Shown: in pieces, positions 1-42,407 of the stretch | Layout of the letters: each line of letters starts with the position of its first letter | How positions within the stretch are numbered: the first letter of the stretch is position 1 | NCBI GenBank assembly: GCA_943357025.1 | Contig: CALRGA010000001.1 | Coordinates: 1-42,407 of the forward strand | From: Candidatus Uhrbacteria bacterium RIFOXYB12_FULL_58_10 | GTDB lineage: Bacteria > Patescibacteriota > Patescibacteriia > UBA9934 > GWF2-40-263 | Direction: 5' to 3' | DNA: 42,407 nt | Position numbers and translations under genes: made by a program | The notes under the pieces: model-generated | The model's database searches: none | What the model was told of the DNA's origin: nothing | What the model saw: the letters and a program-made list of their open reading frames with translations, nothing else

Positions 1-1747
1 GCAGGCCGCCGAGCGCGTCCACTCCGAGGCCGAAGCCCACGACGATCGGAGCGAAGACGGCGAGGAGGCTCGGGGCGATCATCTTGCGGATGGCTTCCTT
101 CGTGACGATGTCTACCGCGCGGCCGTAGTCGGGCTTTCCCGTTCCGTCCATGATGCCCGGGATTTCCTTGAACTGGCGGCGCACTTCCTCTACCACGCAA
201 CCGGCCGCCTCGCCCACGGCCTGCATGGCCATGGCGCCAAAAAGATAGGTGACGAGGCCTCCGAGGAACAGGCCGGCGATGACGTTCGGGTTCGAGAGGC
301 CGAAGTCCATCTTGCCTCCTGCCGCGGTGACCGTGTGCACGAAGTCCCCGAAGAGGACGAGCGTGGCGAGGCCGGCCGAGCCGATGGCGTACGCCTTGGT
401 GACGGCCTTCGTGGTGTTGCCGACCGCGTCGAGCGGATCGGTGACGGCGCGGACGGATTCCGGAAGGCCGGACATCTCGGCGATGCCGCCGGCGTTGTCG
501 GTGATCGGGCCGTAGGCGTCAATCGCCACGATGATTCCGGTCAGCGAGAGCATGGACATGGCCGCGATGGCGATGCCGTACAGCCCGCCGAGCGCGTGCG
601 CGGCCAGGATGCCGACCACGATGGTGAGCACCGGGAGAGCGGTCGACTTCATGGAGAGCGCGATGCCCGCGATGATGTTCGTGCCGTGTCCGGTGACGCT
701 TGCCTCGGCCAGCTTGCGGACCGGGCTGAACTGCGTGCCGGTGTAGTACTCCGTGATCACGATCATGAGGCCCGTGATGGCGAGGCCGAGCAGCGAGCAG
801 AGGAAGATGCTGGAAACGTCGAGTCCGGCCGCGTCCACGAGCATCTTGTTCGTGACGAACCAGAAGCCGATGGCGGCGAAGACTCCGGCGGCGGCGAGGC
901 CCTTGTAGAGCGCGCCCATGATGTTGCCCGACTTTCCAAGCTTGAAGAACATGCTGCCGAGGATCGACGCAACGATGGCGACGGATCCGAGGGCGAGCGG
1001 ATAGAGGAGGACGTTCATGTTGCCCGGGAACAGCAGGTTGCCGAGGATCATTGCCGCGACCGTGGTCACGGCGTACGTCTCGAACAGGTCGGCCGCCATG
1101 CCGGCGCAGTCGCCTACGTTGTCGCCGACGTTGTCGGCGATCACGGCCGGGTTGCGCGGATCATCTTCCGGAATGTTCGCTTCCATCTTTCCCACGAGGT
1201 CGGCGCCCACGTCGGCCGCCTTCGTGAAGATGCCGCCGCCAAGGCGGGCGAACACAGAGATGAGCGACCCTCCGAATCCAAGGCTGATGAGGCCGTGGAC
1301 GGAACCGGTCGCCGCGTAGAATCCAGCCACGGAAAGGAGGCCGAGCCCGACCACGAAGAGTCCGGTCACGGAGCCGCCCTTGACGGCGACGTCGAGCGCC
1401 TTCTCAAGCCCTGACTTCGCGGCCTCCGCGGTACGCACGTTCGCGCGGACGGAAACCGACATGCCGATGAACCCGGCAAGGCCGGAGCAAATTGCTCCCA
1501 CCGCGAACCCCGCGGCAATTTCCCAGTCGAGCACGGCGCCAAGGATGACGAAGACGATCCCGCCGATCATCGCGACCATCTTGTTCTGCCGCGCCATGTA
1601 CGCGTTGGCTCCCTCCTGGATGGCGAGCGAGATGCCGATCATCTTCCCGTCGCCGGCCGGCTGCCTCAAAATCCACTTCGTCAGATACGTCCCGTATGCA
1701 AGAGCGAGCACCGCCGCCCCGATCGCGTAAGAAAGGATTGGATTCAT
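1..1747 (-). CDS. hppA: Membrane-bound proton-translocating inorganic pyrophosphatase (H+-PPase); the 3' end runs off the window
   Basis: Absent from the ORF track because there is no stop in the window. Reverse translation from the ATG at 1747 gives [19 protein letters not shown]... It carries diagnostic motifs [81 protein letters not shown] and [14 protein letters not shown]. The frame is open to position 1. Confidence 0.93.
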
Positions 1748-1756
1748 AGTGCCGGT

Positions 1757-1785
1757 ATGCTAGCAAAAAAAGGGATAACGGTCAA
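1757..1785 (-). promoter_or_regulatory. Predicted sigma70-type promoter of hppA (leaderless layout)
   Basis: On the minus strand: TTGACC (1785-1780), 17-nt spacer, TAGCAT (1762-1757), then 9 nt to the ATG at 1747. Confidence 0.5.
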
Positions 1786-1863
1786 TTGGATGGGATTTAC
1801 GCGCGTGTTTGACAAAACTGGTTTTGAGGCGTATTATTTTCTCACTATGGCTTCGGCCTCCGA

Positions 1864-1885
1864 GGCCCCGACGAGTGTCGGGGCC
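1864..1885 (-). terminator. GC-rich stem-loop 8 nt downstream of the MazF-like stop (possible terminator)
   Basis: GGCCCCGAC-gagt-GTCGGGGCC forms a perfect 9-bp stem. The U-tail is weak on the minus strand and T-rich on the plus side. Confidence 0.4.
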
Positions 1886-1892
1886 GTTCTGT

Positions 1893-2279
1893 TTAAAGGA
1901 ATGCCTGGATTGATTTTTTTACGAGGAGAAACTGATCTTCCGGAAGAATGCCGACCTTTCGCAAAAGACGCTTATTGCTGATGACGCGGATTTGCGTGAG
2001 GGCAATCCAGTTTTCGGTCGATCCGACAAGGACTCGCATGTAAAAAGATTCGCGTCGTTCCTTTCCGGTCATCGGCGCAACAAGTAGCATATCCTTGTTA
2101 TATGCGCGCAAAATCAGAACGGGACGCTCGAAGTTCTCATTCTTTCCATCGATTTCCGAACCGACGTTCGCTCCGAGCGCACACCACCAAACGTCACGCT
2201 TATGCGCATACGTGGCGTCCACGCGATTGTGAAGCCGTTTCTTCAGGCCGATCCATCTGTCGAAATCTTTCTCATGCAT
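1893..2279 (-). CDS. PemK/MazF-family toxin-like protein (about 128 aa), solitary
   Basis: The C-terminal 128 aa of track ORF 1893..2696 read MHEKDFDRWIGLKKRLHNRVDATYAHKRDVWWCALGANVGSEIDGKNENFERPVLILRAY...LTQIRVISNKRLL. The W-x-x-LG-x-N-x-G-x-E-x-DG...RPVLIL pattern is typical of PemK/MazF. Upstream codons of the long ORF have low GC3 and overlap a hairpin, so I chose the ATG at 2279. Confidence 0.8.
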   Translation of the reverse strand: MHEKDFDRWIGLKKRLHNRVDATYAHKRDVWWCALGANVGSEIDGKNENFERPVLILRAYNKDMLLVAPMTGKERRESFYMRVLVGSTENWIALTQIRVISNKRLLRKVGILPEDQFLLVKKSIQAFL

Positions 2280-2312
2280 ACGATTGGTGCCAAAATGAGT
2301 TAAAACGAAAAT

Positions 2313-2337
2313 CCCCGCTGAAAAAATTTCAGTGGGG
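2313..2337 (-). promoter_or_regulatory. Terminator-like hairpin inside the 5' leader of the MazF-like gene (possible attenuator)
   Basis: On the minus strand CCCCACUGAAA-uuu-UUUCAGCGGGG (one G-U pair) is followed by AUUUUCGUUUUA. It lies 34 nt upstream of the ATG at 2279 and downstream of the predicted promoter. Confidence 0.45.
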
Positions 2338-2352
2338 ACATTTCTTATCATC

Positions 2353-2381
2353 ATTTCATCAGGAAAATCCGGTTCTGTCAA
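2353..2381 (-). promoter_or_regulatory. Predicted promoter of the MazF-like gene
   Basis: On the minus strand: TTGACA (2381-2376), 17 nt, TGAAAT (2358-2353). Confidence 0.4.
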
Positions 2382-2390
2382 CGGGTTTGG

Positions 2391-2399
2391 TGTGGATAA
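2391..2399. promoter_or_regulatory. Exact DnaA-box 9-mer in a divergent promoter region
   Basis: TGTGGATAA is the reverse complement of TTATCCACA. It lies between the MazF-like promoter and the TATAAT box of the 2428 gene. Confidence 0.5.
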
Positions 2400-2427
2400 C
2401 GGATGAAACGATGTATAATCTTCTCGT

Positions 2428-3855
2428 ATGAAAGAATCCCGCGGACCGGTATCCGAATTTTTGGCAACGACGAGGGGAAAGATCCTTGCGCTTACGGCGG
2501 GGCTGGCCGTCGCGGGGGTGGCGATCGAGCATGAGACGAGGCCGGTGGCGGCGCGGACGGTGGAGGCGGCTCGGTCGGAACCGCTGTCGCCGCACGAGGC
2601 GCGGATGGAGGCGCTAAAACGGTCTGACACGGGGCGGACGATCGAGACGCCGGAGCAAATTGCCGCGCGGTTCGCGGTAATAGACCCGCTCATCAACCTG
2701 GCGTATTACAAAGACAACTCGAAGACGATGATCATCCAAATCGATCGGTACCTTGGCGTACTCCTCTTTGATCCGCTGACGGAGAAGGACGCGGAGTACG
2801 CGAGGATGAGCCTGGAGGAAGTCGGCGAGTGTCTGCGGCCGATCATCGAGCGCGGCAAGAAAAAAGAGGCCGACGAGGCGCGTCGGATTTTGAAAGGACG
2901 GCTGCACGAGGAGCTGATCGAGACGATACGGCGCATGGATTCCGACGAGGTGGTCGATTCGCGCGTCTTTTTGGGACTGACCGTCCAGGGGCCTCGCTCG
3001 GCATCGTTCGACGACATTCGTGGCGCATGGAAGGATAAGATGACGCGGAAGTCGACCACGTCGGAGAAGGTGCGGACGTTCGCGCCGGTGGTTCGGGAGC
3101 AGCTTAAGGACAAGGAAGGAAGCCTGACCTTCGCGTCGTGGATCGACCGTCAGCAGGAGGCCATCGACCTGTTCGCGGCGCACGCGGAAGAGCTTGGATA
3201 TTCTCCCGACCTGATCAAGCTGATTACCCCCGAGGCGATGCTCGGGGTCATACACGCCGAGATCTTTCCGGACCTCGACGCCGAGACGTTCGTGCGCCTG
3301 GCCCCCGTCCTCTTTGAGACGTACAACGTCGCCTTCGCGCCGGCCATGGGCGACAAGCGGTTTAGCGGCGGACTGGCGCAGATGACGGCCGAGACGTTCG
3401 AGGGAATTTTGAAGAAGCACCGTGTCGCGCTGGAAAAGATCCGCGACACGGATACCGGCGCGACGTTCACCGTCCCGACCGCGGGAAACCGCAAGGAGTT
3501 CGCTTCCTCCATGCTCACCGACGCCAACTCGCAGTTCTTCTACAACGTGTTCGTCCTCGCCGAGAATACGCGCCTGGCGACGCGTGGCGTTTCGAAGGAC
3601 AAGCGGTTCGTTGCCGCGTGGAAGAAGGCGTCCGAGGACGAACGGGCTTTGTATATGGGCGCGCTGATTTCGATGGCGAACAATCTTCCGTCGGCGGCGA
3701 AGCATTCCGCCGAGACTTCTCTTGACGAGCATCCTCGCTCGATCGCGGAGATGGCGCGCAGTTTGTCGGGGAATACGACGGTTGATACGGCGGCACGGAA
3801 TGGTCGGGTTGGAGGGGCGACCGCGGAGTATTTGGTGGAAATGGGGAAAAAATAA
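2428..3855 (+). CDS. Hypothetical membrane-anchored protein (475 aa), no family recognised
   Basis: Long ORF with high GC3 and an N-terminal TM segment ILALTAGLAVAGVAI. TATAAT (2414-2419) lies 8 nt upstream of the ATG. A terminator hairpin follows the stop. Confidence 0.8.
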   Translation: MKESRGPVSEFLATTRGKILALTAGLAVAGVAIEHETRPVAARTVEAARSEPLSPHEARMEALKRSDTGRTIETPEQIAARFAVIDPLINLAYYKDNSKTMIIQIDRYLGVLLFDPLTEKDAEYARMSLEEVGECLRPIIERGKKKEADEARRILKGRLHEELIETIRRMDSDEVVDSRVFLGLTVQGPRSASFDDIRGAWKDKMTRKSTTSEKVRTFAPVVREQLKDKEGSLTFASWIDRQQEAIDLFAAHAEELGYSPDLIKLITPEAMLGVIHAEIFPDLDAETFVRLAPVLFETYNVAFAPAMGDKRFSGGLAQMTAETFEGILKKHRVALEKIRDTDTGATFTVPTAGNRKEFASSMLTDANSQFFYNVFVLAENTRLATRGVSKDKRFVAAWKKASEDERALYMGALISMANNLPSAAKHSAETSLDEHPRSIAEMARSLSGNTTVDTAARNGRVGGATAEYLVEMGKK

Positions 3856-3860
3856 GATTT

Positions 3861-3885
3861 CCCGCCTAAGCCTAGCTTAGGCGGG
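3861..3885 (+). terminator. Intrinsic terminator-like hairpin
   Basis: CCCGCCTAAGC-cta-GCTTAGGCGGG forms an 11-bp perfect stem 6 nt after the stop. The T tail (aatttcg) is short. Confidence 0.6.
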
Positions 3886-3911
3886 AATTTCGTCGACTCG
3901 GGTTCGGGTGT

Positions 3912-4526
3912 ATGATTCACCATATGGTCGCAAATCCTACCTTCCAATTCGAGCGAGACCTTCTATCCCAAGGATTCGCCATGATCGTGGGCGTCGACGA
4001 GGCGGGATCGGGATCGCTTGCCGGCCCTCTTGTCGCTGGCGCGGCGGTCGTGTCCGTCGACTCTCGGATGGCCGGGCTACGGGATTCGAAGCTGATGACG
4101 CCGGCCGCTCGCGAAGAGATGTACGCGGAGATCGTCGAGGGCGCGACCGCCTGGGCCGTCGGGTCCGTGTCGGTGGAGGAGATCGCGGCGCTGGGGCTGC
4201 GTCCGGCGAACTTGCTGGCGATGAGGCGGGCCGTCGAGGGAATCGCCGGGGCCGACTATGCGCTCGTGGACGCGTGGACGATTCCGGGGCTGGCGATTCC
4301 GCAGCGCGGGATCGTGCATGGCGACCGGCTGGTGAAGTCGATCGCGGCCGCGTCGATCGTCGCGAAGGTGACGAGGGACCGGATGATGGTGGAATTGTCG
4401 AAGCGATTTCCCGAGTACGGGTTCGAGGTCCACAAGGGATATGCAACGAAAGCGCATCTCGCAGCGATAGGGTTACATGGGCCCTGCGAGATTCATCGGA
4501 TGGGGTATAAGACATTTCGCGTATGA
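3912..4526 (+). CDS. rnhB: Ribonuclease HII
   Basis: Motifs GVDEAGSGSLAGPLVAGAAVV, DSKLMTPAAREE, HGDRLVKSIAAASIVAKVTRDRMM and GFEVHKGYATKAHLAAI...HRMGYKTF. Confidence 0.92.
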   Translation: MIHHMVANPTFQFERDLLSQGFAMIVGVDEAGSGSLAGPLVAGAAVVSVDSRMAGLRDSKLMTPAAREEMYAEIVEGATAWAVGSVSVEEIAALGLRPANLLAMRRAVEGIAGADYALVDAWTIPGLAIPQRGIVHGDRLVKSIAAASIVAKVTRDRMMVELSKRFPEYGFEVHKGYATKAHLAAIGLHGPCEIHRMGYKTFRV

Positions 4527-4870
4527 TCGACCTTGAAAACATCCGCCCATGGGGCCGGTATGACATTCTGGACGAAGGGCCGACCTTCAAGGCGAAACGG
4601 ATCACCGTCAATCCTTCCGGGCGACTGTCCTACCAGCGCCATCGCCGACGCGCCGAGCACTGGATCGTCATCGAGGGCGAGGCGACCGTGACGCTCGACG
4701 ACGAGATTCTTGTCCGCGTGGCCGGCGAGACGGTCGTGATTCCCGTCCTGGCCAAGCATCGCGTCGAAAATCGCGGAACCGTCCCCCTCGTCTTCATCGA
4801 AGTGCAGGTTGGCGACTACTTCGGGGAGGATGATATCGAGCGGTTTTCTGACGACTACGGAAGGGTGTAA
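4523..4870 (+). CDS. Cupin-domain protein, type II phosphomannose isomerase-like
   Basis: RPWGRYDIL...KRITVNPSGRLSYQRHRRRAEHWIVIEGEATV...IPVLAKHRVENRG. ATGA start/stop overlap with rnhB. Confidence 0.85.
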   Translation: MIDLENIRPWGRYDILDEGPTFKAKRITVNPSGRLSYQRHRRRAEHWIVIEGEATVTLDDEILVRVAGETVVIPVLAKHRVENRGTVPLVFIEVQVGDYFGEDDIERFSDDYGRV

Positions 4871-4920
4871 ATCCATTATTAAAAATTAGCCAATCTTAGC
4901 GGATTATCAACTGAAATTGA

Positions 4921-4949
4921 TTGACAAAATACGAGTTTCGTGGTAATCT
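4921..4949 (+). promoter_or_regulatory. Predicted sigma70-type promoter of the LysM/M23 gene (leadered)
   Basis: TTGACA (4921-4926), 17 nt, TAATCT (4944-4949). The leader is about 60 nt and carries an AAGGA Shine-Dalgarno sequence before the ATG at 5018. Confidence 0.6.
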
Positions 4950-5017
4950 GCGCGGGTCGTTAATTCTCGAAGAGGTGCGCCCATATCGCATTCGGGATCA
5001 AACAACTTTTCGTAAGG

Positions 5018-6364
5018 ATGCTGCTTTCCGCCCTTCGCGGTCTGATTCTGGTAAAGCGCCACGCGGGCACCGTTGTCCGTCCGTTCGCCAAGCCTGCTCT
5101 GGCCATGGGGCGGTTTTTGGTTCGCTGGGTTGGAATCCCTGGATATCGCGTCGTCTTTTATATTCAGCGCCAGGTGGCGAAACTGATCGGTCCGGCGAAG
5201 CACAGGATGCTGTACCTCGTTTCCAACAAGTACGCGGTGCACGCGGCCGTGGTCGCCATCGCGGCCATCGCCTCCTCTGCCAACCTTTCGCAGACGTCGG
5301 TGCGCGCCGAGACGTTCGGTTCGCAGTCGATGCTGTACGCGCTTGTCGCCGGCGACGCGGCATCCTCCGTCGAGGTCGTTTCCGCGGCATCGGCCGGAAC
5401 GCGCGACGTACAGCCGTCCTCGTACATGGACGACGACGCGATCGACGCGAACTCCCACATCGACTTCGCCGACGACGGCGAAAGCTACGCCACCACGAGC
5501 GTCGGAAGCGCCGTCGCCTCGCCGACCCTCTCGCAGGGCACCGCCTCGGTCGCGGCCCGCGAGAAGACGGAGAACTACGTCGTCGAGGAAGGCGACACGC
5601 TCGGGGCCATCTCGGACAAGTTCGGCCTTAACCTGAGCACGGTGCTCTGGGCGAACGGACTTACCTTCCGCAGTACGATTAACAAAGGGCTCTCGCTTTC
5701 GATCCCGCCGGTCGACGGCGTGATGTACACGGTGAAGAAGGGCGACACGCTAAACAAGATCGCGCTTGGCTACGGCGTTGAAACCGAGAAGATCATCGCG
5801 ACAAACAAGCTCGCGAGCGCCGACGACCTTCGCGTGGGCGACGACCTCCTTCTTCCGGGTGCCGAGCCTCCGGCGCCTGCCGTGCGAAAGAAGACGGCGC
5901 CCCTCGCCTCGCTGTTTACCGACAAGAGTTCCGGATCGTCCTCGACCGCCGGCGGCGGAAGCAAGTGGACGCCGTTCGTGGCGCCGAAGGGCGACGGCGA
6001 CGTCTCCGGAACGTGGGTGTGGCCGACGACCTGGCATGTGATCACCCAGAAGTACGGCTGGAAGCATACGGGCATCGACCTCGACGGCGATTACAACACG
6101 CAGAGCTACGCGGCGTCCGACGGCGTGGTCATCTTCTCCGGCTGGCGCAACGGCTACGGCAACACTGTGGAGATCAACCACGGCAACGGCGTGGTAACGC
6201 GCTACGGCCATCACTCGAAGATGTTCGTGAAGGAGGGCGACGTCGTAAAGGCCGGCCAGACGATCGCGCAGACCGGCTCGACCGGCCGCTCGACCGGAAC
6301 GCACCTCCACTTCGAGGTGATCGTGAACGGAAAATTCCAGAACCCGCTGAACTACGTGCGATAA
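5018..6364 (+). CDS. LysM-repeat M23-family peptidoglycan endopeptidase
   Basis: N-terminal TM segment. Two LysM repeats (YVVEEGDTLGAISDKFGL, YTVKKGDTLNKIALGYGV). M23 core HTGIDLDG...GYGNTVEINHGNGVVTRYGH...GSTGRSTGTHLHFEV. Confidence 0.92.
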   Translation: MLLSALRGLILVKRHAGTVVRPFAKPALAMGRFLVRWVGIPGYRVVFYIQRQVAKLIGPAKHRMLYLVSNKYAVHAAVVAIAAIASSANLSQTSVRAETFGSQSMLYALVAGDAASSVEVVSAASAGTRDVQPSSYMDDDAIDANSHIDFADDGESYATTSVGSAVASPTLSQGTASVAAREKTENYVVEEGDTLGAISDKFGLNLSTVLWANGLTFRSTINKGLSLSIPPVDGVMYTVKKGDTLNKIALGYGVETEKIIATNKLASADDLRVGDDLLLPGAEPPAPAVRKKTAPLASLFTDKSSGSSSTAGGGSKWTPFVAPKGDGDVSGTWVWPTTWHVITQKYGWKHTGIDLDGDYNTQSYAASDGVVIFSGWRNGYGNTVEINHGNGVVTRYGHHSKMFVKEGDVVKAGQTIAQTGSTGRSTGTHLHFEVIVNGKFQNPLNYVR

Positions 6365-6370
6365 AAAAAA

Positions 6371-6400
6371 CCGGTCCGATGTTTATCGGACCGGTTTTTT
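6371..6400 (+). terminator. Rho-independent terminator
   Basis: CCGGTCCGAT-gttt-ATCGGACCGG followed by TTTTTT. Confidence 0.85.
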
Positions 6401-6417
6401 GATATACTGTATCCGTT

Positions 6418-6798
6418 ATGCAAACCACCTGTTCTTCCTGCAAGGTTAATGTCGACGCGCTGAAGGCGAACTGCGCGGCGTGCGGTCTCACGCTTACGCT
6501 TGAGCCGGACGAGGCGAGGCGCGCGCGTTCGCTGCGGATGCCGTCGCTCGGGGCGTTGCTGTTTACGCAGGGATGGACGCTTGGCGCGAGGACGTACCTG
6601 TTGTTTCTTTTGTCGCTCATCCCCATCGTCGGCATCGGCGTTCTGATCGTTTCCGTCATCTTCGGTCGCCGAATGTCATGGAAGCACGGCGAGTGGACGA
6701 GCTGGGAGGCGTTCGAGGAACGGATGAGGACGCTCGACCTAATTGCGATCGCTTGGATCGGAATGCTCGGCGCCATCTGGCTCCTTTTGCGGAAATAG
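6418..6798 (+). CDS. Small zinc-ribbon membrane protein (126 aa)
   Basis: CSSCKVNV...CAACG zinc ribbon followed by 2-3 hydrophobic helices. TATACT (6403-6408) lies 9 nt before the ATG. Confidence 0.7.
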   Translation: MQTTCSSCKVNVDALKANCAACGLTLTLEPDEARRARSLRMPSLGALLFTQGWTLGARTYLLFLLSLIPIVGIGVLIVSVIFGRRMSWKHGEWTSWEAFEERMRTLDLIAIAWIGMLGAIWLLLRK

Positions 6799-6824
6799 AG
6801 GAGATTTGATAGAGTGTGGCGATT

Positions 6825-7502
6825 ATGATCAACCACCTCGCCATCATTCCGGACGGTAATCGACGCTGGGCCAAGGATCGCGGACTTCCCACGCTCGAGG
6901 GTCACCGCCGCGGGTACGACAAGATCAAGGATATCGGTGGCTGGTGCGTCGACCGCGGGATCCGAAACCTGACCGTCTGGGGATTCTCGACCGAGAACTG
7001 GAAGCGGACGGAAGAGGAGGTCGGCTACCTGATGAATCTTATCTTTCTCGCGCTAACGAAGGAACTCCCCTTTTATAATAAAAAAAAGATTCGCATACGC
7101 GTGATCGGGCTTCGCGACGGACTGCCAAAAAACGTCCTGCGCGCGATTGACGAAGCTGAAGCGGCGACCGTGACGAACGACAAGGGGCAGATAAACATCT
7201 GCGTGAATTACGGCGGCCATGCGGAAATGGTCGCGGCGACGAAAAAGCTGATCGCGGAGGGACGCGCCGCCGACGAGATCACGGAAGAGTCGTTCGCCGC
7301 CGCGACCTGGTTCGCCGGAATCCCGGATGTGGATCTGATCGTACGAACGAGCGGTGAGCAGAGGCTGTCGGGGTTCTTGCCGTGGAACGGCGCGTACGCG
7401 GAGCTGACCTTTCTCAAAAAGCACTTTCCGGATTTCATGGAGGGCGATTTGGATGGGATAATTAAGGAGTTTGGGATGAGACAGCGGAGGTTCGGAAAGT
7501 AA
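6825..7502 (+). CDS. uppS: Undecaprenyl-diphosphate synthase (isoprenyl transferase)
   Basis: HLAIIPDGNRRWAKDRGLP, GHRRGYDK, LTVWGFSTENWKR, RTSGEQRLSGFLPW. The track start is a GTG at 6816. I prefer the ATG at 6825 because TTGCGG-17-TAGAGT ends 9 nt upstream of it. Confidence 0.93.
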   Translation: MINHLAIIPDGNRRWAKDRGLPTLEGHRRGYDKIKDIGGWCVDRGIRNLTVWGFSTENWKRTEEEVGYLMNLIFLALTKELPFYNKKKIRIRVIGLRDGLPKNVLRAIDEAEAATVTNDKGQINICVNYGGHAEMVAATKKLIAEGRAADEITEESFAAATWFAGIPDVDLIVRTSGEQRLSGFLPWNGAYAELTFLKKHFPDFMEGDLDGIIKEFGMRQRRFGK

Positions 7503-7511
7503 TCGTTTCCA

Positions 7512-9029
7512 TTACCCCGTCACTCCCTCCGACAGCCGGTACTGCAGCGCCTCCGCAATATCCATGTCGCGTATCGTTTCCTCTCCCGCCAGGTCCGCGA
7601 TCGTTCGGGCGACTTTGAGGACTCGGCCGTATCCGCGCGGCGACAATGCCTGCGCGTTCAATGCCTGCTCCAGCAATTTTTTCCCTCCTTCATCGGCGCG
7701 ACACCAATCTTTTATCCGTGACGTCGGGATCTCGGAGTTCGTGAACAGCGGCGTTCCCGCGAATCGGTTCGACTGTCTTTTTCGCGCCATTAGGACGCGG
7801 TCTCGGATTTCCGACGAGGCCTCGGAAGGGATGTCAGAGACCAGCGTCGCGGTGTCGAGGTTCGGGACCTCGATCACGAGGTCGAAGCGGTCGAGGAGCG
7901 GGCCGGAGATGCGCTTGCGATAGAGCGCGATCGACTTGGCCGAACAGACGCACGGGCGGCGCGGATCGGTCGCGAAGCCGCATGGGCAAGGGTTCATCGC
8001 GGCGAGAAGTAAAAATCGCGATGGAAACCGCATGGTCGCGGCGGCCCGCGAGACGGTCACTTCCCCGTCTTCGAGCGGTTGGCGCAGATGCTCGAGGACA
8101 TGGCGCGAGAACTCGGGAAGCTCGTCGAGAAACAGCACTCCGCGGTGCGCGAGGCTCACTTCGCCCGGGCGCGGCCAGGCTCCGCCGCCCACGAGCGAGA
8201 CGGCCGAGCACGAGTGGTGCGGCGAACGGAACGGGCGTACGCCAATCAGCCCCTCGCCGCGCGCAAGGATACCGGCGACGGACGCGATTGACGTGGCCTC
8301 GAGCGACTCCTCGCGGGTCAGCGGCGGAAGGATCGAGGGAATTGCGCGGGCAAGGAGGGTCTTTCCCGTACCCGGGGGACCCTTGAGAAGGACGTTGTGC
8401 GCGCCGGACGCGGCGATCTCGAGGCCTCGCTTCGCGTGCATCTGCCCTTTGATATCGCAGAAGTCGATCGGAAATGTCCGTGTCGCCACCGTCTCGTCCG
8501 CGATCGACGGGACGATCTCCGCGATCCCGTCGAGATGATTGACGATCTGCCGAAGCGACGTCGCGCCGAGCACGACGAGGTTCGGCACGACCGCGGCCTC
8601 CTGCGCATTCTCGGCCGGGACGAGAATCGCACCGTAACCTCGCTTGGCGGCCATAAGCGCGGCGGTGAGCACTCCGTTCACGGGACGAAGCGAGCCGTCG
8701 AGGGCAAGTTCCCCGATCATCACGGTCGTTGAAAGCAAATCGGCGCGAACGAATCCCCTCGCGGCAAGCAGCGAAACGGCAATCGGCACGTCGAACATCG
8801 GTCCCTGCTTCTTAATATCGGCCGGCGCGAGGTTTACGATGACGCGGTGACGCGGAAATTCGAAGTTCGAGTTGCGGATCGCCGACTTGATGCGCTCGCG
8901 CGCCTCCTTCACTCCGGTATCCGGAAGGCCGACAACGTTGAAGCACCCCATCCCCTGGGAAACGTCGGTCTCAACGGCGATCGGCTCGGCGGAAATTCCA
9001 ATGATTGCGGCGGAAATGACATGTGGCAT
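7512..9029 (-). CDS. comM: YifB/ComM-family Mg-chelatase-like ATPase
   Basis: Lon-like N-domain, Walker A GPPGTGKTLLA, LFLDELPEF, and the C-terminal ComM helix-turn-helix region ...VLKVARTIADLAG. Confidence 0.93.
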   Translation of the reverse strand: MPHVISAAIIGISAEPIAVETDVSQGMGCFNVVGLPDTGVKEARERIKSAIRNSNFEFPRHRVIVNLAPADIKKQGPMFDVPIAVSLLAARGFVRADLLSTTVMIGELALDGSLRPVNGVLTAALMAAKRGYGAILVPAENAQEAAVVPNLVVLGATSLRQIVNHLDGIAEIVPSIADETVATRTFPIDFCDIKGQMHAKRGLEIAASGAHNVLLKGPPGTGKTLLARAIPSILPPLTREESLEATSIASVAGILARGEGLIGVRPFRSPHHSCSAVSLVGGGAWPRPGEVSLAHRGVLFLDELPEFSRHVLEHLRQPLEDGEVTVSRAAATMRFPSRFLLLAAMNPCPCGFATDPRRPCVCSAKSIALYRKRISGPLLDRFDLVIEVPNLDTATLVSDIPSEASSEIRDRVLMARKRQSNRFAGTPLFTNSEIPTSRIKDWCRADEGGKKLLEQALNAQALSPRGYGRVLKVARTIADLAGEETIRDMDIAEALQYRLSEGVTG

Positions 9030-9069
9030 AAAACAAAAGTCCCCTCGCGTTATTTAACGTGCGGGGACT
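9030..9069 (-). terminator. Intrinsic terminator-like hairpin downstream of lspA, abutting the comM start codon
   Basis: On the minus strand the AGUCCCC...GGGGACU stem (9069-9038) is followed by UUUGUUUU (9037-9030). The comM ATG is at 9029. Confidence 0.5.
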
Positions 9070-9116
9070 TGCTCTTAGCTTCAATCTATCATGCGGAAGG
9101 CTCCGTGTCAATCCTC

Positions 9117-9650
9117 CTACGCTCCTGGAGCCGGAGCTTCGGAGGACAAGTCCTCATCGTCTCCTTCGTCGTGCTGGTGATTCGGGTGGCCGTGCTGGTG
9201 CAATCCGGGGACGCGGCTCGCGTAGAGAAGCGTGACGACTCCCGCGACGATGACGATGTCGGAGACGTTGATCGCCGAGCGACCGAACAGGATGAGATAG
9301 TCGACCGTGAAGCCGTACGCGACGCGGTCATACGTGTTTCCAATCGCGCCGATGACGATCATGACCGCGGAAAATGCCACGACGGGCTTTTCTTTGAAGT
9401 TCTTGCGCGCGACCCACAGCAGCGCGAGGCCGATGACTGCCGAGACGCTTATGATTAAGTGCATCTTGAACGGGATGTCGAATGCAATCCCCCAGTTCTT
9501 GTGAATTGCGAGCGCGACGATGCCCGGGGCCGTGAGAGCGCTCTCATCCGGAAGGGCCGACAACGCCCAGTGCTTCACGACCTCGTCGGCGAACACTAAG
9601 ATGCCGACGACCGGAAGCAGCCAGAGGATGGACGCGCGCGGTCTCGTCAC
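9117..9650 (-). CDS. lspA: Lipoprotein signal peptidase II
   Basis: NWGIAFDIPF and IGAIGNTYDRVAYGFTVDYL motifs with 4 TM helices. The track ORF extends to 9740 but would overlap the upstream gene by 94 nt. The in-frame GTG at 9650 gives a GTGA overlap with that gene's stop. Confidence 0.85.
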   Translation of the reverse strand: MTRPRASILWLLPVVGILVFADEVVKHWALSALPDESALTAPGIVALAIHKNWGIAFDIPFKMHLIISVSAVIGLALLWVARKNFKEKPVVAFSAVMIVIGAIGNTYDRVAYGFTVDYLILFGRSAINVSDIVIVAGVVTLLYASRVPGLHQHGHPNHQHDEGDDEDLSSEAPAPGA

Positions 9651-10021
9651 ATCTCCTGGGTGAGCGTCTTCTTGCACTGGATGCAGGACGAAGACGTCGG
9701 CCTCGCGGCGATTCGGCGCTCGTCGATAGGGAGCTTGCAATACTTGCAGGTGCCGTATGTTCCTGCCTCGATCATCTTGAGGGCGCCGTCGATATCCTTC
9801 AGTGATTTCTCCAGTTCTTCCTCCATCGAAAGGTTGTCGCTGTATTGGGCGGCCTCGGCGGCATTATCGCCCTCCTCGGTGCCAACGTCCTTGAAGTCGA
9901 CCTGAAATTCAGGTTCGCCCGGGTTTGGGTTGCGATGGGAAAATTGCGCGAGTTCCTGTGTCACGCGCGCGCGGTCGGCAGTAAGCAGTTCCTTGATCGC
10001 CTGGATATCGAGTGTGCCCAT
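9647..10021 (-). CDS. DksA/TraR-family C4-type zinc-finger protein
   Basis: C-terminal sequence GTYGTCKYCKLPIDERRIAARPTSSSCIQCK after a coiled-coil-like N-terminal half. Confidence 0.88.
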   Translation of the reverse strand: MGTLDIQAIKELLTADRARVTQELAQFSHRNPNPGEPEFQVDFKDVGTEEGDNAAEAAQYSDNLSMEEELEKSLKDIDGALKMIEAGTYGTCKYCKLPIDERRIAARPTSSSCIQCKKTLTQEM

Positions 10022-10045
10022 ATTGATTTCGCTAAGAATACACAG

Positions 10046-10074
10046 ATGATAGCAGTGTTTCGACGAAGACGCAA
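10046..10074 (-). promoter_or_regulatory. Predicted promoter of the dksA-type gene
   Basis: On the minus strand: TTGCGT (10074-10069), 17 nt, TATCAT (10051-10046). The leader to the ATG at 10021 is 24 nt. Confidence 0.5.
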
Positions 10075-10084
10075 TGAATTTTCA

Positions 10085-10132
10085 AATAAAAAAGAGGCCG
10101 TCACCTGATTTTAAATAATCTAAGGTGCGGCC
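10085..10132 (-). terminator. Intrinsic terminator ending the candidate ncRNA
   Basis: On the minus strand GGCCGCACCU (10132-10123) pairs with AGGUGaCGGCC (10107-10097), followed by UCUUUUUUAUUU. Confidence 0.6.
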
Positions 10133-10464
10133 CCTTTCGGGGCCAGCGTCAGCCTTTTCAGGCATCGGGTTTCGATTCCTTCTGGGAAGGACGTAAAACT
10201 CGATGCCCGGAACTGCATGTTGCATTGGACCCGTAGGCGTACTTCTCTACCACTCTTTGGTTTCATCCGCGCTTCGAACACGAGGGATCGAATGATTGCG
10301 GAGTTACCGTAGATGGTTTTGCTTTTGTTTTGATCTTTCAATCAGAACAGTAGAGAAGCGGGATATTTTCCGAAAGTCATATGGTCGATTGCGTGGGGCA
10401 CAATCGACCGGCTTTCGGAAAACCTCCCTGTGAGGTGTTTGGAAGGAACGAACTGTTGGGTACT
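10090..10464 (-). ncRNA. Candidate structured non-coding RNA of about 375 nt, family not identified
   Basis: Bounded by a near-consensus promoter and an intrinsic terminator. Helices seen by eye: nested perfect helices 10366-10376/10412-10422 (11 bp) and 10383-10391/10401-10409 (9 bp); a long-range 9-bp helix 10242-10250/10350-10358; helix 10161-10167/10201-10207; and a GAAA-capped hairpin at 10129-10144. The only ORF is 73 aa with a TTG start and weak GC3. Confidence 0.5.
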
Positions 10465-10469
10465 TCTAT

Positions 10470-10498
10470 ATAATACATCCTTGAACACAAAAAGTCAA
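10470..10498 (-). promoter_or_regulatory. Predicted sigma70-type promoter of the candidate ncRNA
   Basis: On the minus strand: TTGACT (10498-10493), 17 nt, TATTAT (10475-10470). Confidence 0.6.
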
Positions 10499-10569
10499 AA
10501 ATCAAGAAATGAAGTAACCTAGCGAAAATATCACGAAGTGTGAAATTTTTGTGCTCAAGTGCTCTGAAC

Positions 10570-10621
10570 TGTGGATAAAAGTTATCCACAGTTATACCTA
10601 GTTTTCACCAAGTTATCCACA
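10570..10621. promoter_or_regulatory. Cluster of three exact and two degenerate DnaA boxes
   Basis: Exact boxes: TGTGGATAA 10570-10578, TTATCCACA 10582-10590, TTATCCACA 10613-10621. Degenerate boxes: TTATACCTA 10592-10600, TTTTCACCA 10602-10610. An AT-rich tract lies immediately to the left. Confidence 0.65.
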
Positions 10622-10622
10622 T

Positions 10623-11921
10623 TCAGTAACAGAGATGGATCGTTGTGTGAAAATACCCTTCATCAAGTCCGATGACACCGTAGGTATTTGCTAAAACACT
10701 GAGTAATGCAGCGGATCTCGCATGCATGGAGTCCTTAGACAGGTCGAGCAACGAGCGAACGTCGACGAATGCCGCGTTCGAGGAGCAAAGCGGGCGTACC
10801 CCCGTCTTCTTTTCACCCAGGCTGAAGTCTAGCAACGCTTGTGAATTTGTGATCGTCACGATCTCATCCAGTTCCGAGGAAAATACATATCCGCCTTCTC
10901 TGCTTGAGGCACGCGATACAATTGTGCCGGCGACGGTCGTCTCCTCGATCGTGGTAAGGGACGGATCGACGATAATCTCATCCGCGACCGAGTTGTCCGG
11001 CAGCACAAGCGGCTGGATTCTTGGTATTTGTAGCGCTGCGGCCATCTGAACGAGCTTTTCCTGCGATTCCTTTTTGAATTGTACCGAGGAGGTCGTAAGC
11101 AGATAATCCACGAAATCCTTGTTTTTCACCAGGATGACCGTTCCTTTGTTTGAGAGGAGATGAGAGGCGAGGAATGCCGCCGAAGGGGTCTGATACGAGG
11201 AAAGAATCGTATCGATAGCATTTGTTACCCCATCCACATTCGTGTTTGGCAACGCTGGTGTGGACATCACGGCGATCGTCGACTCTGGAACAGTTTTCCA
11301 TGGGAGGACGGACAGGTGTTGTTTTGGCAACCGAATGGTCGTCTGACCCTTTGTCGCATAGATTGCGCCGGAAAGATCCGTTTCCCCTGGGACATACATG
11401 CTTCCGATGCGTGGATTCCATGGAAAATGAACGGAGCCGAACCAAATATGCGACGGATTCCACCCTGATCGAGCCATCGGGCGGTCGGACAGGAGGATGA
11501 CTCCAGGCGCGGTCTCCTGGACGATGATGCCCAGGGCGTCGAGTTCGGACGTCGGCAGGTCTGCTTTCGCCGCCCGCACGGCCACCGACCGCGTTCCGTC
11601 CGTCGCGACGAACAGCGAGAACTCGCCGCGCGCGAACGGCTGAATGTCGTCGGTGGTCAGTGGGCGGTTGGAAACAAGTGGAATTTTGTCTAAAACGCGC
11701 TCCGTCGCGTCCCAAGTCAGTAGATTCGGAAGGAAATGTAGAACGACAGCCGTATCCTGCGGGGCGGATGAGGAGGTTGTGTCCCGCCCGTACCAAATCG
11801 TCGCGGCGACCATCAGAATGAGAAACCCGATGGTTGCCGCCACGGCAAAGAGCGAAACAACCCGCCGTGAAAGGCGGGTTGTCTGCTGGTATCGGTGGAG
11901 TGGGATGTTCAGCCTCTGCAC
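10623..11921 (-). CDS. Hypothetical membrane-anchored protein (432 aa)
   Basis: Long ORF immediately downstream of pnp. N-terminal TM segment VVSLFAVAATIGFLILMVAATIWY. No motif recognised. Confidence 0.8.
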   Translation of the reverse strand: MQRLNIPLHRYQQTTRLSRRVVSLFAVAATIGFLILMVAATIWYGRDTTSSSAPQDTAVVLHFLPNLLTWDATERVLDKIPLVSNRPLTTDDIQPFARGEFSLFVATDGTRSVAVRAAKADLPTSELDALGIIVQETAPGVILLSDRPMARSGWNPSHIWFGSVHFPWNPRIGSMYVPGETDLSGAIYATKGQTTIRLPKQHLSVLPWKTVPESTIAVMSTPALPNTNVDGVTNAIDTILSSYQTPSAAFLASHLLSNKGTVILVKNKDFVDYLLTTSSVQFKKESQEKLVQMAAALQIPRIQPLVLPDNSVADEIIVDPSLTTIEETTVAGTIVSRASSREGGYVFSSELDEIVTITNSQALLDFSLGEKKTGVRPLCSSNAAFVDVRSLLDLSKDSMHARSAALLSVLANTYGVIGLDEGYFHTTIHLCY

Positions 11922-11942
11922 ATCGATCGTTCCGAATAGTAT

Positions 11943-14105
11943 TTACGCGTTTTTCGGGCGCTCCGGGAATACGTTTCCCGTGGCCTGCTTCATTGAGAGG
12001 TTAATGCGGCCAAGGTTGTCGATTTCCGTGACCTTCACGAACACCTCCTGGCCCACCTTGACGATATCACCCGGCTCGGCAACGCGCCAGGGAGCCATTT
12101 CGCTCACGTGCACAAGACCTTCCTGCTTCGGCAGGAACTCGACGAACGCTCCGAAACCCATGAGACGCGTCACTTTTCCCTTGAACTGCTCGCCCACGGC
12201 GGCCTTCCGCGTGAGGTTGCGGACCCAGTCGTATGCCTGCTGCGCGGCCTCCGCGTTGACCGACGTGATCATGACGAGTCCGTCGTCCTCGATATCGATG
12301 GATCCGACGCCCGTGGTGGCGATGATCTCGTTGATCATCTTTCCTCCAGGTCCGATGACGGCTCCGATCGATTCCGGGTCGATGCGCAGCGTGATGATGC
12401 GCGGGGCGAACTGCGACAGCTCGTTGCGCGGCGCGGCGATGGCGCCGTCCATGACGTCGAGAATCTCGAGGCGGGCGGTAAGCGCCTGCGCCAGCGTCTG
12501 GGCGAGCACTTCCGGGCCGACGCCCTTGGTCTTCGTGTCCATCTGAATGGCGGTGATTCCGGCGCGGGTTCCGGCGATCTTGAAGTCCATGCCTCCGGCG
12601 CCGTCCTCGAGGTCCTGCAGGTCGGTGATTACCTTCCAGTTTCCCTTGTCATCGGTCGCGAGGCCCATCGCGATCCCGGCCACGGCGGCCTTGATCGGAA
12701 CTCCGGCGTCCATCAGGGCGAGCGACGATCCGCAGGTGGAGCCCATCGACGACGAGCCGTTCGACGAAAGGACCTCGGAAACGACGCGGATCGTGTACGG
12801 GAACGCCTCCTTTTCCGGCAGCATCGGCAGGATCGCCTTTTCCGCGAGCGATCCGTGTCCGATCTCGCGGCGTCCCGGCCCGCGCATCGGCTTGCATTCG
12901 CCGACCGAGTACGGGGGGAAGTTATAGTGATGGAAGTAATTCTTGGTTCCCTGGAATTCCATCGAGTCAAGCGTCTGCTTGTCGCCCGGCGAGCCGAGCG
13001 TCACCGTCGAGAGCACCTGCGTCTCGCCGCGCATGAAGTGTCCTGATCCGTGAAGGCGCTTGAACAGGCCCACTTCGGAGATCAGCTGGCGGATCTGCGT
13101 GATGGAGCGTCCGTCGACGCGCTTCTGCTCCTCGAGGATCATGCGGGACACCTCGTGCTCGAGCACCTCCTCGACGATGGACGTGCCGTACTTGGCGTCG
13201 GCCGCCTCGATTCCCTTCTCGAGCAGGAACGCCTCGGTGCGCTTCTTCGTCTCGGTCTTCTGCTGCGCGCGCTCAACCTTCGTTGCGCGGGGCGTTCCGA
13301 AGAAAAGTTCCATGACCTGCGCCGTGATAAACGGGCGGGCGATGGACTGAACCTCTTCGCGCCGGGCGAACTTTGCGGCCTCGGCGTCGTTCTTCGGGGA
13401 AACCATGTCTCGCTTGGCCTTGCCGACCGCGGCGCGGGCCTCCTCGATAAGCCTGATCGGCACGGCGAGATGCTTGGACCCGAAGGCGAACGCGTCGACG
13501 ACGGTCGATTCGACCGCCTCGCTCGCTCCCGCCTCGACCATGATCACCTTTTCCGGCGTTCCGGCGAACGACAGGTCGAGGCCGCTCTTGGCGCGCACCT
13601 CGTACGTCGGGTTGATCGTCCACTCGCCGCCGATCTGGCCGATGCGGATGTTTGCGATCGGGCCGTCCCACGGGATGTCCGAGATGTGCAGCGCGCAGGC
13701 GGCGCCGATGAGTCCGATGATGTCCGGATCGTTTTCGCCGTCGAACTGGAGGACGGTGACGATCACTTGGATGTCATTGCGCATGCGGTCGTCGAACAGC
13801 GGGCGGATGGCGCGGTCGATGTAGCGCGCGACGAGCATCGCGTCGTCGGTGGCGCGACCTTCCTTCTTCATGAACCGCGAGCCTTTGATGCGTCCGGCGG
13901 CGTAGAAGCGCTCTTCGTACTCCACCTGGAGCGGAAAGAAGTCGAGGCCGTCGCGAAGCCCCGTGCTCATGCACGCGGTGGCGAGGACGACGGTGTCGCC
14001 GTACTGAACGGTGCAGGAGCCGTTCGCCGGATTGGCGAACTTTCCCGTCTCGATGATGAGGTCCTTTCCGCCCCACTGCGCGGCAAACGTCTTGGTTTCT
14101 GACAT
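11943..14105 (-). CDS. pnp: Polyribonucleotide nucleotidyltransferase (PNPase)
   Basis: Two RNase PH domains ([17 protein letters not shown], ...[21 protein letters not shown]), a KH domain ([15 protein letters not shown]) and an S1 domain ([15 protein letters not shown]). The track start is 14156. I prefer the ATG at 14105 ([13 protein letters not shown]...), which gives a typical N-terminus. Confidence 0.95.
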
Positions 14106-14180
14106 ACTCTTGATCGTTCCCGTCGAAAGTGAAGGTATCGAGATTACTCTCGACATCTCTGTGTCTCGACGGGAGCGTTG

Positions 14181-14216
14181 TTAAGAATCAAGACGCAGGG
14201 CTCAAGCGATTCTTAA
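14181..14216 (-). promoter_or_regulatory. Stem-loop in the pnp 5' leader
   Basis: TTAAGAATC (14181-14189) pairs with GATTCTTAA (14208-14216): a 9-bp stem with an 18-nt loop, between the NYN stop and the pnp start. Confidence 0.4.
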
Positions 14217-14235
14217 GCCATGGCTCCTGGATCTT

Positions 14236-14916
14236 TTAAAACTCAAGTCGTCGTCCGCGGTTCTCTTCCTGCTTGGACGTCGTCGCGGCCGGCGCGATCG
14301 GCATAAGGAAACCGTCATTCGCGTCGTCGTCGCGCTCCGTGCCGTCGGAGTCGTCGCCATCGGGCTTCTCCTCGAGGATCTCGCCGCCGCGCGGAGCCCC
14401 GGCTCCCGAGGGCTTGCGCGCCGGGCCGATGAGAAAGCGCTTCTTGTTGTCCGAGAGGTTGGTGTATTCGTCCGCGGCCTCGACGAGCTTGCTCGACGTG
14501 GTCTCGCGGAAGGCAATCACCTCGACCGTGCGTCCGCGGCTCTTCGCGAAGTCGATGAGCGGAACGAAGTCTCCGTCGCCGGTCACGAGGACGACCACGT
14601 CGACCGTGTCGAGCATGCGCACCACGTCGATGGCGAGTCCCACGTCCCAGTCGGCCTTCTTCTGGCCGGAAAGATATTCCATCAGGTCCTTCTCGCGAAG
14701 CTCGATGCCGAGCTTCTTCAGCGCCTCGAAGAACGGAGTCTCGTCCGCGGCCTTCGTCTTCACCACGTACGCGACGGCGCGAATCAGTTTGCGCCCGGCC
14801 ACCGCGTCCTCCACGATATGGCCGAAGCTCACGCGCCTGCCAAACAGGTGGCGGGCGCTGTAATACATGTTCTGCGTGTCGATAAAAACGCCGACGCGCT
14901 GGTCCAAATGTTTCAT
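14236..14916 (-). CDS. NYN-domain (LabA/DUF88-like, PIN-like nuclease fold) protein with a disordered acidic/basic C-terminal tail
   Basis: VGVFIDTQNMYYSA, DWDVGLAIDVV and VVLVTGDGDFVPLIDFAKSRGRTVEVIAF. Confidence 0.88.
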   Translation of the reverse strand: MKHLDQRVGVFIDTQNMYYSARHLFGRRVSFGHIVEDAVAGRKLIRAVAYVVKTKAADETPFFEALKKLGIELREKDLMEYLSGQKKADWDVGLAIDVVRMLDTVDVVVLVTGDGDFVPLIDFAKSRGRTVEVIAFRETTSSKLVEAADEYTNLSDNKKRFLIGPARKPSGAGAPRGGEILEEKPDGDDSDGTERDDDANDGFLMPIAPAATTSKQEENRGRRLEF

Positions 14917-14928
14917 AGATTTTGAAAT

Positions 14929-14955
14929 ACCCGGCCCGAAATTTTCGGACCGGGT
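14929..14955 (-). terminator. Stem-loop after rpsO (terminator or attenuator)
   Basis: On the minus strand: ACCCGGUCCGA-aaauu-UCGGGCCGGGU (one mismatch) between the rpsO stop at 14963 and the NYN ATG at 14916. Confidence 0.5.
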
Positions 14956-14962
14956 ACAAAAA

Positions 14963-15223
14963 TTACAATCCGAGATCCTCGCGAAGCTTCTTCGCGCCCT
15001 TTTCGTCCTCGCGGTCGAAGTACTTCATCAGGCGATGGCGCTCGTGAACCTTCTTGATCAAACCGCGGCGGGACGAGAAGTCCTTCTTGTGCATCTTCAG
15101 ATGCTCCGTCAGGTCGAGGATTTCCGCGGACAGAATGGCGATCTGTACCTGCGGCGAACCCGTGTCGGACTCGTGCGTCCGGTACTTTTCGATGACTTTT
15201 TGCTTTTTCTTGGGATCCAACAT
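14963..15223 (-). CDS. rpsO: 30S ribosomal protein S15
   Basis: MLDPKKKQKVIEKYRTHESDTGSPQVQIAILSAEILDLTEHLKMHKKDFSSRRGLIKKV... Confidence 0.95.
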   Translation of the reverse strand: MLDPKKKQKVIEKYRTHESDTGSPQVQIAILSAEILDLTEHLKMHKKDFSSRRGLIKKVHERHRLMKYFDREDEKGAKKLREDLGL

Positions 15224-15232
15224 AGGGATTGA

Positions 15233-15341
15233 GGATACGAATCAACAAATTTGCTACTTAACTACGAAAGCTACAGATATCTACGAATTGGCAGCTATTC
15301 GTTGATTTGTAGTTCTGTGGCGAATTTGTTGATTTGTATCC
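15233..15341 (-). promoter_or_regulatory. Structured rpsO 5' leader (candidate S15 autoregulatory element)
   Basis: 19-bp inverted repeat with one mismatch (arms 15233-15251 and 15323-15341) enclosing 71 nt with further small helices. The 3' arm ends 9 nt before the rpsO ATG. Confidence 0.45.
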
Positions 15342-15465
15342 AATTTCGTCACGCGCGTCCGAGAAACGGAGTTGAGCCCGGCTCCAAGGCGGCGTCGCAA
15401 GAGTGAATTACAGGGGAAGAATAGCAAAAGGCGGGTTTTTCGTCAATTCTGGCACAGGGATACGG

Positions 15466-15471
15466 TATACT
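15466..15471 (+). promoter_or_regulatory. -10 box of the giant ORF (leaderless layout)
   Basis: TATACT lies 8 nt upstream of the ATG at 15480. No good -35 box is present. Confidence 0.4.
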
Positions 15472-15479
15472 GTCACGGT

Positions 15480-18400
15480 ATGGCGATCGATATCATCTCA
15501 CCGGAGGAGGAAGCGGCGCGGGCGGCGAATTTAAAGAAGGCGAAGGTCGATCTGTTTATAGGGAAACCCTTTTGGTTTGAGGATTTTCTTCGGAACAACG
15601 GCCCGCTTTCCGACGTCGACCGGATTCATGCGGAGGCATTGGCGCTGAACGGATATCTCTTCGCGAAGGAGAAAGGCGGGGATATCGAGACGTACGAGCG
15701 GCTGTTCCCGTTTTTCGCCGAGGGCCCGTCTTCTCCTGAGTTCCTGCGCGTGGCAAAGGAACGCATGCGCCGCAGCCTTCGGGTCGGGTGGATGGAGAAC
15801 GTCGCGGAAGCGCTGAAGGACGGATGGATTCAGCCGGAATATCTGGCGTCCGAGGAGGCGATCGCGTTCGCCCTGGAGTTCGTCGCGAAGAGAGCGAGGG
15901 ATTCGCACGCGGACAGCGAGGTGATCGGCATGCTCGCCCTTCCGTTTCCCGCGTCGTTCTTCGAATCGAGTGCCGTCATGTCGATGCTGCGCGGATGCGT
16001 TGGGAACTTCATTCGATACCGCGTGCAGGACGCGGAGAAAATCCTCGGCCGTCTCCGCGGAACGGCATTCGAGCCTTCCCCGGAAAGCATTGAGACGGAC
16101 GCGAAGGTTGGGATCCACCAGGCGTTTTGCAAGGACAAGCCCGAGGTGGTGGACGCGTACATTCGCGACTATGGGATGGCCGGCGAGATGCCGACCGGCG
16201 CGGAACGCCACAAAGCCGCCGAGGAATATCTGCGGCACGAGAATATCGATGGGCTGTTGGAGTACGTCCGCCGCTTTGGGAGCGAGGGCATTGGGCAGGA
16301 AGGCAGCCGGGTGCATTCCCTCGATGGTGCGATTGCGGAACGGGCGGCGGAACGGGATTGGGAGAGGATCCGGAAGGTGCTGACCGTGCTTGGGATCTCG
16401 GATCGCCAGGCGACGAATCGCGGCCGAGGCCCGGTTGCGCACGCCGTCGACACCTTGGGACAAAACGAGGCGTTTGCGGAGGCCAAGGAGCTTGCAAGGC
16501 AGTACAAAATAAATGACCAGGAGCTCCTGCAGAGGATGGGCTACTCTATCCAGGTGGCCTTCCGCCAAAGACACGACGTTCTCGCGAACACGCCCGAGGA
16601 ACCGACCAATGTCGCCCGCACGCTGTTGTCGGATGTGGACCGTGTTTTCGAAAGGTTTGCCAGCGTCTTTCCGGACATCGAGCCGGAACGGCTGTCGCAA
16701 GGGCGACGGGAAACCCTCACGAGATTTCTGGAACGAAATTCGTACCAAAACAAGATCCTTCCGTCCGAGCTGGCGATGTACGACGCGATGTTCGCGGAAA
16801 CCGGCGATCCGGAATGGAAGCGACAGAAAGAAAAGGCGATCCATTCCAAATTGTTCGAATACAACCTTCCGGAGTTCCAGGCGGCCGTGAAATCCCTGGA
16901 GGGAATGGGAGTAACCATGGACGATCCGGCCGTCAAAACGCTGGCATGGGTCGTGGGCGGTGGGCTGTCTTCCATGGGGAAAAAGAAAGTCGCGAAGTTC
17001 ATGAGGATCCACGGCATCGGCGCGGAGGCGTTCGAAACTCCCGCGATGCGTCCCGTCGTTGACGAACGTGCGCGGGCCTTGCTGCGCGAGCTGAATTTTT
17101 TCCAGCTGGACCGGCTGACGGAACTGACGAAGACGGACTGCGCGGAACGGGCGATCGCGACGGCGAGGGAATCGCGCGACTTCGACCACGACCGCCTGGT
17201 GAACGGAATCCGGAACGGGGACAAGCGCACGGTCGAGATCGCACAACGGCTTGGACTGACCGCCGATGATTTCCCGGGATCGCTTCCGCCAAGCTTCGTG
17301 ACGGGGGCGCTTCCCGAGTCATTGCGCCCGGTGCTTGGCCGGGACGCGTGGGCGCCGGCGTACAAGCGGATGCTCAACCTTCAGGGACGAAGCTCCCGCG
17401 CCATGTACGACCCGTGGGTCACGGACTTCGATCCGCTTGTGGACCGTCTGGCGAAGGCGGGAATGATCGATCGCGAAAAGGCCGAGGACGGCGAGATCGT
17501 GCTCGAGTTCGTGCGACAGTTCGGGATGACGAGCGCGCCCATGCTCGCGGAGACGTTCGTGGAACTGAGGCGCGGAAAAAAATTCGCAGAGCTGTCCGAG
17601 GCACAACGCCGACGACTTACGGAGACGATCGGAAAGCGGGTCGAGCGCATGACGAACGAGCAGCTCGTCAACGAGATGAAGCTGACGCGGGCAAGGCTCG
17701 TCGGCGAACTGCTGAACGACGAGATTCCAAGAGGCCTTTCGACGGAACTCGGATTGGAAATGCTTTCCTCGATGACCGGCGTTTCCATGTGGACGCGGCC
17801 GGAGGACAGTCCCGCGGAGCTTGTCGCGACCCTGCGGGAGACGTTGTCCGATCCGGTTCGACGCGCGGCGCTGATGCCGCCGGACGCATATTTCGACCGA
17901 CGCGACCCTGCGCGCACGAGCGGCATGGCCCTGACGGTCCGCGAGGCCCGCCGCAGTCCCGCCCCGCCAGAATCAAGGGAGGTCGCCTCGAGGCAGATCG
18001 ACGAGCTTCTTGCCGAACGGCCGGAAGCGCCCACGAGCGCGGGACGGTTCTACCTGGCGCTCAAGGAAGCCTGCTCCGTCGCCACCGAGGACGCGGAACC
18101 GGCCTCCGAGGCGCTTCGGAACCTGTTCCTTGGAAAAAGTTGCTCCGAGGACATTCCCGATATCAACCGCGACTCGGCCATGAGGAAGGACGCGCTCGAA
18201 TGGATGAGCCGGCAAATTCGGGAGCTTGCCGTCCGAGGCGCGGTAATTTCAAAGGAGGACTGGCTCGCGCTTTCCGTCGTCCTTCTCCAATCGAGCGGCA
18301 AGGATTCTTCCTGGGCCCGCGAGATCATCCAAATTTCACGCGAGGAAGCGTCGCTGACGGCTGATTCGCTCGAACGGCTGAGCGAGGCGCTTCGCCTCTT

Positions 18401-19142
18401 CGTCTTCGAGCATTTCCTCGCCGAGGACCAGGCGCGCCATGGCGATAATCCGAACCCGCTTGGGGACGAGCTGCTCCGCGCGTTTCGATCTGCCTGGGAA
18501 TTGGAAACCGACCGTCAGGACAAACACCCGATTCTCCTTGCGGCGCAGGAGGTTGACCGGCTGAGGGAAGGAATGGAACGGGTAACGTTTGGAAAGGAGA
18601 TAACTGTCTCGCTCGTGGCCGCGGGCGCCGTGCCGCGCGTCTTTGCCGGCGACGTGGCCGACGCGTGTTACACGAGCAAGCACCAGGAGCTCGCCGAGGG
18701 AGAATTTCCCGGCGTGCGGTCGCTCATGTTCGTGACGAACCGAGGCGACGGGAAGGAGCGGATCATGGGCAGCGTCCTATTCGTGGAGGCGATCACGCCG
18801 AGCGGAGAGAAGGTGCTGGTCGTTCGCGCGAACAATCCGCGGCAGAACTTGCTCGGAAAGGTTTCGGCGGACGACCTCGTGGAACAGACGATCCAGGCCG
18901 CGATCCGCGTGGCCGAGCGCGGCGGGTTCGACATGGTTGCCCTGCCGCCGGATTTCGCGGGGCAGAGCTCGAGCAACCGTCCCGAGGTCAGCAAGATCTA
19001 TCGGACGCGGTTTCGAAAGAATCGCCGCGTTCGCCTCGTCGAGAATCCCGACACGACGTTCAACGGCTACAAGGTTTGGGACGACAAGGGCCCGCATGGA
19101 GTGGCGGTCGTCTGGGAAAAGAAAACGGGACGGATCGAGTGA
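15480..19142 (+). CDS. Orphan 1221-aa cytoplasmic protein, mostly alpha-helical, with a C-terminal alpha/beta region of about 190 aa
   Basis: Uninterrupted high-GC3 ORF. The track start is a TTG at 15372, but its first 36 codons are Arg-rich and include the -10 box, so I chose the ATG at 15480 (MAIDIISPEEE...). No TM segment, signal peptide or catalytic motif was recognised by eye. Confidence 0.85.
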   Translation: MAIDIISPEEEAARAANLKKAKVDLFIGKPFWFEDFLRNNGPLSDVDRIHAEALALNGYLFAKEKGGDIETYERLFPFFAEGPSSPEFLRVAKERMRRSLRVGWMENVAEALKDGWIQPEYLASEEAIAFALEFVAKRARDSHADSEVIGMLALPFPASFFESSAVMSMLRGCVGNFIRYRVQDAEKILGRLRGTAFEPSPESIETDAKVGIHQAFCKDKPEVVDAYIRDYGMAGEMPTGAERHKAAEEYLRHENIDGLLEYVRRFGSEGIGQEGSRVHSLDGAIAERAAERDWERIRKVLTVLGISDRQATNRGRGPVAHAVDTLGQNEAFAEAKELARQYKINDQELLQRMGYSIQVAFRQRHDVLANTPEEPTNVARTLLSDVDRVFERFASVFPDIEPERLSQGRRETLTRFLERNSYQNKILPSELAMYDAMFAETGDPEWKRQKEKAIHSKLFEYNLPEFQAAVKSLEGMGVTMDDPAVKTLAWVVGGGLSSMGKKKVAKFMRIHGIGAEAFETPAMRPVVDERARALLRELNFFQLDRLTELTKTDCAERAIATARESRDFDHDRLVNGIRNGDKRTVEIAQRLGLTADDFPGSLPPSFVTGALPESLRPVLGRDAWAPAYKRMLNLQGRSSRAMYDPWVTDFDPLVDRLAKAGMIDREKAEDGEIVLEFVRQFGMTSAPMLAETFVELRRGKKFAELSEAQRRRLTETIGKRVERMTNEQLVNEMKLTRARLVGELLNDEIPRGLSTELGLEMLSSMTGVSMWTRPEDSPAELVATLRETLSDPVRRAALMPPDAYFDRRDPARTSGMALTVREARRSPAPPESREVASRQIDELLAERPEAPTSAGRFYLALKEACSVATEDAEPASEALRNLFLGKSCSEDIPDINRDSAMRKDALEWMSRQIRELAVRGAVISKEDWLALSVVLLQSSGKDSSWAREIIQISREEASLTADSLERLSEALRLFVFEHFLAEDQARHGDNPNPLGDELLRAFRSAWELETDRQDKHPILLAAQEVDRLREGMERVTFGKEITVSLVAAGAVPRVFAGDVADACYTSKHQELAEGEFPGVRSLMFVTNRGDGKERIMGSVLFVEAITPSGEKVLVVRANNPRQNLLGKVSADDLVEQTIQAAIRVAERGGFDMVALPPDFAGQSSSNRPEVSKIYRTRFRKNRRVRLVENPDTTFNGYKVWDDKGPHGVAVVWEKKTGRIE

Positions 19143-19153
19143 TCCGTCCCGTT
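19124..19153. terminator. Bidirectional terminator hairpin between convergent genes
   Basis: AACGGGACGGATC-gagt-GATCCGTCCCGTT forms a 13-bp stem overlapping the stop at 19142. An A-run precedes it and a T-rich tail follows. Confidence 0.7.
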
Positions 19154-19186
19154 TCGTTTCGATGACGCGCAGGATGAATCCTGCGG

Positions 19187-19960
19187 TTACTTCAGCAGCG
19201 CGTCGATGGCGGCCTTCACGGCCGCGGCCGGCTGGGCGCCCTTGATGATGGTGGCCGTATCCGTCCCCTTCGCGTTGGTCTTGAAGATGAACGAGCCCGG
19301 GGTTCCGTTCACGCCGGCGGCGGCTCCTCCGGCGGACATCTTGTTGACGAGATCGGTGATCGCCTTGTCGGCCTGGCACGCGGAGAACTTGTTCGCGTCG
19401 AGTCCGAGGTCGCCGGCGAGCTTCTTGTAGAGGTCGGCTCCGAGCGAGGACTGGTTCTCGATCAGCTTGTCGCCATATTCCCAGAACTTGCCCTGCGCGG
19501 CCGCGCATTCGGAGGCGACGGCGGCGCTCACGGCCTCGTCATGGAACGAGAGCGGGAGGTGGCGATAAACCCAGCGGACCTTTCCCTTGTAGTCGGTCAT
19601 GATCTGCTTCATCGTCCCGTGGAAGCGCTCGCAGAACGGGCATTGGAAGTCCGAGTACTCGACGATGGTCACGGCGGCATTCGCGTCGCCCTGGATGTGG
19701 TCGACCTTGGCGTCCACGGCCGGGACCTTGGAGACGGCGATGGTCGTGGCGTCCGGGGCCGCGGCTGGCGCGGCGGCGGACGGGGCGGCTACGGCCGCGG
19801 CGGCTGGCGCGGATCCGATCGAGATCGGGCAGCTGCCCTTCAGCGTGCAGGATCCGAGGACAATGAATCCGAGCGTGCCGATGGAGAGGACCGCCGTGAC
19901 GAATCCGAGCCAGAAGGCGGAGCGAGGGGGCATGGAGTCAACGAAGGTTTTGGATTCCAT
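19187..19960 (-). CDS. DsbA-family thiol:disulfide oxidoreductase, membrane-anchored
   Basis: N-terminal TM segment AFWLGFVTAVLSIGTLGFIVL, an Ala-rich linker and a thioredoxin-fold active site YSDFQCPFCERFH. The track N-terminal extension has low GC3, so I chose the ATG at 19960. Confidence 0.88.
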   Translation of the reverse strand: MESKTFVDSMPPRSAFWLGFVTAVLSIGTLGFIVLGSCTLKGSCPISIGSAPAAAAVAAPSAAAPAAAPDATTIAVSKVPAVDAKVDHIQGDANAAVTIVEYSDFQCPFCERFHGTMKQIMTDYKGKVRWVYRHLPLSFHDEAVSAAVASECAAAQGKFWEYGDKLIENQSSLGADLYKKLAGDLGLDANKFSACQADKAITDLVNKMSAGGAAAGVNGTPGSFIFKTNAKGTDTATIIKGAQPAAAVKAAIDALLK

Positions 19961-20041
19961 AATGAAAGTGAGTTTGTGAAACAGTGGACGAGGGGATACC
20001 AATCTACGTATCCGCTACGGAACTACCTATGTTACGGATTG

Positions 20042-20383
20042 CTACGGATCTCGCGTCGCACAGAGATACGGGAGAAACAGTCGTCGATAGAAAGGAAGCG
20101 TTTGTCTCGGTCCCGCTCTCGACCTTCGCCTTGCGTCCGCGTAATCCGTCTTTGGGACCGCGACGACCGCGAGGGTAATCGCGACGAGGAAGAGGAGGAT
20201 GCGGGCGAGCGTTGGGATATCCACAAGGGTCGACGGGGTGGGGAGTAACGGTTCAAGGCGGGCTTCCGCGCAGGAACCGCCGTCCGTCGGTGCGATCAGG
20301 CCGGATTGGCAGCCTGAAACGATGGCGACGAACAGTGTCGCCGCGACCATCGTGCCGATGAGGAGGCGCGTGATCCAGTCCAT
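20042..20383 (-). CDS. Small putative lipoprotein/membrane protein (113 aa)
   Basis: MDWITRLLIGTMVAATLFVAIVSGC carries a lipobox-like VSGC, and there is a second hydrophobic helix. GC3 is high. It sits directly upstream of the DsbA-like gene. Confidence 0.6.
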   Translation of the reverse strand: MDWITRLLIGTMVAATLFVAIVSGCQSGLIAPTDGGSCAEARLEPLLPTPSTLVDIPTLARILLFLVAITLAVVAVPKTDYADARRRSRAGPRQTLPFYRRLFLPYLCATRDP

Positions 20384-20420
20384 AGCTGCGCCATGGTAAC
20401 ACAGGTATACTGTGGATGCT

Positions 20421-21371
20421 ATGTCCTCCTTCGACAAACTGATCACCGACTTTTTGGAATATCTCGAGGTCGACCGCGGGCGTTCCCCGCGGACGATTCG
20501 GAATTATGATTTTTATCTGCGGCGGTTCTCGGAATGGGCCAAGCACCCGAAGCCGGCCGACGTGACGCGCGAGATGATCCACAAGTATCGGCTGTACCTG
20601 AACCGCGAGGTGCCGGGGCGCGACGAGGCGCTCATCAAGAAGTCCACGCAGAACTATCATCTCATCGCCCTTCGGTCATTCCTCAAATATCTGTCGCGTC
20701 ACGACATCAAGTCGCTTCCGGCCGACCATATCGAGCTGATGAAGTCATCGTCGCGCATCGTTTCCTTTTTAGAGCCAGACGAACTCGCCAGAATCCTGGC
20801 CGTCCCGGGCCGCGAGAGCACTGGCATGATCGCCCTGCGCGACACGGCGATCCTCGAACTGCTGTTTGCGACCGGGATGCGCGTCTCCGAGCTCGCGAAC
20901 CTCCGTATCGACGGGATCGCCCTGAAGCGCGACGAGTTCACGGTCCGCGGCAAGGGCGACAAGGCGCGCGTTGTCTTCCTTTCCGCCGCCGCGAAGGACG
21001 CGATAAAGGCGTATCTCGCGAAACGACGGGACGCGTCCCCGTTTCTGTTCGTGAGTCACGATCGAGCCAAGGCGGGACGCGAGGAGACGGGTCCGCTGAC
21101 CCCGCGGTCGATCCAGCGCATGGTCGAGCGATACGCCCGGTCGGCTGGAATCACCAAGCGCATCACGCCGCATACGCTGCGGCATACCTTCGCGACGGAC
21201 TTGCTGATGAACGGCGCGGACATCCGCAGCGTCCAGTCGATGCTCGGCCACGCCTCCATCACGACGACGCAGATTTACACGCACGTGACGAATGAGCATC
21301 TGAAGGACGTGCACAAGCGGTTTCATGGGAAGAAGGAGGCGGAAGAGGATGTTGAGACGGCCGACGGTTGA
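20421..21371 (+). CDS. xerC: Tyrosine recombinase, XerC/XerD family
   Basis: SAM-like N-domain (FLEYLEVDRGRSPRTIRNY), LLFATGMRVSELANL and HTLRHTFATDLLMNGADIRSVQSMLGHASITTTQIYTHV. TATACT (20406-20411) lies 9 nt upstream of the ATG at 20421. The track start is a GTG at 20412. Confidence 0.92.
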   Translation: MSSFDKLITDFLEYLEVDRGRSPRTIRNYDFYLRRFSEWAKHPKPADVTREMIHKYRLYLNREVPGRDEALIKKSTQNYHLIALRSFLKYLSRHDIKSLPADHIELMKSSSRIVSFLEPDELARILAVPGRESTGMIALRDTAILELLFATGMRVSELANLRIDGIALKRDEFTVRGKGDKARVVFLSAAAKDAIKAYLAKRRDASPFLFVSHDRAKAGREETGPLTPRSIQRMVERYARSAGITKRITPHTLRHTFATDLLMNGADIRSVQSMLGHASITTTQIYTHVTNEHLKDVHKRFHGKKEAEEDVETADG

Positions 21372-21420
21372 AAGAACCGCGCATTTCCGCTAGGATTGTG
21401 CGGAACGATCGCAACGTCGT

Positions 21421-21497
21421 GCTCCTGTAGCTCAATTGGATAGAGCGAGAGCGTTCTAAGCTCCAGGTTGCAGGTTCGAGTCCTGCCGGGAGCACCA
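21421..21497 (+). tRNA. tRNA-Arg (anticodon TCT), CCA encoded
   Basis: Cloverleaf folded by hand: acceptor GCTCCTG/CGGGAGC, D arm GCTC-AATTGGATA-GAGC, anticodon loop GTTCTAA, T arm GCAGG-TTCGAGT-CCTGC, then ACCA. Confidence 0.93.
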
Positions 21498-21524
21498 CGA
21501 TTCGATCGTTTCAAAAAAATTCTT

Positions 21525-22157
21525 ATGACCGATACCAACCGCGCGCTGCTTGCTATTCTTTCCGTCCTCGCCGCGCTCTGCGTCCTAAGCGTCGCCGTCT
21601 TCGCGATTCGCAATCGGTCGAATCCGTCCGTTTCGATCGGGACGGACGCGGTCGCAGCGCCGTACTCGATCGTCGTTCCGACAGACTGGAAGACGACCGC
21701 TTCGACGGACTCGACGCGCGACGAGATGGGGGCGAGGACGTACGAGTGGATCGCGAGTCCTGACGCGAACGGTGCGAACGTCGCGGTAAAGGACGCGTTG
21801 AAGGACGGGAAGACATTCGAGGAAATCGCGAACGGATTTGTCTGGACGAACGACGACGTCGGAGAGATCGTCGCGTTCATGAAGGAGGAGACGGGCGACC
21901 TGTACAAGGACTTTTCCGAAAAGGACATTCTGATCTCGTCCGGCGCGGACACGATCAACGGAGCGAAAGCCGTTCGCGCGATCCGGCAGTGCCAGAAGCC
22001 GTGCTACGTGGAAGGCGGCGCGGCCACGACGGTGCGCTACATCGTCGACGCGCCCGACCGAGTATTCGTCCTCGAAGTCACGACCGGGACGGGTACGATG
22101 ACGGCGGATTTGCTGAACGCGGCGGACGCGGCGGTGAGGACGTTCAAGGCGGAGTAG
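21525..22157 (+). CDS. Hypothetical membrane-anchored protein (210 aa)
   Basis: MTDTNRALLAILSVLAALCVLSVAVFAI anchor followed by a mixed alpha/beta ectodomain. The track start at 21468 lies inside the tRNA, so I chose the ATG at 21525. Confidence 0.75.
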   Translation: MTDTNRALLAILSVLAALCVLSVAVFAIRNRSNPSVSIGTDAVAAPYSIVVPTDWKTTASTDSTRDEMGARTYEWIASPDANGANVAVKDALKDGKTFEEIANGFVWTNDDVGEIVAFMKEETGDLYKDFSEKDILISSGADTINGAKAVRAIRQCQKPCYVEGGAATTVRYIVDAPDRVFVLEVTTGTGTMTADLLNAADAAVRTFKAE

Positions 22158-22162
22158 GAAAA

Positions 22163-22192
22163 ACACGACCCGCGCGGGTCGTGTTTGATTTT
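22163..22192. terminator. Bidirectional terminator between convergent genes
   Basis: ACACGACCC-gcgc-GGGTCGTGT followed by TTTGATTTT. Confidence 0.7.
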
Positions 22193-22788
22193 CAATTCGT
22201 CTTAAACGCTGATCCGCTTATTCGCTTAAGCATCGAGAGCGTCAGCTTGACCGACGGGTTTGAAGTATTCATCATCGTGACGCGACCGTCGAATCGTGCC
22301 AACAGCGGCGTAAGGAACTCGTCTCCCCAGGACGGGGCGAACGAGTGGACACCGTCGAGAGTGTCGGCAGAAAGGCCGCGTACGCTTCCTTGCCAGACGA
22401 GCGGGAATAAGCACGTTGCCAAATTTTTCGATGCGAATGATCCTTTGATCGGCGAACGCGACGGCTTGATGGTGAATTCCGTCTTTCCGTAGTCGATATC
22501 GAAAATCGCGTCGCCCGACTGGAACATGATGCTTCCGCCGGCGAGCAGCCCGCGATCGACCTTTGGTTTAACGAATCGGACCCCGCCGACGACGCGTTCG
22601 ATCGGACGGCTCGGGAAACGGGCTTGTCCGTGGCGAAATGCCGCAGAGAACAGCCGTCGGGACGGAACGCCGCAATTCTTTGCATCGCGCGAACTGCGTA
22701 GGAAGCGAAGGAACTGAGGTCGATCTCCGCCGAGCCGGGCGTTCGGACGCACCACGAGGAATAGGCGCGCCTCATGGGATTTCCTCAT
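22192..22788 (-). CDS. Hypothetical protein (up to 198 aa), no family recognised
   Basis: GC3 is moderately high throughout. The C-terminal half is protein-like (MFQSGDAIFDIDYGKTEFTIKP...LFPLVWQGS...), while the N-terminus is Arg-rich. The start is uncertain; an alternative GTG lies near 22755. Confidence 0.55.
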   Translation of the reverse strand: MRKSHEARLFLVVRPNARLGGDRPQFLRFLRSSRDAKNCGVPSRRLFSAAFRHGQARFPSRPIERVVGGVRFVKPKVDRGLLAGGSIMFQSGDAIFDIDYGKTEFTIKPSRSPIKGSFASKNLATCLFPLVWQGSVRGLSADTLDGVHSFAPSWGDEFLTPLLARFDGRVTMMNTSNPSVKLTLSMLKRISGSAFKTN

Positions 22789-23061
22789 ACGGCCATCGAC
22801 ACGTTCCTTGGCCGCACGCCGAAGCTATCCTGGGCGGATGGTCCGTCGGAGCCGCGCGACAAATCGGTGTTCTTCGACATGATGCATTCGAAGGGTCACT
22901 GGGAGGAGGAGCTGGCGCTTCGTAGGAAACGATGCGAGATGATCAGGAAATACGCGCAAAATTGTATGAAAGTATTTCGAAAAGACGGTCGGCATAAAAC
23001 GAAAGAACCTCCGTTGGGAGGTTCTATCGTGGGGTGCCTAGAGAGAATTGAACTCTCGTAG
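22774..23061 (+). CDS. Possible small protein (95 aa); doubtful
   Basis: The first 50 or so codons have high GC3 (MGFPHTAIDTFLGRTPKLSWADGPSEPRDKSVFFDMMHSKGHWEEE...). However, its 5' end overlaps the divergent ORF, and its 3' end runs through a terminator hairpin into tRNA-His. Confidence 0.25.
   Translation: MGFPHTAIDTFLGRTPKLSWADGPSEPRDKSVFFDMMHSKGHWEEELALRRKRCEMIRKYAQNCMKVFRKDGRHKTKEPPLGGSIVGCLERIELS
22995..23025 (-). terminator. Terminator after tRNA-His
   Basis: On the minus strand: AGAACCUCC-caac-GGAGGUUCU followed by UUCGUUUUAU. Confidence 0.55.
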
Positions 23062-23105
23062 CCGGGACCACAACCCGGTGCACTAACCACTGTGCTATAG
23101 GCACC
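23030..23105 (-). tRNA. tRNA-His (anticodon GTG) with genomically encoded G-1 and CCA
   Basis: Reverse complement: G-GTGCCTA-TA-GCAC-AGTGGTTA-GTGC-A-CCGGG-TTGTGGT-CCCGG-CTAC-GAGAG-TTCAATT-CTCTC-TAGGCAC-C-CCA. Confidence 0.93.
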
Positions 23106-23173
23106 ATGTTTTCAGTGCCGGAAGTTTACGATTTTTGGGCGAGATTGTCAATTTGTTTAGGTTCTCCCCTAGG

Positions 23174-23202
23174 TTGCCATCCTCCCATTCCTCGGGTAGG
23201 AT
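23174..23202 (+). promoter_or_regulatory. Predicted promoter (leaderless layout) of the GerMN lipoprotein gene
   Basis: TTGCCA (23174-23179), 17 nt, TAGGAT (23197-23202), then 9 nt to the ATG at 23212. Confidence 0.55.
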
Positions 23203-23211
23203 GTCCGAACT

Positions 23212-24216
23212 ATGAAGAATCTTATCCCGCTTTTCCTGGCAATTCTGTTCATTGGGGCCGGATGCGTGTTTCAAAAGCCGGAATTGGCCGTGGATTCTGG
23301 CGAGGCCATCGCGACGCCGCGGGTCGAAACGTTTTTTGCCGTCGTGACGGCGTTTGATGATGCGGCGAAGGTCGCGACGGTCCGTCTTGCGGACGGCAGC
23401 TCGGAACAGGCGCAGGCCGGGGCCGTGTCGACGATGGACGCGTCGTCCGTCGGAAATCTCTTCTCGCTGGAGGGAACGCGCGACCCGTCGACGCGAATCG
23501 TCGATCTTTCTTCCGCGACGAAGCGCGAACAGAACTTGCTCGTCGTTTCCCCCGAGCCGAAGTCGACCGTCACTTCCCCGCTCATCGTGACCGGGTTCGG
23601 CCGCACGTTCGAGCAGACGTTCGGATGGAGGATCAAGGATTCCGAGGGAACCGTCGTCGCGATCGGATTCGACATGACGGACGCGGCCGACATCGGACAG
23701 TTCGGCCCGTTCTCATTCGAGGTGTTCCTTCCCGCGCTCACGTCGCAATCGTTCACGCTCCAGGTGTTCGAGTCGTCGGCGAAGGACGGATCCGACCAGA
23801 GCGTCGTGACCGTGGCGCTCAATCTCCTGTCGCTGAAGACGACAAGCGTGAGCGTTTACTTCCGCGACACGACGAAGGCATCGAGGGACTGTTCCGCCGC
23901 GTATCCCGTGATGCGGACGATGGCCGAGACGTCCGCGGTCGGGCGAGCCTCGATCTACGAACTGCTGAAGGGGCCGTCGGCCGACGAAAAGAAACTTGGA
24001 TTCCTGAGCCAGATCCCGGCGGGCGTTACGCTCAGCTCGCTCGTCATCTCGAACGGCGTCGCGAAGGCCGATTTCTCCGCCGCGCTGAAGCCGACGCGAT
24101 ACCCGTGCGTCGACGGCGCGACGGCCAGGCAGATTTCGCAGACCCTCGAGCAGTTCGACTTGGTAGACTCGGCCGAGATCACCGTCGCGGGCGCTCCGTT
24201 CGTCGCATCGAAATAA
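23212..24216 (+). CDS. Lipoprotein with a Gmad2 Ig-like domain and a GerMN domain
   Basis: Lipobox LFIGAGC. Gmad2-like region SPLIVTGFGRTFEQTFGWRIKDSEGTVVA...FGPFSFEV. GerMN-like region VSVYFRD...YPVMR...ASIYELLKGPSADEKKLGFLSQIPAGV. Confidence 0.88.
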   Translation: MKNLIPLFLAILFIGAGCVFQKPELAVDSGEAIATPRVETFFAVVTAFDDAAKVATVRLADGSSEQAQAGAVSTMDASSVGNLFSLEGTRDPSTRIVDLSSATKREQNLLVVSPEPKSTVTSPLIVTGFGRTFEQTFGWRIKDSEGTVVAIGFDMTDAADIGQFGPFSFEVFLPALTSQSFTLQVFESSAKDGSDQSVVTVALNLLSLKTTSVSVYFRDTTKASRDCSAAYPVMRTMAETSAVGRASIYELLKGPSADEKKLGFLSQIPAGVTLSSLVISNGVAKADFSAALKPTRYPCVDGATARQISQTLEQFDLVDSAEITVAGAPFVASK

Positions 24217-24222
24217 GATTTT

Positions 24223-24255
24223 CCCCGCGGTCGATTGGTCGCGGGGATTTTGTTT
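24223..24255 (+). terminator. Rho-independent terminator
   Basis: CCCCGCG...CGCGGGG stem followed by ATTTTGTTT. Confidence 0.7.
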
Positions 24256-24263
24256 GGGAAGCA

Positions 24264-24292
24264 TGGACGCGGGACGATTTTTTGCGTAAGCT
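24264..24292 (+). promoter_or_regulatory. Predicted promoter (leaderless layout) of polA
   Basis: TGGACG (24264-24269), 17 nt, TAAGCT (24287-24292), then 9 nt to the ATG at 24302. Confidence 0.45.
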
Positions 24293-24301
24293 GTCGATAT
24301 T

Positions 24302-26944
24302 ATGACGATACAAACATCAAACAAGACGCTCGTTCTCCTCGACGGCAACGCTCTCCTCCACCGCGCGTGGCATGCCATTCCTCCGCTAACGACCAAGGAC
24401 GGGCGCGTGGTGAACGCGGCGTACGGGTTCGCGATGGCGCTTGATACGATCTTGAAGCAATGGAAGCCGGAGTACATGGTGGTCGCGTGGGACCTCCCCG
24501 GAAAGACGTTCCGGCACGAGGCGTTCGAGGCGTACAAGGCGCAGCGGAAGGAAAAGGAGCCGGAGCTGTACGCGCAGATCCCGCTGATCCAGGAAATCCT
24601 GACGTACTACGGCATCCCGTCTGTATCCGTTCCGGGATTCGAGGCGGACGACGTGATCGGGACGCTTGCGACGACGGCGAAGAAGGACAAGATGAACACG
24701 CTGATCGTGACCGGCGACCAGGATCAGATGCAGCTGGTCGACGACACCACGAAGCTGGTGTACTTCATCAAGGGAATCTCGGAGACGAAGACGTTCGACG
24801 AGGCGGCGGTCGTGGAGAAGTACGGGTTTCGTCCGGAACAGATGATCGACTACAAGGCGCTGCGCGGGGATCCGAGCGATAATATTCCGGGAGTGAAGGG
24901 GATAGGCGAGAAGGGCGCGAAGGAGCTGATCGCGGAGTTCGGAAACGTCGAGGCGATGCTGGCCGCGGTCGGAACCGGAAAGCTGGAGCCCGCGATGGAG
25001 AGGAAGCTGGCCGGGTTTGAGAATGTTGCGCGCGAAATGGTCGGGCTCGTTACGATCGTGCGGGACGTGCCGCTCGGGGATTTCTCGATCGAGGACGCGG
25101 CGGTCGCGACGCCGGATGTGGAGAAATTGCTGGGGTTGTATAAGGAACTGGAGTTTAAGACCTTGATTAGGCGGTTGGGACCCGTGGATACCAATCCACA
25201 AATCGGCTACAGAACCACGAATCAACGGATTGCTATGAAAGTACAGATCGTGCGCGGGACGGCGAATGTCGCGACTGCCCTCGACGCGATCTCCGACGAG
25301 ACGGTCGCGGTTATCGTGGCGGACCAGGCGCCGGATTTGTTCGGGGCGAAGTTGGCGGCGATCTCTGTGTCGGACGGAACGGGCACGGTCGTGATTCCGA
25401 GTCCGAACGCGGAGCTGCTTGCGATGGTCGAGAAAAAAATCGCGGGCGCAGCGAAGATTGTTTCGCACGACTGGAAGAAGACGATGCACCTCACCGGGTG
25501 GACGATGGACGAACGAACGGTCGACCTGATGGTCGTCTCATACCTTCTCTCGTCGGCGTCCCGCTCGCACGACCTCGCGTCGATCATACCGACGGTCGTC
25601 CTTCCCGCGTCGTTCGGGACGGACAAGGAGCTTGCGCTGCTCGGCGAGGCCGCGCAGAAATTGCCGGCGGCCGCGACGACCATGCTCGCGCAGCTGAAGG
25701 ACGCGGGGATGTCGAAGCTGCTGAACGACATCGAGATGCCGCTCGTTCCCGTGCTGTGCGAGATGGAGAAGGCGGGGATCGCGGTGAACGTCGATTCGCT
25801 CGGCGCGCTGCAGGAAATCCTCGCGAAGAAGATCGACGCGCTCACGAAGCAGATCCAGGAGCTCGCGGGCGAGGAGTTCAACGTGAACTCGCCGGGCCAG
25901 CTCGCGACGATCCTTTTCGACAAACTGCAATTGCCGACCAAGGGGATCAAGAAGACGACGACGGGATACTCGACGGCCGCGTCGGAACTTGAGAAGCTCG
26001 AGGACACGCACGACATCATCCCGCTGGTCGGCGAGTATCGCGAGCATGCGAAGCTGCAGAGCACGTACGTCGAGGCGCTTCCGAAGCTCGTCGCAGAGGA
26101 CGGGCGCATTCACACGACGTACAACCAGACGGTCGCGGCGACGGGACGATTGTCGTCCGTCGAGCCCAATCTACAGAACATTCCGATAAAGTCAGACCTT
26201 GGGAACGAAATCCGAAAGGCGTTCGTGGCGGAGAAAGGAAAGGTCCTGATCGCGGCCGACTACTCGCAGGTCGAGCTGCGATTGGCCGCGATCATTGCGA
26301 AGGACCAGCCGTTCATCGACGCGTTCCGCGACGGGGCGGACATTCACACGAGGACGGCGTCGGAGGTTTGGGAGATCGCGGAGGCCGACGTCACGAGCGA
26401 ACAGCGCCGCGCCGCGAAGGCGATCAACTTCGGAATCCTGTACGGCATGGGGCCGCGCTCGCTCGCGAAGTCGACGGGGATGGGCATGGACGAGGCCAAG
26501 GGGTTCATCGACCGCTACTTCCAAATCCACCACGCGATTCGGACGTACCTCGACGAGACAAAGCTCAAGGCGCACAAGGACGGGTACGTCGAGACGCTGT
26601 TCGGACGGCGACGGTATTTTCCCGAGATCAACACCGGCGTCCAGATGCTCGTGGCCATGGCAGAGCGCATGGCCATCAACATGCCGGTGCAAGGGACGGC
26701 CGCCGACCTCATGAAGCTGGCAATGCTCGCCGTGGACGGATGGCTCAAGACCAGCAAGTGGCCGGCCAAGATGCTCCTTCAGGTCCACGACGAACTCGTC
26801 ATCGAGTGCGACGAGATGGCGGTGGACGCCGTCGCGAAGGGGGTAAAGGAAATGATGGAGGGGGTCGCAAGCTTCGACGTTCCGCTGGTGGTCGAGGTGG
26901 AGGTTGGGAAGAATTGGGGGGAGATGGAGGCGTGGAAGCAATAA
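24302..26944 (+). CDS. polA: DNA polymerase I (5'-3' exonuclease, 3'-5' exonuclease-like and polymerase domains)
   Basis: LLDGNALLHRAWHA, EADDVIGTLA, SDNIPGVKGIGEKGA, DYSQVELRLAAI, RRAAKAINFGILYGM and QVHDELV. Confidence 0.97.
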   Translation: MTIQTSNKTLVLLDGNALLHRAWHAIPPLTTKDGRVVNAAYGFAMALDTILKQWKPEYMVVAWDLPGKTFRHEAFEAYKAQRKEKEPELYAQIPLIQEILTYYGIPSVSVPGFEADDVIGTLATTAKKDKMNTLIVTGDQDQMQLVDDTTKLVYFIKGISETKTFDEAAVVEKYGFRPEQMIDYKALRGDPSDNIPGVKGIGEKGAKELIAEFGNVEAMLAAVGTGKLEPAMERKLAGFENVAREMVGLVTIVRDVPLGDFSIEDAAVATPDVEKLLGLYKELEFKTLIRRLGPVDTNPQIGYRTTNQRIAMKVQIVRGTANVATALDAISDETVAVIVADQAPDLFGAKLAAISVSDGTGTVVIPSPNAELLAMVEKKIAGAAKIVSHDWKKTMHLTGWTMDERTVDLMVVSYLLSSASRSHDLASIIPTVVLPASFGTDKELALLGEAAQKLPAAATTMLAQLKDAGMSKLLNDIEMPLVPVLCEMEKAGIAVNVDSLGALQEILAKKIDALTKQIQELAGEEFNVNSPGQLATILFDKLQLPTKGIKKTTTGYSTAASELEKLEDTHDIIPLVGEYREHAKLQSTYVEALPKLVAEDGRIHTTYNQTVAATGRLSSVEPNLQNIPIKSDLGNEIRKAFVAEKGKVLIAADYSQVELRLAAIIAKDQPFIDAFRDGADIHTRTASEVWEIAEADVTSEQRRAAKAINFGILYGMGPRSLAKSTGMGMDEAKGFIDRYFQIHHAIRTYLDETKLKAHKDGYVETLFGRRRYFPEINTGVQMLVAMAERMAINMPVQGTAADLMKLAMLAVDGWLKTSKWPAKMLLQVHDELVIECDEMAVDAVAKGVKEMMEGVASFDVPLVVEVEVGKNWGEMEAWKQ

Positions 26945-26950
26945 GAAAAA

Positions 26951-26983
26951 GCGGTCCGAAGTCCATCGGACCGCTTTTCGTTT
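26951..26983. terminator. Bidirectional terminator between polA and the convergent ORF
   Basis: GCGGTCCGA-agtcca-TCGGACCGC followed by TTTTCGTTT, with an A-run upstream. Confidence 0.8.
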
Positions 26984-27890
26984 ACTCGTAATCGCGGTAG
27001 GTCTTGTCGCGGATGACCGTGCGCAATTGCGCGATCTCCCCGCGGGGAGTCTTTTTGTAGATCGTCTTGAAATCCGTCCCGACCGACCAGGTCGCGGACT
27101 GGCCGGCGAAGATCGTCGTTTGTCCGGCGTGCGGAAAGAAGTCGATCTGGATCCCGTGCGCGTCGGCGATCTGTTCGAGGCGGTGGTTCCAGGAGCCCAT
27201 CGTCGTTCCGTCTGGCTCGGTCCAGAACGGGGAGAAGAGACGGGTCTTGTCCGGCGAATAGCCAAGCGCTCTTATGGCGTCGAGCGTTCGATTCAGGTCG
27301 TCGCCGTCGCTTGAAAGAATGTGCGCCATGAACAGCTTTTGGCCGTGGCGCGCGAAGATGGCCGTGCACGACGAGGAGGCGGAAAAGCCGACGACGTCCT
27401 GGCGGCCGAGCGAGGACACCTCGACGTAATTTCCCGGAGGGGGGTCGAACGCCCGCGTCGGCCCTTGCTGCCACATCGTTCCGTTCGTGAATTTTCTAAC
27501 GCCCGCGCGTGCCGTTTCAAACATGTCGGCCACTCCGCCTTCGCGCGTCCGGTCCTCGGACGTGATCATCCGTTCCGGCGCCTTCACGGAGAAGCGGTCC
27601 TCGAACTGCGAGTCGACGGTCTGCGCGTCGTCGACAGGCGCGAATCCGTCGAAGTACCGGTTGGTGAGCAGCGTGCGTCGTCCCGCGCGGTCGGCCGCGT
27701 CGAACTCGGCGGCCATGGCGTCGTATCCTTCCATGAACACCCCAGGATCGAAGTAGACCGACGGTTTGTCGAATCGCCTGCGGACCGCCTCGCGATCGGC
27801 GTCCGCGATGTCCACGCCGGAAATATATCGCTTCATCATATGCGCACAGTTTACATCATCTCCGTAAAAGGTCATCATAGGTCGAACCAT
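26982..27890 (-). CDS. Hypothetical cytoplasmic protein (about 302 aa) with a possible Cys/His motif
   Basis: High-GC3 ORF. The start was chosen at the ATG at 27890 (MVRPMMTFYGDD...) because the track TTG at 27962 would overlap pgeF. The motif VGFSASSSCTAIFARHGQKLFMAHIL sits in the C-terminal half. Confidence 0.75.
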   Translation of the reverse strand: MVRPMMTFYGDDVNCAHMMKRYISGVDIADADREAVRRRFDKPSVYFDPGVFMEGYDAMAAEFDAADRAGRRTLLTNRYFDGFAPVDDAQTVDSQFEDRFSVKAPERMITSEDRTREGGVADMFETARAGVRKFTNGTMWQQGPTRAFDPPPGNYVEVSSLGRQDVVGFSASSSCTAIFARHGQKLFMAHILSSDGDDLNRTLDAIRALGYSPDKTRLFSPFWTEPDGTTMGSWNHRLEQIADAHGIQIDFFPHAGQTTIFAGQSATWSVGTDFKTIYKKTPRGEIAQLRTVIRDKTYRDYE

Positions 27891-27898
27891 CTTTTCGT

Positions 27899-28618
27899 AT
27901 GAATCGAATTTGGCAGTCCGAATTATTGGCGCGACAGGACTGGCTCGTCCACGGGACGGCAACCCTTGCGTTTGGATCGACGCGGTATCCGAATCCGAAA
28001 GAGGAGGACATGACCATTGAGAATCGCGGAACGTTTTTGTCAGAGTTGGGATTGGATCCGTCGCGGTTGGTCGTGTCCGGAAATGTTCATGGAAAGAATA
28101 TCGAGATCGTCGAGGGCCGCTCCCAGCGCATCGACGACTGCGACGGCCTCGTTACGTCGACATCGGGAATCGTGATCGCGACGAAAACGGCCGACTGTCT
28201 CCCGATCTTTATCGCCGACCCGACGACGCAAACCGTCGCGGTCGTCCACGCCGGATGGAAAGGCGTCATGGCAGGGATCGCGATCGAGGCCGTGCGCGCG
28301 TTCGTCGATCACGGATCGACCGCGCGAGATGTCCTCGTTGCGATCGGGCCGTCAATCGGCCCGTGCCACTACGCAATTCACGACGAACGGCGCGACGAGA
28401 TGCTCGCGAAGACGCCGTTCGTCTCGATTGACGATTTCTCCGTCGGCCGCGTCGACCTGCGCGCGATCGTCGTGCGTCAGCTCATCGCATCGGGCGTCCC
28501 TGCGGAAAATATTGACGCGTCCGCGCCGTGCACGGCGTGTCATCCGGACGTCTTTGCGAGTTATCATCTGTCGCGCAACCCGTCGATCGGGACACTGTCC
28601 GCGATCGCAATCCGATAG
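27899..28618 (+). CDS. pgeF: PgeF/YfiH (DUF152) family purine-nucleoside phosphorylase / peptidoglycan editing factor
   Basis: VHGKNIEIV, DGLVTSTSGIVIATKTADCLPIF, VAVVHAGWKG, GPSIGPCHYAI and PCTACHPDVFASYH. Confidence 0.9.
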   Translation: MNRIWQSELLARQDWLVHGTATLAFGSTRYPNPKEEDMTIENRGTFLSELGLDPSRLVVSGNVHGKNIEIVEGRSQRIDDCDGLVTSTSGIVIATKTADCLPIFIADPTTQTVAVVHAGWKGVMAGIAIEAVRAFVDHGSTARDVLVAIGPSIGPCHYAIHDERRDEMLAKTPFVSIDDFSVGRVDLRAIVVRQLIASGVPAENIDASAPCTACHPDVFASYHLSRNPSIGTLSAIAIR

Positions 28619-28631
28619 GGAATCGGGCCTT

Positions 28632-28660
28632 TTGTCTTTCCGCAAGCATCGCGGTAAGAT
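28632..28660 (+). promoter_or_regulatory. Predicted promoter (leaderless layout) of holA
   Basis: TTGTCT (28632-28637), 17 nt, TAAGAT (28655-28660), then 9 nt to the ATG at 28670. Confidence 0.5.
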
Positions 28661-28669
28661 GCGTTCACT

Positions 28670-29638
28670 ATGTTGATTCTCGTCTACGGCGACGACACGT
28701 TTCGCGTGAAGGACAAGGTTTCGAAGCTGCGCGAGGCGTTCGTGGAGAAGCACGACCGAGCCGGGTTAAACCTGGCGGAGTTTGCATCGTCGGACAAGCC
28801 CGGGGAGATTTTGCAGGCGATCTCGAGCCTGCCGTTCATGGGATCGAAGCGGATGGTGGTGATCCGCGACCTGGTGGCGACGACAAAGTCGGATGGCAAG
28901 GATCATTGGGAAAGCCTGGCACGGACGCCCGATTCGTCGATCGTAATTTTGTGGGAGACGCTGGAACCGAAGGCGCTTGAGAAAAAGCCGCTCTATGCCG
29001 TCATTGCGAGCGCGGCGAAGCAATCTCCCGACGAGTTTCGTCTGTATCCGTTCCCGTCGCTCGAGGGCGCGGAGTTGTCGAAATGGACGGTCACGCGGAT
29101 CTCCGAGCGCGACGGAACGATCGCGCCGGACGCGCTGCGCGAGCTGTGCGACCGCGTAGGCGGCGACCTGTGGCAGATGGACAACGAGATTGGAAAGCTC
29201 GTTGCGTACCGGACGTCGATCGTGCTCGCCGACGTCGACCTTCTCGTTCGTGCCACGTTCGACGGAGAGATCTTCGCGCTCGTGGACGCGATAAGCCGAA
29301 AGGACTCGGCGCGCGCGATTCGTCTTCTCGAGGAGGAGCGTCTCAGCGGCGGTTCGGACTTCGCGATCTTCGGAATGCTCGCGCGCCAAGTCCGTCTCCT
29401 GCTCGGAGCGCGCGCATTGCTCGACGAGAATCCGCGCGCGTCATCGTCTCAGCTCGCCGGCGAGATGGAGATCAATCCGTTCGTCGCGCAGAAGGCGTTC
29501 GACCAGGCTCGAAAGTTTACGCTCACCGACCTTCGCGCGACGCACGATCTTTTATTCCGTTACGACGCGGGAATGAAGTCGGGAGTGTTGGACGCGGAGC
29601 TTGCAGTGGACCTTGTCACGACGTCGCTGATTCGGTAA
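28670..29638 (+). CDS. holA: DNA polymerase III subunit delta
   Basis: MLILVYGDDTFRVKDKV...SSLPFMGSKRMVVIRDL... with C-terminal helical domains, matching the typical HolA length and pattern. Confidence 0.85.
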   Translation: MLILVYGDDTFRVKDKVSKLREAFVEKHDRAGLNLAEFASSDKPGEILQAISSLPFMGSKRMVVIRDLVATTKSDGKDHWESLARTPDSSIVILWETLEPKALEKKPLYAVIASAAKQSPDEFRLYPFPSLEGAELSKWTVTRISERDGTIAPDALRELCDRVGGDLWQMDNEIGKLVAYRTSIVLADVDLLVRATFDGEIFALVDAISRKDSARAIRLLEEERLSGGSDFAIFGMLARQVRLLLGARALLDENPRASSSQLAGEMEINPFVAQKAFDQARKFTLTDLRATHDLLFRYDAGMKSGVLDAELAVDLVTTSLIR

Positions 29639-29666
29639 GGTCGGGTGGATTTTTTTCCGATCGCTT

Positions 29667-29703
29667 ATGAAAAAGCGCCGCCGACCAATCGTCGGCGGCG
29701 CTT
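29667..29703 (-). terminator. Rho-independent terminator of the ABC exporter gene
   Basis: On the minus strand AAGCGCCGCCGAC-gattg-GTCGGCGGCGCUU is followed by UUUUCA, 3 nt after the stop at 29706. Confidence 0.75.
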
Positions 29704-29705
29704 CC

Positions 29706-31478
29706 CTATTCCGCGAACCCTCCCGCCTGGATGTCCCAGAGCTTCCGGTACGTCCCCTTCTTTCTCAGCAGTTCCCTGTGCGTCCCTTGCGCCGCGATGG
29801 TTCCTCCCTCGATGACCAGAATCCGGTCCATCTCCATGATCGTCGACAACCGATGGGCGACCACGATGACCGTCTTGTCTTGCATCAGCTCGTGGAGCGC
29901 GTCCTGGATGAGGCGCTCAGACTCGGAGTCGAGCGAGCTGGTTGCCTCGTCGAGCACGAGGATCGGGGCGTTCTTGACGATGGCGCGGGCGATGGCCACG
30001 CGCTGGCGCTCGCCGCCCGAGAGTTTTACGCCGCGCTCGCCGACGTACGTGCCGTACCCGTCTGGCAGCTCGTCGATGAAGACGTCGCATCGCGCGCGCC
30101 GCGCCGCATCCCTCACTTCCTCGTCCGTCGCGTCCTGTCGGCCGTAGCGGATGTTTTCCATCAGCGTTCGGTGGAACAGGATCGGTTCCTGCGGCACGAG
30201 CGAAATACTGTCGCGCAGGCTGTCCTGGGTTGCCTTCGCGATGTCCTGGCCGTCGATGAGAATCTTTCCCTCGTCAACGTCGTAGAACCGGAACAACAGC
30301 TTCGTGATGGTCGTCTTCCCCGCGCCACTCGGCCCGACGAGCGCGATCTTTTCCTTCGGCTTGATAATGAGATCGAAGTTCTCGAGAACCTTTCGCGTCT
30401 TGTGAAAGCAGAAGGTCACCTCCTTGAACTCGATCTCTCCCTTCTCGACGTCTATCGCCTTCGCCCCGCGCCGGTCGCGCACCTCGTGCGGTTCCAAGAG
30501 CAGGTCGACCATCTCCTTGCCGTCGGCGATAGAGTCGAAGATGTGGCGGAACGAGCGGCCCACTTCCCACAGCTTGTGGAAGACGAGCACGAGCGAGGAT
30601 TGGATGAACGCGAGGTCGCCAATCGTGAGAATTCCCTGCAGCCAGAATAGGACGCCGATGTACATGAGGCCGACGTCGATGGCGATCATGAGCAGTCCCT
30701 GGACGGCAAAGATGATCTCGTGCCTGTCCCAGCTGCGCGTCTGCGCAAGGCGGAGCTTCTGGTTCACCTTTCGAAACCGCGACTCTTCCTCGTTGAACGC
30801 GGGAAACAGCTTGATCGTGACCGCGTTCGTGATCGCGTCGGCCATCACTCCTCCCGCCTCGGAATCGAGCGCGGCCCGTTCGATGTCAGCCTTCACGGCC
30901 CACCGCGACGCCCAGTAGTTGAAGACGAGGAACAACGCGGTCCAGGCAACGAACAGGATGGCGAGCAGCGGATATTGTAAGTAAAGACCGACGGTCGCGC
31001 CGATGACGACGATCACGATCGGGATGAGGCGGAATATGATCTCGTCGGCCAGGCGTTCGAATCCGCGGCTCATACGGCCGACCTTGCGAACGAGGGATCC
31101 TCCGAAGTGGTTGGCGAAAAATTGGAAGGAGTGGCCGAGAAGATATTTGAACGAGTTCTCCTCGATGTCGGCCATGACGTGCGGTTGAAACCGGTTTACC
31201 GTGATCGTCGTGACGCGCCATCCGAGCCAGCTGACCATCCGTATGCCGATCATTCCGAGGAGGACGGGAACAAAGATCGCGATGGTTGCGGCGGTCGGCG
31301 CGTTCGTTTCGAGCAGGTCGAACAGCTTCTTGAGAAACCACGGCTGGATGATGTCGGCGAGCGTCGCGACGATGACGAACGTAAGAATCAGAAAGATACT
31401 TTTCTTGTACCGCCGCGCCGCGTGCCAATAGGCGCGAAGGACGTCGATCGTGGTAGTGCTTGTCTTTGCGTTTTGCAT
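29706..31478 (-). CDS. ABC transporter, fused permease/ATPase (MsbA-like type I exporter)
   Basis: Six-TM N-domain, Walker A GPSGAGKTT, signature LSGGERQRVAIARA and Walker B ILVLDEATSSLD. The first 48 track codons are His/Arg-rich, so I chose the ATG at 31478 (MQNAKTSTTTIDVLRAYW...). Confidence 0.93.
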   Translation of the reverse strand: MQNAKTSTTTIDVLRAYWHAARRYKKSIFLILTFVIVATLADIIQPWFLKKLFDLLETNAPTAATIAIFVPVLLGMIGIRMVSWLGWRVTTITVNRFQPHVMADIEENSFKYLLGHSFQFFANHFGGSLVRKVGRMSRGFERLADEIIFRLIPIVIVVIGATVGLYLQYPLLAILFVAWTALFLVFNYWASRWAVKADIERAALDSEAGGVMADAITNAVTIKLFPAFNEEESRFRKVNQKLRLAQTRSWDRHEIIFAVQGLLMIAIDVGLMYIGVLFWLQGILTIGDLAFIQSSLVLVFHKLWEVGRSFRHIFDSIADGKEMVDLLLEPHEVRDRRGAKAIDVEKGEIEFKEVTFCFHKTRKVLENFDLIIKPKEKIALVGPSGAGKTTITKLLFRFYDVDEGKILIDGQDIAKATQDSLRDSISLVPQEPILFHRTLMENIRYGRQDATDEEVRDAARRARCDVFIDELPDGYGTYVGERGVKLSGGERQRVAIARAIVKNAPILVLDEATSSLDSESERLIQDALHELMQDKTVIVVAHRLSTIMEMDRILVIEGGTIAAQGTHRELLRKKGTYRKLWDIQAGGFAE

Positions 31479-31486
31479 GCGCGTAT

Positions 31487-31495
31487 ATTTTATCA
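31487..31495 (-). promoter_or_regulatory. Extended -10 promoter element of the ABC gene (leaderless layout)
   Basis: TGaTAAAAT on the minus strand, ending 8 nt upstream of the ATG at 31478. Confidence 0.45.
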
Positions 31496-31503
31496 CAGTC
31501 GCG

Positions 31504-31534
31504 AAAAGAAAAAACGCGCGCAGAGTTGCGCGCG
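31504..31534 (-). terminator. Rho-independent terminator after the DTG-repeat gene
   Basis: On the minus strand: CGCGCGCA-acuc-UGCGCGCG followed by UUUUUUCUUUU. Confidence 0.75.
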
Positions 31535-31537
31535 CGG

Positions 31538-32057
31538 TCAGAAGGCCGTGTCGAGGACGGCGGTGTCGACGATTACGCCCGTGTCGATCATGCCCGTGTC
31601 GACGATCCCGGTGTCGCCGCATCCGGTGGAACCGCCGGTGTCCCAGGCGTAGGGTTTGCTGCAGCCGGTAGGCATCTCATACGCCGCGAGCTCTTCGCGC
31701 GCGGCTTCGACGCGGGTCGAGTAGAACGCGTAGGCGGTGGCGTACATCTCGTCGTCCGGCGAGCGGATCATTCCGTCGCCGCCGTCGTCGCCCCAGGGAG
31801 CGGCGGCCGAGCGAAGGCGCTCGTAGAGATTGGGCAGGATCGTGTTCGCGGGGTCGAGGGTCTCCATCTGGTCGATCACGACGCCGCACGTGTCGATCGT
31901 TTCCTGCCAGCCCTCGGAATCCTACTGGCACCCGAGCGACAGGTTCGGGAACCTCGTCGATTCCGGTGTCCTCGGCGATCTCGTAGATGGTCGTGTAGTA
32001 GTTATTGGTTACGGTCGCAGGCGTGGAACAGCCGGCGGCGATGAGCAGAAGGAACAT
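31538..32057 (-). pseudogene. Lipoprotein gene with a DTG-repeat C-terminus, split between two reading frames (frameshift, sequencing error or recoding)
   Basis: Frame A from the ATG at 32057 reads MFLLLIAAGCSTPATVTNNYYTTIYEIAEDTGIDEVPEPV... (lipobox LIAAGC), then degenerates into an Arg-rich sequence. Frame B (+1) is protein-like from just after its TAG at 31924-31922 (DSEGWQETIDTCGVVIDQMETL...DTGIVDTGMIDTGVIVDTAVLDTAF) to the stop at 31538. Confidence 0.5.
31548..31644 (-). repeat. Coding periodic repeat (15-nt unit) encoding D-T-G/A-x-x pentapeptides
   Basis: GTGTCGA/GTGTCGC/GTGTCCC cores begin at 31548, 31563, 31581, 31596, 31611 and 31638 on the plus strand, with spacings of mostly 15 nt. 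Confidence 0.6.
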
Positions 32058-32147
32058 GGAGACCTCGGAGATTGCGTTGCGTTCGACGTAATTGTCGAGC
32101 GTGTAGACAAACGATTCTTTCGCCGAACCATCACGGCGCAAGCGAGG

Positions 32148-32176
32148 ATCATACTAGAATTTGGCAGAAATCTCAA
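32148..32176 (-). promoter_or_regulatory. Predicted promoter of the lipoprotein gene
   Basis: On the minus strand: TTGAGA (32176-32171), 17 nt, TATGAT (32153-32148). Confidence 0.5.
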
Positions 32177-32186
32177 TGGATTCGCC

Positions 32187-32217
32187 CAAAACAAAACGAC
32201 CCGGTTGCCCGGGCCGT
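32187..32217 (-). terminator. Rho-independent terminator after the AbiEii-like gene
   Basis: On the minus strand: ACGGCCCGG-gcaa-CCGGGUCGU followed by UUUGUUUU. Confidence 0.7.
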
Positions 32218-32222
32218 TTACG

Positions 32223-32873
32223 TTATTCCGTAAACGATTGGCTGAGCGCGCGCGCCTCCTTGGTGACGAACCGTTTTAATTCGTCGATCCCTAGAGGGAC
32301 CGTCATCTTTGGAAGTGCCTCGACGCGCCGTACCTTCGCCAGCTCGCTGCCGAGGAACAGGTCAGTGATGGCGCTGCCGAATTTCGTTTCCGCGTCACGA
32401 CGAATGTCGGCGAGAGGGCGATTCTGAAGGATCGCGTATAGGTCGACGAAATCCTTCGGGTCGAATCGGTTGAGGAGGGCCATGAGCTTGTTGGCGGAGA
32501 CGTCGCGCAGGCTGTCGACGCGCACTCCTTCCTCGACGCGGATTGGATCGAGCCGCGCGAACGGATAGCGAGTGAACTCGAGCTTGAGCTCGTAGTCGCC
32601 GATGCCTAGAAAATAGAGGTTGCGGTCGAAGATTTGGTCCGAACGAAGCCGGTCCGCTCCAAGCGTAAATTTGAGATTGTCGATGAACGACGTGAGGAAT
32701 GCGCGGTCGCACGGCTCGGACGTGAAAAAGTCTAGGTCGTCCGATACGCGATGATGGAGATAGTACGCGGACAGCGCCGTGCCGCCGGACAAATAGTATC
32801 CGTCGAGACGCGGCTCGTCATTCACGATGCGAAGGACTTCCTTCTGCGTATCGGTTAAAATGGCTTGTTCCAT
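32223..32873 (-). CDS. Nucleotidyltransferase AbiEii/AbiGii-family toxin-like protein (DUF1814)
   Basis: YYLSGGTALSAYYLHHRVSDDLDFF matches the Pol-beta-type G[GS]-x10-D-x-D motif. The length and the helical C-terminal half are typical of short AbiEii proteins. Confidence 0.88.
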   Translation of the reverse strand: MEQAILTDTQKEVLRIVNDEPRLDGYYLSGGTALSAYYLHHRVSDDLDFFTSEPCDRAFLTSFIDNLKFTLGADRLRSDQIFDRNLYFLGIGDYELKLEFTRYPFARLDPIRVEEGVRVDSLRDVSANKLMALLNRFDPKDFVDLYAILQNRPLADIRRDAETKFGSAITDLFLGSELAKVRRVEALPKMTVPLGIDELKRFVTKEARALSQSFTE

Positions 32874-33055
32874 ACGAGAAGTTCGAGAAAGGCTCGGCGG
32901 TTGTCGTCGATCTTGAGTTCCGGGAGATATTGCTCGAGGAGTTTTTTACTCAGCTTTTTTCCCTCCAGCCCATAGTTAATCATCCGCTCCAGCATCCAAA
33001 CCGGATCGGCGGCAGCCTGCGCATCCTGTTGTGCTGGAGTGTAGTCCCATGCCAT
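32855..33055 (-). CDS. 66-aa protein upstream of and overlapping the AbiEii-like gene (putative cognate antitoxin/partner)
   Basis: MAWDYTPAQQDAQAAADPVWMLERMINYGLEGKKLSKKLLEQYLPELKIDDNRRAFLELLVWNKPF. It overlaps the downstream gene by 19 nt, a typical toxin-antitoxin layout. Confidence 0.65.
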   Translation of the reverse strand: MAWDYTPAQQDAQAAADPVWMLERMINYGLEGKKLSKKLLEQYLPELKIDDNRRAFLELLVWNKPF

Positions 33056-33094
33056 ACGATTGGAGTGTACCGGAAAACGAGAATCGACGGAAGG

Positions 33095-33124
33095 ACAAAC
33101 AAAACGGCCCGATTACTCGGGCCG
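33095..33124 (-). terminator. Rho-independent terminator of rpsT
   Basis: On the minus strand: CGGCCCG-aguaau-CGGGCCG followed by UUUUGUUUGU. Confidence 0.75.
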
Positions 33125-33131
33125 CGTCTGC

Positions 33132-33401
33132 TTACGCCTTCTTGAGGGCGTTCAGCTTTCCCATCATGCGGCTCTTGAGGCGCGCGACGGTGTTCTTTTT
33201 CATCACTTTCTTGGAAGCCGACTTGTCCAGCTTCTTTCCGAGCATGCGCGCGGCCTCCGTGGCGCCCGTGACTTCCTTCGAAGTGACAAGCTTGCGGAAC
33301 TTCACGCGTAGCGACTTGATTTCGTCCTTCACCGCCTTGTTGCGCACGGCGCGCTTGAGCGACTGGCGAAGGGCTTTCTTTGCGTTTGCTTTGATCGGCA
33401 T
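33132..33401 (-). CDS. rpsT: 30S ribosomal protein S20
   Basis: MPIKANAKKALRQSLKRAVRNKAVKDEIKSLRVKFRKL... Confidence 0.95.
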   Translation of the reverse strand: MPIKANAKKALRQSLKRAVRNKAVKDEIKSLRVKFRKLVTSKEVTGATEAARMLGKKLDKSASKKVMKKNTVARLKSRMMGKLNALKKA

Positions 33402-33445
33402 ATCGTATGTGTTCCCGTGAGCGTGGGAATAAATAGCGTGAGGGG

Positions 33446-33474
33446 AGTATAGCGCGGGGTTTGGAAAAGGTCAA
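33446..33474 (-). promoter_or_regulatory. Predicted promoter of rpsT
   Basis: On the minus strand: TTGACC (33474-33469), 17 nt, TATACT (33451-33446). The leader is 44 nt. Confidence 0.6.
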
Positions 33475-33477
33475 TGA

Positions 33478-34608
33478 TTATTCGATTACCGGCCGATCGA
33501 TATCAATCGGTGCGAGCGATTTTCCCGCGGTTCCAGCAGTGATCTTGAAGATATCCTTGTCGATCTTCTTAAACTCCTTTCCCGACTCGGAATACGCCTT
33601 GTACGTGGCCTCGAGGTTCTTGCCGACCTTATTATGGAAATCCTCGTAGGACTTCAGGTGGCGGACGAGCTGTTCGGCGAACTGTTGTATCTCTTTGACA
33701 CTTTCTTCGATCTGGAGGGCTTTTAGTCCGAGGAGAACGGTCTGGAGGTATGCATAGAAGGACGTCGGTGAGACGATCATGACTCCCTTCTCGAACGCGT
33801 ACTCGATGAGATTGCGCGAGTTGACCGCGACGGCTCCGACGGAGGCTCCGATGAGGCTGTGGTAAACCCCTTCTGCGGGGACGAACATGAAGGCGAAGTT
33901 TGTCGTGCCTCGGTCTGGTTTGATGTACTTGGATGTCTCGTCGATGCGCTTCTTTACGTCGGACTTGAATTCCTTTTCGAGAACCTCTCGTCGAGTCGGA
34001 TCGGACTCGAGGGAAACCTTGTTGTAATTCTCGAGAGAAAACTTTGCGTCAATCGGTATCAACATTTCTTTGACGAAGATCACCGAGTCCGGGATGAGTT
34101 TGGCCCCCGTCTCGTCGTCGGCGCCGAGATCGTATTGCATCTTGTATTGTCCTGGCTGGAGGACCTGACCCAGAAGCGTTTCGAGCCAGTACTCTCCGAG
34201 AATTCCTCGCTGTTTTGGGTTTTTGAGAATGTTCTCCAGGCTTTGCAGCTGCGTCGAGAACTCGAGGACCTGCTTGTTGGTCTCGTCGATCTTCGTGAGG
34301 CGTTCCGTCACGTCCTTGAATGTGCCCAAGCTGTGGGCAAAGTGCTTTTGGAGAGTGGAGGACGATTCAGATAGTCCTTTTAAGAGCTGGTCGCTCATTA
34401 CGTCGAGTCGCTGCTGAACCTCGGTGCGATTCTTGTGGGTGGCGTCCTGGAGTTCGCGGCGGAGATCGTTCAAGATATTCACAAGCACCGCCGGATCTTG
34501 TGCGACGGGCGCGGAAGAACGGCGGCTAAATGCTAAAAAAGCCAGGAAACAGAGGACAATTAACAAACCAACGACGATGAGAACAAATGCGAAAGGTGCG
34601 ATGACCAT
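33478..34608 (-). CDS. rmuC: DNA recombination protein RmuC
   Basis: N-terminal TM segment, coiled coil, GILGEYWLETLLGQVL, PDSVIFV...IPIDAKFSLENY, FAFMFVPAEGVY and VMIVSPTSFYAYLQTV. Confidence 0.92.
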   Translation of the reverse strand: MVIAPFAFVLIVVGLLIVLCFLAFLAFSRRSSAPVAQDPAVLVNILNDLRRELQDATHKNRTEVQQRLDVMSDQLLKGLSESSSTLQKHFAHSLGTFKDVTERLTKIDETNKQVLEFSTQLQSLENILKNPKQRGILGEYWLETLLGQVLQPGQYKMQYDLGADDETGAKLIPDSVIFVKEMLIPIDAKFSLENYNKVSLESDPTRREVLEKEFKSDVKKRIDETSKYIKPDRGTTNFAFMFVPAEGVYHSLIGASVGAVAVNSRNLIEYAFEKGVMIVSPTSFYAYLQTVLLGLKALQIEESVKEIQQFAEQLVRHLKSYEDFHNKVGKNLEATYKAYSESGKEFKKIDKDIFKITAGTAGKSLAPIDIDRPVIE

Positions 34609-34614
34609 AAACCT

Positions 34615-34643
34615 TTGACGGGATCCTTAAAGTGCTCTATAAT
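34615..34643 (+). promoter_or_regulatory. Predicted consensus promoter upstream of the tRNA-Arg/tRNA-Ala pair
   Basis: TTGACG (34615-34620), 17 nt, TATAAT (34638-34643), about 120 nt upstream of tRNA-Arg. Confidence 0.6.
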
Positions 34644-34768
34644 TTCGGCACTGCCGCACAAGTATAGCATGCCCCGGCTATGCAGGAGCGAGTGGATAAG
34701 CCAAACGTTTTACGACGCTTGGACGGAAGAAGGGCGGAGTTATCCGATGGTAGGGGTAAGCGTTGCAA

Positions 34769-34843
34769 GCCCACATAGCTCAACGGATAGAGCTGGCCCG
34801 TCCTAAGGGCAAGATGGGGGTTCGATTCCCTCTGGGGGCACCA
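34769..34843 (+). tRNA. tRNA-Arg (anticodon CCT), CCA encoded
   Basis: Acceptor GCCCACA/TGGGGGC (one A-G mismatch at 5:68), D arm GCTC-AACGGATA-GAGC, anticodon loop GTCCTAA, T arm GGGGG-TTCGATT-CCCTC. Confidence 0.9.
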
Positions 34844-34999
34844 TTCGACTTCGTTCGCCCTGATGGCCTCACTGCGCTCATGGTCTTCGACCGCCTGAAA
34901 GCCCTGAGCCTTTGTCGAAGGGTCGTGGTCTGCGACCATAAGGCACGCCTACTGTTTCACGAGGAACATTTCAAATAAAGATGTAATAAATTCACGTAC

Positions 35000-35075
35000 G
35001 GGCTAGTAGCTCAGATGGTAGAGCGCTGCATTCGCATTGCAGAGGTCTGGGGTTCGATTCCCCACTGGTCCACCA
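35000..35075 (+). tRNA. tRNA-Ala (anticodon CGC) with the G3:U70 identity pair, CCA encoded
   Basis: Acceptor GGGCTAG/CTGGTCC, D arm GCTC-AGATGGTA-GAGC, anticodon stem-loop CTGCA-TTCGCAT-TGCAG, T arm TGGGG-TTCGATT-CCCCA. Confidence 0.93.
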
Positions 35076-35080
35076 AAAAA

Positions 35081-35106
35081 GACTCATCGGAAGATGAGTC
35101 TTTTTT
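35081..35106 (+). terminator. Rho-independent terminator of the tRNA operon
   Basis: GACTCATC-ggaa-GATGAGTC followed by TTTTTT. Confidence 0.85.
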
Positions 35107-35609
35107 GTTGAGTCTGCTTTGTTATGAGTCGAAACTTTTGGATTACCACGCTTTCTCCCACATTAAAGCTTTGAAGGACGAGTCGCTCAGGACAATGAAA
35201 TAACTCTATTCGCTACAAGTCCGATACCTCGCGACTCTGCCGTGTTGTTTCAAACGTAATTGAAAGCGGAGCGAAGAAATTTATCGACGAGATTTCTTTG
35301 TCATCTATGGACTCCTCGCGATGATATAAATTGCGGATATCATATCCTTTTTATGACAGGGTAGCTTATGCGTTATTTATTTTGCTGCAACATGTCTTCG
35401 TTCCGTTTGATCACAAACTATGATCACCGACCGACAAAAACGACTTAAACGTCGAATGAAAGAATTTCAATTATAAGTTTCGTGTGAAACAAGAGAAGAT
35501 GTCTTTCAGAATTATTTTGAGGAAATTATTTTGTTAATTAATAACAAATGCATAAAAATCGGATTATAATTTTAATTTGTCTACACCAGTGTAGCCAAAT
35601 TTCATCAAA

Positions 35610-35648
35610 TGTGGATAAGTATTCGAAAAGTGTTTATCCTGTGGGTAA
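35610..35648. promoter_or_regulatory. One exact and one near-exact DnaA box
   Basis: TGTGGATAA at 35610-35618 is exact. TGTGGGTAA at 35640-35648 has one mismatch. Confidence 0.45.
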
Positions 35649-35687
35649 TTATAATGAATACGAAAGAATTAATCGCGAAAGAAAATA

Positions 35688-35715
35688 ATTTATTCGCTAA
35701 AATCAGCGAATAAAT
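35688..35715. promoter_or_regulatory. Perfect 11-bp inverted repeat just upstream of the operon -35 box (operator-like site or AU-rich terminator)
   Basis: ATTTATTCGCT-aaaatc-AGCGAATAAAT, ending 3 nt before the TTGACC at 35719. Confidence 0.5.
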
Positions 35716-35718
35716 CTT

Positions 35719-35747
35719 TTGACCAAACCATGTATTCAAGGTATAAT
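35719..35747 (+). promoter_or_regulatory. Near-consensus sigma70 promoter of the surface-protein operon
   Basis: TTGACC (35719-35724), 17 nt, TATAAT (35742-35747). The leader to the ATG at 35770 is 22 nt. Confidence 0.7.
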
Positions 35748-35769
35748 CGATGCACCGAATGGTCGAATT

Positions 35770-36675
35770 ATGCGAACGATTGTCGCAGTCATGGTAATAG
35801 CGGGGTTTTTTGGCGCGGCGGCGCAAGCCTTTGCCCAAATGGACTCCACGAGTTATCAAATTCGTTGGGATACCGTTGGAAATGGCGGAGATGACGTCAG
35901 TTCATCCTCGTCCTACATCCTCAAAGACACAACGGGCAGCGCGGGGATCGGCGATTCCGCGAGCGCGTCCTATGAACTCGGTGCCGGCTATCGGCCAGGG
36001 ATTTCAAGCGACGTGCTTGACTTCTCGTTCTTTTCGGAAGACAGCGCAACGTCAACGGCGGCAACCGCGCTTGCCGGACTGACGATCGACTGCGATCCGA
36101 CGGATTTTTCCATCGGCGACATGATCGCGCTTCTCCAGGATCGCGGCGAGGATCAGGTTACGGCGATAGGGCAGGTCGTTTCCATCGGAATCGACTCGAT
36201 CACGGTCGATGCCTTAAAAGACGCCGGCGACATGCCCGCTATCGACGGTTCAAACGATTTCGTCGCCATCCTCGAAGGCGAGTCGTCCGCGCTCAGCACG
36301 CTCAGCACGTCGGCGGTTCGAACGTCCGTCATTGGAATGAGCGTCAGCTCGTCCGCGCCGGACGGATACGCGGTCCAGATCCTATCCGACGGAGATTTTC
36401 GCGACGTAGCCGAAACGGTCAACCCCGTCGCGGACGGATCCGTCACGGCCGGATCAGAGGAATACGGCGCGCGCTCGTCGGACTCGGACATATCCTCGTC
36501 GACCTTCGATTCGGCCGACTCCGCTATTACCACCTCGTTTCAAACGATCGCCGACCTCGACGCGGTCGTTTCGAACGACCGTAACTTCCTCGTCACAAAG
36601 GCCGCGATTTCCCCCTCGACGGTCGCCGGCAGCTACGCGCAGACGCTGACGCTCATCGTTTCCGGTCACTACTAG
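35770..36675 (+). CDS. Secreted Ser/Thr/Asp-rich beta-type protein (301 aa), first gene of the surface operon
   Basis: Signal peptide MRTIVAVMVIAGFFGAAAQAFAQ. Repeated S-x-Y-x-L/I motifs (STSYQIRWDTVGNGG, SSSYILKDTTG, SASYELGAGY). The C-terminus reads AGSYAQTLTLIVSGHY. The track start at 35719 is the -35 box, so I chose the ATG at 35770. Confidence 0.85.
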   Translation: MRTIVAVMVIAGFFGAAAQAFAQMDSTSYQIRWDTVGNGGDDVSSSSSYILKDTTGSAGIGDSASASYELGAGYRPGISSDVLDFSFFSEDSATSTAATALAGLTIDCDPTDFSIGDMIALLQDRGEDQVTAIGQVVSIGIDSITVDALKDAGDMPAIDGSNDFVAILEGESSALSTLSTSAVRTSVIGMSVSSSAPDGYAVQILSDGDFRDVAETVNPVADGSVTAGSEEYGARSSDSDISSSTFDSADSAITTSFQTIADLDAVVSNDRNFLVTKAAISPSTVAGSYAQTLTLIVSGHY

Positions 36676-36682
36676 CGGGCCT

Positions 36683-37636
36683 ATGCTCCGTCGACTCATC
36701 CCTTTCTTCTGTGCGGTCGTCCTGCTGTGGATGCCGTATCGCGCCCTCGCCTTCGCCATCGCCCCCGCGACCCTAAATCTCTCAGGGAAGCGCGGCGAGA
36801 CGATCGAGGACTCGATCGCGGTCATCAACGACGGGAGCGCCGAACAGACGTTCACGCTTGGAGCGTTGAAGTTCGCCCCAAGCGAATCGTCCACGCCATC
36901 GTTCATTCCATTTGAAACGGATCACTCGGGCCTCCCCGAGTGGATTGCGTTTCCAATAAAGACAGTCACGATCCCGGCAAGCACAAAGGTCGACGTTCCG
37001 TTCGCGATCACGATCCCGCAGGACGTTCCGTCCGGAACGGTCTACGCCGCGATCACCGTGTCGGCATCCAAGTCGAACGATATCGCCACGAACGGCGCGA
37101 CGATTTCCGCGAAGATGGCTTCCCTCCTCTTCGTCACGGTCGAGGGCGAGACGATCGAAAGGCTCGCGCTGCTCGACTTCTCCGCGACGAGCGCGACGGG
37201 ACTGAAGTCATTGGAAATGGCACGATCGTTCGGCTTCCGAGTTCAAAACCAGGGAAACGTCACGTCGGTTCCGATCGGAACGATTACGCTCGTCGACGCG
37301 TTCGGACGCACGTTCGCCTCGCAGCCTATTAACGAGGAGCACGGCCGCGTTCTGCCGATGACGACACGATCGTTTTCCGGATCGATCGGCCCGAACCCCG
37401 TCGGATTCGTCGAGACCGTCCGTTCGCAGATCGCGAACTTCGCGATCGGTCCCGTCACGGCGACGCTGACCGTCGTCGCGGGAACGCGGACGCTCACCAA
37501 GTCGTTCGTATACTGGATGGTTCCTTTGCATCTGATCTTGACCGCCGCGATGGCCGTCGCGATACTGCTCGCTCTCTGGAAACTCCTGTCACATGGACGA
37601 GATCGGCTCGGACGCATTGAGACGGGCTCGCAATAA
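36683..37636 (+). CDS. Ig-like two-domain surface protein with a C-terminal membrane anchor (DUF916/DUF3324-like or CARDB/NEW3-like architecture)
   Basis: Signal peptide ending ALAFAIAP. FAIAPATLNLSGKRGETIEDSIAVINDGS and EWIAFPIKTVTIPASTKVDVPFAITIPQDVPSGTVYAAITV. The C-terminal TM segment MVPLHLILTAAMAVAILLALWKLL is followed by a basic tail. Confidence 0.85.
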   Translation: MLRRLIPFFCAVVLLWMPYRALAFAIAPATLNLSGKRGETIEDSIAVINDGSAEQTFTLGALKFAPSESSTPSFIPFETDHSGLPEWIAFPIKTVTIPASTKVDVPFAITIPQDVPSGTVYAAITVSASKSNDIATNGATISAKMASLLFVTVEGETIERLALLDFSATSATGLKSLEMARSFGFRVQNQGNVTSVPIGTITLVDAFGRTFASQPINEEHGRVLPMTTRSFSGSIGPNPVGFVETVRSQIANFAIGPVTATLTVVAGTRTLTKSFVYWMVPLHLILTAAMAVAILLALWKLLSHGRDRLGRIETGSQ

Positions 37637-37642
37637 TCGTGT

Positions 37643-40600
37643 GTGTTCACTCGCTGGTCAAAATCGCTCTGGAGCGTCGTATCCGTCATCGTTAGCGTAA
37701 CGATGTTGGTTGCGGCTGCTTCATACGCGGCCACGGCAAGCCCGGCAAACGACACGCCGACGTCGCTTCGAACGTCGGAAGGCGCGAATCATTTCCTGGT
37801 CTTTACCACTCCGAGCGGGGTTTCCGAGGGCGAGACGGTCGTCGTCGGTTTCAGCTCGGCGTTCGACACGTCCGGGATCGTCGAGGACGACGTGGACGCT
37901 CAGGACGACGGGGCCGACCTCACCACCGCGGCGAATTGCGGCGGCGCGGAGCAGGCATCCGTCGTAATGGCATCGGACGCGCTCACGATCACGATCTGTC
38001 CCGGCGATGGGGGCGCGATCGCGGCGGCGAGCGAGATCACGGTGAAGATCGGCACGAACGCGACGGCTTCGGGAATCGGAGCCAACCAGGTCGTCAATCC
38101 GGCAACCGTCGGAACCTACTACGTTTCCATTGCCGGAACGTTCGGCGACTCCGGATCGATCGCCCTTCCCATGCTTGAGGAGGGATCGGTCGGAGTCACG
38201 GGAACGGTCCCGCCGTCGCAGGGCGGAGGTGGCGGTGGAGTACCTTCGGAAGGATGCGGAGACTCGATTGCGCCGGAGATTTTCTCGGTCGTCATCTCGA
38301 ACGTCACGGACTCGTCCGCGACCGTCGGCTGGTCAACGAGCGAGAACGCGGACAGCGCGGCGGACTACGGCACGACCGCATCGTATGAGATCGCAACGGA
38401 ATCAAGCTCAAGCCTCGTCACGTCGCACTCTGAAGTCCTTTCAGGGCTGTCGGAAGGAACAACGTATCACGTTCGCGTCCGGTCGAGCGACCTGTGCTCG
38501 AATCAGGCATCGTCCGGAGACCAGACGTTCTCGACGAACGACGCGACCGCGCCGATCATCTCGAGCGTCGTCGCGACGGTCACGTCCTCGACGTCCGTCA
38601 CGATTACCTGGACCACGATTGAGCCGGCAACGAGCTGGGTCAACTACGGCGCGACCGCGTCCTACGGAACCGTTGTTGGGGACTCGACGCTCTCCACCAG
38701 CCACTTGGTCATTATCACCGGGCTCGACGAGGGAACGACGTATCACTTCGACGTCGAATCCGCGGACGCGTCCGGCAATTCGGCAACGTCGTCCGATGAC
38801 ACGTTCGTCACGTCGTCGAATCCAGCTCCTTCCAACGTGTCGGATCTCGTCGTCGACGCTTCCTCGGGAGCCGTGGAACTCTCGTGGACCAATCCGTCCG
38901 ACGCCGATTTCGAAGGAGTTCGCGTTTTGATGTGCATGGACGGTTTTCCGTCCGGACCAGACGACACCGACTGTACGGTTGTCTACTCTGGCGTAGCCAA
39001 CGCGACGAGCGTCGAAACGCTCATGGATGGCACAACCTATTACTTCGGGGTCTTCGCGCAAGACGCCGCTGGGCAGTTCGCTTCTGGCGCTCTCGGTTTA
39101 GGTACTCCGAGCACGCCAGTAGAAGAGGTGCCCATGCCCGAAGAGGTTTCCGTACCTGCAGTGACCCCTCCCGAAGAGGAAACGACCGTCTCGGCAGAAA
39201 CCGGAACGGATCAAACGGTTTCGACGGAAACGCTTTCGGCCGTCGACGAATCGGAAGAGCCTTCGGAAGCAGTCCCTGCAGGGATTGAAACCCCATCGGA
39301 TCAGACACCTCCCATTCCTCCCACCACCGTCGTGGAAGAGGATCTTGTCCCACAAGGGGACGTAACGTTCTTTGTCGCCAGCGGAACGATCCAGCTTGCC
39401 CCGTCCGGCTCCGGCACGGTGCACGTCCTTGGAAACCGTCCGCTAAGCGTGATGCTTGAAACAAAGCATCTCACGAAGGAAATCTCGCGCGTCCAGCTCG
39501 TCCTCGGAGCCAGCGCCTATATCATGGCCCTGTCCAACGACGGCAGCACGTATGCGGCCGACGTCTCCACCCCCGGAGCGCCCGCCGATTACGGAATCGC
39601 GACGAGCATCTACTACGCCGATGGAACGGTCCAATCCATCGGAACCAACCTCGAGGTCGAAGGCGACGGGTACGCCTACTTCCAACAGGAAGGACAACTC
39701 TCTCGCGTCGGAGGCGCGAACGTCACGCTGCTAACGAACGGCACTGTTCCCTGGGACGGATCCCCCTTCGCACAGTTCAATCCGATCGTTACCGCAGAAG
39801 ACGGGCAGTTCGGCTGGTACGTTCCGAACACGACGTACGCTCTTTCCGCGGATGCAGGCGGGTACCTGCAAGCCGGGACAAGGACGTTTTCCGTGACGGA
39901 CAACATTGCCAACCAGGCCATCCGCATGGAATTGCACCAGGCGGATTCCGCACCTCCGGCGCAAATCACCGACGTGGTGATGTCGAACCTTTCCGTCGTG
40001 GGCACGTTTGTGTCCGCGACGCTCGAATCCGTTCGAGCCGTACCGGGAGTCGAAGAGGCGGCCGCGGTCTCCACCCCCGCGCTCGTCGTCGTCACGGCCG
40101 CATCGGCGGTCGTGCTCGCGACGAGCTTCAATCTTCTCGCGTTCCTTCAGTCGCTCTTTACGTCTCCGCTCCTGTTCTTCGGGCGTCGTACGCGCCGGTC
40201 GTACGGGGTGGTGTACAACTCGATTACGAAAGTTCCTTTGGACCTCGCCACCGTTCGATTGTTCCGAATGCCGGACGACTGGAACGGCGCGAAGGACGTC
40301 GTCGGAAAGCTCGTCCAAAGCCGCGTAACCGACAAGGGCGGAAGATATTTTTTCCTTCCTCCTCCCGGCCGGTACCGGCTGAGCGTGATCAAGAATCAGT
40401 TCGTCTTTCCGTCCGAGTATCTCGGAGGAGCGAAGGATGACGGATCGTTCCTTGACGTCTACCACGGAGAGCCGATCGTCGTGACGGACGCGAACGCGAG
40501 CATTTCCGCGAACGTTCCGCTCGACCCGACTCAGGCTTCCGCGCAACACGCGTCGGCGCAAGTTCTCCTCAGAACGAAGCTGCGTCGCATTCAGAAGGCC

Positions 40601-41008
40601 GCCTCCCTCGCCGGGATCGTCCTCTCCGTGTTCGTCGCGGTCATTCGCCCAACCTTGTTTTCGATCGCGATGATCGGCGCGCAGGTTGGGTTCTATCTCC
40701 TCGTTCGGCGCCTTGCCATTCCGCGAAAACCCAAGTCCTGGGGAATCGTGTACGACCAGGAAACGGGCCGGCCGCTCGGACGCGTGATCGCCCGCGTGTT
40801 CGAACCGAAATACAACAAGCTGCTCGAGACCGCTGTCACGGACGGCAAGGGACGATACACGTTCCTCCTCGGTCCGAACGAGTACTACACCGTCTACGAA
40901 AAGGCTGGCTTCGAGAATGCCGAAATTCGGCCGATCGACTATCGCAACCTAACGGAACCTTCGGAATTCTCTCGTGACATCTCGATGATGCGCGGGAAGT
41001 CGGTATGA
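37643..41008 (+). CDS. 1121-aa multidomain envelope protein: N-terminal anchor, three FN3 domains, Glu/Pro/Thr linker, beta-sandwich region, and three carboxypeptidase-regulatory-like domains interleaved with TM helices
   Basis: GTG start. FN3 domains at about aa 210-300, 305-395 and 400-490 (ATVGWSTSE...GTTYHVRVRS; VTITWTTIE...GTTYHFDVES; VELSWTNPS...GTTYYFGVFA). CarboxypepD_reg-like signatures VTAEDGQFGWYVPNTTYALSA, VTDKGGRYFFLPPPGRYRLSV and VTDGKGRYTFLLGPNEYYTVYEKAGF. Hydrophobic segments at about aa 811-846 and 986-1022. Confidence 0.9.
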   Translation: MFTRWSKSLWSVVSVIVSVTMLVAAASYAATASPANDTPTSLRTSEGANHFLVFTTPSGVSEGETVVVGFSSAFDTSGIVEDDVDAQDDGADLTTAANCGGAEQASVVMASDALTITICPGDGGAIAAASEITVKIGTNATASGIGANQVVNPATVGTYYVSIAGTFGDSGSIALPMLEEGSVGVTGTVPPSQGGGGGGVPSEGCGDSIAPEIFSVVISNVTDSSATVGWSTSENADSAADYGTTASYEIATESSSSLVTSHSEVLSGLSEGTTYHVRVRSSDLCSNQASSGDQTFSTNDATAPIISSVVATVTSSTSVTITWTTIEPATSWVNYGATASYGTVVGDSTLSTSHLVIITGLDEGTTYHFDVESADASGNSATSSDDTFVTSSNPAPSNVSDLVVDASSGAVELSWTNPSDADFEGVRVLMCMDGFPSGPDDTDCTVVYSGVANATSVETLMDGTTYYFGVFAQDAAGQFASGALGLGTPSTPVEEVPMPEEVSVPAVTPPEEETTVSAETGTDQTVSTETLSAVDESEEPSEAVPAGIETPSDQTPPIPPTTVVEEDLVPQGDVTFFVASGTIQLAPSGSGTVHVLGNRPLSVMLETKHLTKEISRVQLVLGASAYIMALSNDGSTYAADVSTPGAPADYGIATSIYYADGTVQSIGTNLEVEGDGYAYFQQEGQLSRVGGANVTLLTNGTVPWDGSPFAQFNPIVTAEDGQFGWYVPNTTYALSADAGGYLQAGTRTFSVTDNIANQAIRMELHQADSAPPAQITDVVMSNLSVVGTFVSATLESVRAVPGVEEAAAVSTPALVVVTAASAVVLATSFNLLAFLQSLFTSPLLFFGRRTRRSYGVVYNSITKVPLDLATVRLFRMPDDWNGAKDVVGKLVQSRVTDKGGRYFFLPPPGRYRLSVIKNQFVFPSEYLGGAKDDGSFLDVYHGEPIVVTDANASISANVPLDPTQASAQHASAQVLLRTKLRRIQKAASLAGIVLSVFVAVIRPTLFSIAMIGAQVGFYLLVRRLAIPRKPKSWGIVYDQETGRPLGRVIARVFEPKYNKLLETAVTDGKGRYTFLLGPNEYYTVYEKAGFENAEIRPIDYRNLTEPSEFSRDISMMRGKSV

Positions 41009-42407
41009 ATTCGTGGATGATTCAAAACCGAGCCACTCGCCCGTTCGCGGCCACGCTCATCGCACTGGTCGCATTTGCGGTTATAACCTCGCCTCTCCTG
41101 ACGGCCTACGCGGCCGCCCCCGTGAACGCCATCTCGTACCAGGGGCGGCTGCTCGACACTTCCGGAAACCCGGTTTCCGACGCCAGCGCGGAATTTGTCT
41201 TCAGGCTCTATGGCTCGGCAGCGGGAGTCGACTGTCTCTGGCAGTCCGACGACGGCGCGGCGTGCGCCGGAGCCGACACGCAGACGGTCGCGCTGAACGA
41301 CGGACTTTTTTCAGAAAATATCGGCTCATCCGTCGATCCGGCCGGCTTGTCCGAGGCATATCCCGTCGACCTTTCCGGCGTCTTCGAGAACAACGCGGAC
41401 GTATACCTCGAGGTCGTCATCAACGGCGAGACCCTTTCCCCGCGCAAGCAGATCGTCGCGGCCCCGTTCGCGCTCAACTCGCAGTCGCTCGACGGGCTCG
41501 ACTCGACGGACTTTCTATCGAACGCGGGCGATACCGCGACGGGCGCGTTCGAATTCACGGGTAACATGACCATGAACGACGCGGACGCGGACTCGATCCT
41601 CATCGGCGCGGCCGCCGACACCGTCACCATCGCCTCGAACGCCCTCTCCCTCGCCGACGACGACTGGAACGTCTCCATTGCCGGAGCGGCCAGCTTCGCG
41701 TCGGTGACGCTCAGCGGCCTCGTCTCGACGATGGTCATGGCCGACGCCGCAGGAACCATCGTCGCGGCGACGGCCGGGACGGATTACATGGACGGCGCGT
41801 TGGCGGACAACAGCGTCTTCATCGGAAACGTCGCCGGCGACGCGACGGCAGTCACGCTTTCTGGCGACGTCACAAGCACGAACCTGGGCGTTTTGACGAT
41901 CGGGAGCGGGAAGGTCGACGGCGACAAGATCTTGGATGATTCGATCGGCTGGGCCGACATTGCGGACGCGACGACGCTCGACGCGGACACGTCCATCGCC
42001 ACCGCCGGCTTCGCCCTTTCAACGACCGGCCTCGGCGCGCTCACGTTTTCCTCAACAGGGCAGGTCTCCTTCGCGGGCAACGTGAACGCGACCAGCGGCC
42101 TCGACGTCACCGGCGCGAGCCTGACGGTCGGCGGCGCGAATTTCAGCGTGGACAACGCGAGCGGCGACACGATCGTCGGCGGGACGCTCGGCGTGACGGG
42201 CGCGTCGACGCTTGCCGGAACCACCGCCACGACGCTCGGCGCCACCGGCGACGTCACCATGAACGACGCCGGCGCGGACACGATCGCCATCGGCGCGGCC
42301 GCCGACACCGTCACCATCGCCTCGAACGTACTCTCCCTCGCCGACGACAACTGGAACGTCTCCTCGGCCGGCGCGGCCAACTTCGCGTCGATCGGCGCCG
42401 TGGCGTC
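41005..42407 (+). CDS. Secreted repeat-containing fibre-like protein; the 3' end runs off the window
   Basis: Absent from the ORF track because there is no stop in the window. ATGA overlap with the upstream stop. Signal peptide MNSWMIQNRATRPFAATLIALVAFAVITSPLLTAYAAAP. N-module VNAISYQGRLLDTSGNPVSDASAEFVFRLYG...YLEVVINGETLSPRKQIVAAPFALNSQSLDG, followed by Gly/Ala/Thr/Asp-rich repeats. Confidence 0.85.
   Translation, partial: MNSWMIQNRATRPFAATLIALVAFAVITSPLLTAYAAAPVNAISYQGRLLDTSGNPVSDASAEFVFRLYGSAAGVDCLWQSDDGAACAGADTQTVALNDGLFSENIGSSVDPAGLSEAYPVDLSGVFENNADVYLEVVINGETLSPRKQIVAAPFALNSQSLDGLDSTDFLSNAGDTATGAFEFTGNMTMNDADADSILIGAAADTVTIASNALSLADDDWNVSIAGAASFASVTLSGLVSTMVMADAAGTIVAATAGTDYMDGALADNSVFIGNVAGDATAVTLSGDVTSTNLGVLTIGSGKVDGDKILDDSIGWADIADATTLDADTSIATAGFALSTTGLGALTFSSTGQVSFAGNVNATSGLDVTGASLTVGGANFSVDNASGDTIVGGTLGVTGASTLAGTTATTLGATGDVTMNDAGADTIAIGAAADTVTIASNVLSLADDNWNVSSAGAANFASIGAVA
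41569..41703 (+). repeat. Intragenic direct repeat, copy 1 (135 bp)
   Basis: About 88% identical to 42256-42390 by hand alignment, including a 41-nt exact run (41601-41641 = 42288-42328). The offset is 687 nt, or 229 codons. Confidence 0.8.
42256..42390 (+). repeat. Intragenic direct repeat, copy 2 (135 bp)
   Basis: See copy 1. It encodes TMNDAGADTIAIGAAADTVTIASNVLSLADDNWNVSSAGAANFAS, versus TMNDADADSILIGAAADTVTIASNALSLADDDWNVSIAGAASFAS in copy 1. Confidence 0.8.

What the first reader, a model, noticed from the sequence alone, without database searches (positions are those of the whole stretch)
10085..10498. Self-contained promoter-to-terminator unit of about 375 nt with extensive helices and no credible ORF: candidate unclassified structured RNA
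On the minus strand, a near-consensus promoter (TTGACT-17-TATTAT) is followed by about 375 nt and then an intrinsic terminator (10-bp stem plus UCUUUUUUAUUU). The downstream dksA-type gene has its own promoter, so this is not simply its leader. Four kinds of helix are visible by eye. First, a nested perfect 11-bp plus 9-bp hairpin (10366-10422), extended by a GGGA/UCCC pairing. Second, a 9-bp long-range helix (10242-10250 with 10350-10358). Third, a GGCAUCG/CGAUGCC helix enclosing a small hairpin (10161-10207). Fourth, a GAAA-capped GGCCCC/GGGGCC hairpin that overlaps the terminator 5' arm, which allows alternative pairing. The size is in the RNase P RNA or tmRNA range. I could not find the RNase P CR-I/CR-V motifs, a tmRNA tRNA-like end or tag ORF, or the SRP domain IV motif.
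Basis: seen in the sequence. Interest (0 to 1): 0.65.

Follow-up and report, generated by a model that had tools for sequence, protein, structure and literature searches.

The report
New large structured RNA in Uhrbacteria
This spacer encodes a real, roughly 375-nucleotide folded RNA with its own promoter and terminator; it is conserved across Uhrbacteria (tiny uncultured groundwater bacteria), matches no catalogued RNA family, and sits behind a conserved pair of binding sites for the replication initiator DnaA, so it is a new orphan RNA with unknown function.

Summary
On the minus strand, a TTGACT-17-TATTAT promoter (10498-10470) is followed by about 377 nt (10463 to about 10087) and an intrinsic terminator. 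The fold is far more stable than shuffles (z = -9.3).

The same RNA occurs in every relative I could fetch: about 18 distinct sequences, all Candidatus Uhrbacteria or unnamed Patescibacteria. It always lies between a 42x-aa hypothetical gene and a DksA/TraR zinc-finger gene.

Three covariance models give 105 base pairs. About 68 of them show compensatory changes, with 0 of 500 shuffles reaching the observed values in each domain.

The 73-aa ORF is broken in 13 of 17 relatives. No Rfam family matches, not even at E<=10, and the RNase P CR-I/CR-V motifs and tmRNA features are absent.

The dksA-type gene keeps its own extended -10 element in all lineages. The terminator covaries, but the GAAA-hairpin alternative pairing does not.

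Best reading: an independent, probably trans-acting, unclassified large ncRNA whose transcription is tied to DnaA. Its function is unknown.

The parts
10613..10621 (-). DnaA box 1 (TGTGGATAA on the RNA strand), 1 bp after the stop codon of the upstream 432-aa ORF.
   Evidence: Perfect 9/9 match. Present in all 20 related loci, 31 bp from box 2 in 19 of 20.
10582..10590 (-). DnaA box 2 (TGTGGATAA), 92 bp upstream of the -35 start.
   Evidence: The distance from box 2 to the -35 is 91-92 bp in 18 of 20 loci, 78 bp in L022 and 72 bp in L027.
10570..10578 (+). DnaA box 3, inverted and 3 bp from box 2. Lineage-specific.
   Evidence: Seen only in the window, L007, L008 and L011.
10546..10559 (-). 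Conserved upstream motif CTTGAGCACAAAAA (consensus TTGAAYAC), followed by an AT-rich palindrome. It is the inverted repeat of TTTTTGTGTTCAAG in the promoter spacer.
   Evidence: Alignment of upstream regions; sequences printed.
10470..10498 (-). Sigma-70-type promoter of the RNA gene: TTGACT-17-TATTAT.
   Evidence: TTGAC and the -10 element are conserved in all relatives.
10087..10463 (-). The RNA itself, about 377 nt. Both ends are inferred: the 5' end from the -10 position, the 3' end from the U-tract.
   Evidence: nhmmer E = 1e-57 to 1e-114 in relatives. CM hits of 52-160 bits per domain, apart from L150/L152, where only the domain B model scored (72 bits).
10429..10463 (-). 5' tail, mostly unpaired (GUACCCAACAGUUCGUUCCUUCCAAACACCUCACA). 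The GUUCYUU core is kept in nearly all lineages.
   Evidence: Alignments A7 and A12.
10360..10428 (-). H1: long hairpin (18 + 11 bp) with an A-rich bulge and a nearly invariant apical loop CCCCA.
   Evidence: 90.9% of cells paired, 16 of 29 pairs compensatory, 0/500 shuffles.
10242..10358 (-). Domain B. H2 is a 14-bp long-range helix (10358-10345 with 10255-10242). It encloses an A-rich single strand, H3 (10308-10259) and the variable hairpin H4 (10292-10273).
   Evidence: 93% paired, 18-19 of 29 pairs compensatory, 0/500 shuffles. Slid controls give 33-50% paired.
10138..10233 (-). Domain C. H5 is an interrupted helix (10233-10214 with 10154-10138). It encloses H6 (10208-10160) and H6's inner hairpin.
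   Evidence: helices 1-4. H6 has 8 of 14 pairs compensatory and its inner hairpin 6 of 6.
10129..10144 (-). GGCCCC-GAAA-GGGGCC hairpin. It is mutually exclusive with the base of H5 and with the terminator stem.
   Evidence: Present in sequence. No covariation. Absent or replaced in L027, L029, L150 and L153.
10084..10137 (-). Intrinsic terminator: GGGGCCG-CACCU ... AGGUG-A-CGGCCUC, then U6AU3.
   Evidence: MFE. helix 5: 92% paired, 8 of 12 pairs compensatory. Stability is -17 to -25 kcal/mol in all lineages.
10046..10074 (-). Putative separate promoter of the dksA-type gene: TTGCGT-17-(TGC)TATCAT, an extended -10 type.
   Evidence: Below the scan's cutoff (3/6 in the -35 hexamer). A TGnTAnnnT element is kept in most of the 11 lineages.
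9647..10021 (-). Downstream gene: DksA/TraR C4 zinc-finger protein, 124 aa. Context only.
   Evidence: Pfam PF01258, E = 5e-5. Always the next gene after the RNA.

Best explanation
This is a stand-alone gene for a previously unclassified structured non-coding RNA of about 375 nt, found so far only in Uhrbacteria-type Patescibacteria.

Shown:
- It has a near-consensus sigma-70-type promoter and a covarying intrinsic terminator.
- It folds into three covariation-supported domains. These are a long hairpin H1 with an invariant CCCCA loop; a domain closed by the 14-bp helix H2 that carries a long A-rich single strand; and a domain built from H5 and H6.
- It is not translated.
- It is at least as conserved as the flanking genes.
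- Its promoter sits at a fixed distance behind two perfect DnaA boxes that are three helical turns apart.

Inferred:
- RNA polymerase starts near 10463 and stops at the U-tract near 10087, releasing a discrete RNA that acts in trans.
- The many invariant unpaired stretches (5' tail, CCCCA loop, A-rich linker, internal-loop residues) are recognition surfaces for a protein or RNA partner. On this view the RNA works as an RNP scaffold or protein-binding RNA, in the manner of 6S, OLE or raiA-type RNAs, rather than as a short-seed antisense sRNA.
- DnaA bound to the phased boxes tunes its transcription, which couples RNA level to replication-initiation status.

The cellular function itself is not known.
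For: - Promoter. Its conservation and fixed geometry.
- Stability: z = -9.3.
- Homologues: found in every related locus, always in the order PNPase, hypothetical gene, RNA, dksA-type gene, lspA, comM.
- Covariation: 93.5%, 90.9% and 86.0% of cells paired in the three domains. 18/29, 16/29 and 34/47 pairs show changes on both sides. 0/500 shuffles reach the observed values. Slid controls give 32-57% paired. The MAFFT-only alignment gives 40 of 91 compensatory pairs.
- Strand: reverse-strand CM scores are 30-39 bits against 104-156 bits for the forward strand. Conserved G-U pairs are present.
- Non-coding.
- Conservation: RNA nucleotide identity is 91, 79, 78 and 76% where the neighbouring hypothetical gene is 73, 65, 59 and 56% at nucleotide level and 72-42% at amino-acid level.
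- Independent unit: the terminator is strong and covaries in all lineages. A plain hairpin terminator occurs in L150. The dksA-type gene keeps its own extended -10 element.
- No known family.
- DnaA boxes. That DnaA acts as a transcription factor at box pairs outside the origin is established in E. coli (PMC11317965).
Against: - No expression data. The transcript ends, its abundance and the trans action are all inferred.
- No partner protein or target was identified.
- The RNA is always immediately upstream of, and co-oriented with, the dksA-lspA-comM genes, which would also fit a cis-acting leader.
- In the main clade the terminator 5' arm can alternatively pair with an upstream GGCCCC.
- DnaA binding is inferred from sequence only. 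The boxes could instead be a DnaA-titration site unrelated to the RNA.
- In the most distant relatives the RNA is no more conserved than dksA (about 60% nucleotide identity).
- The alignments used for pair counts were fitted to the proposed structure.
Confidence: 0.7

Rival explanations
1. It is a cis-acting leader (riboswitch-, T-box- or protein-dependent attenuator) of the dksA-lspA-comM genes. A ligand or protein bound to domain C would stabilise helix H5. That would free the terminator 5' arm, so transcription stops. Without the ligand, GGCCCC would pair with GGGGCC as an antiterminator and polymerase would read through.
For: - Invariant synteny and co-orientation with dksA, 65-95 nt upstream of its start.
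- In the main clade the 3' strand of H5, the GAAA hairpin and the terminator are mutually exclusive. The hairpin is more stable than shuffles: -15 kcal/mol, p about 0.02. L017 gives -8.7 kcal/mol, p about 0.03.
Against: - The antiterminator hairpin has 0 of 6 compensatory pairs and is indistinguishable from shuffles.
- It is not better than chance in L027 and L029 and is not evident by eye in L153. In L150 the equivalent hairpin is itself a plain terminator.
- A promoter-like TGnTAnnnT element lies between the terminator and dksA in most lineages examined.
- At 375 nt with three domains, it is far larger than known leaders.
- The terminators are strong, at -17 to -25 kcal/mol with U-tracts.
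Confidence: 0.14
2. It is a highly diverged version of a universal RNA (RNase P RNA, tmRNA, SRP RNA or 6S RNA) that Rfam models fail to score. This is reported for some RNase P RNAs of candidate phyla radiation bacteria.
For: - Its size is in the RNase P/tmRNA range.
- Lui et al. 2021 (PMC8172020) found 10 of 35 circular CPR genomes with RNase P RNA below Rfam thresholds.
- L007 contains CAGAACCCG, which resembles part of CR-V.
Against: - No RF00010, RF00011, RF00023, RF00169 or RF00013 hit even at E<=10 in three divergent homologues.
- ARAGORN finds no tmRNA.
- No CR-I match (<=2 mismatches) or CR-V match (<=3 mismatches) lies inside the RNA.
- The CR-I-like GGAAAAUAUCCC is simply a helix strand. 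It covaries to GCAGGCCAUCCC in L027.
- The CAGAACCCG string is not conserved.
- The covariation-supported topology has no P4-type helix spanning the molecule, no tRNA-like ends, and no single rod with a central bubble.
Confidence: 0.04
3. It is a DNA-level element rather than an RNA. The region would be a replication origin or a DnaA-titration/DARS-like locus, with the inverted repeats acting as DNA structures.
For: - Two to three perfect DnaA boxes with conserved phasing, next to an AT-rich palindromic stretch.
- Local GC drops to 47%.
Against: - Only 2-3 boxes are present.
- No dnaA or dnaN gene lies nearby.
- Genes run through the locus in one direction, and there is no GC-skew switch.
- Helices keep G-U pairs and score 3-5 times higher on one strand. 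That is expected for RNA, not for DNA cruciforms.
- A promoter and a terminator bracket the conserved block exactly.
Confidence: 0.03
4. It encodes a small protein: the 73-aa ORF at 10120-10341, or another short ORF.
For: An uninterrupted TTG-initiated 73-codon ORF exists in the window.
Against: - The aligned frame carries 1-5 in-frame stops, or the start codon is lost, in 13 of 17 homologues. Length differences are not multiples of three in 11 of 17.
- The longest ORFs fall at different places in different lineages.
- Variable columns are spread evenly over codon positions, 65/63/67.
Confidence: 0.01

Closest known systems
Orphan large structured bacterial ncRNAs (OLE, raiA motif, ROOL, GOLLD, smtA motif)
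   Same: It is several hundred nucleotides long. It has many covarying helices plus invariant unpaired nucleotides. It is a stand-alone gene with a narrow phylogenetic range and no known biochemical function.
   Different: There is no sequence or structure match to any of them in Rfam 15. The host lineage differs (Patescibacteria) and so do the neighbours. None of those is known, to my knowledge, to sit behind a DnaA-box pair.
6S RNA / Ms1 (RNA-polymerase-binding RNAs)
   Same: It is a probably abundant RNA with a strong promoter and a terminator. It lies next to a gene for an RNA-polymerase secondary-channel factor homologue (DksA/TraR family).
   Different: There is no RF00013 hit. The architecture is three domains, not one interrupted rod with a central open-promoter-like bubble. 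It is twice the size of 6S RNA.
Bacterial RNase P RNA, including the diverged forms described in candidate phyla radiation genomes (PMC8172020)
   Same: The size is similar (about 330-400 nt), and it has a long hairpin near the 5' end. The host group is known for RNase P RNAs that escape Rfam thresholds.
   Different: CR-I, CR-V and the P4 long-range helix are absent, and there is no weak RF00010 hit. It ends in an intrinsic terminator rather than in a P1 helix.
Transcription-attenuating leaders (riboswitches, T-box)
   Same: It lies directly upstream of, and is co-oriented with, an operon. It ends in a terminator whose 5' arm has an alternative partner in the main clade.
   Different: The alternative pairing does not covary and is not universal. 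A separate promoter-like element follows the terminator. The RNA is much larger than such leaders.
CcnA of Caulobacter crescentus (cell-cycle ncRNA; PMC8959179, title and abstract as listed)
   Same: It is an ncRNA tied to the regulators of replication and the cell cycle.
   Different: CcnA is a short base-pairing sRNA linked to CtrA and GcrA. Here the link is to DnaA boxes, the RNA is large and ornate, and no target is known. The resemblance is conceptual only.

Membership tests
RNase P RNA (bacterial type A/B) | Match to the Rfam covariance models RF00010 or RF00011. | tested here: not met
   No hit at gathering thresholds. No hit at E<=10 on the window locus or on two divergent homologues.
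RNase P RNA (bacterial type A/B) | Conserved regions CR-I (GAGGAAAGUCC) and CR-V (ACAGAAnCCGGCUUA), which pair to form the long-range P4 helix. | tested here: not met
   No CR-I match (<=2 mismatches) or CR-V match (<=3 mismatches) lies inside 10085-10470. The covariation-supported helices include no P4-like pairing.
RNase P RNA (bacterial type A/B) | Being the only RNase P RNA candidate in the genome, that is, no canonical rnpB elsewhere. | not testable with these tools
   Whole Uhrbacteria genomes could not be scanned. Only about 200 kb of loci were available.
tmRNA | A tRNA-like acceptor/T-arm with a CCA end, plus a tag reading frame. | tested here: not met
   ARAGORN finds none. There is no RF00023 hit. 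The RNA ends in a terminator, and no reading frame is conserved.
SRP RNA (4.5S / Bacillus type) | Domain IV helix with symmetric and asymmetric loops and a GNRA loop; match to RF00169 or RF01854. | tested here: not met
   No hit.
6S RNA | A single interrupted rod with a large central bubble; match to RF00013. | tested here: not met
   No hit. The supported structure has three separate domains.
Known large orphan ncRNAs (OLE, GOLLD, ROOL, raiA, HEARO) | Match to the respective Rfam model. | tested here: not met
   No hit in Rfam 15, 4227 families.
Terminator/antiterminator leader (riboswitch-like) | A conserved, mutually exclusive antiterminator pairing. | tested here: not met
   0 of 6 pairs compensatory, the same as shuffles. 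Absent in L027, L029, L150 and L153.
Terminator/antiterminator leader (riboswitch-like) | No independent promoter between the element and the regulated gene. | tested here: not met
   A TGnTAnnnT extended -10 element is conserved between the terminator and dksA. This is consensus evidence only; no transcription start site was mapped.
Structured ncRNA gene (generic) | Conserved secondary structure supported by compensatory substitutions. | tested here: met
   105 pairs, about 68 with changes on both sides. 0/500 shuffles in each domain.
Structured ncRNA gene (generic) | Own promoter and intrinsic terminator. | tested here: met
   Sequence-level evidence; no expression data.
Structured ncRNA gene (generic) | A discrete transcript detected in cells. 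| not testable with these tools
   No transcriptome data are accessible.
DnaA-regulated promoter | Consensus DnaA boxes (TTATCCACA) in conserved positions relative to the promoter. | tested here: met
   Two 9/9 boxes in 19 of 20 loci (one box has a single mismatch in L024). Spacing between boxes is 31 bp in 19 of 20. Distance to the -35 is 91-92 bp in 18 of 20.
DnaA-regulated promoter | DnaA binding and an effect on transcription. | not testable with these tools
   Requires EMSA, ChIP or reporter assays.

The most novel reading that the evidence does not exclude
The RNA is a replication-coupled global regulator peculiar to these ultra-small bacteria. DnaA, through the phased box pair, would set the level of a large RNA that binds the transcription machinery or DnaA itself. 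One possibility is a 6S/Ms1-like RNA-polymerase-binding RNA that works with the adjacent DksA homologue. The RNA would then link chromosome replication status to genome-wide transcription in organisms that have lost most conventional regulators.
Probability: 0.12. Interest if true: 0.85.

Novelty: categorically new. Interest (0 to 1): 0.62.

Why it matters
Large, highly conserved structured RNAs are rare. Every well-understood one (rRNA, RNase P, tmRNA, SRP, 6S, group I/II introns) does something fundamental. The few orphans (OLE, GOLLD, ROOL, raiA) are actively studied.

Candidate phyla radiation bacteria make up a large share of bacterial diversity. They are uncultured, have tiny genomes and few regulators, and almost nothing is known about their non-coding RNAs.

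A 375-nt RNA kept, with its control region, across a whole CPR lineage implies an important function that protein-centred annotation misses. The fixed DnaA-box architecture gives a concrete, testable link to replication control. The covariance models and the alignment made here would allow the family to be searched for in all Patescibacteria genomes and in metatranscriptomes.

Tried and rejected
1. Rfam at relaxed thresholds, on the window locus and on two divergent homologues. Only chance-level miRNA, snoRNA and sRNA hits appeared, and they differed between homologues.
2. RNase P identity. The CR-I-like GGAAAAUAUCCC and the CR-V-like CAGAACCCG turned out to be, respectively, a covarying helix strand and a non-conserved string.
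3. The 73-aa ORF: rejected.
4. A closing helix between the 5' tail (GUUCCUU) and the terminator 5' arm (AAGGGGC). RNAalifold suggested it and one C:G to U:A switch is consistent with it. But the duplex energies are no better than composition-matched shuffles (p = 0.17-0.82), so I do not claim it.
5. The GAAA-hairpin antiterminator: no covariation.
6. Replication origin. There is no skew switch, no dnaA/dnaN and no divergent gene orientation. This is weak evidence, because skew in these genomes follows the coding strand.
7. Search of viral contigs with CTCTACTG-N85-115-TGGTAGAG. It returned 120+ stretches, of which the 80 listed were fetched as loci. None scored with the domain B model (best 16.9 bits, E = 0.6), so these are chance matches.
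8. Reaching beyond Uhrbacteria through DksA homologues. The best 120 hits of two searches were all Uhrbacteria-type orthologues (>=56% and >=67% identity). The outer limits of the family are therefore unknown.
9. Literature searches for a described CPR/Uhrbacteria ncRNA of this kind found nothing.
Full report
**What is there**

The window is a roughly 60% GC contig from a Candidatus Uhrbacteria bacterium (candidate phyla radiation / Patescibacteria). Homologues of its proteins carry that name in public records.

On the minus strand the gene order is:
- PNPase (11943-14156)
- a 432-aa membrane-anchored hypothetical protein with no Pfam domain (10623-11921)
- a 600-bp spacer
- a 124-aa DksA/TraR-type zinc-finger protein (9647-10021)
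- signal peptidase II
- a ComM/Mg-chelatase-like ATPase

The spacer is the only 47% GC stretch in this part of the window.

**Checking the observation**

The promoter TTGACT-17-TATTAT lies at 10498-10470. It is the only promoter-like site found in 9500-11200.

The downstream 386 nt fold at -143.8 kcal/mol. Dinucleotide shuffles give -95.1 +/- 5.2, so z = -9.3.

The terminator was missed by the simple scan because its loop is 16 nt. It is nevertheless the 3' element of the minimum-free-energy fold, and it covaries.

**Known families**

Rfam 15 finds only four tRNAs in the window. A relaxed scan (E<=10) of the locus gives only unrelated chance hits. The same holds for two divergent homologues, where the chance hits are different ones. 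ARAGORN finds no tmRNA.

Lui et al. 2021 report that RNase P RNAs of candidate phyla radiation genomes can fall below Rfam thresholds (PMC8172020). I therefore tested RNase P explicitly:
- No CR-I or CR-V match lies inside the RNA.
- The CR-I-like string GGAAAAUAUCCC is the 3' strand of hairpin H1. It changes to GCAGGCCAUCCC, with compensating changes opposite, in L027.
- The supported topology has no P4-type helix.

**Relatives**

Exact copies of the DksA-type protein occur on 13 contigs with essentially identical spacers. I used homologues of the 432-aa protein (74-29% identity) and of the DksA-type protein as anchors.

With them I fetched about 30 loci from genome, metagenome and SRA assemblies. 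Every one that spans the spacer has the same gene order and a 560-620-bp gap. nhmmer finds the RNA in all of them, with E = 1e-19 to 1e-145.

RNA nucleotide identity to the window is 91, 79, 78 and 76% in loci where the adjacent hypothetical gene is 73, 65, 59 and 56% identical at nucleotide level and 72-42% at protein level. In the most distant loci both the RNA and dksA are near 60%.

**Not coding**

The 73-aa ORF is frameshifted or interrupted in 13 of 17 homologues. The longest ORFs lie at different positions in different lineages. Variable columns are evenly spread over codon positions, 65/63/67 of 74.

**Structure**

RNAalifold on a plain MAFFT alignment predicts 91 pairs, 40 of them with compensatory changes. 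An unbiased scan of the MAFFT alignment for stacked, covarying column pairs recovers H1, H2, H3 and H6.

I then built three covariance models: domain A is the 5' tail plus H1, domain B is H2/H3/H4, and domain C is H5/H6 plus the terminator. I realigned all loci to them.

| Domain | Cells paired | Pairs with changes on both sides |
|---|---|---|
| A | 90.9% | 16 of 29 |
| B | 93.5% | 18 of 29 (19 with more loci) |
| C | 86.0% | 34 of 47 |

In each case 0 of 500 shuffles reached the observed values. Sliding the 3' partners by 1-3 columns dropped pairing to 32-57%.

These alignments are fitted to the structure, which favours it. The MAFFT-only results point the same way.

The RNA strand is clear. 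Reverse-strand scores are 30-39 bits against 104-156 bits, and invariant G-U pairs occur in H2. No second copy exists in the window.

**The 3' end**

In the window and its closer relatives the terminator 5' arm (AAAGGGGCCG) could pair with any of three partners:
- the terminator 3' arm
- the upstream GGCCCC, forming the GAAA-capped hairpin
- the 5' tail GUUCCUU

Only the terminator covaries: 8 of 12 pairs.

The GAAA hairpin has no compensatory pair and equals shuffles. Energetically it beats shuffles in the main clade and in L017, but not in L027 or L029. In L150 the corresponding hairpin (GCCCC-UUCG-GGGGC followed by a U-tract) simply is the terminator.

The tail-to-terminator duplex is no better than composition predicts.

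So a family-wide terminator/antiterminator switch is not supported.

Between the terminator and the dksA-type start codon, most of the 11 lineages examined keep a TGnTAnnnT extended -10 element, usually with TTGCnn 17 nt upstream.

**The control region**

Three perfect DnaA boxes lie just upstream, at 10613-10621, 10582-10590 and 10570-10578. The window holds 11 matches with at most one mismatch, against 2.7 expected.

The first two boxes, in the same orientation, are present in all 20 related loci. One box has a single mismatch in L024. Their spacing is 31 bp in 19 of 20 loci. The second box lies 91-92 bp from the -35 in 18 of 20, at 78 bp in L022 and at 72 bp in L027. The sequence between them has diverged.

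A TTGAAYAC motif and an AT-rich palindrome lie between the boxes and the promoter.

There is no dnaA or dnaN nearby, the genes run through the locus in one direction, and GC skew does not switch. I therefore read this as a DnaA-linked promoter rather than the origin. DnaA acting as a transcription factor at box pairs is established in E. coli (PMC11317965), although the spacing there is 2-3 bp.

A similar module occurs at 35610-35747 in the window: two boxes 30 bp apart, a palindrome, and TTGACC-17-TATAAT.

**Interpretation**

The best-supported reading is a stand-alone gene for an unclassified structured RNA of about 375 nt, released at its own terminator and acting in trans.

Its invariant unpaired segments are the 5' tail, the CCCCA loop of H1, the (ARN)n-like A-rich strand in domain B, and the A/C mismatch in H6. 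These suggest recognition by a protein or RNA partner. The DnaA-box geometry suggests that its level follows replication-initiation status.

What is shown: the gene signals, the conservation, the non-coding nature, the fold, and the absence from known families. What is inferred: the transcript ends, trans action, DnaA control, and any function.

The main rival is a cis-acting attenuator of dksA-lspA-comM. It is weakened by the lack of a conserved antiterminator and by the separate dksA promoter. A diverged universal RNA, a DNA-level origin-like element and a small protein are each unlikely for the reasons given above.

**Novelty and limits**

No Rfam family, and no paper I could find, describes this RNA. 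As a class it joins the small set of orphan large bacterial ncRNAs, but it shares no homology or architecture with them.

Limits:
- There are only about 18 distinct sequences from one lineage.
- There are no expression data.
- Whole genomes could not be scanned for canonical housekeeping RNAs.

Noticed in passing
window 35610-35747: A second module with the same layout as the one upstream of the RNA gene. It has TGTGGATAA and TGTGGGTAA 30 bp apart in the same orientation, an AT-rich palindrome (TTCGCTAAAATCAGCGAA), and then the promoter TTGACC-17-TATAAT. It lies in a 41.8% GC stretch right after tRNA-Ala (35000-35075), upstream of ORFs without Pfam domains.
   Followed up: partly
window 10546-10559 and 10479-10492: CTTGAGCACAAAAA upstream and TTTTTGTGTTCAAG inside the RNA promoter spacer form a 14-bp inverted repeat about 55 bp apart. 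The upstream copy (TTGAAYAC) is kept in nearly all relatives; the spacer copy is kept in about half. This may be an operator pair for an unknown regulator.
   Followed up: partly
window 10570-10590: DnaA boxes 2 and 3 form a head-to-head pair only 3 bp apart (TGTGGATAA-CTT-TTATCCACA). This is the spacing reported as preferred for DnaA dimers in E. coli. It occurs only in the window, L007, L008 and L011.
   Followed up: partly
L150/L152 2560-2965 (Uhrbacteria RIFCSPHIGHO2_12_FULL_47_12): A divergent variant of the RNA. The base of H1 is GAGAUC/GAUCUC instead of GGGA/UCCC, there is an extra 5' hairpin, and the terminator is a plain GCCCC-UUCG-GGGGC hairpin with a U-tract. Only the domain B model scored it well (72 bits).
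   Followed up: partly
L006 position 1 and L155 position 1: Two unrelated short contigs both begin 75-76 nt upstream of the dksA-type start codon, which is at the RNA terminator. This may be an assembly break at the hairpin, or a transcript-derived end if those runs are RNA libraries.
   Followed up: no
L027 10882-16266: In the 842-kb Patescibacteria contig the ComM-like gene is shortened (354 aa). It is followed by an inserted restriction-modification island (Vsr, Z1, NgoFVII-type endonuclease, DNA methylase).
   Followed up: no
window 10310-10340 (RNA domain B): The conserved A-rich single strand reads as five to six consecutive A-R-N triplets (AAC AAA AAC AAA AGC AAA in most relatives). That is the pattern bound by the Hfq distal face in other bacteria. 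Whether these organisms have Hfq was not checked.
   Followed up: no
window 15372-19142 and 37643-41008: Two very large ORFs. One is 1256 aa with no Pfam match. The other is 1121 aa with fn3, purple-acid-phosphatase-N and CarboxypepD_reg domains. They are probably surface proteins.
   Followed up: no
window 32223-32873: A gene for an AbiEii-type nucleotidyltransferase toxin (type IV toxin-antitoxin) lies near the low-GC, tRNA-flanked region. The region may be a small genomic island.
   Followed up: no

Follow-up and report, generated by a model that had tools for sequence, protein, structure and literature searches.

The locus described here raises the question of what a tight group of perfect DnaA boxes is doing beside an AT-rich tract in a bacterial genome of about 1 Mb: whether it marks the origin of replication, whether it titrates or reactivates DnaA in the manner of datA or DARS, or whether it controls a neighbouring gene. 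The organism belongs to the CPR/Patescibacteria, which are uncultivated, have genomes of this size and possess few regulators, and to our knowledge almost nothing is known about the control of their replication or about its coupling to gene expression. The window, that is, the whole stretch of DNA analysed (42,407 nucleotides), is the entire contig C1 of Candidatus Uhrbacteria bacterium RIFOXYB12_FULL_58_10, whose genome assembly comprises 891 kb in 63 contigs, is 96% complete and has 61% G+C. A match to PamT, a CPR pilus protein, was also found in this genome and supports its membership of the CPR.

The initial annotation of the window had interpreted the cluster as either an oriC or a locus of the datA/DARS type. 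Here we set out the evidence from the window, from the rest of the genome and from related genomes, on the basis of which we consider it probable that the cluster lies outside but near oriC and acts as the upstream control module of a structured-RNA gene.

DnaA boxes in the window and in the genome

The 9-mer scored as a DnaA box was TTATCCACA, which reads TGTGGATAA in the direction of the RNA gene. Exact copies are found in the window at 2391 (−), 10570 (−), 10582 (+), 10613 (+) and 35610 (−), all of them intergenic, as compared with 0.08 expected from 100 dinucleotide shuffles, none of which reached five. The scan therefore bears out the five intergenic copies that had been counted by eye, and it reproduces, with their orientations, the three exact boxes that had been seen within 52 bp (10570–10621). 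The tract of about 130 bp rich in A and T that had been described to the left of these boxes is equally evident: positions 10440–10569 have 35% G+C against 60% in the window, a value matched or undercut by just 38 of 4228 intervals of 130 bp.

Genome-wide, the 9-mer occurs 22 times, with 2.7 copies expected, and takes third place when compared with the 1680 9-mers that share its composition (mean count 1.9); it is therefore over-represented. Its copies are mainly singletons and lie mainly in low-GC spacers, several of them 9–11 nt upstream of a −35 element; by this excess and this placement, DnaA boxes look like regulatory elements throughout the genome. The initial annotation had left it to such a scan to decide whether the cluster stands out. 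The 9-mer turns out to be common and mostly single, yet there is one multi-box cluster, 10570–10621 being the only site in the 891 kb with more than one exact box per 300 bp.

Organization of the module

On the minus strand, the order of transcription is pnp, ORF432, the boxes, the promoter, the RNA gene, the DksA/TraR-type gene, lspA and comM; the parts of the module and its flanking genes are listed in Table 1. Box 1 begins 1 nt past the stop codon of ORF432, and the weak box that follows is separated from it by 2 bp, which results in an 11-bp period. In 19 sequences of the family, the site at offset +11 has on average 2.89 mismatches to the box, against a background of 6.54 ± 0.66. Two degenerate copies had been reported between the exact boxes and both are present, with three mismatches each, but conservation across the family holds for 10602–10610 alone; the copy at 10592–10600, considered as a second conserved weak box, was rejected on this ground. 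Box 3 faces the AT-rich tract.

Table 1. Features of the box cluster, the RNA gene and the adjoining genes in the window
Feature	Position	Strand	Description
DksA/TraR-type zinc-finger gene	9647–10021	−	Downstream of the RNA; synteny conserved
Structured RNA gene	10090–10467	−	About 375 nt; ends in hairpin and U-run
Near-consensus sigma-70 promoter	10470–10498	−	TTGACT-N17-TATTAT; 10/12 matches
A-tract/stem/U-tract hairpin	10524–10550	−	Candidate terminator of the upstream gene
Conserved spacer motif	10546–10559	−	cTTGAGCACAAAAA; family consensus cTTGAACACAAaa; 63–64 bp from box 1
DnaA box 3	10570–10578	−	Exact, inverted; 3 bp from box 2 (gap 10579–10581)
DnaA box 2	10582–10590	+	Exact; oriented like box 1; 31 bp start to start
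Degenerate copy	10592–10600		TTATACCTA; 3 mismatches
Weak DnaA box	10602–10610	+	TTTTCACCA; 3 mismatches; conserved; orientation of box 1
DnaA box 1	10613–10621	+	Exact TTATCCACA; promoter-distal half of the conserved pair
ORF432	10623–11921	−	432 aa; upstream gene
pnp	11943–14156	−	Upstream of ORF432

The layout common to the family consists of box 1, the weak box and box 2, followed by cTTtt, about 20 variable bases, cTTGAACACAaa, a T-run and the promoter, the latter with a −35 of TTGAC, a 17-bp spacer and an extended −10 (TGgTATTATA). This promoter is conserved across genera, and the extended −10 is the form seen in the relatives. In the window's genus, the spacer motif at 10546–10559 and the promoter spacer tTTTTGTGTTCAAg are inverted repeats of each other. 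The hairpin between the boxes and the promoter is strong in close relatives (z-scores of −4.25, −3.61 and −2.64 for three sequences from the window's genus), weak in the window itself (−1.56) and absent in two other genera (about 0); it was rejected as a universal part of the module, being genus-specific.

The RNA gene and its protein-coding neighbours

The consensus fold derived from an alignment of 14 sequences shows compensatory changes in 34 of its 62 predicted pairs. A covariance model built on the 5′ 142 positions of the RNA matches the window at 10316–10467 and finds one copy per genome in 77 of the 151 genomes of the order, with 55 of 65 genomes in family f1, most of those in f2, f3, f5, f6 and f7, and 5 of 64 in f4. 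The rest of the class, about 145 genomes, gave four weak matches only, and these have exact-box clusters about 100–170 bp upstream of a strong promoter.

The region of about 375 nt, in which the transcript is predicted to run from about 10463 (5′ end) to about 10095 (3′ end), holds no credible open reading frame. Neither the RNA nor the spacer could be assigned to a credible family by a search of Rfam over 9900–10750, at gathering thresholds and at E ≤ 10. A search of the whole genome detected no RNase P RNA (RF00010), and none of the conserved RNase P sequence motifs were seen in the RNA; tmRNA sits on contig C2. The covariation, together with a promoter and a terminator of its own, indicates that the RNA gene is real. 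The suggestion that a promoter for a non-coding RNA lies next to the cluster is thus supported by a near-consensus promoter, a covarying RNA and a fixed distance between promoter and boxes.

The product of the upstream gene, ORF432, is a predicted membrane-anchored, β-rich protein, modelled by AlphaFold2 (mean pLDDT 83.6) with an N-terminal helix at residues 19–44 and a β-rich body. A function in replication was considered for it and rejected: nothing marks ORF432 as a replication protein, because it has no sequence match in Pfam, NCBIfam or the PDB, and comparison of the AlphaFold2 model with PDB folds using Foldseek gave noise-level matches only.

Conservation of the boxes across genomes

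The direct pair TGTGGATAA-N22-TGTGGATAA (40 bp) is present as one copy per genome in 55 of 65 genomes of f1 and in 7 of 9 genomes of its sister family f6. The reversed control pattern gave 0 occurrences, and the exact pair is found in none of the other families of the order; in f2, f5 and f7, an exact box occupies the same place, mostly with near-exact partners at different spacings. ORF432 homologues were detected in 23 of 24 sampled f1 genomes, and nearly all of them are followed, right after the stop codon, by two identically oriented exact boxes whose starts are 31 bp apart, the distance from box to stop being 1–3 nt in most f1 genomes and 32–42 nt in some. The inverted box 3 is more restricted: it is found in four genomes of the window's genus (G000, which is that of the window, G003, G004 and G007), at a gap of 2–3 bp, and in six f6 genomes, which are all those whose upstream regions were read, at a gap of 8 bp, whereas most f1 genomes have the direct pair alone.

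The position of the pair is fixed with respect to the RNA promoter. Box 1 lies 121–123 bp from the −35 in 31 of 39 genomes and 118–120 bp from it in f6, and the sequence between boxes and promoter varies despite this fixed distance. In all of the 59 genomes that have both the pair and an RNA match, the two are on the same contig and the same strand with the pair upstream, box 1 being located 138–192 bp upstream of the start of the RNA model (mode 153–154). In G026, G029, G034 and G038, a pair or triple of boxes precedes the RNA promoter and no homologue of ORF432 was detected; judging from these genomes, it is the RNA promoter and not ORF432 that the boxes accompany, as is also seen in f2, f5 and f7 and in the four weak matches outside the order. 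Comparison of orthologous spacers, which the initial annotation had recommended, therefore reveals a cluster that is conserved, occurs once per genome and is locked to the promoter of the RNA.

Location of the replication origin

The possibility that the cluster is oriC, or one half of a bipartite origin, with unwinding at the AT-rich tract and help in its opening from transcription of the RNA, has several points in its favour. It is the strongest exact-box cluster of the genome and adjoins a tract of 35% G+C, at which box 3 is directed; the module also has the highest DnaA-box score in the ±80 kb around dnaA of G013 and in the 80 kb read around that gene in G009. On the other hand, dnaA (C9:9280–10770) is absent from the window, as had been noticed, and is found together with dnaN on contig C9, where the spacer between the two genes (C9:10771–11023) contains three boxes in one orientation, three in the opposite one, and then an AT-rich tract adjoining dnaN. 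G011 and G013 share this layout, and the dnaA-dnaN spacers hold 4–10 degenerate boxes plus an AT-rich tract. By its sequence, C9:10771–11023 is a classical dnaA-dnaN origin arrangement and a better oriC candidate than the module.

GC skew is coherent within contigs, and in the window it is positive on either side of the cluster (+0.057 for 1–10600 and +0.062 for 10600–35400). Skew breakpoints were located with a two-segment likelihood model for each genome, in which the value of a site is its lnL loss relative to the best breakpoint. For G013, with the best breakpoint at 303.0 kb and the spacer at 304.7 kb, the values are −3.9 for dnaA-dnaN and −52.7 for the module; for G028 (best breakpoint 46.5 kb, dnaA at 47.5 kb), −7.5 for the dnaA gene and −49.8 for the module; for G011 (240.25 kb), −9.7 for dnaA-dnaN and −20.6 for the module; and for G009 (168.75 kb), −4.4 and −11.4, respectively. 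In the genome of the window, G000, with C9 reversed and joined to C1, the best breakpoint is at C9:4465, and the values are −5.5 for dnaA-dnaN and −13.9 for the module. In all five genomes, a breakpoint at dnaA-dnaN or dnaA thus accounts for the skew better than one at the module does. For an origin at the module it may be said that the switch in G011 falls between dnaA and the module, and that G077 has no switch near dnaA; the latter genome shows no switch within the 200 kb around dnaA and module, and is uninformative. A skew switch coinciding with the module was found in none of the genomes examined, and the strand bias of genes, being weak in these genomes, does not help to place the origin.

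The module is nevertheless close to dnaA. Synteny with three relatives indicates that C9, reversed, precedes C1, and the module is therefore at least about 20 kb from dnaA in the genome of the window. The corresponding distance is 9–20 kb in six f1 genomes and 55 kb in G077, also of f1, 4.5 kb in G029 (f6), about 16 kb in G030 (f7) and 50 kb in G028 (f5); in G036 (f4), which has no RNA match, the ORF432-like gene is about 10 kb from dnaA. Proximity to the origin, at 4.5–55 kb from dnaA, is thus seen in 11 genomes of about 1 Mb.

The polarity of the boxes also differs from that of an origin. The conserved pair reads TGTGGATAA towards the AT-rich tract, whereas the boxes beside the AT-rich tract in the dnaA-dnaN spacers read TTATCCACA towards it. 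R1 of E. coli oriC likewise reads TTATCCACA towards the AT-rich tract. The side of the pair on which an origin would be opened is therefore the coding sequence of ORF432. The unwinding module described for bacterial origins consists of a box with at most two mismatches, a spacer no longer than 16 bp, a minimum of three DnaA-trios and AT-rich DNA in the direction in which the box points (PMC8287927). Under these criteria, no in-register run of three or more trios (NTN/NAN) was found within 16 bp of the three boxes. The AT-rich tract itself is filled by the promoter of the RNA and the terminator-like hairpin. The module thus shares with a classical dnaA-dnaN oriC equipped with the basal unwinding system (PMC8287927, PMC6669920) the presence of exact boxes beside an AT-rich tract, and differs from it in the reversed polarity of the pair, the lack of DnaA-trios and the lack of a skew switch. 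Given the skew, the polarity, the trios, the content of the AT-rich tract and the array between dnaA and dnaN, we regard an origin at the cluster as very unlikely, and this part of the initial proposal is not supported.

Discussion

In this study, we have described a cluster of DnaA boxes at a constant position upstream of the promoter of a conserved structured RNA. In our best reading, the cluster would tie transcription of the RNA to DnaA, with titration of DnaA as a side effect. We infer that DnaA binds at the boxes and that its binding changes promoter output. DnaA would bind the two exact boxes, which at 31 bp apart, that is, about three helical turns, would lie on the same face of the DNA, and would cooperatively fill the weak box located 2 bp past box 1. 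A conserved weak box in the same orientation is what would be expected for cooperative DnaA loading, and a 2-bp spacing is also found in the low-affinity arrays of E. coli oriC. In the window's genus, DnaA would be placed on the inverted third box as well. The resulting nucleoprotein complex, 121–123 bp from the promoter as measured from box 1 to the −35, would modulate transcription of the RNA of about 375 nt, so that the RNA level would follow the availability of DnaA and hence the status of replication initiation. Located about 5–55 kb from dnaA/oriC, the module would therefore be duplicated early, and it would sequester some of the DnaA, in the manner of the DnaA-box clusters (DBCs) of B. 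subtilis.

As to the sign of the effect, repression or insulation seems slightly more likely to us, since a promoter so near to consensus would not require an activator. Simple occlusion is unlikely, given that the promoter is overlapped by none of the conserved boxes; possible routes are looping, a bend in the AT-rich spacer and insulation from read-through. Some observations count against regulation. The boxes are 130–175 bp upstream of the transcription start, which is far for a direct contact with RNA polymerase; a near-consensus promoter may need no regulator; the fixed spacing could result in part from compaction of a short spacer; and the proximity to the origin may be a mere result of conserved synteny.

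If the cluster mainly controlled the activity of DnaA, either by titration or inactivation, as datA and the DBCs do, or by reactivation of ADP-DnaA, as DARS does, its position at the RNA promoter would be secondary. We consider this unlikely. The cluster is the sole multi-box group of exact sites in the genome and is origin-proximal in all genomes checked, and titration is favoured by the density of boxes near the origin, according to PMC12371093 and PMC3245932; yet pure titration needs neither a promoter spacing fixed to ±1 bp in two families nor the strict co-occurrence with the RNA (59/59), and the cluster holds just 2–3 strong sites out of the 22 of the genome. With regard to reactivation, in the DARS core of E. 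coli (DARS1 and DARS2) boxes I and II are opposed, with a gap of 5 bp between them, and boxes II and III have the same direction (PMC6868365), and this pattern of two opposed boxes and one in the same direction is common to the window's genus and f6. The opposed boxes are, however, 3 bp apart in the window, 2–3 bp in the genus and 8 bp in f6; a gap of 22 bp, within which a weak box lies, separates the boxes in the same direction; and most of f1 lacks the inverted box. With a gap of 3 instead of 5 bp and an inverted box missing from most f1 genomes, a DARS-like role is therefore at best lineage-specific. E. coli datA, which promotes hydrolysis of DnaA-ATP, has about five boxes and an essential IHF site, as compared with the three strong boxes of the module. 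For the initial proposal of a datA- or DARS-like locus, the support extends to a non-origin DnaA locus, conserved, unique per genome, origin-proximal and fixed to the RNA promoter, and stops short of a specific identity with datA or DARS.

The boxes might alternatively serve the upstream gene: DnaA, or another protein that binds the 9-mer, would sit 1–3 nt past the stop codon of ORF432 and block read-through from pnp-ORF432, thereby insulating the RNA gene. Complexes of DnaA with its boxes can reportedly block transcribing RNA polymerase in E. coli, in work on asnC attributed to Schaefer and Messer, box 1 adjoins the stop codon in most f1 genomes, and a recognisable intrinsic terminator is present in the spacer of some genera only. 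This explanation nonetheless seems improbable to us: genomes in which no homologue of ORF432 was found, and in which the upstream sequence differs, still have the boxes at the RNA promoter, and it is from the promoter that the boxes keep a constant distance, their distance from the stop codon being mostly 1–3 nt and in some cases 32–42 nt. Control of the RNA promoter by a DnaA-box cluster near the origin is thus the reading that we retain.

The closest documented analogues of a module of this kind are the DBCs of B. subtilis, which are mostly origin-proximal, regulate their neighbours and restrain initiation (PMC3245932, Okumura et al. 2012); among their targets, sda is activated and dnaA, ywlC and yydA are repressed (PMC3245932). 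Judged by sequence, the likeness lies in intergenic clusters of consensus boxes outside oriC but near it, placed in the DBCs upstream of DnaA-controlled genes, with a proposed double role in regulation and in the capture of DnaA. Unlike them, the module has 2–3 strong sites only, a rigid pairing at 31 bp and a distance of about 122 bp to the promoter that is kept across families; its predicted target is a structured non-coding RNA, and its lineage is CPR/Patescibacteria. A second parallel is CcnA of Caulobacter crescentus, a cell-cycle non-coding RNA located at the origin and presumed to be activated by CtrA (PMC8959179). Both are non-coding RNA genes at or near the origin with a promoter wired to a master regulator, a wiring that in the present case is proposed for DnaA. 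The module differs in having DnaA boxes and in lying 4.5–55 kb from dnaA, whereas CcnA is at the origin itself; by description, the RNA is also the longer of the two (about 375 nt), and the Rfam search gave no match to CcnA.

More tentatively, the module could be a sensor of replication status peculiar to this CPR lineage, in which occupancy of the phased boxes by DnaA would set the level of an origin-proximal structured RNA found across the order, which in turn would act on the control of growth or replication, with lineages that carry the inverted box perhaps using it as a DARS-like recycler. By analogy, such a sensor might do by means of DnaA, in organisms that possess very few transcription factors, what the CcnA circuit does in Caulobacter, although we hold this comparison, too, to be doubtful.

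In the literature searched, no paper describing the module was found. DnaA-box clusters and DnaA-regulated promoters are already known; what is new is a cluster of rigid geometry in front of a conserved RNA outside Rfam, in the CPR. The strongest cluster of perfect boxes in these genomes is in all probability not the origin, and origin finders based on box counting would therefore misplace oriC by 5–55 kb. Being unique, rigid and located beside an RNA promoter near the origin, the module provides a concrete and testable handle on the control of replication in the CPR. Two predictions follow from it: a link between the RNA and the replication cycle, and a second role for DnaA in these bacteria, as a transcription factor; the latter agrees with the genome-wide excess of boxes and the occurrence of several of them before a −35.

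Results and discussion

The probable origin of replication of the source genome is the spacer between dnaA and dnaN, on contig C9, where degenerate DnaA boxes, three in one orientation and three in the opposite one, are followed by an AT-rich tract adjoining dnaN. The same layout of boxes and tract is found in the dnaA-dnaN spacers of two relatives (G011 and G013). In G077, a nearly closed genome of the same family, GC skew is negative throughout a 200-kb stretch (C1:600001-800000, L103-L112) that includes both dnaA, at 665 kb, and the module of DnaA boxes, promoter and structured RNA gene, at 721 kb, so that either the origin of this relative lies away from dnaA, or the region has been rearranged or misassembled. 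Within the window, the spacer of lowest G+C content is the one preceding the Pam-type pilus operon, and its GC skew passes from positive to negative, a change that is probably a local effect. The spacer holds an exact and a one-mismatch DnaA box 30 bp apart, the latter adjoining a TATAAT immediately 5' of the operon. In low-GC segments of the genome outside the window, the commonest set of words is a family of repeated 9-mers (for example ATTTGTAGA, AATCGGCTAC, CAAAACTAC and CTACTAATC), and their place at the top of the word counts suggests that this genome contains a repeat array.

Location of the boxes, spacers and motifs (window coordinates unless a contig of the source genome is named)
Feature	Location	Strand	Context
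Conserved spacer motif cTTGAGCACAAAAA	10546-10559	-	
Promoter spacer tTTTTGTGTTCAAg	10479-10492	-	
AT-rich spacer	35076-35718		23-29% G+C
Exact DnaA box	35610		inside the AT-rich spacer
One-mismatch DnaA box TGTGGGTAA	35640		inside the AT-rich spacer
Single exact DnaA box	2391-2399	-	before a -35 hexamer
Single exact DnaA boxes	C17:11067, C34:10542, C31:8153		before -35 hexamers
dnaA-dnaN spacer (L001/L002)	C9:10771-11023, outside the window		degenerate DnaA boxes and AT-rich tract

The conserved spacer motif and the promoter spacer of the module are inverted repeats of each other, and a GTGTTCA word, repeated beside the boxes and within the promoter in several families and in both orientations, may serve as a binding site for a further factor or as a low-affinity site for DnaA. 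ORF432 (10623-11921, minus strand), the gene upstream, encodes a conserved, membrane-anchored, beta-rich protein present in 23 of the 24 family genomes sampled; its AlphaFold2 model is confident, and no relatives were detectable in Pfam, NCBIfam or PDB. Inspection of the RNA at 10090-10467 revealed no RNase P motifs. A genome-wide search of the source genome (96% complete) did not detect a bacterial RNase P RNA (RF00010), which may be divergent or unassembled.

At four sites in the source genome, a lone exact DnaA box is followed, 9-11 nt downstream, by a -35 hexamer, as exemplified by the MazF/PemK-like gene (1893-2279), which is preceded by TTATCCACA-N9-TTGACA. This placement of single boxes suggests a role for DnaA as a promoter-proximal transcription factor of several genes.

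What the first reader, a model, noticed from the sequence alone, without database searches (positions are those of the whole stretch)
35719..42407. Four-gene signal-peptide operon: candidate undescribed cell-surface fibre/adhesion assembly module
Four consecutive plus-strand ORFs are separated by 7, 6 and -4 nt, so they are almost certainly one transcript. Each starts with a signal peptide or signal anchor. They encode (i) a 301-aa secreted Ser/Thr-rich beta protein, (ii) a two-domain Ig-like protein held by a single C-terminal TM helix, (iii) a 1121-aa FN3/CarboxypepD_reg multidomain membrane protein and (iv) a fibre-like repeat protein that continues beyond the window. The combination of a small secreted subunit, an Ig-like membrane-anchored partner and giant adhesin-like proteins recalls Gram-positive Csc/WxL cell-surface clusters and, more loosely, chaperone-assisted fibre systems. 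However, there is no sortase/LPXTG signal, no usher, no pilus ATPase and no recognisable WxL motif. The operon sits behind the best promoter in the window, an operator-like palindrome and a 0.6-kb AT-rich island. I consider it the strongest candidate in this window for a novel system.
Basis: partly seen in the sequence, partly recalled or inferred. Interest (0 to 1): 0.72.

Follow-up and report, generated by a model that had tools for sequence, protein, structure and literature searches.

The report
Minimal Pam-type surface fibre operon (Uhrbacteria)
This four-gene operon of an ultrasmall CPR bacterium (Candidatus Uhrbacteria) most likely builds a cell-surface attachment fibre; it is a stripped-down, so far undescribed variant of the "Pam" pilus system reported for CPR bacteria in 2026, and its helper protein is related to the WxL-interacting proteins of Gram-positive bacteria.

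Summary
Four plus-strand genes (gaps 7, 6 and -4 nt), each starting with a signal peptide, follow a strong promoter, a palindrome and an AT-rich leader.

- **Not an undescribed system.** Gene 1 belongs to the CPR Pam pilin superfamily (NCBIfam PamT E 8e-15; Pam_pilin_C E 7e-8, whole model covered; both below the curated cut-offs).
- **Gene 2** is a two-Ig-domain protein with a C-terminal membrane helix. Its best structural matches are E. faecium WxLIP (E 2e-12) and chaperone-usher chaperones (CfaA, CsuC).
- **Gene 3** has a conserved N-domain, three FN3 domains, three membrane helices and two CarboxypepD_reg domains. This makes it PamR-like in outline only.
- **Gene 4** is a fibre of at least 1334 aa with a Bdellovibrio MAT_N-like N-domain and a variable remainder.
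- **Conservation.** The order gene 1-2-3-4 is kept in every sufficiently long locus among 58 Uhrbacteria loci, and more distant CPR clusters contain the same parts.
- **Differences from the published pam operon.** There are no PamA/B/E major pilins and no ATP synthase nearby.

Best reading: a minimal chaperone-assisted, donor-strand type fibre mount for host adhesion. This is a new variant of a known kind and moderately interesting.

The parts
35106..35682 (.). AT-rich, gene-free leader between the tRNA-Ala terminator and the operator. It contains a perfect DnaA-box-like TTATCCACA at 35610-35618 (minus strand).
   Evidence: GC is 0.34 against 0.60 in the genes, and the same contrast is seen in all related loci. 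DnaA-box count. No Rfam family found. The only ORF called here overlaps the tRNA.
35683..35720 (.). Operator-like inverted repeat. Its core is GCTAAAATCAGC at 35696-35707, consensus GCTAA-N2-TTAGC.
   Evidence: Found. The core lies 23 nt upstream of the start of the -35 box in 41 of 59 related loci. The strict palindrome occurs 32 times in 1.0 Mb of loci, and 25 of those are within 200 nt upstream of g1.
35719..35747 (+). Sigma-70-type promoter TTGACC-17-TATAAT, with a conserved GTATTCA core in the spacer.
   Evidence: Scores 11/12 and is joint best in the window. It is conserved in relatives whose proteins are only about 40% identical.
35770..36675 (+). g1: secreted PamT-like pilin subunit, 301 aa, signal peptide residues 1-22.
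   Evidence: NCBIfam PamT E 7.8e-15 and Pam_pilin_C E 7.4e-8, both below their cut-offs. Of 75 family members, 74 hit PamT and 66 hit Pam_pilin_C. A profile search finds 1591 related 50%-identity clusters.
35836..36003 (+). g1 N-terminal extension (aa 23-78) with three S-x-[SN]-Y-x-[IL] strand motifs. Proposed donor-strand / assembly segment.
   Evidence: This is the most conserved part of g1: 18 of 56 columns are at least 90% conserved. AF2 nevertheless gives pLDDT below 50 for the monomer. It carries the PamT match. In L070 the same segment is fused to FN3 repeats without the pilin domain.
36004..36264 (+). g1 inserted beta-domain (aa 79-165). It is absent from the 210-240-aa PamT-like relatives.
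   Evidence: Those relatives match g1 in two stretches, 1-80 and 167-302. AF2 is confident here. There are only weak similarities to small beta-barrels and phage tail tube proteins.
36265..36672 (+). g1 C-terminal pilin domain (aa 166-301). Proposed strand-acceptor, truncated Ig-like fold.
   Evidence: Pam_pilin_C model positions 2-148 of 148 align to residues 169-301. The top Foldseek PDB hits are the chaperone-usher pilins CfaB, FimA and CsuA/B, but they are weak (E 0.015-0.1).
36683..37636 (+). g2: membrane-anchored two-Ig-domain chaperone-like protein (WxLIP / PamC-D / PapD-like), 317 aa.
   Evidence: AF2 pLDDT 91.5. Foldseek: WxLIP 9i25_C E 1.7e-12, CfaA E 3.5e-11, CsuC, CupB2, DraB. The family profile hits EfmWxLIP1 at E 2.5e-4. 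Pfam WxLIP_PGBD is sub-threshold.
37064..37114 (+). g2 F-G loop (aa 128-144). Proposed donor hairpin.
   Evidence: Low pLDDT, yet the loop and the following strand are the most conserved parts of g2. This is the region that aligns to EfmWxLIP1. The WxLIP loop is predicted to order on binding and complete the WxL sandwich (PMC10599100).
37526..37609 (+). g2 C-terminal transmembrane helix (aa 282-309).
   Evidence: AF2 helix 282-309; hydropathy.
37643..41008 (+). g3: 1121-aa membrane protein. Proposed stalk, anchor or assembly platform.
   Evidence: Pfam fn3, Pur_ac_phosph_N and CarboxypepD_reg. Conserved in all loci.
37733..38212 (+). g3 conserved N-terminal domain (aa 31-190).
   Evidence: Present in all homologues, including the short 650-915-aa forms, and in the distant clusters L063, L064 and L071. 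No PDB sequence relative.
38270..39106 (+). g3 array of three FN3 domains. Their number varies between relatives.
   Evidence: Short homologues lack this part.
40058..40942 (+). g3 conserved C-terminal module: a TM segment (aa 806-846), a CarboxypepD_reg-like domain, a TM hairpin (aa 985-1021) and a second CarboxypepD_reg-like domain. By the positive-inside rule both domains are cytoplasmic (inferred).
   Evidence: Hydropathy and Pfam. This is the best conserved part of g3 across loci. Homologues are only from Uhrbacteria-like sources.
41005..42407 (+). g4 (5' part): giant secreted fibre protein, cut off by the end of the window.
   Evidence: It is at least 1334 aa on L003, and homologues range from 1078 to more than 1900 aa.
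41113..41574 (+). g4 conserved N-terminal domain (aa 37 to about 190), MAT_N-like.
   Evidence: NCBIfam Bdello_MAT_N E 8.9e-9 against a cut-off of 60 bits. The window protein, its near-identical copy on L003 and three more distant homologues all hit it, at E 1e-3 to 5e-8. It is the only part of g4 conserved across loci.
41560..42407 (+). Start of the g4 Gly/Ala/Thr/Asp-rich tandem repeats (units of about 230-240 aa), the variable shaft.
   Evidence: Contigs of near-identical genomes break inside g4.

Best explanation
The operon encodes a minimal, CPR-type (Pam-like) surface fibre system that is assembled with a chaperone and without an usher. Its likely role is attachment to a host cell.

**Shown**
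- The four genes form one conserved unit behind a conserved promoter and operator.
- All four products carry Sec-type signal sequences.
- g1 is a member of the PamT / Pam-pilin superfamily.
- g2 is a WxLIP / PapD-like two-Ig protein tethered by a C-terminal membrane helix.
- g3 is a membrane protein with an FN3 array.
- g4 is a giant fibre with a conserved MAT_N-like base and a hypervariable remainder.

**Inferred**
- After export, g2 stays in the membrane. Its conserved but intrinsically disordered F-G loop completes the incomplete Ig-like C-terminal domain of g1 (donor-strand complementation).
- That strand is then replaced by a strand from the next component, most likely the conserved N-terminal extension of another g1 (donor-strand exchange). 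This would give a short stalk or filament.
- g3 is the membrane base and stalk, the counterpart of PamR. It has an extra polytopic module that may act as an assembly platform.
- The trimeric g4 fibre is docked through its MAT_N-like domain, and its variable distal part recognises the host.
- Because the major pilins PamA/B/E are missing, the structure is more likely a fibre mount (tip + anchor + adhesin) than a long pilus.
- A dimeric regulator that binds GCTAA-N2-TTAGC controls expression.
For: **g1**
- NCBIfam PamT E 7.8e-15 and Pam_pilin_C E 7.4e-8, with the whole 148-position domain model aligned.
- 74 of 75 and 66 of 75 family members hit these two models.
- 1591 related 50%-identity clusters exist, many of them 210-240 aa with the PamT architecture.
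- The best PDB folds are chaperone-usher pilins.
- The N-terminal extension is the most conserved region but is disordered in the monomer model. It also occurs fused to FN3 repeats alone.

**g2**
- AF2 pLDDT 91.5, two beta-sandwiches plus a TM helix.
- Foldseek: WxLIP E 1.7e-12, CfaA 3.5e-11, CsuC 3e-9.
- The family profile hits EfmWxLIP1 at E 2.5e-4 across the F-G loop.
- The loop is conserved yet has low pLDDT. This matches the WxLIP loop that is predicted to order and complete the WxL sandwich (PMC10599100).

**g3 and g4**
- Domain content of g3.
- MAT_N-like hits in g4 and its homologues.
- One g4 homologue has a Peptidase_G2 intramolecular-chaperone domain.

**Synteny**
- The order g1-g2-g3-g4 holds in every sufficiently long locus among the 58 loci.
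- Distant PamT-like genes are again next to g2-like, g3N-like and/or MAT_N-like genes.

**Published model**
- The Pam model has the same logic: TM-anchored PamC/D chaperones, the PamT tip, the FnIII+TM PamR anchor and a co-localised tail-fibre-like protein.
Against: - All family matches for g1, g2 and g4 are below the curated cut-offs.
- The Foldseek pilin hits for g1 are weak (no E below 1e-3).
- No multimer prediction or experiment was available, so no interaction or polymerisation is shown.
- The preprint describes PamT as a single-domain tip subunit without a donor linker. This argues against g1 self-polymerising.
- g3 shares only domain types with PamR. No sequence comparison with the M. 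amalyticus proteins was possible.
- No profile similarity was found between g1 and the N-domains of g3 or g4.
- No ATP synthase genes lie nearby, unlike the published pam neighbourhoods.
Confidence: 0.7

Rival explanations
1. A WxL/Csc-type surface complex that does not polymerise. g2 (a WxLIP homologue) permanently holds g1 at the membrane by strand insertion. g1 plays the role of the small WxL protein, and g3 and g4 are the large adhesins. No filament is formed.
For: - The closest solved structure, and the only sequence-level PDB hit, for g2 is E. faecium WxLIP.
- There is only one pilin-like gene and no major pilin.
- The preprint regards PamT as lacking a donor strand.
Against: - g1 has no WxL domain or motif, and the cluster has no LPXTG protein.
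- g1 matches the Pam pilin C-terminal domain and resembles chaperone-usher pilins.
- The strongly conserved, disordered N-terminal extension of g1 is unexplained under this reading.
Confidence: 0.2
2. Four unrelated envelope proteins (S-layer-like or glycan-binding accessory proteins) that merely share an operon, with no physical assembly pathway.
For: FN3, CarboxypepD_reg and Ig-like domains are generic surface modules. No interaction has been shown.
Against: - The gene order is strictly conserved across 58 species down to about 35% identity, and the same parts recur in distant clusters.
- g1 and g2 form a pilin/chaperone pair that matches known strand-complementation systems.
Confidence: 0.06
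3. A prophage or phage-derived tail-fibre cassette.
For: g4 is tail-fibre-like. One homologue gives a weak PHROG tail-fibre hit and another has a Peptidase_G2 domain. The upstream region is AT-rich.
Against: - The cluster sits at the same chromosomal position, next to rmuC, in nearly all loci.
- There are no phage genes nearby.
- g1 has no significant match among viral structures or in PHROGs.
- The G+C content of the genes equals that of the genome.
Confidence: 0.03

Closest known systems
Pam pilus system of CPR bacteria (Ca. Mycosynbacter amalyticus; Troman et al., bioRxiv 10.64898/2026.03.03.709456; NCBIfam NF058579 PamT, NF058581 Pam_pilin_C)
   Same: - Found in CPR bacteria, with Sec-exported subunits.
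- A pilin with the Pam C-terminal truncated-Ig domain and a PamT-like N-terminal region.
- A two-Ig-domain chaperone anchored by a C-terminal TM helix.
- An FN3-containing membrane anchor.
- An associated tail-fibre-like protein.
- No usher and no ATPase.
   Different: - No PamA/PamB/PamE major pilins: there is one pilin-like gene only.
- g1 carries an 85-aa inserted domain and scores far below the PamT equivalog cut-off (55 against 240 bits).
- g3 is much larger than PamR and has a polytopic membrane module with two CarboxypepD_reg domains.
- No ATP synthase, CorB or MFS neighbourhood.
- The lineage is Uhrbacteria (Parcubacteria group), not Saccharimonadia or Microgenomatia.
WxL / Csc cell-surface clusters of Firmicutes (WxLIP = DUF916 + DUF3324 + TM helix; PDB 9i25, 9i1y; PMC10599100)
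   Same: - g2 is the nearest relative of WxLIP in the PDB by both sequence profile and fold.
- The architecture is the same: signal peptide, two Ig-like domains, C-terminal TM helix.
- Both have a disordered hairpin loop that is predicted to complete the partner's beta-sandwich.
- Both are encoded next to a small secreted partner and large adhesins.
   Different: - No WxL-domain proteins and no LPXTG CscD protein.
- DUF3324 is not detected, and PF06030 is below its gathering score.
- The partner (g1) is a Pam-type pilin.
Chaperone-usher pili (alternate and archaic classes: CfaA/CfaB, CsuC/CsuA/B; classical PapD/FimC)
   Same: The g2 fold matches the chaperones CfaA, CsuC, CupB2 and DraB. The C-terminal domain of g1 resembles the pilins CfaB, FimA and CsuA/B. 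The implied mechanism is donor-strand complementation followed by donor-strand exchange.
   Different: There is no outer membrane and no usher. The chaperone is membrane-tethered. The g1-to-pilin match is weak (E at or above 0.015), and there is no detectable sequence homology.
Bdellovibrio mosaic adhesive trimer (MAT) fibres (PMC10769870; NCBIfam NF053851 Bdello_MAT_N)
   Same: [quoted passage not shown] One homologue has an intramolecular-chaperone domain. The presumed role is recognition of another bacterium.
   Different: The match is sub-threshold (35 against 60 bits). The organism is a monoderm CPR bacterium. The C-terminus is not in the window, and trimerisation is not shown. Here the fibre gene is co-operonic with a pilin/chaperone pair, which has not been reported for Bdellovibrio.

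Membership tests
Pam pilus system (CPR) | [quoted passage not shown] | tested here: inconclusive
   E 7.4e-8 with the whole model (2-148 of 148) aligned to residues 169-301, but 32.6 bits is below the cut-off of 55. 66 of 75 family members hit it, best E 2e-12. Homology is likely, but the curated threshold is not met.
Pam pilus system (CPR) | PamT equivalog (NF058579, cut-off 240 bits) | tested here: not met
   54.9 bits, matching mainly residues 4-75. g1 is a relative of PamT, not an equivalog. It also has an 85-aa insertion that the 210-240-aa PamT-like proteins lack.
Pam pilus system (CPR) | PapD/FimC-like two-domain chaperone with a C-terminal TM helix (PamC/PamD) | tested here: met
   AF2 model with two beta-sandwiches and a helix at 282-309. 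Foldseek hits to CfaA, CsuC, CupB2 and DraB at E 3.5e-11 to 2.6e-7. No direct comparison with the PamC/D sequences was possible.
Pam pilus system (CPR) | Major two-domain pilins PamA/PamB (NTD + linker strand + CTD) in the operon | tested here: not met
   No second protein in the window matches the g1 or pilin profile. The syntenic loci have exactly one pilin-like gene between rmuC and g2.
Pam pilus system (CPR) | FnIII-containing, membrane-anchored terminator (PamR) with an N-terminal donor strand | tested here: inconclusive
   g3 has three FN3 domains and TM segments. It is about four times larger than PamR, has extra domains, and could not be compared with PamR by sequence.
Pam pilus system (CPR) | Filament assembly by donor-strand exchange | not testable with these tools
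   No multimer prediction was available. The only support is indirect: conserved but disordered segments in g1 (aa 23-78) and g2 (aa 128-144).
Pam pilus system (CPR) | Restricted to CPR bacteria | tested here: met
   Named homologues are from Candidatus Uhrbacteria or the Patescibacteria group.
WxL / Csc cluster | WxLIP protein (PF06030 DUF916 + PF11797 DUF3324 + TM helix) | tested here: inconclusive
   PF06030 scores 17.5 bits against a gathering score of 27.3, and 15 of 77 family members hit it; DUF3324 is not detected. The family profile hits EfmWxLIP1 at E 2.5e-4. WxLIP is the top Foldseek hit at E 1.7e-12.
WxL / Csc cluster | At least two WxL-domain proteins in the cluster | tested here: not met
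   No PF13731 hit at E up to 1. No W-x-L motif in g1, g3 or g4; g2 has a single WKL inside its membrane helix.
WxL / Csc cluster | Small LPXTG protein (CscD) | tested here: not met
   No LPXTG-like motif in any of the four proteins.
Chaperone-usher pili | Outer-membrane usher | tested here: not met
   No usher family hit in g1-g4. From general knowledge, CPR bacteria have a single membrane.
Chaperone-usher pili | Pilin with an incomplete Ig fold | tested here: inconclusive
   The top Foldseek hits are CfaB (E 0.015, probability 0.98), FimA and CsuA/B, but none has E below 1e-3.
Bdellovibrio MAT fibres | Conserved MAT_N domain directly after the signal peptide (NF053851) | tested here: inconclusive
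   E 8.9e-9 and 35.3 bits against a cut-off of 60, at residues 33-131. The near-identical copy on L003 and three more distant homologues also hit it, at E 1e-3 to 5e-8.
Bdellovibrio MAT fibres | Trimeric fibre with a variable tip, with or without an S74 protease | not testable with these tools
   The C-terminus lies outside the window and outside L003. One homologue (L055) has a Peptidase_G2 intramolecular-chaperone domain.
Sortase-dependent Gram-positive pili | LPXTG sorting signal and a sortase gene | tested here: not met
   No LPXTG. No sortase among the four genes or the 10 kb upstream.

The most novel reading that the evidence does not exclude
The ancestral core of the PamT-like family may not be a pilus at all. 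It may be a docking machine for tail-fibre-like (MAT-type) host-recognition fibres.

- The PamT-like subunit, its WxLIP-like membrane chaperone and the FN3 anchor together would form the so far unidentified 'surface element' that holds the MAT_N domain.
- This would tie together three systems that have been described separately: CPR Pam pili, Firmicute WxL/WxLIP clusters and Bdellovibrio MAT fibres.
- The long Pam pilus of Saccharimonadia would then be a later elaboration, made by inserting major pilins between the tip and the anchor.
Probability: 0.3. Interest if true: 0.8.

Novelty: new variant of a known kind. Interest (0 to 1): 0.55.

Why it matters
**Host attachment in CPR bacteria.** CPR bacteria are thought to live attached to other microbes, but how most of them attach is unknown. 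Pam pili were resolved only in 2026, in one Saccharimonadia species. That survey followed only PamA and PamB.

**What this locus adds.**
- A PamT-like subunit, a membrane-tethered chaperone, an FN3 membrane protein and a giant variable fibre form a strictly conserved unit across Uhrbacteria.
- The same parts recur in other CPR lineages.
- At least 1591 protein clusters (50% identity) are related to g1.

**Links and testable candidates.**
- The chaperone is linked by sequence and by structure to the WxLIP proteins of Gram-positive bacteria.
- The locus offers a testable candidate for what holds MAT-type fibres on a cell surface.
- It supplies a conserved operator, GCTAA-N2-TTAGC, with which to look for the regulator.

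Tried and rejected
**Searches that gave nothing**
- Foldseek of g1 against viral structures: nothing below E 1e-3.
- Profile searches of the g3 N-domain and the g4 N-domain against PDB sequences: no hits.
- PHROGs on g4 and g1: only two weak hits.
- Rfam on the leader region: only the tRNAs.
- NCBIfam on g2-like and g3-like proteins of distant clusters: no Pam chaperone or PamR model matched.

**Ideas tested and dropped**
- I noticed that the mature N-terminus of g4 (ISYQGRLLDT) resembles the g1 motif (TSYQIRWDT). I tested whether g1 shares a module with the N-domains of g4 or g3. hhalign found nothing (probability below 1%), so the idea was dropped.
- Sortase-dependent pilus, WxL membership, usher and type IV pilin were all rejected, because the defining motifs or domains are absent.
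- Prophage origin was rejected because of the conserved chromosomal position and the housekeeping neighbours.
- I considered reading the AT-rich leader with its DnaA box as oriC. It has only one perfect box, and the GC-skew change there coincides with the C-rich coding strand of these genes. I left this open.

**Search of limited value**
- The third homologue search, with the g3 C-terminal module, returned only Uhrbacteria-like fragments. It gave no wider distribution.

Full report
**1. Observation**

The four ORFs exist as described:
- g1: 35770-36675, 301 aa.
- g2: 36683-37636, 317 aa.
- g3: 37643-41008, 1121 aa, GTG start.
- g4: 41005 to beyond the window end.

The gaps are 7, 6 and -4 nt. 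The longer TTG-initiated form of g1 (35719) is an artefact, because that TTG is the first base of the -35 hexamer. Homologues are about 301 aa. A public gene call starts g3 20 codons later. The GTG start gives a normal signal peptide, and TGT-GTG is conserved at that place in relatives.

All four proteins begin with a signal-peptide-like hydrophobic segment. g2 ends in one TM helix, and g3 has further TM segments at residues 806-846 and 985-1021. None has an LPXTG-like motif; g1, g3 and g4 have no W-x-L motif, and g2 has only a single WKL inside its membrane helix.

The promoter TTGACC-17-TATAAT (35719-35747) scores 11/12. It is joint best in the window with two others. A 16-nt-arm palindrome lies at 35683-35720. 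The 600 nt upstream have GC 0.34 against 0.60 in the genes.

**2. Source and conservation**

Near-identical contigs come from two assemblies, GCA_943357095.1 and GCA_943354085.1. Named homologues of g1 and g2 are all 'hypothetical protein' from Candidatus Uhrbacteria or the Patescibacteria group. This lineage belongs to the CPR. The rest of the window holds housekeeping genes: PNPase, XerC/D-type recombinase, ComM-like ATPase, M23 peptidase, PolA, S20 and RmuC.

A scan of one genome per species returned 58 loci.
- tblastn shows g1, g3 and g4 in the same order in every locus that is long enough.
- A g2 profile finds a g2 homologue directly after g1 even in the 14 loci where tblastn missed it (E 1e-14 to 1e-57).
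- rmuC lies upstream on the other strand in nearly all loci. The cluster is therefore a vertically inherited part of the chromosome, not a mobile element.

Conservation within the proteins is uneven.
- In g4, only the first 170-190 residues align.
- In g3, an N-terminal domain of about 160 aa and the C-terminal module of about 330 aa are conserved. The FN3 array varies, and it is missing from the short 650-915-aa forms.

**3. Gene 1**

Pfam finds nothing. NCBIfam gives two matches:
- 'CPR-type pilus protein PamT': E 7.8e-15, 54.9 bits, cut-off 240.
- 'Pam pilus system pilin subunit' C-terminal domain: E 7.4e-8, 32.6 bits, cut-off 55, with model positions 2-148 of 148 aligned to residues 169-301.

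These models derive from a 2026 preprint (10.64898/2026.03.03.709456). The preprint reports cryo-EM structures of PamA and PamB filaments from Ca. Mycosynbacter amalyticus, which assemble by donor-strand exchange. It also predicts TM-anchored PapD/FimC-like chaperones (PamC, PamD), a single-domain tip pilin (PamT), an RbmA-like anchor with two FnIII domains and a TM helix (PamR), and a co-localised tail-fibre-like protein.

The AF2 model of g1 has mean pLDDT 79.6. Residues 80-301 are confident. Residues 16-78 are below 50, although residues 23-78 are the most conserved part of the protein, with three S-x-[SN]-Y-x-[IL] motifs (18 of 56 columns at least 90% conserved).

Foldseek against the PDB gives no match below E 1e-3. 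The top of the list is dominated by chaperone-usher pilins: CfaB (E 0.015, probability 0.98), FimA and CsuA/B.

A full HMMER search with the family profile finds 1591 representatives of 50%-identity clusters (410 at E up to 1e-10). Many are 210-240 aa and match in two stretches, 1-80 and 167-302. This is the PamT architecture without the 85-aa middle domain of g1. All ten sampled proteins hit the PamT and/or Pam_pilin_C models (eight hit both), again below the cut-offs.

**4. Gene 2**

The AF2 model (pLDDT 91.5) shows a signal helix, two beta-sandwich domains and a TM helix at 282-309. The best Foldseek hits are:
- WxLIP of E. faecium: 9i25_C E 1.7e-12, and 9i1y.
- The chaperone-usher chaperones CfaA (E 3.5e-11), CsuC, CupB2 and DraB.
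- RbmA.

The family profile hits EfmWxLIP1 by sequence at E 2.5e-4. Pfam WxLIP_PGBD is sub-threshold (17.5 against 27.3 bits; 15 of 77 members). DUF3324 is not detected.

The region aligned to WxLIP includes the loop at residues 128-144. This loop has low pLDDT, yet together with the following strand it is the most conserved part of g2. In WxLIP, the equivalent long hairpin loop is disordered in the free model. It is predicted to become a strand that completes the beta-sandwich of the WxL partner (PMC10599100). That is donor-strand complementation in all but name. The Pam preprint does not mention WxL or DUF916.

**5. Genes 3 and 4**

g3 consists of:
- a signal peptide;
- the conserved N-domain (aa 31-190);
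- three FN3 domains;
- a Pro/Glu-rich linker;
- a further beta-rich region;
- a hydrophobic segment (aa 806-846);
- a CarboxypepD_reg-like domain;
- a TM hairpin (aa 985-1021);
- a second CarboxypepD_reg-like domain.

By the positive-inside rule, both CarboxypepD_reg-like domains would be cytoplasmic. This is an inference.

g4 has a signal peptide followed by a domain of about 150 aa that matches NCBIfam Bdello_MAT_N (E 8.9e-9, 35 bits, cut-off 60). The near-identical copy on L003 and three more distant homologues match it too, at E 1e-3 to 5e-8. A Gly/Ala/Thr/Asp-rich shaft follows, with repeats of about 230-240 aa. Homologues are 1078 to more than 1900 aa, and one carries a Peptidase_G2 intramolecular-chaperone domain.

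In Bdellovibrio, all 21 MAT fibres share such an N-domain. That domain 'would presumably tightly bind a surface element' which has not yet been identified (PMC10769870).

**6. Wider context**

I looked up the genomic context of seven more distant PamT-like proteins. In each context that extended beyond the PamT-like gene itself, that gene lies next to the same kinds of partner:

| Locus | Gene order |
|---|---|
| L063 | pilin, extra 386-aa protein, g2-like, g3-like, MAT_N-like fibre |
| L064 | pilin, g2-like, g3-like, fibre |
| L067 | fibre, 155-aa protein, pilin, g2-like |
| L071 | g2-like, pilin, g3N-like |
| L072, L073 | pilin followed directly by a MAT_N-like fibre |

L070 encodes the g1-type N-terminal extension fused directly to g3-like FN3 repeats, without a pilin domain. 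This suggests that the extension is a portable assembly element.

**7. Regulation**

The upstream region is conserved far beyond what the protein divergence would predict. The following elements keep fixed positions in 41 of 59 loci:
- a palindrome GCTAA-N2-TTAGC, 23 nt upstream of the start of the -35 box;
- the -35 box TTGAC[TCG];
- a GT[AG]TTCA core in the spacer;
- the -10 box.

The strict palindrome occurs 32 times in 1.0 Mb of fetched loci, and 25 of these are within 200 nt upstream of g1. This is a real cis-regulatory site for an unknown dimeric factor. A DnaA-box-like TTATCCACA also lies within 400 nt upstream in most loci.

**8. Interpretation**

The best-supported reading is a minimal Pam-type module without an usher (confidence 0.7).
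- g2 is a membrane-tethered chaperone. It caps the incomplete C-terminal domain of g1 with its F-G loop.
- The cap is exchanged for a strand from the next component, probably the N-terminal extension of g1.
- g3 is the membrane base and stalk.
- g4 is the host-recognition fibre, docked through its MAT_N-like domain.

Only the domain identities, homologies, synteny and cis-elements are shown. Every interaction is inferred. No major pilins are present, so I favour a short fibre mount over a long pilus.

The main rival is a non-polymerising WxL-like complex (confidence 0.2). Unrelated envelope proteins and a phage cassette are both unlikely.

**9. Comparison and novelty**

This is not a new kind of system. 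It belongs with Pam pili and works like a chaperone-assisted donor-strand system. It does fail several membership tests:
- It is not a PamT equivalog.
- It has no PamA/B/E.
- It has no WxL proteins.
- It has no usher.

It also differs in architecture:
- the inserted domain in g1;
- the polytopic module of g3;
- the co-operonic MAT_N-like fibre;
- the lineage.

The preprint surveyed only PamA and PamB. I therefore rate it as a new variant of a known kind, with interest 0.55.

**10. Limits**

- No multimer modelling was possible.
- I had no access to the M. amalyticus protein sequences.
- The 1591 representative hits carry no taxonomy.
- All family matches for g1, g2 and g4 are below the curated thresholds.
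- The C-terminus of g4 is unknown.

Noticed in passing
window 10090-10470 (minus strand), with 10470-10621: An intergenic stretch of about 380 nt folds far better than shuffled sequence (MFE -143.8 against -96.4 +/- 5.5 kcal/mol; z = -8.65). It ends in a hairpin plus a U-run. A 10/12 promoter-like site lies at 10498 on the same strand, and three perfect TTATCCACA boxes lie at 10570-10621. It has no Rfam match at E up to 0.1 and no tmRNA call. It is a candidate unannotated structured RNA.
   Followed up: partly
window 2391, 10570, 10582, 10613, 35610 (perfect); 11 sites with at most 1 mismatch: The DnaA-box consensus TTATCCACA is over-represented: 11 sites against 2.7 expected, and no shuffle out of 100 reached 11. 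The perfect copies at 10570-10621 and 35610 lie in AT-rich intergenic DNA, and the one at 2391 lies just upstream of the ORF that starts at 2428. One copy lies in the g1 leader, and similar boxes occur upstream of g1 in most related loci. This may be regulation by DnaA, a general promoter-associated motif, or proximity to an origin.
   Followed up: partly
L070:879-3024 (GCA_043801735.1): This protein carries the g1-type N-terminal three-strand extension (residues 1-79) fused directly to g3-like FN3 repeats, with no pilin domain. The extension therefore looks like a portable module.
   Followed up: partly
P0266 (544 aa, JGI): A homologue of the g3 C-terminal TM/CarboxypepD_reg module (37% identity) is annotated with a prepilin-type N-terminal cleavage/methylation domain (PF07963). 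This hints at a link between the module and type IV pilin-like proteins.
   Followed up: no
L033:18449-20803, L048:17823-20165, L053:18310-20649, L055:16932-19265: In one Uhrbacteria subclade, with short g3 and no GCTAA-N2-TTAGC palindrome, a fifth gene of about 780 aa follows g4 on the same strand. It has C-terminal TPR repeats. Whether the window's genome has it cannot be seen.
   Followed up: partly
window 15372-19142 (+); also 335-1414 (+), 2428-3855 (+), 10623-11921 (-): Large ORFs (1256, 359, 475 and 432 aa) have no Pfam match at E up to 1e-4. The 1256-aa ORF may be another surface protein.
   Followed up: no
window 32223-33055 (minus strand): A 216-aa AbiEii-family toxin gene overlaps a 66-aa upstream ORF (probable antitoxin). 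They sit between the ABC transporter and rpsT.
   Followed up: no
L001-L004 and the window end (42407): All near-identical public contigs, and the window itself, end inside g3 or g4. The repeats of about 230-240 aa in g4 probably break assemblies, so the full length and tip domain of this fibre are unknown.
   Followed up: partly
record titles of L006, L009, L014, L016, L018, L020, L021 and others: Many MAG records titled 'uncultured Gammaproteobacteria bacterium' carry this Uhrbacteria-type cluster with the same synteny. The titles look like placeholder or wrong taxonomy.
   Followed up: no
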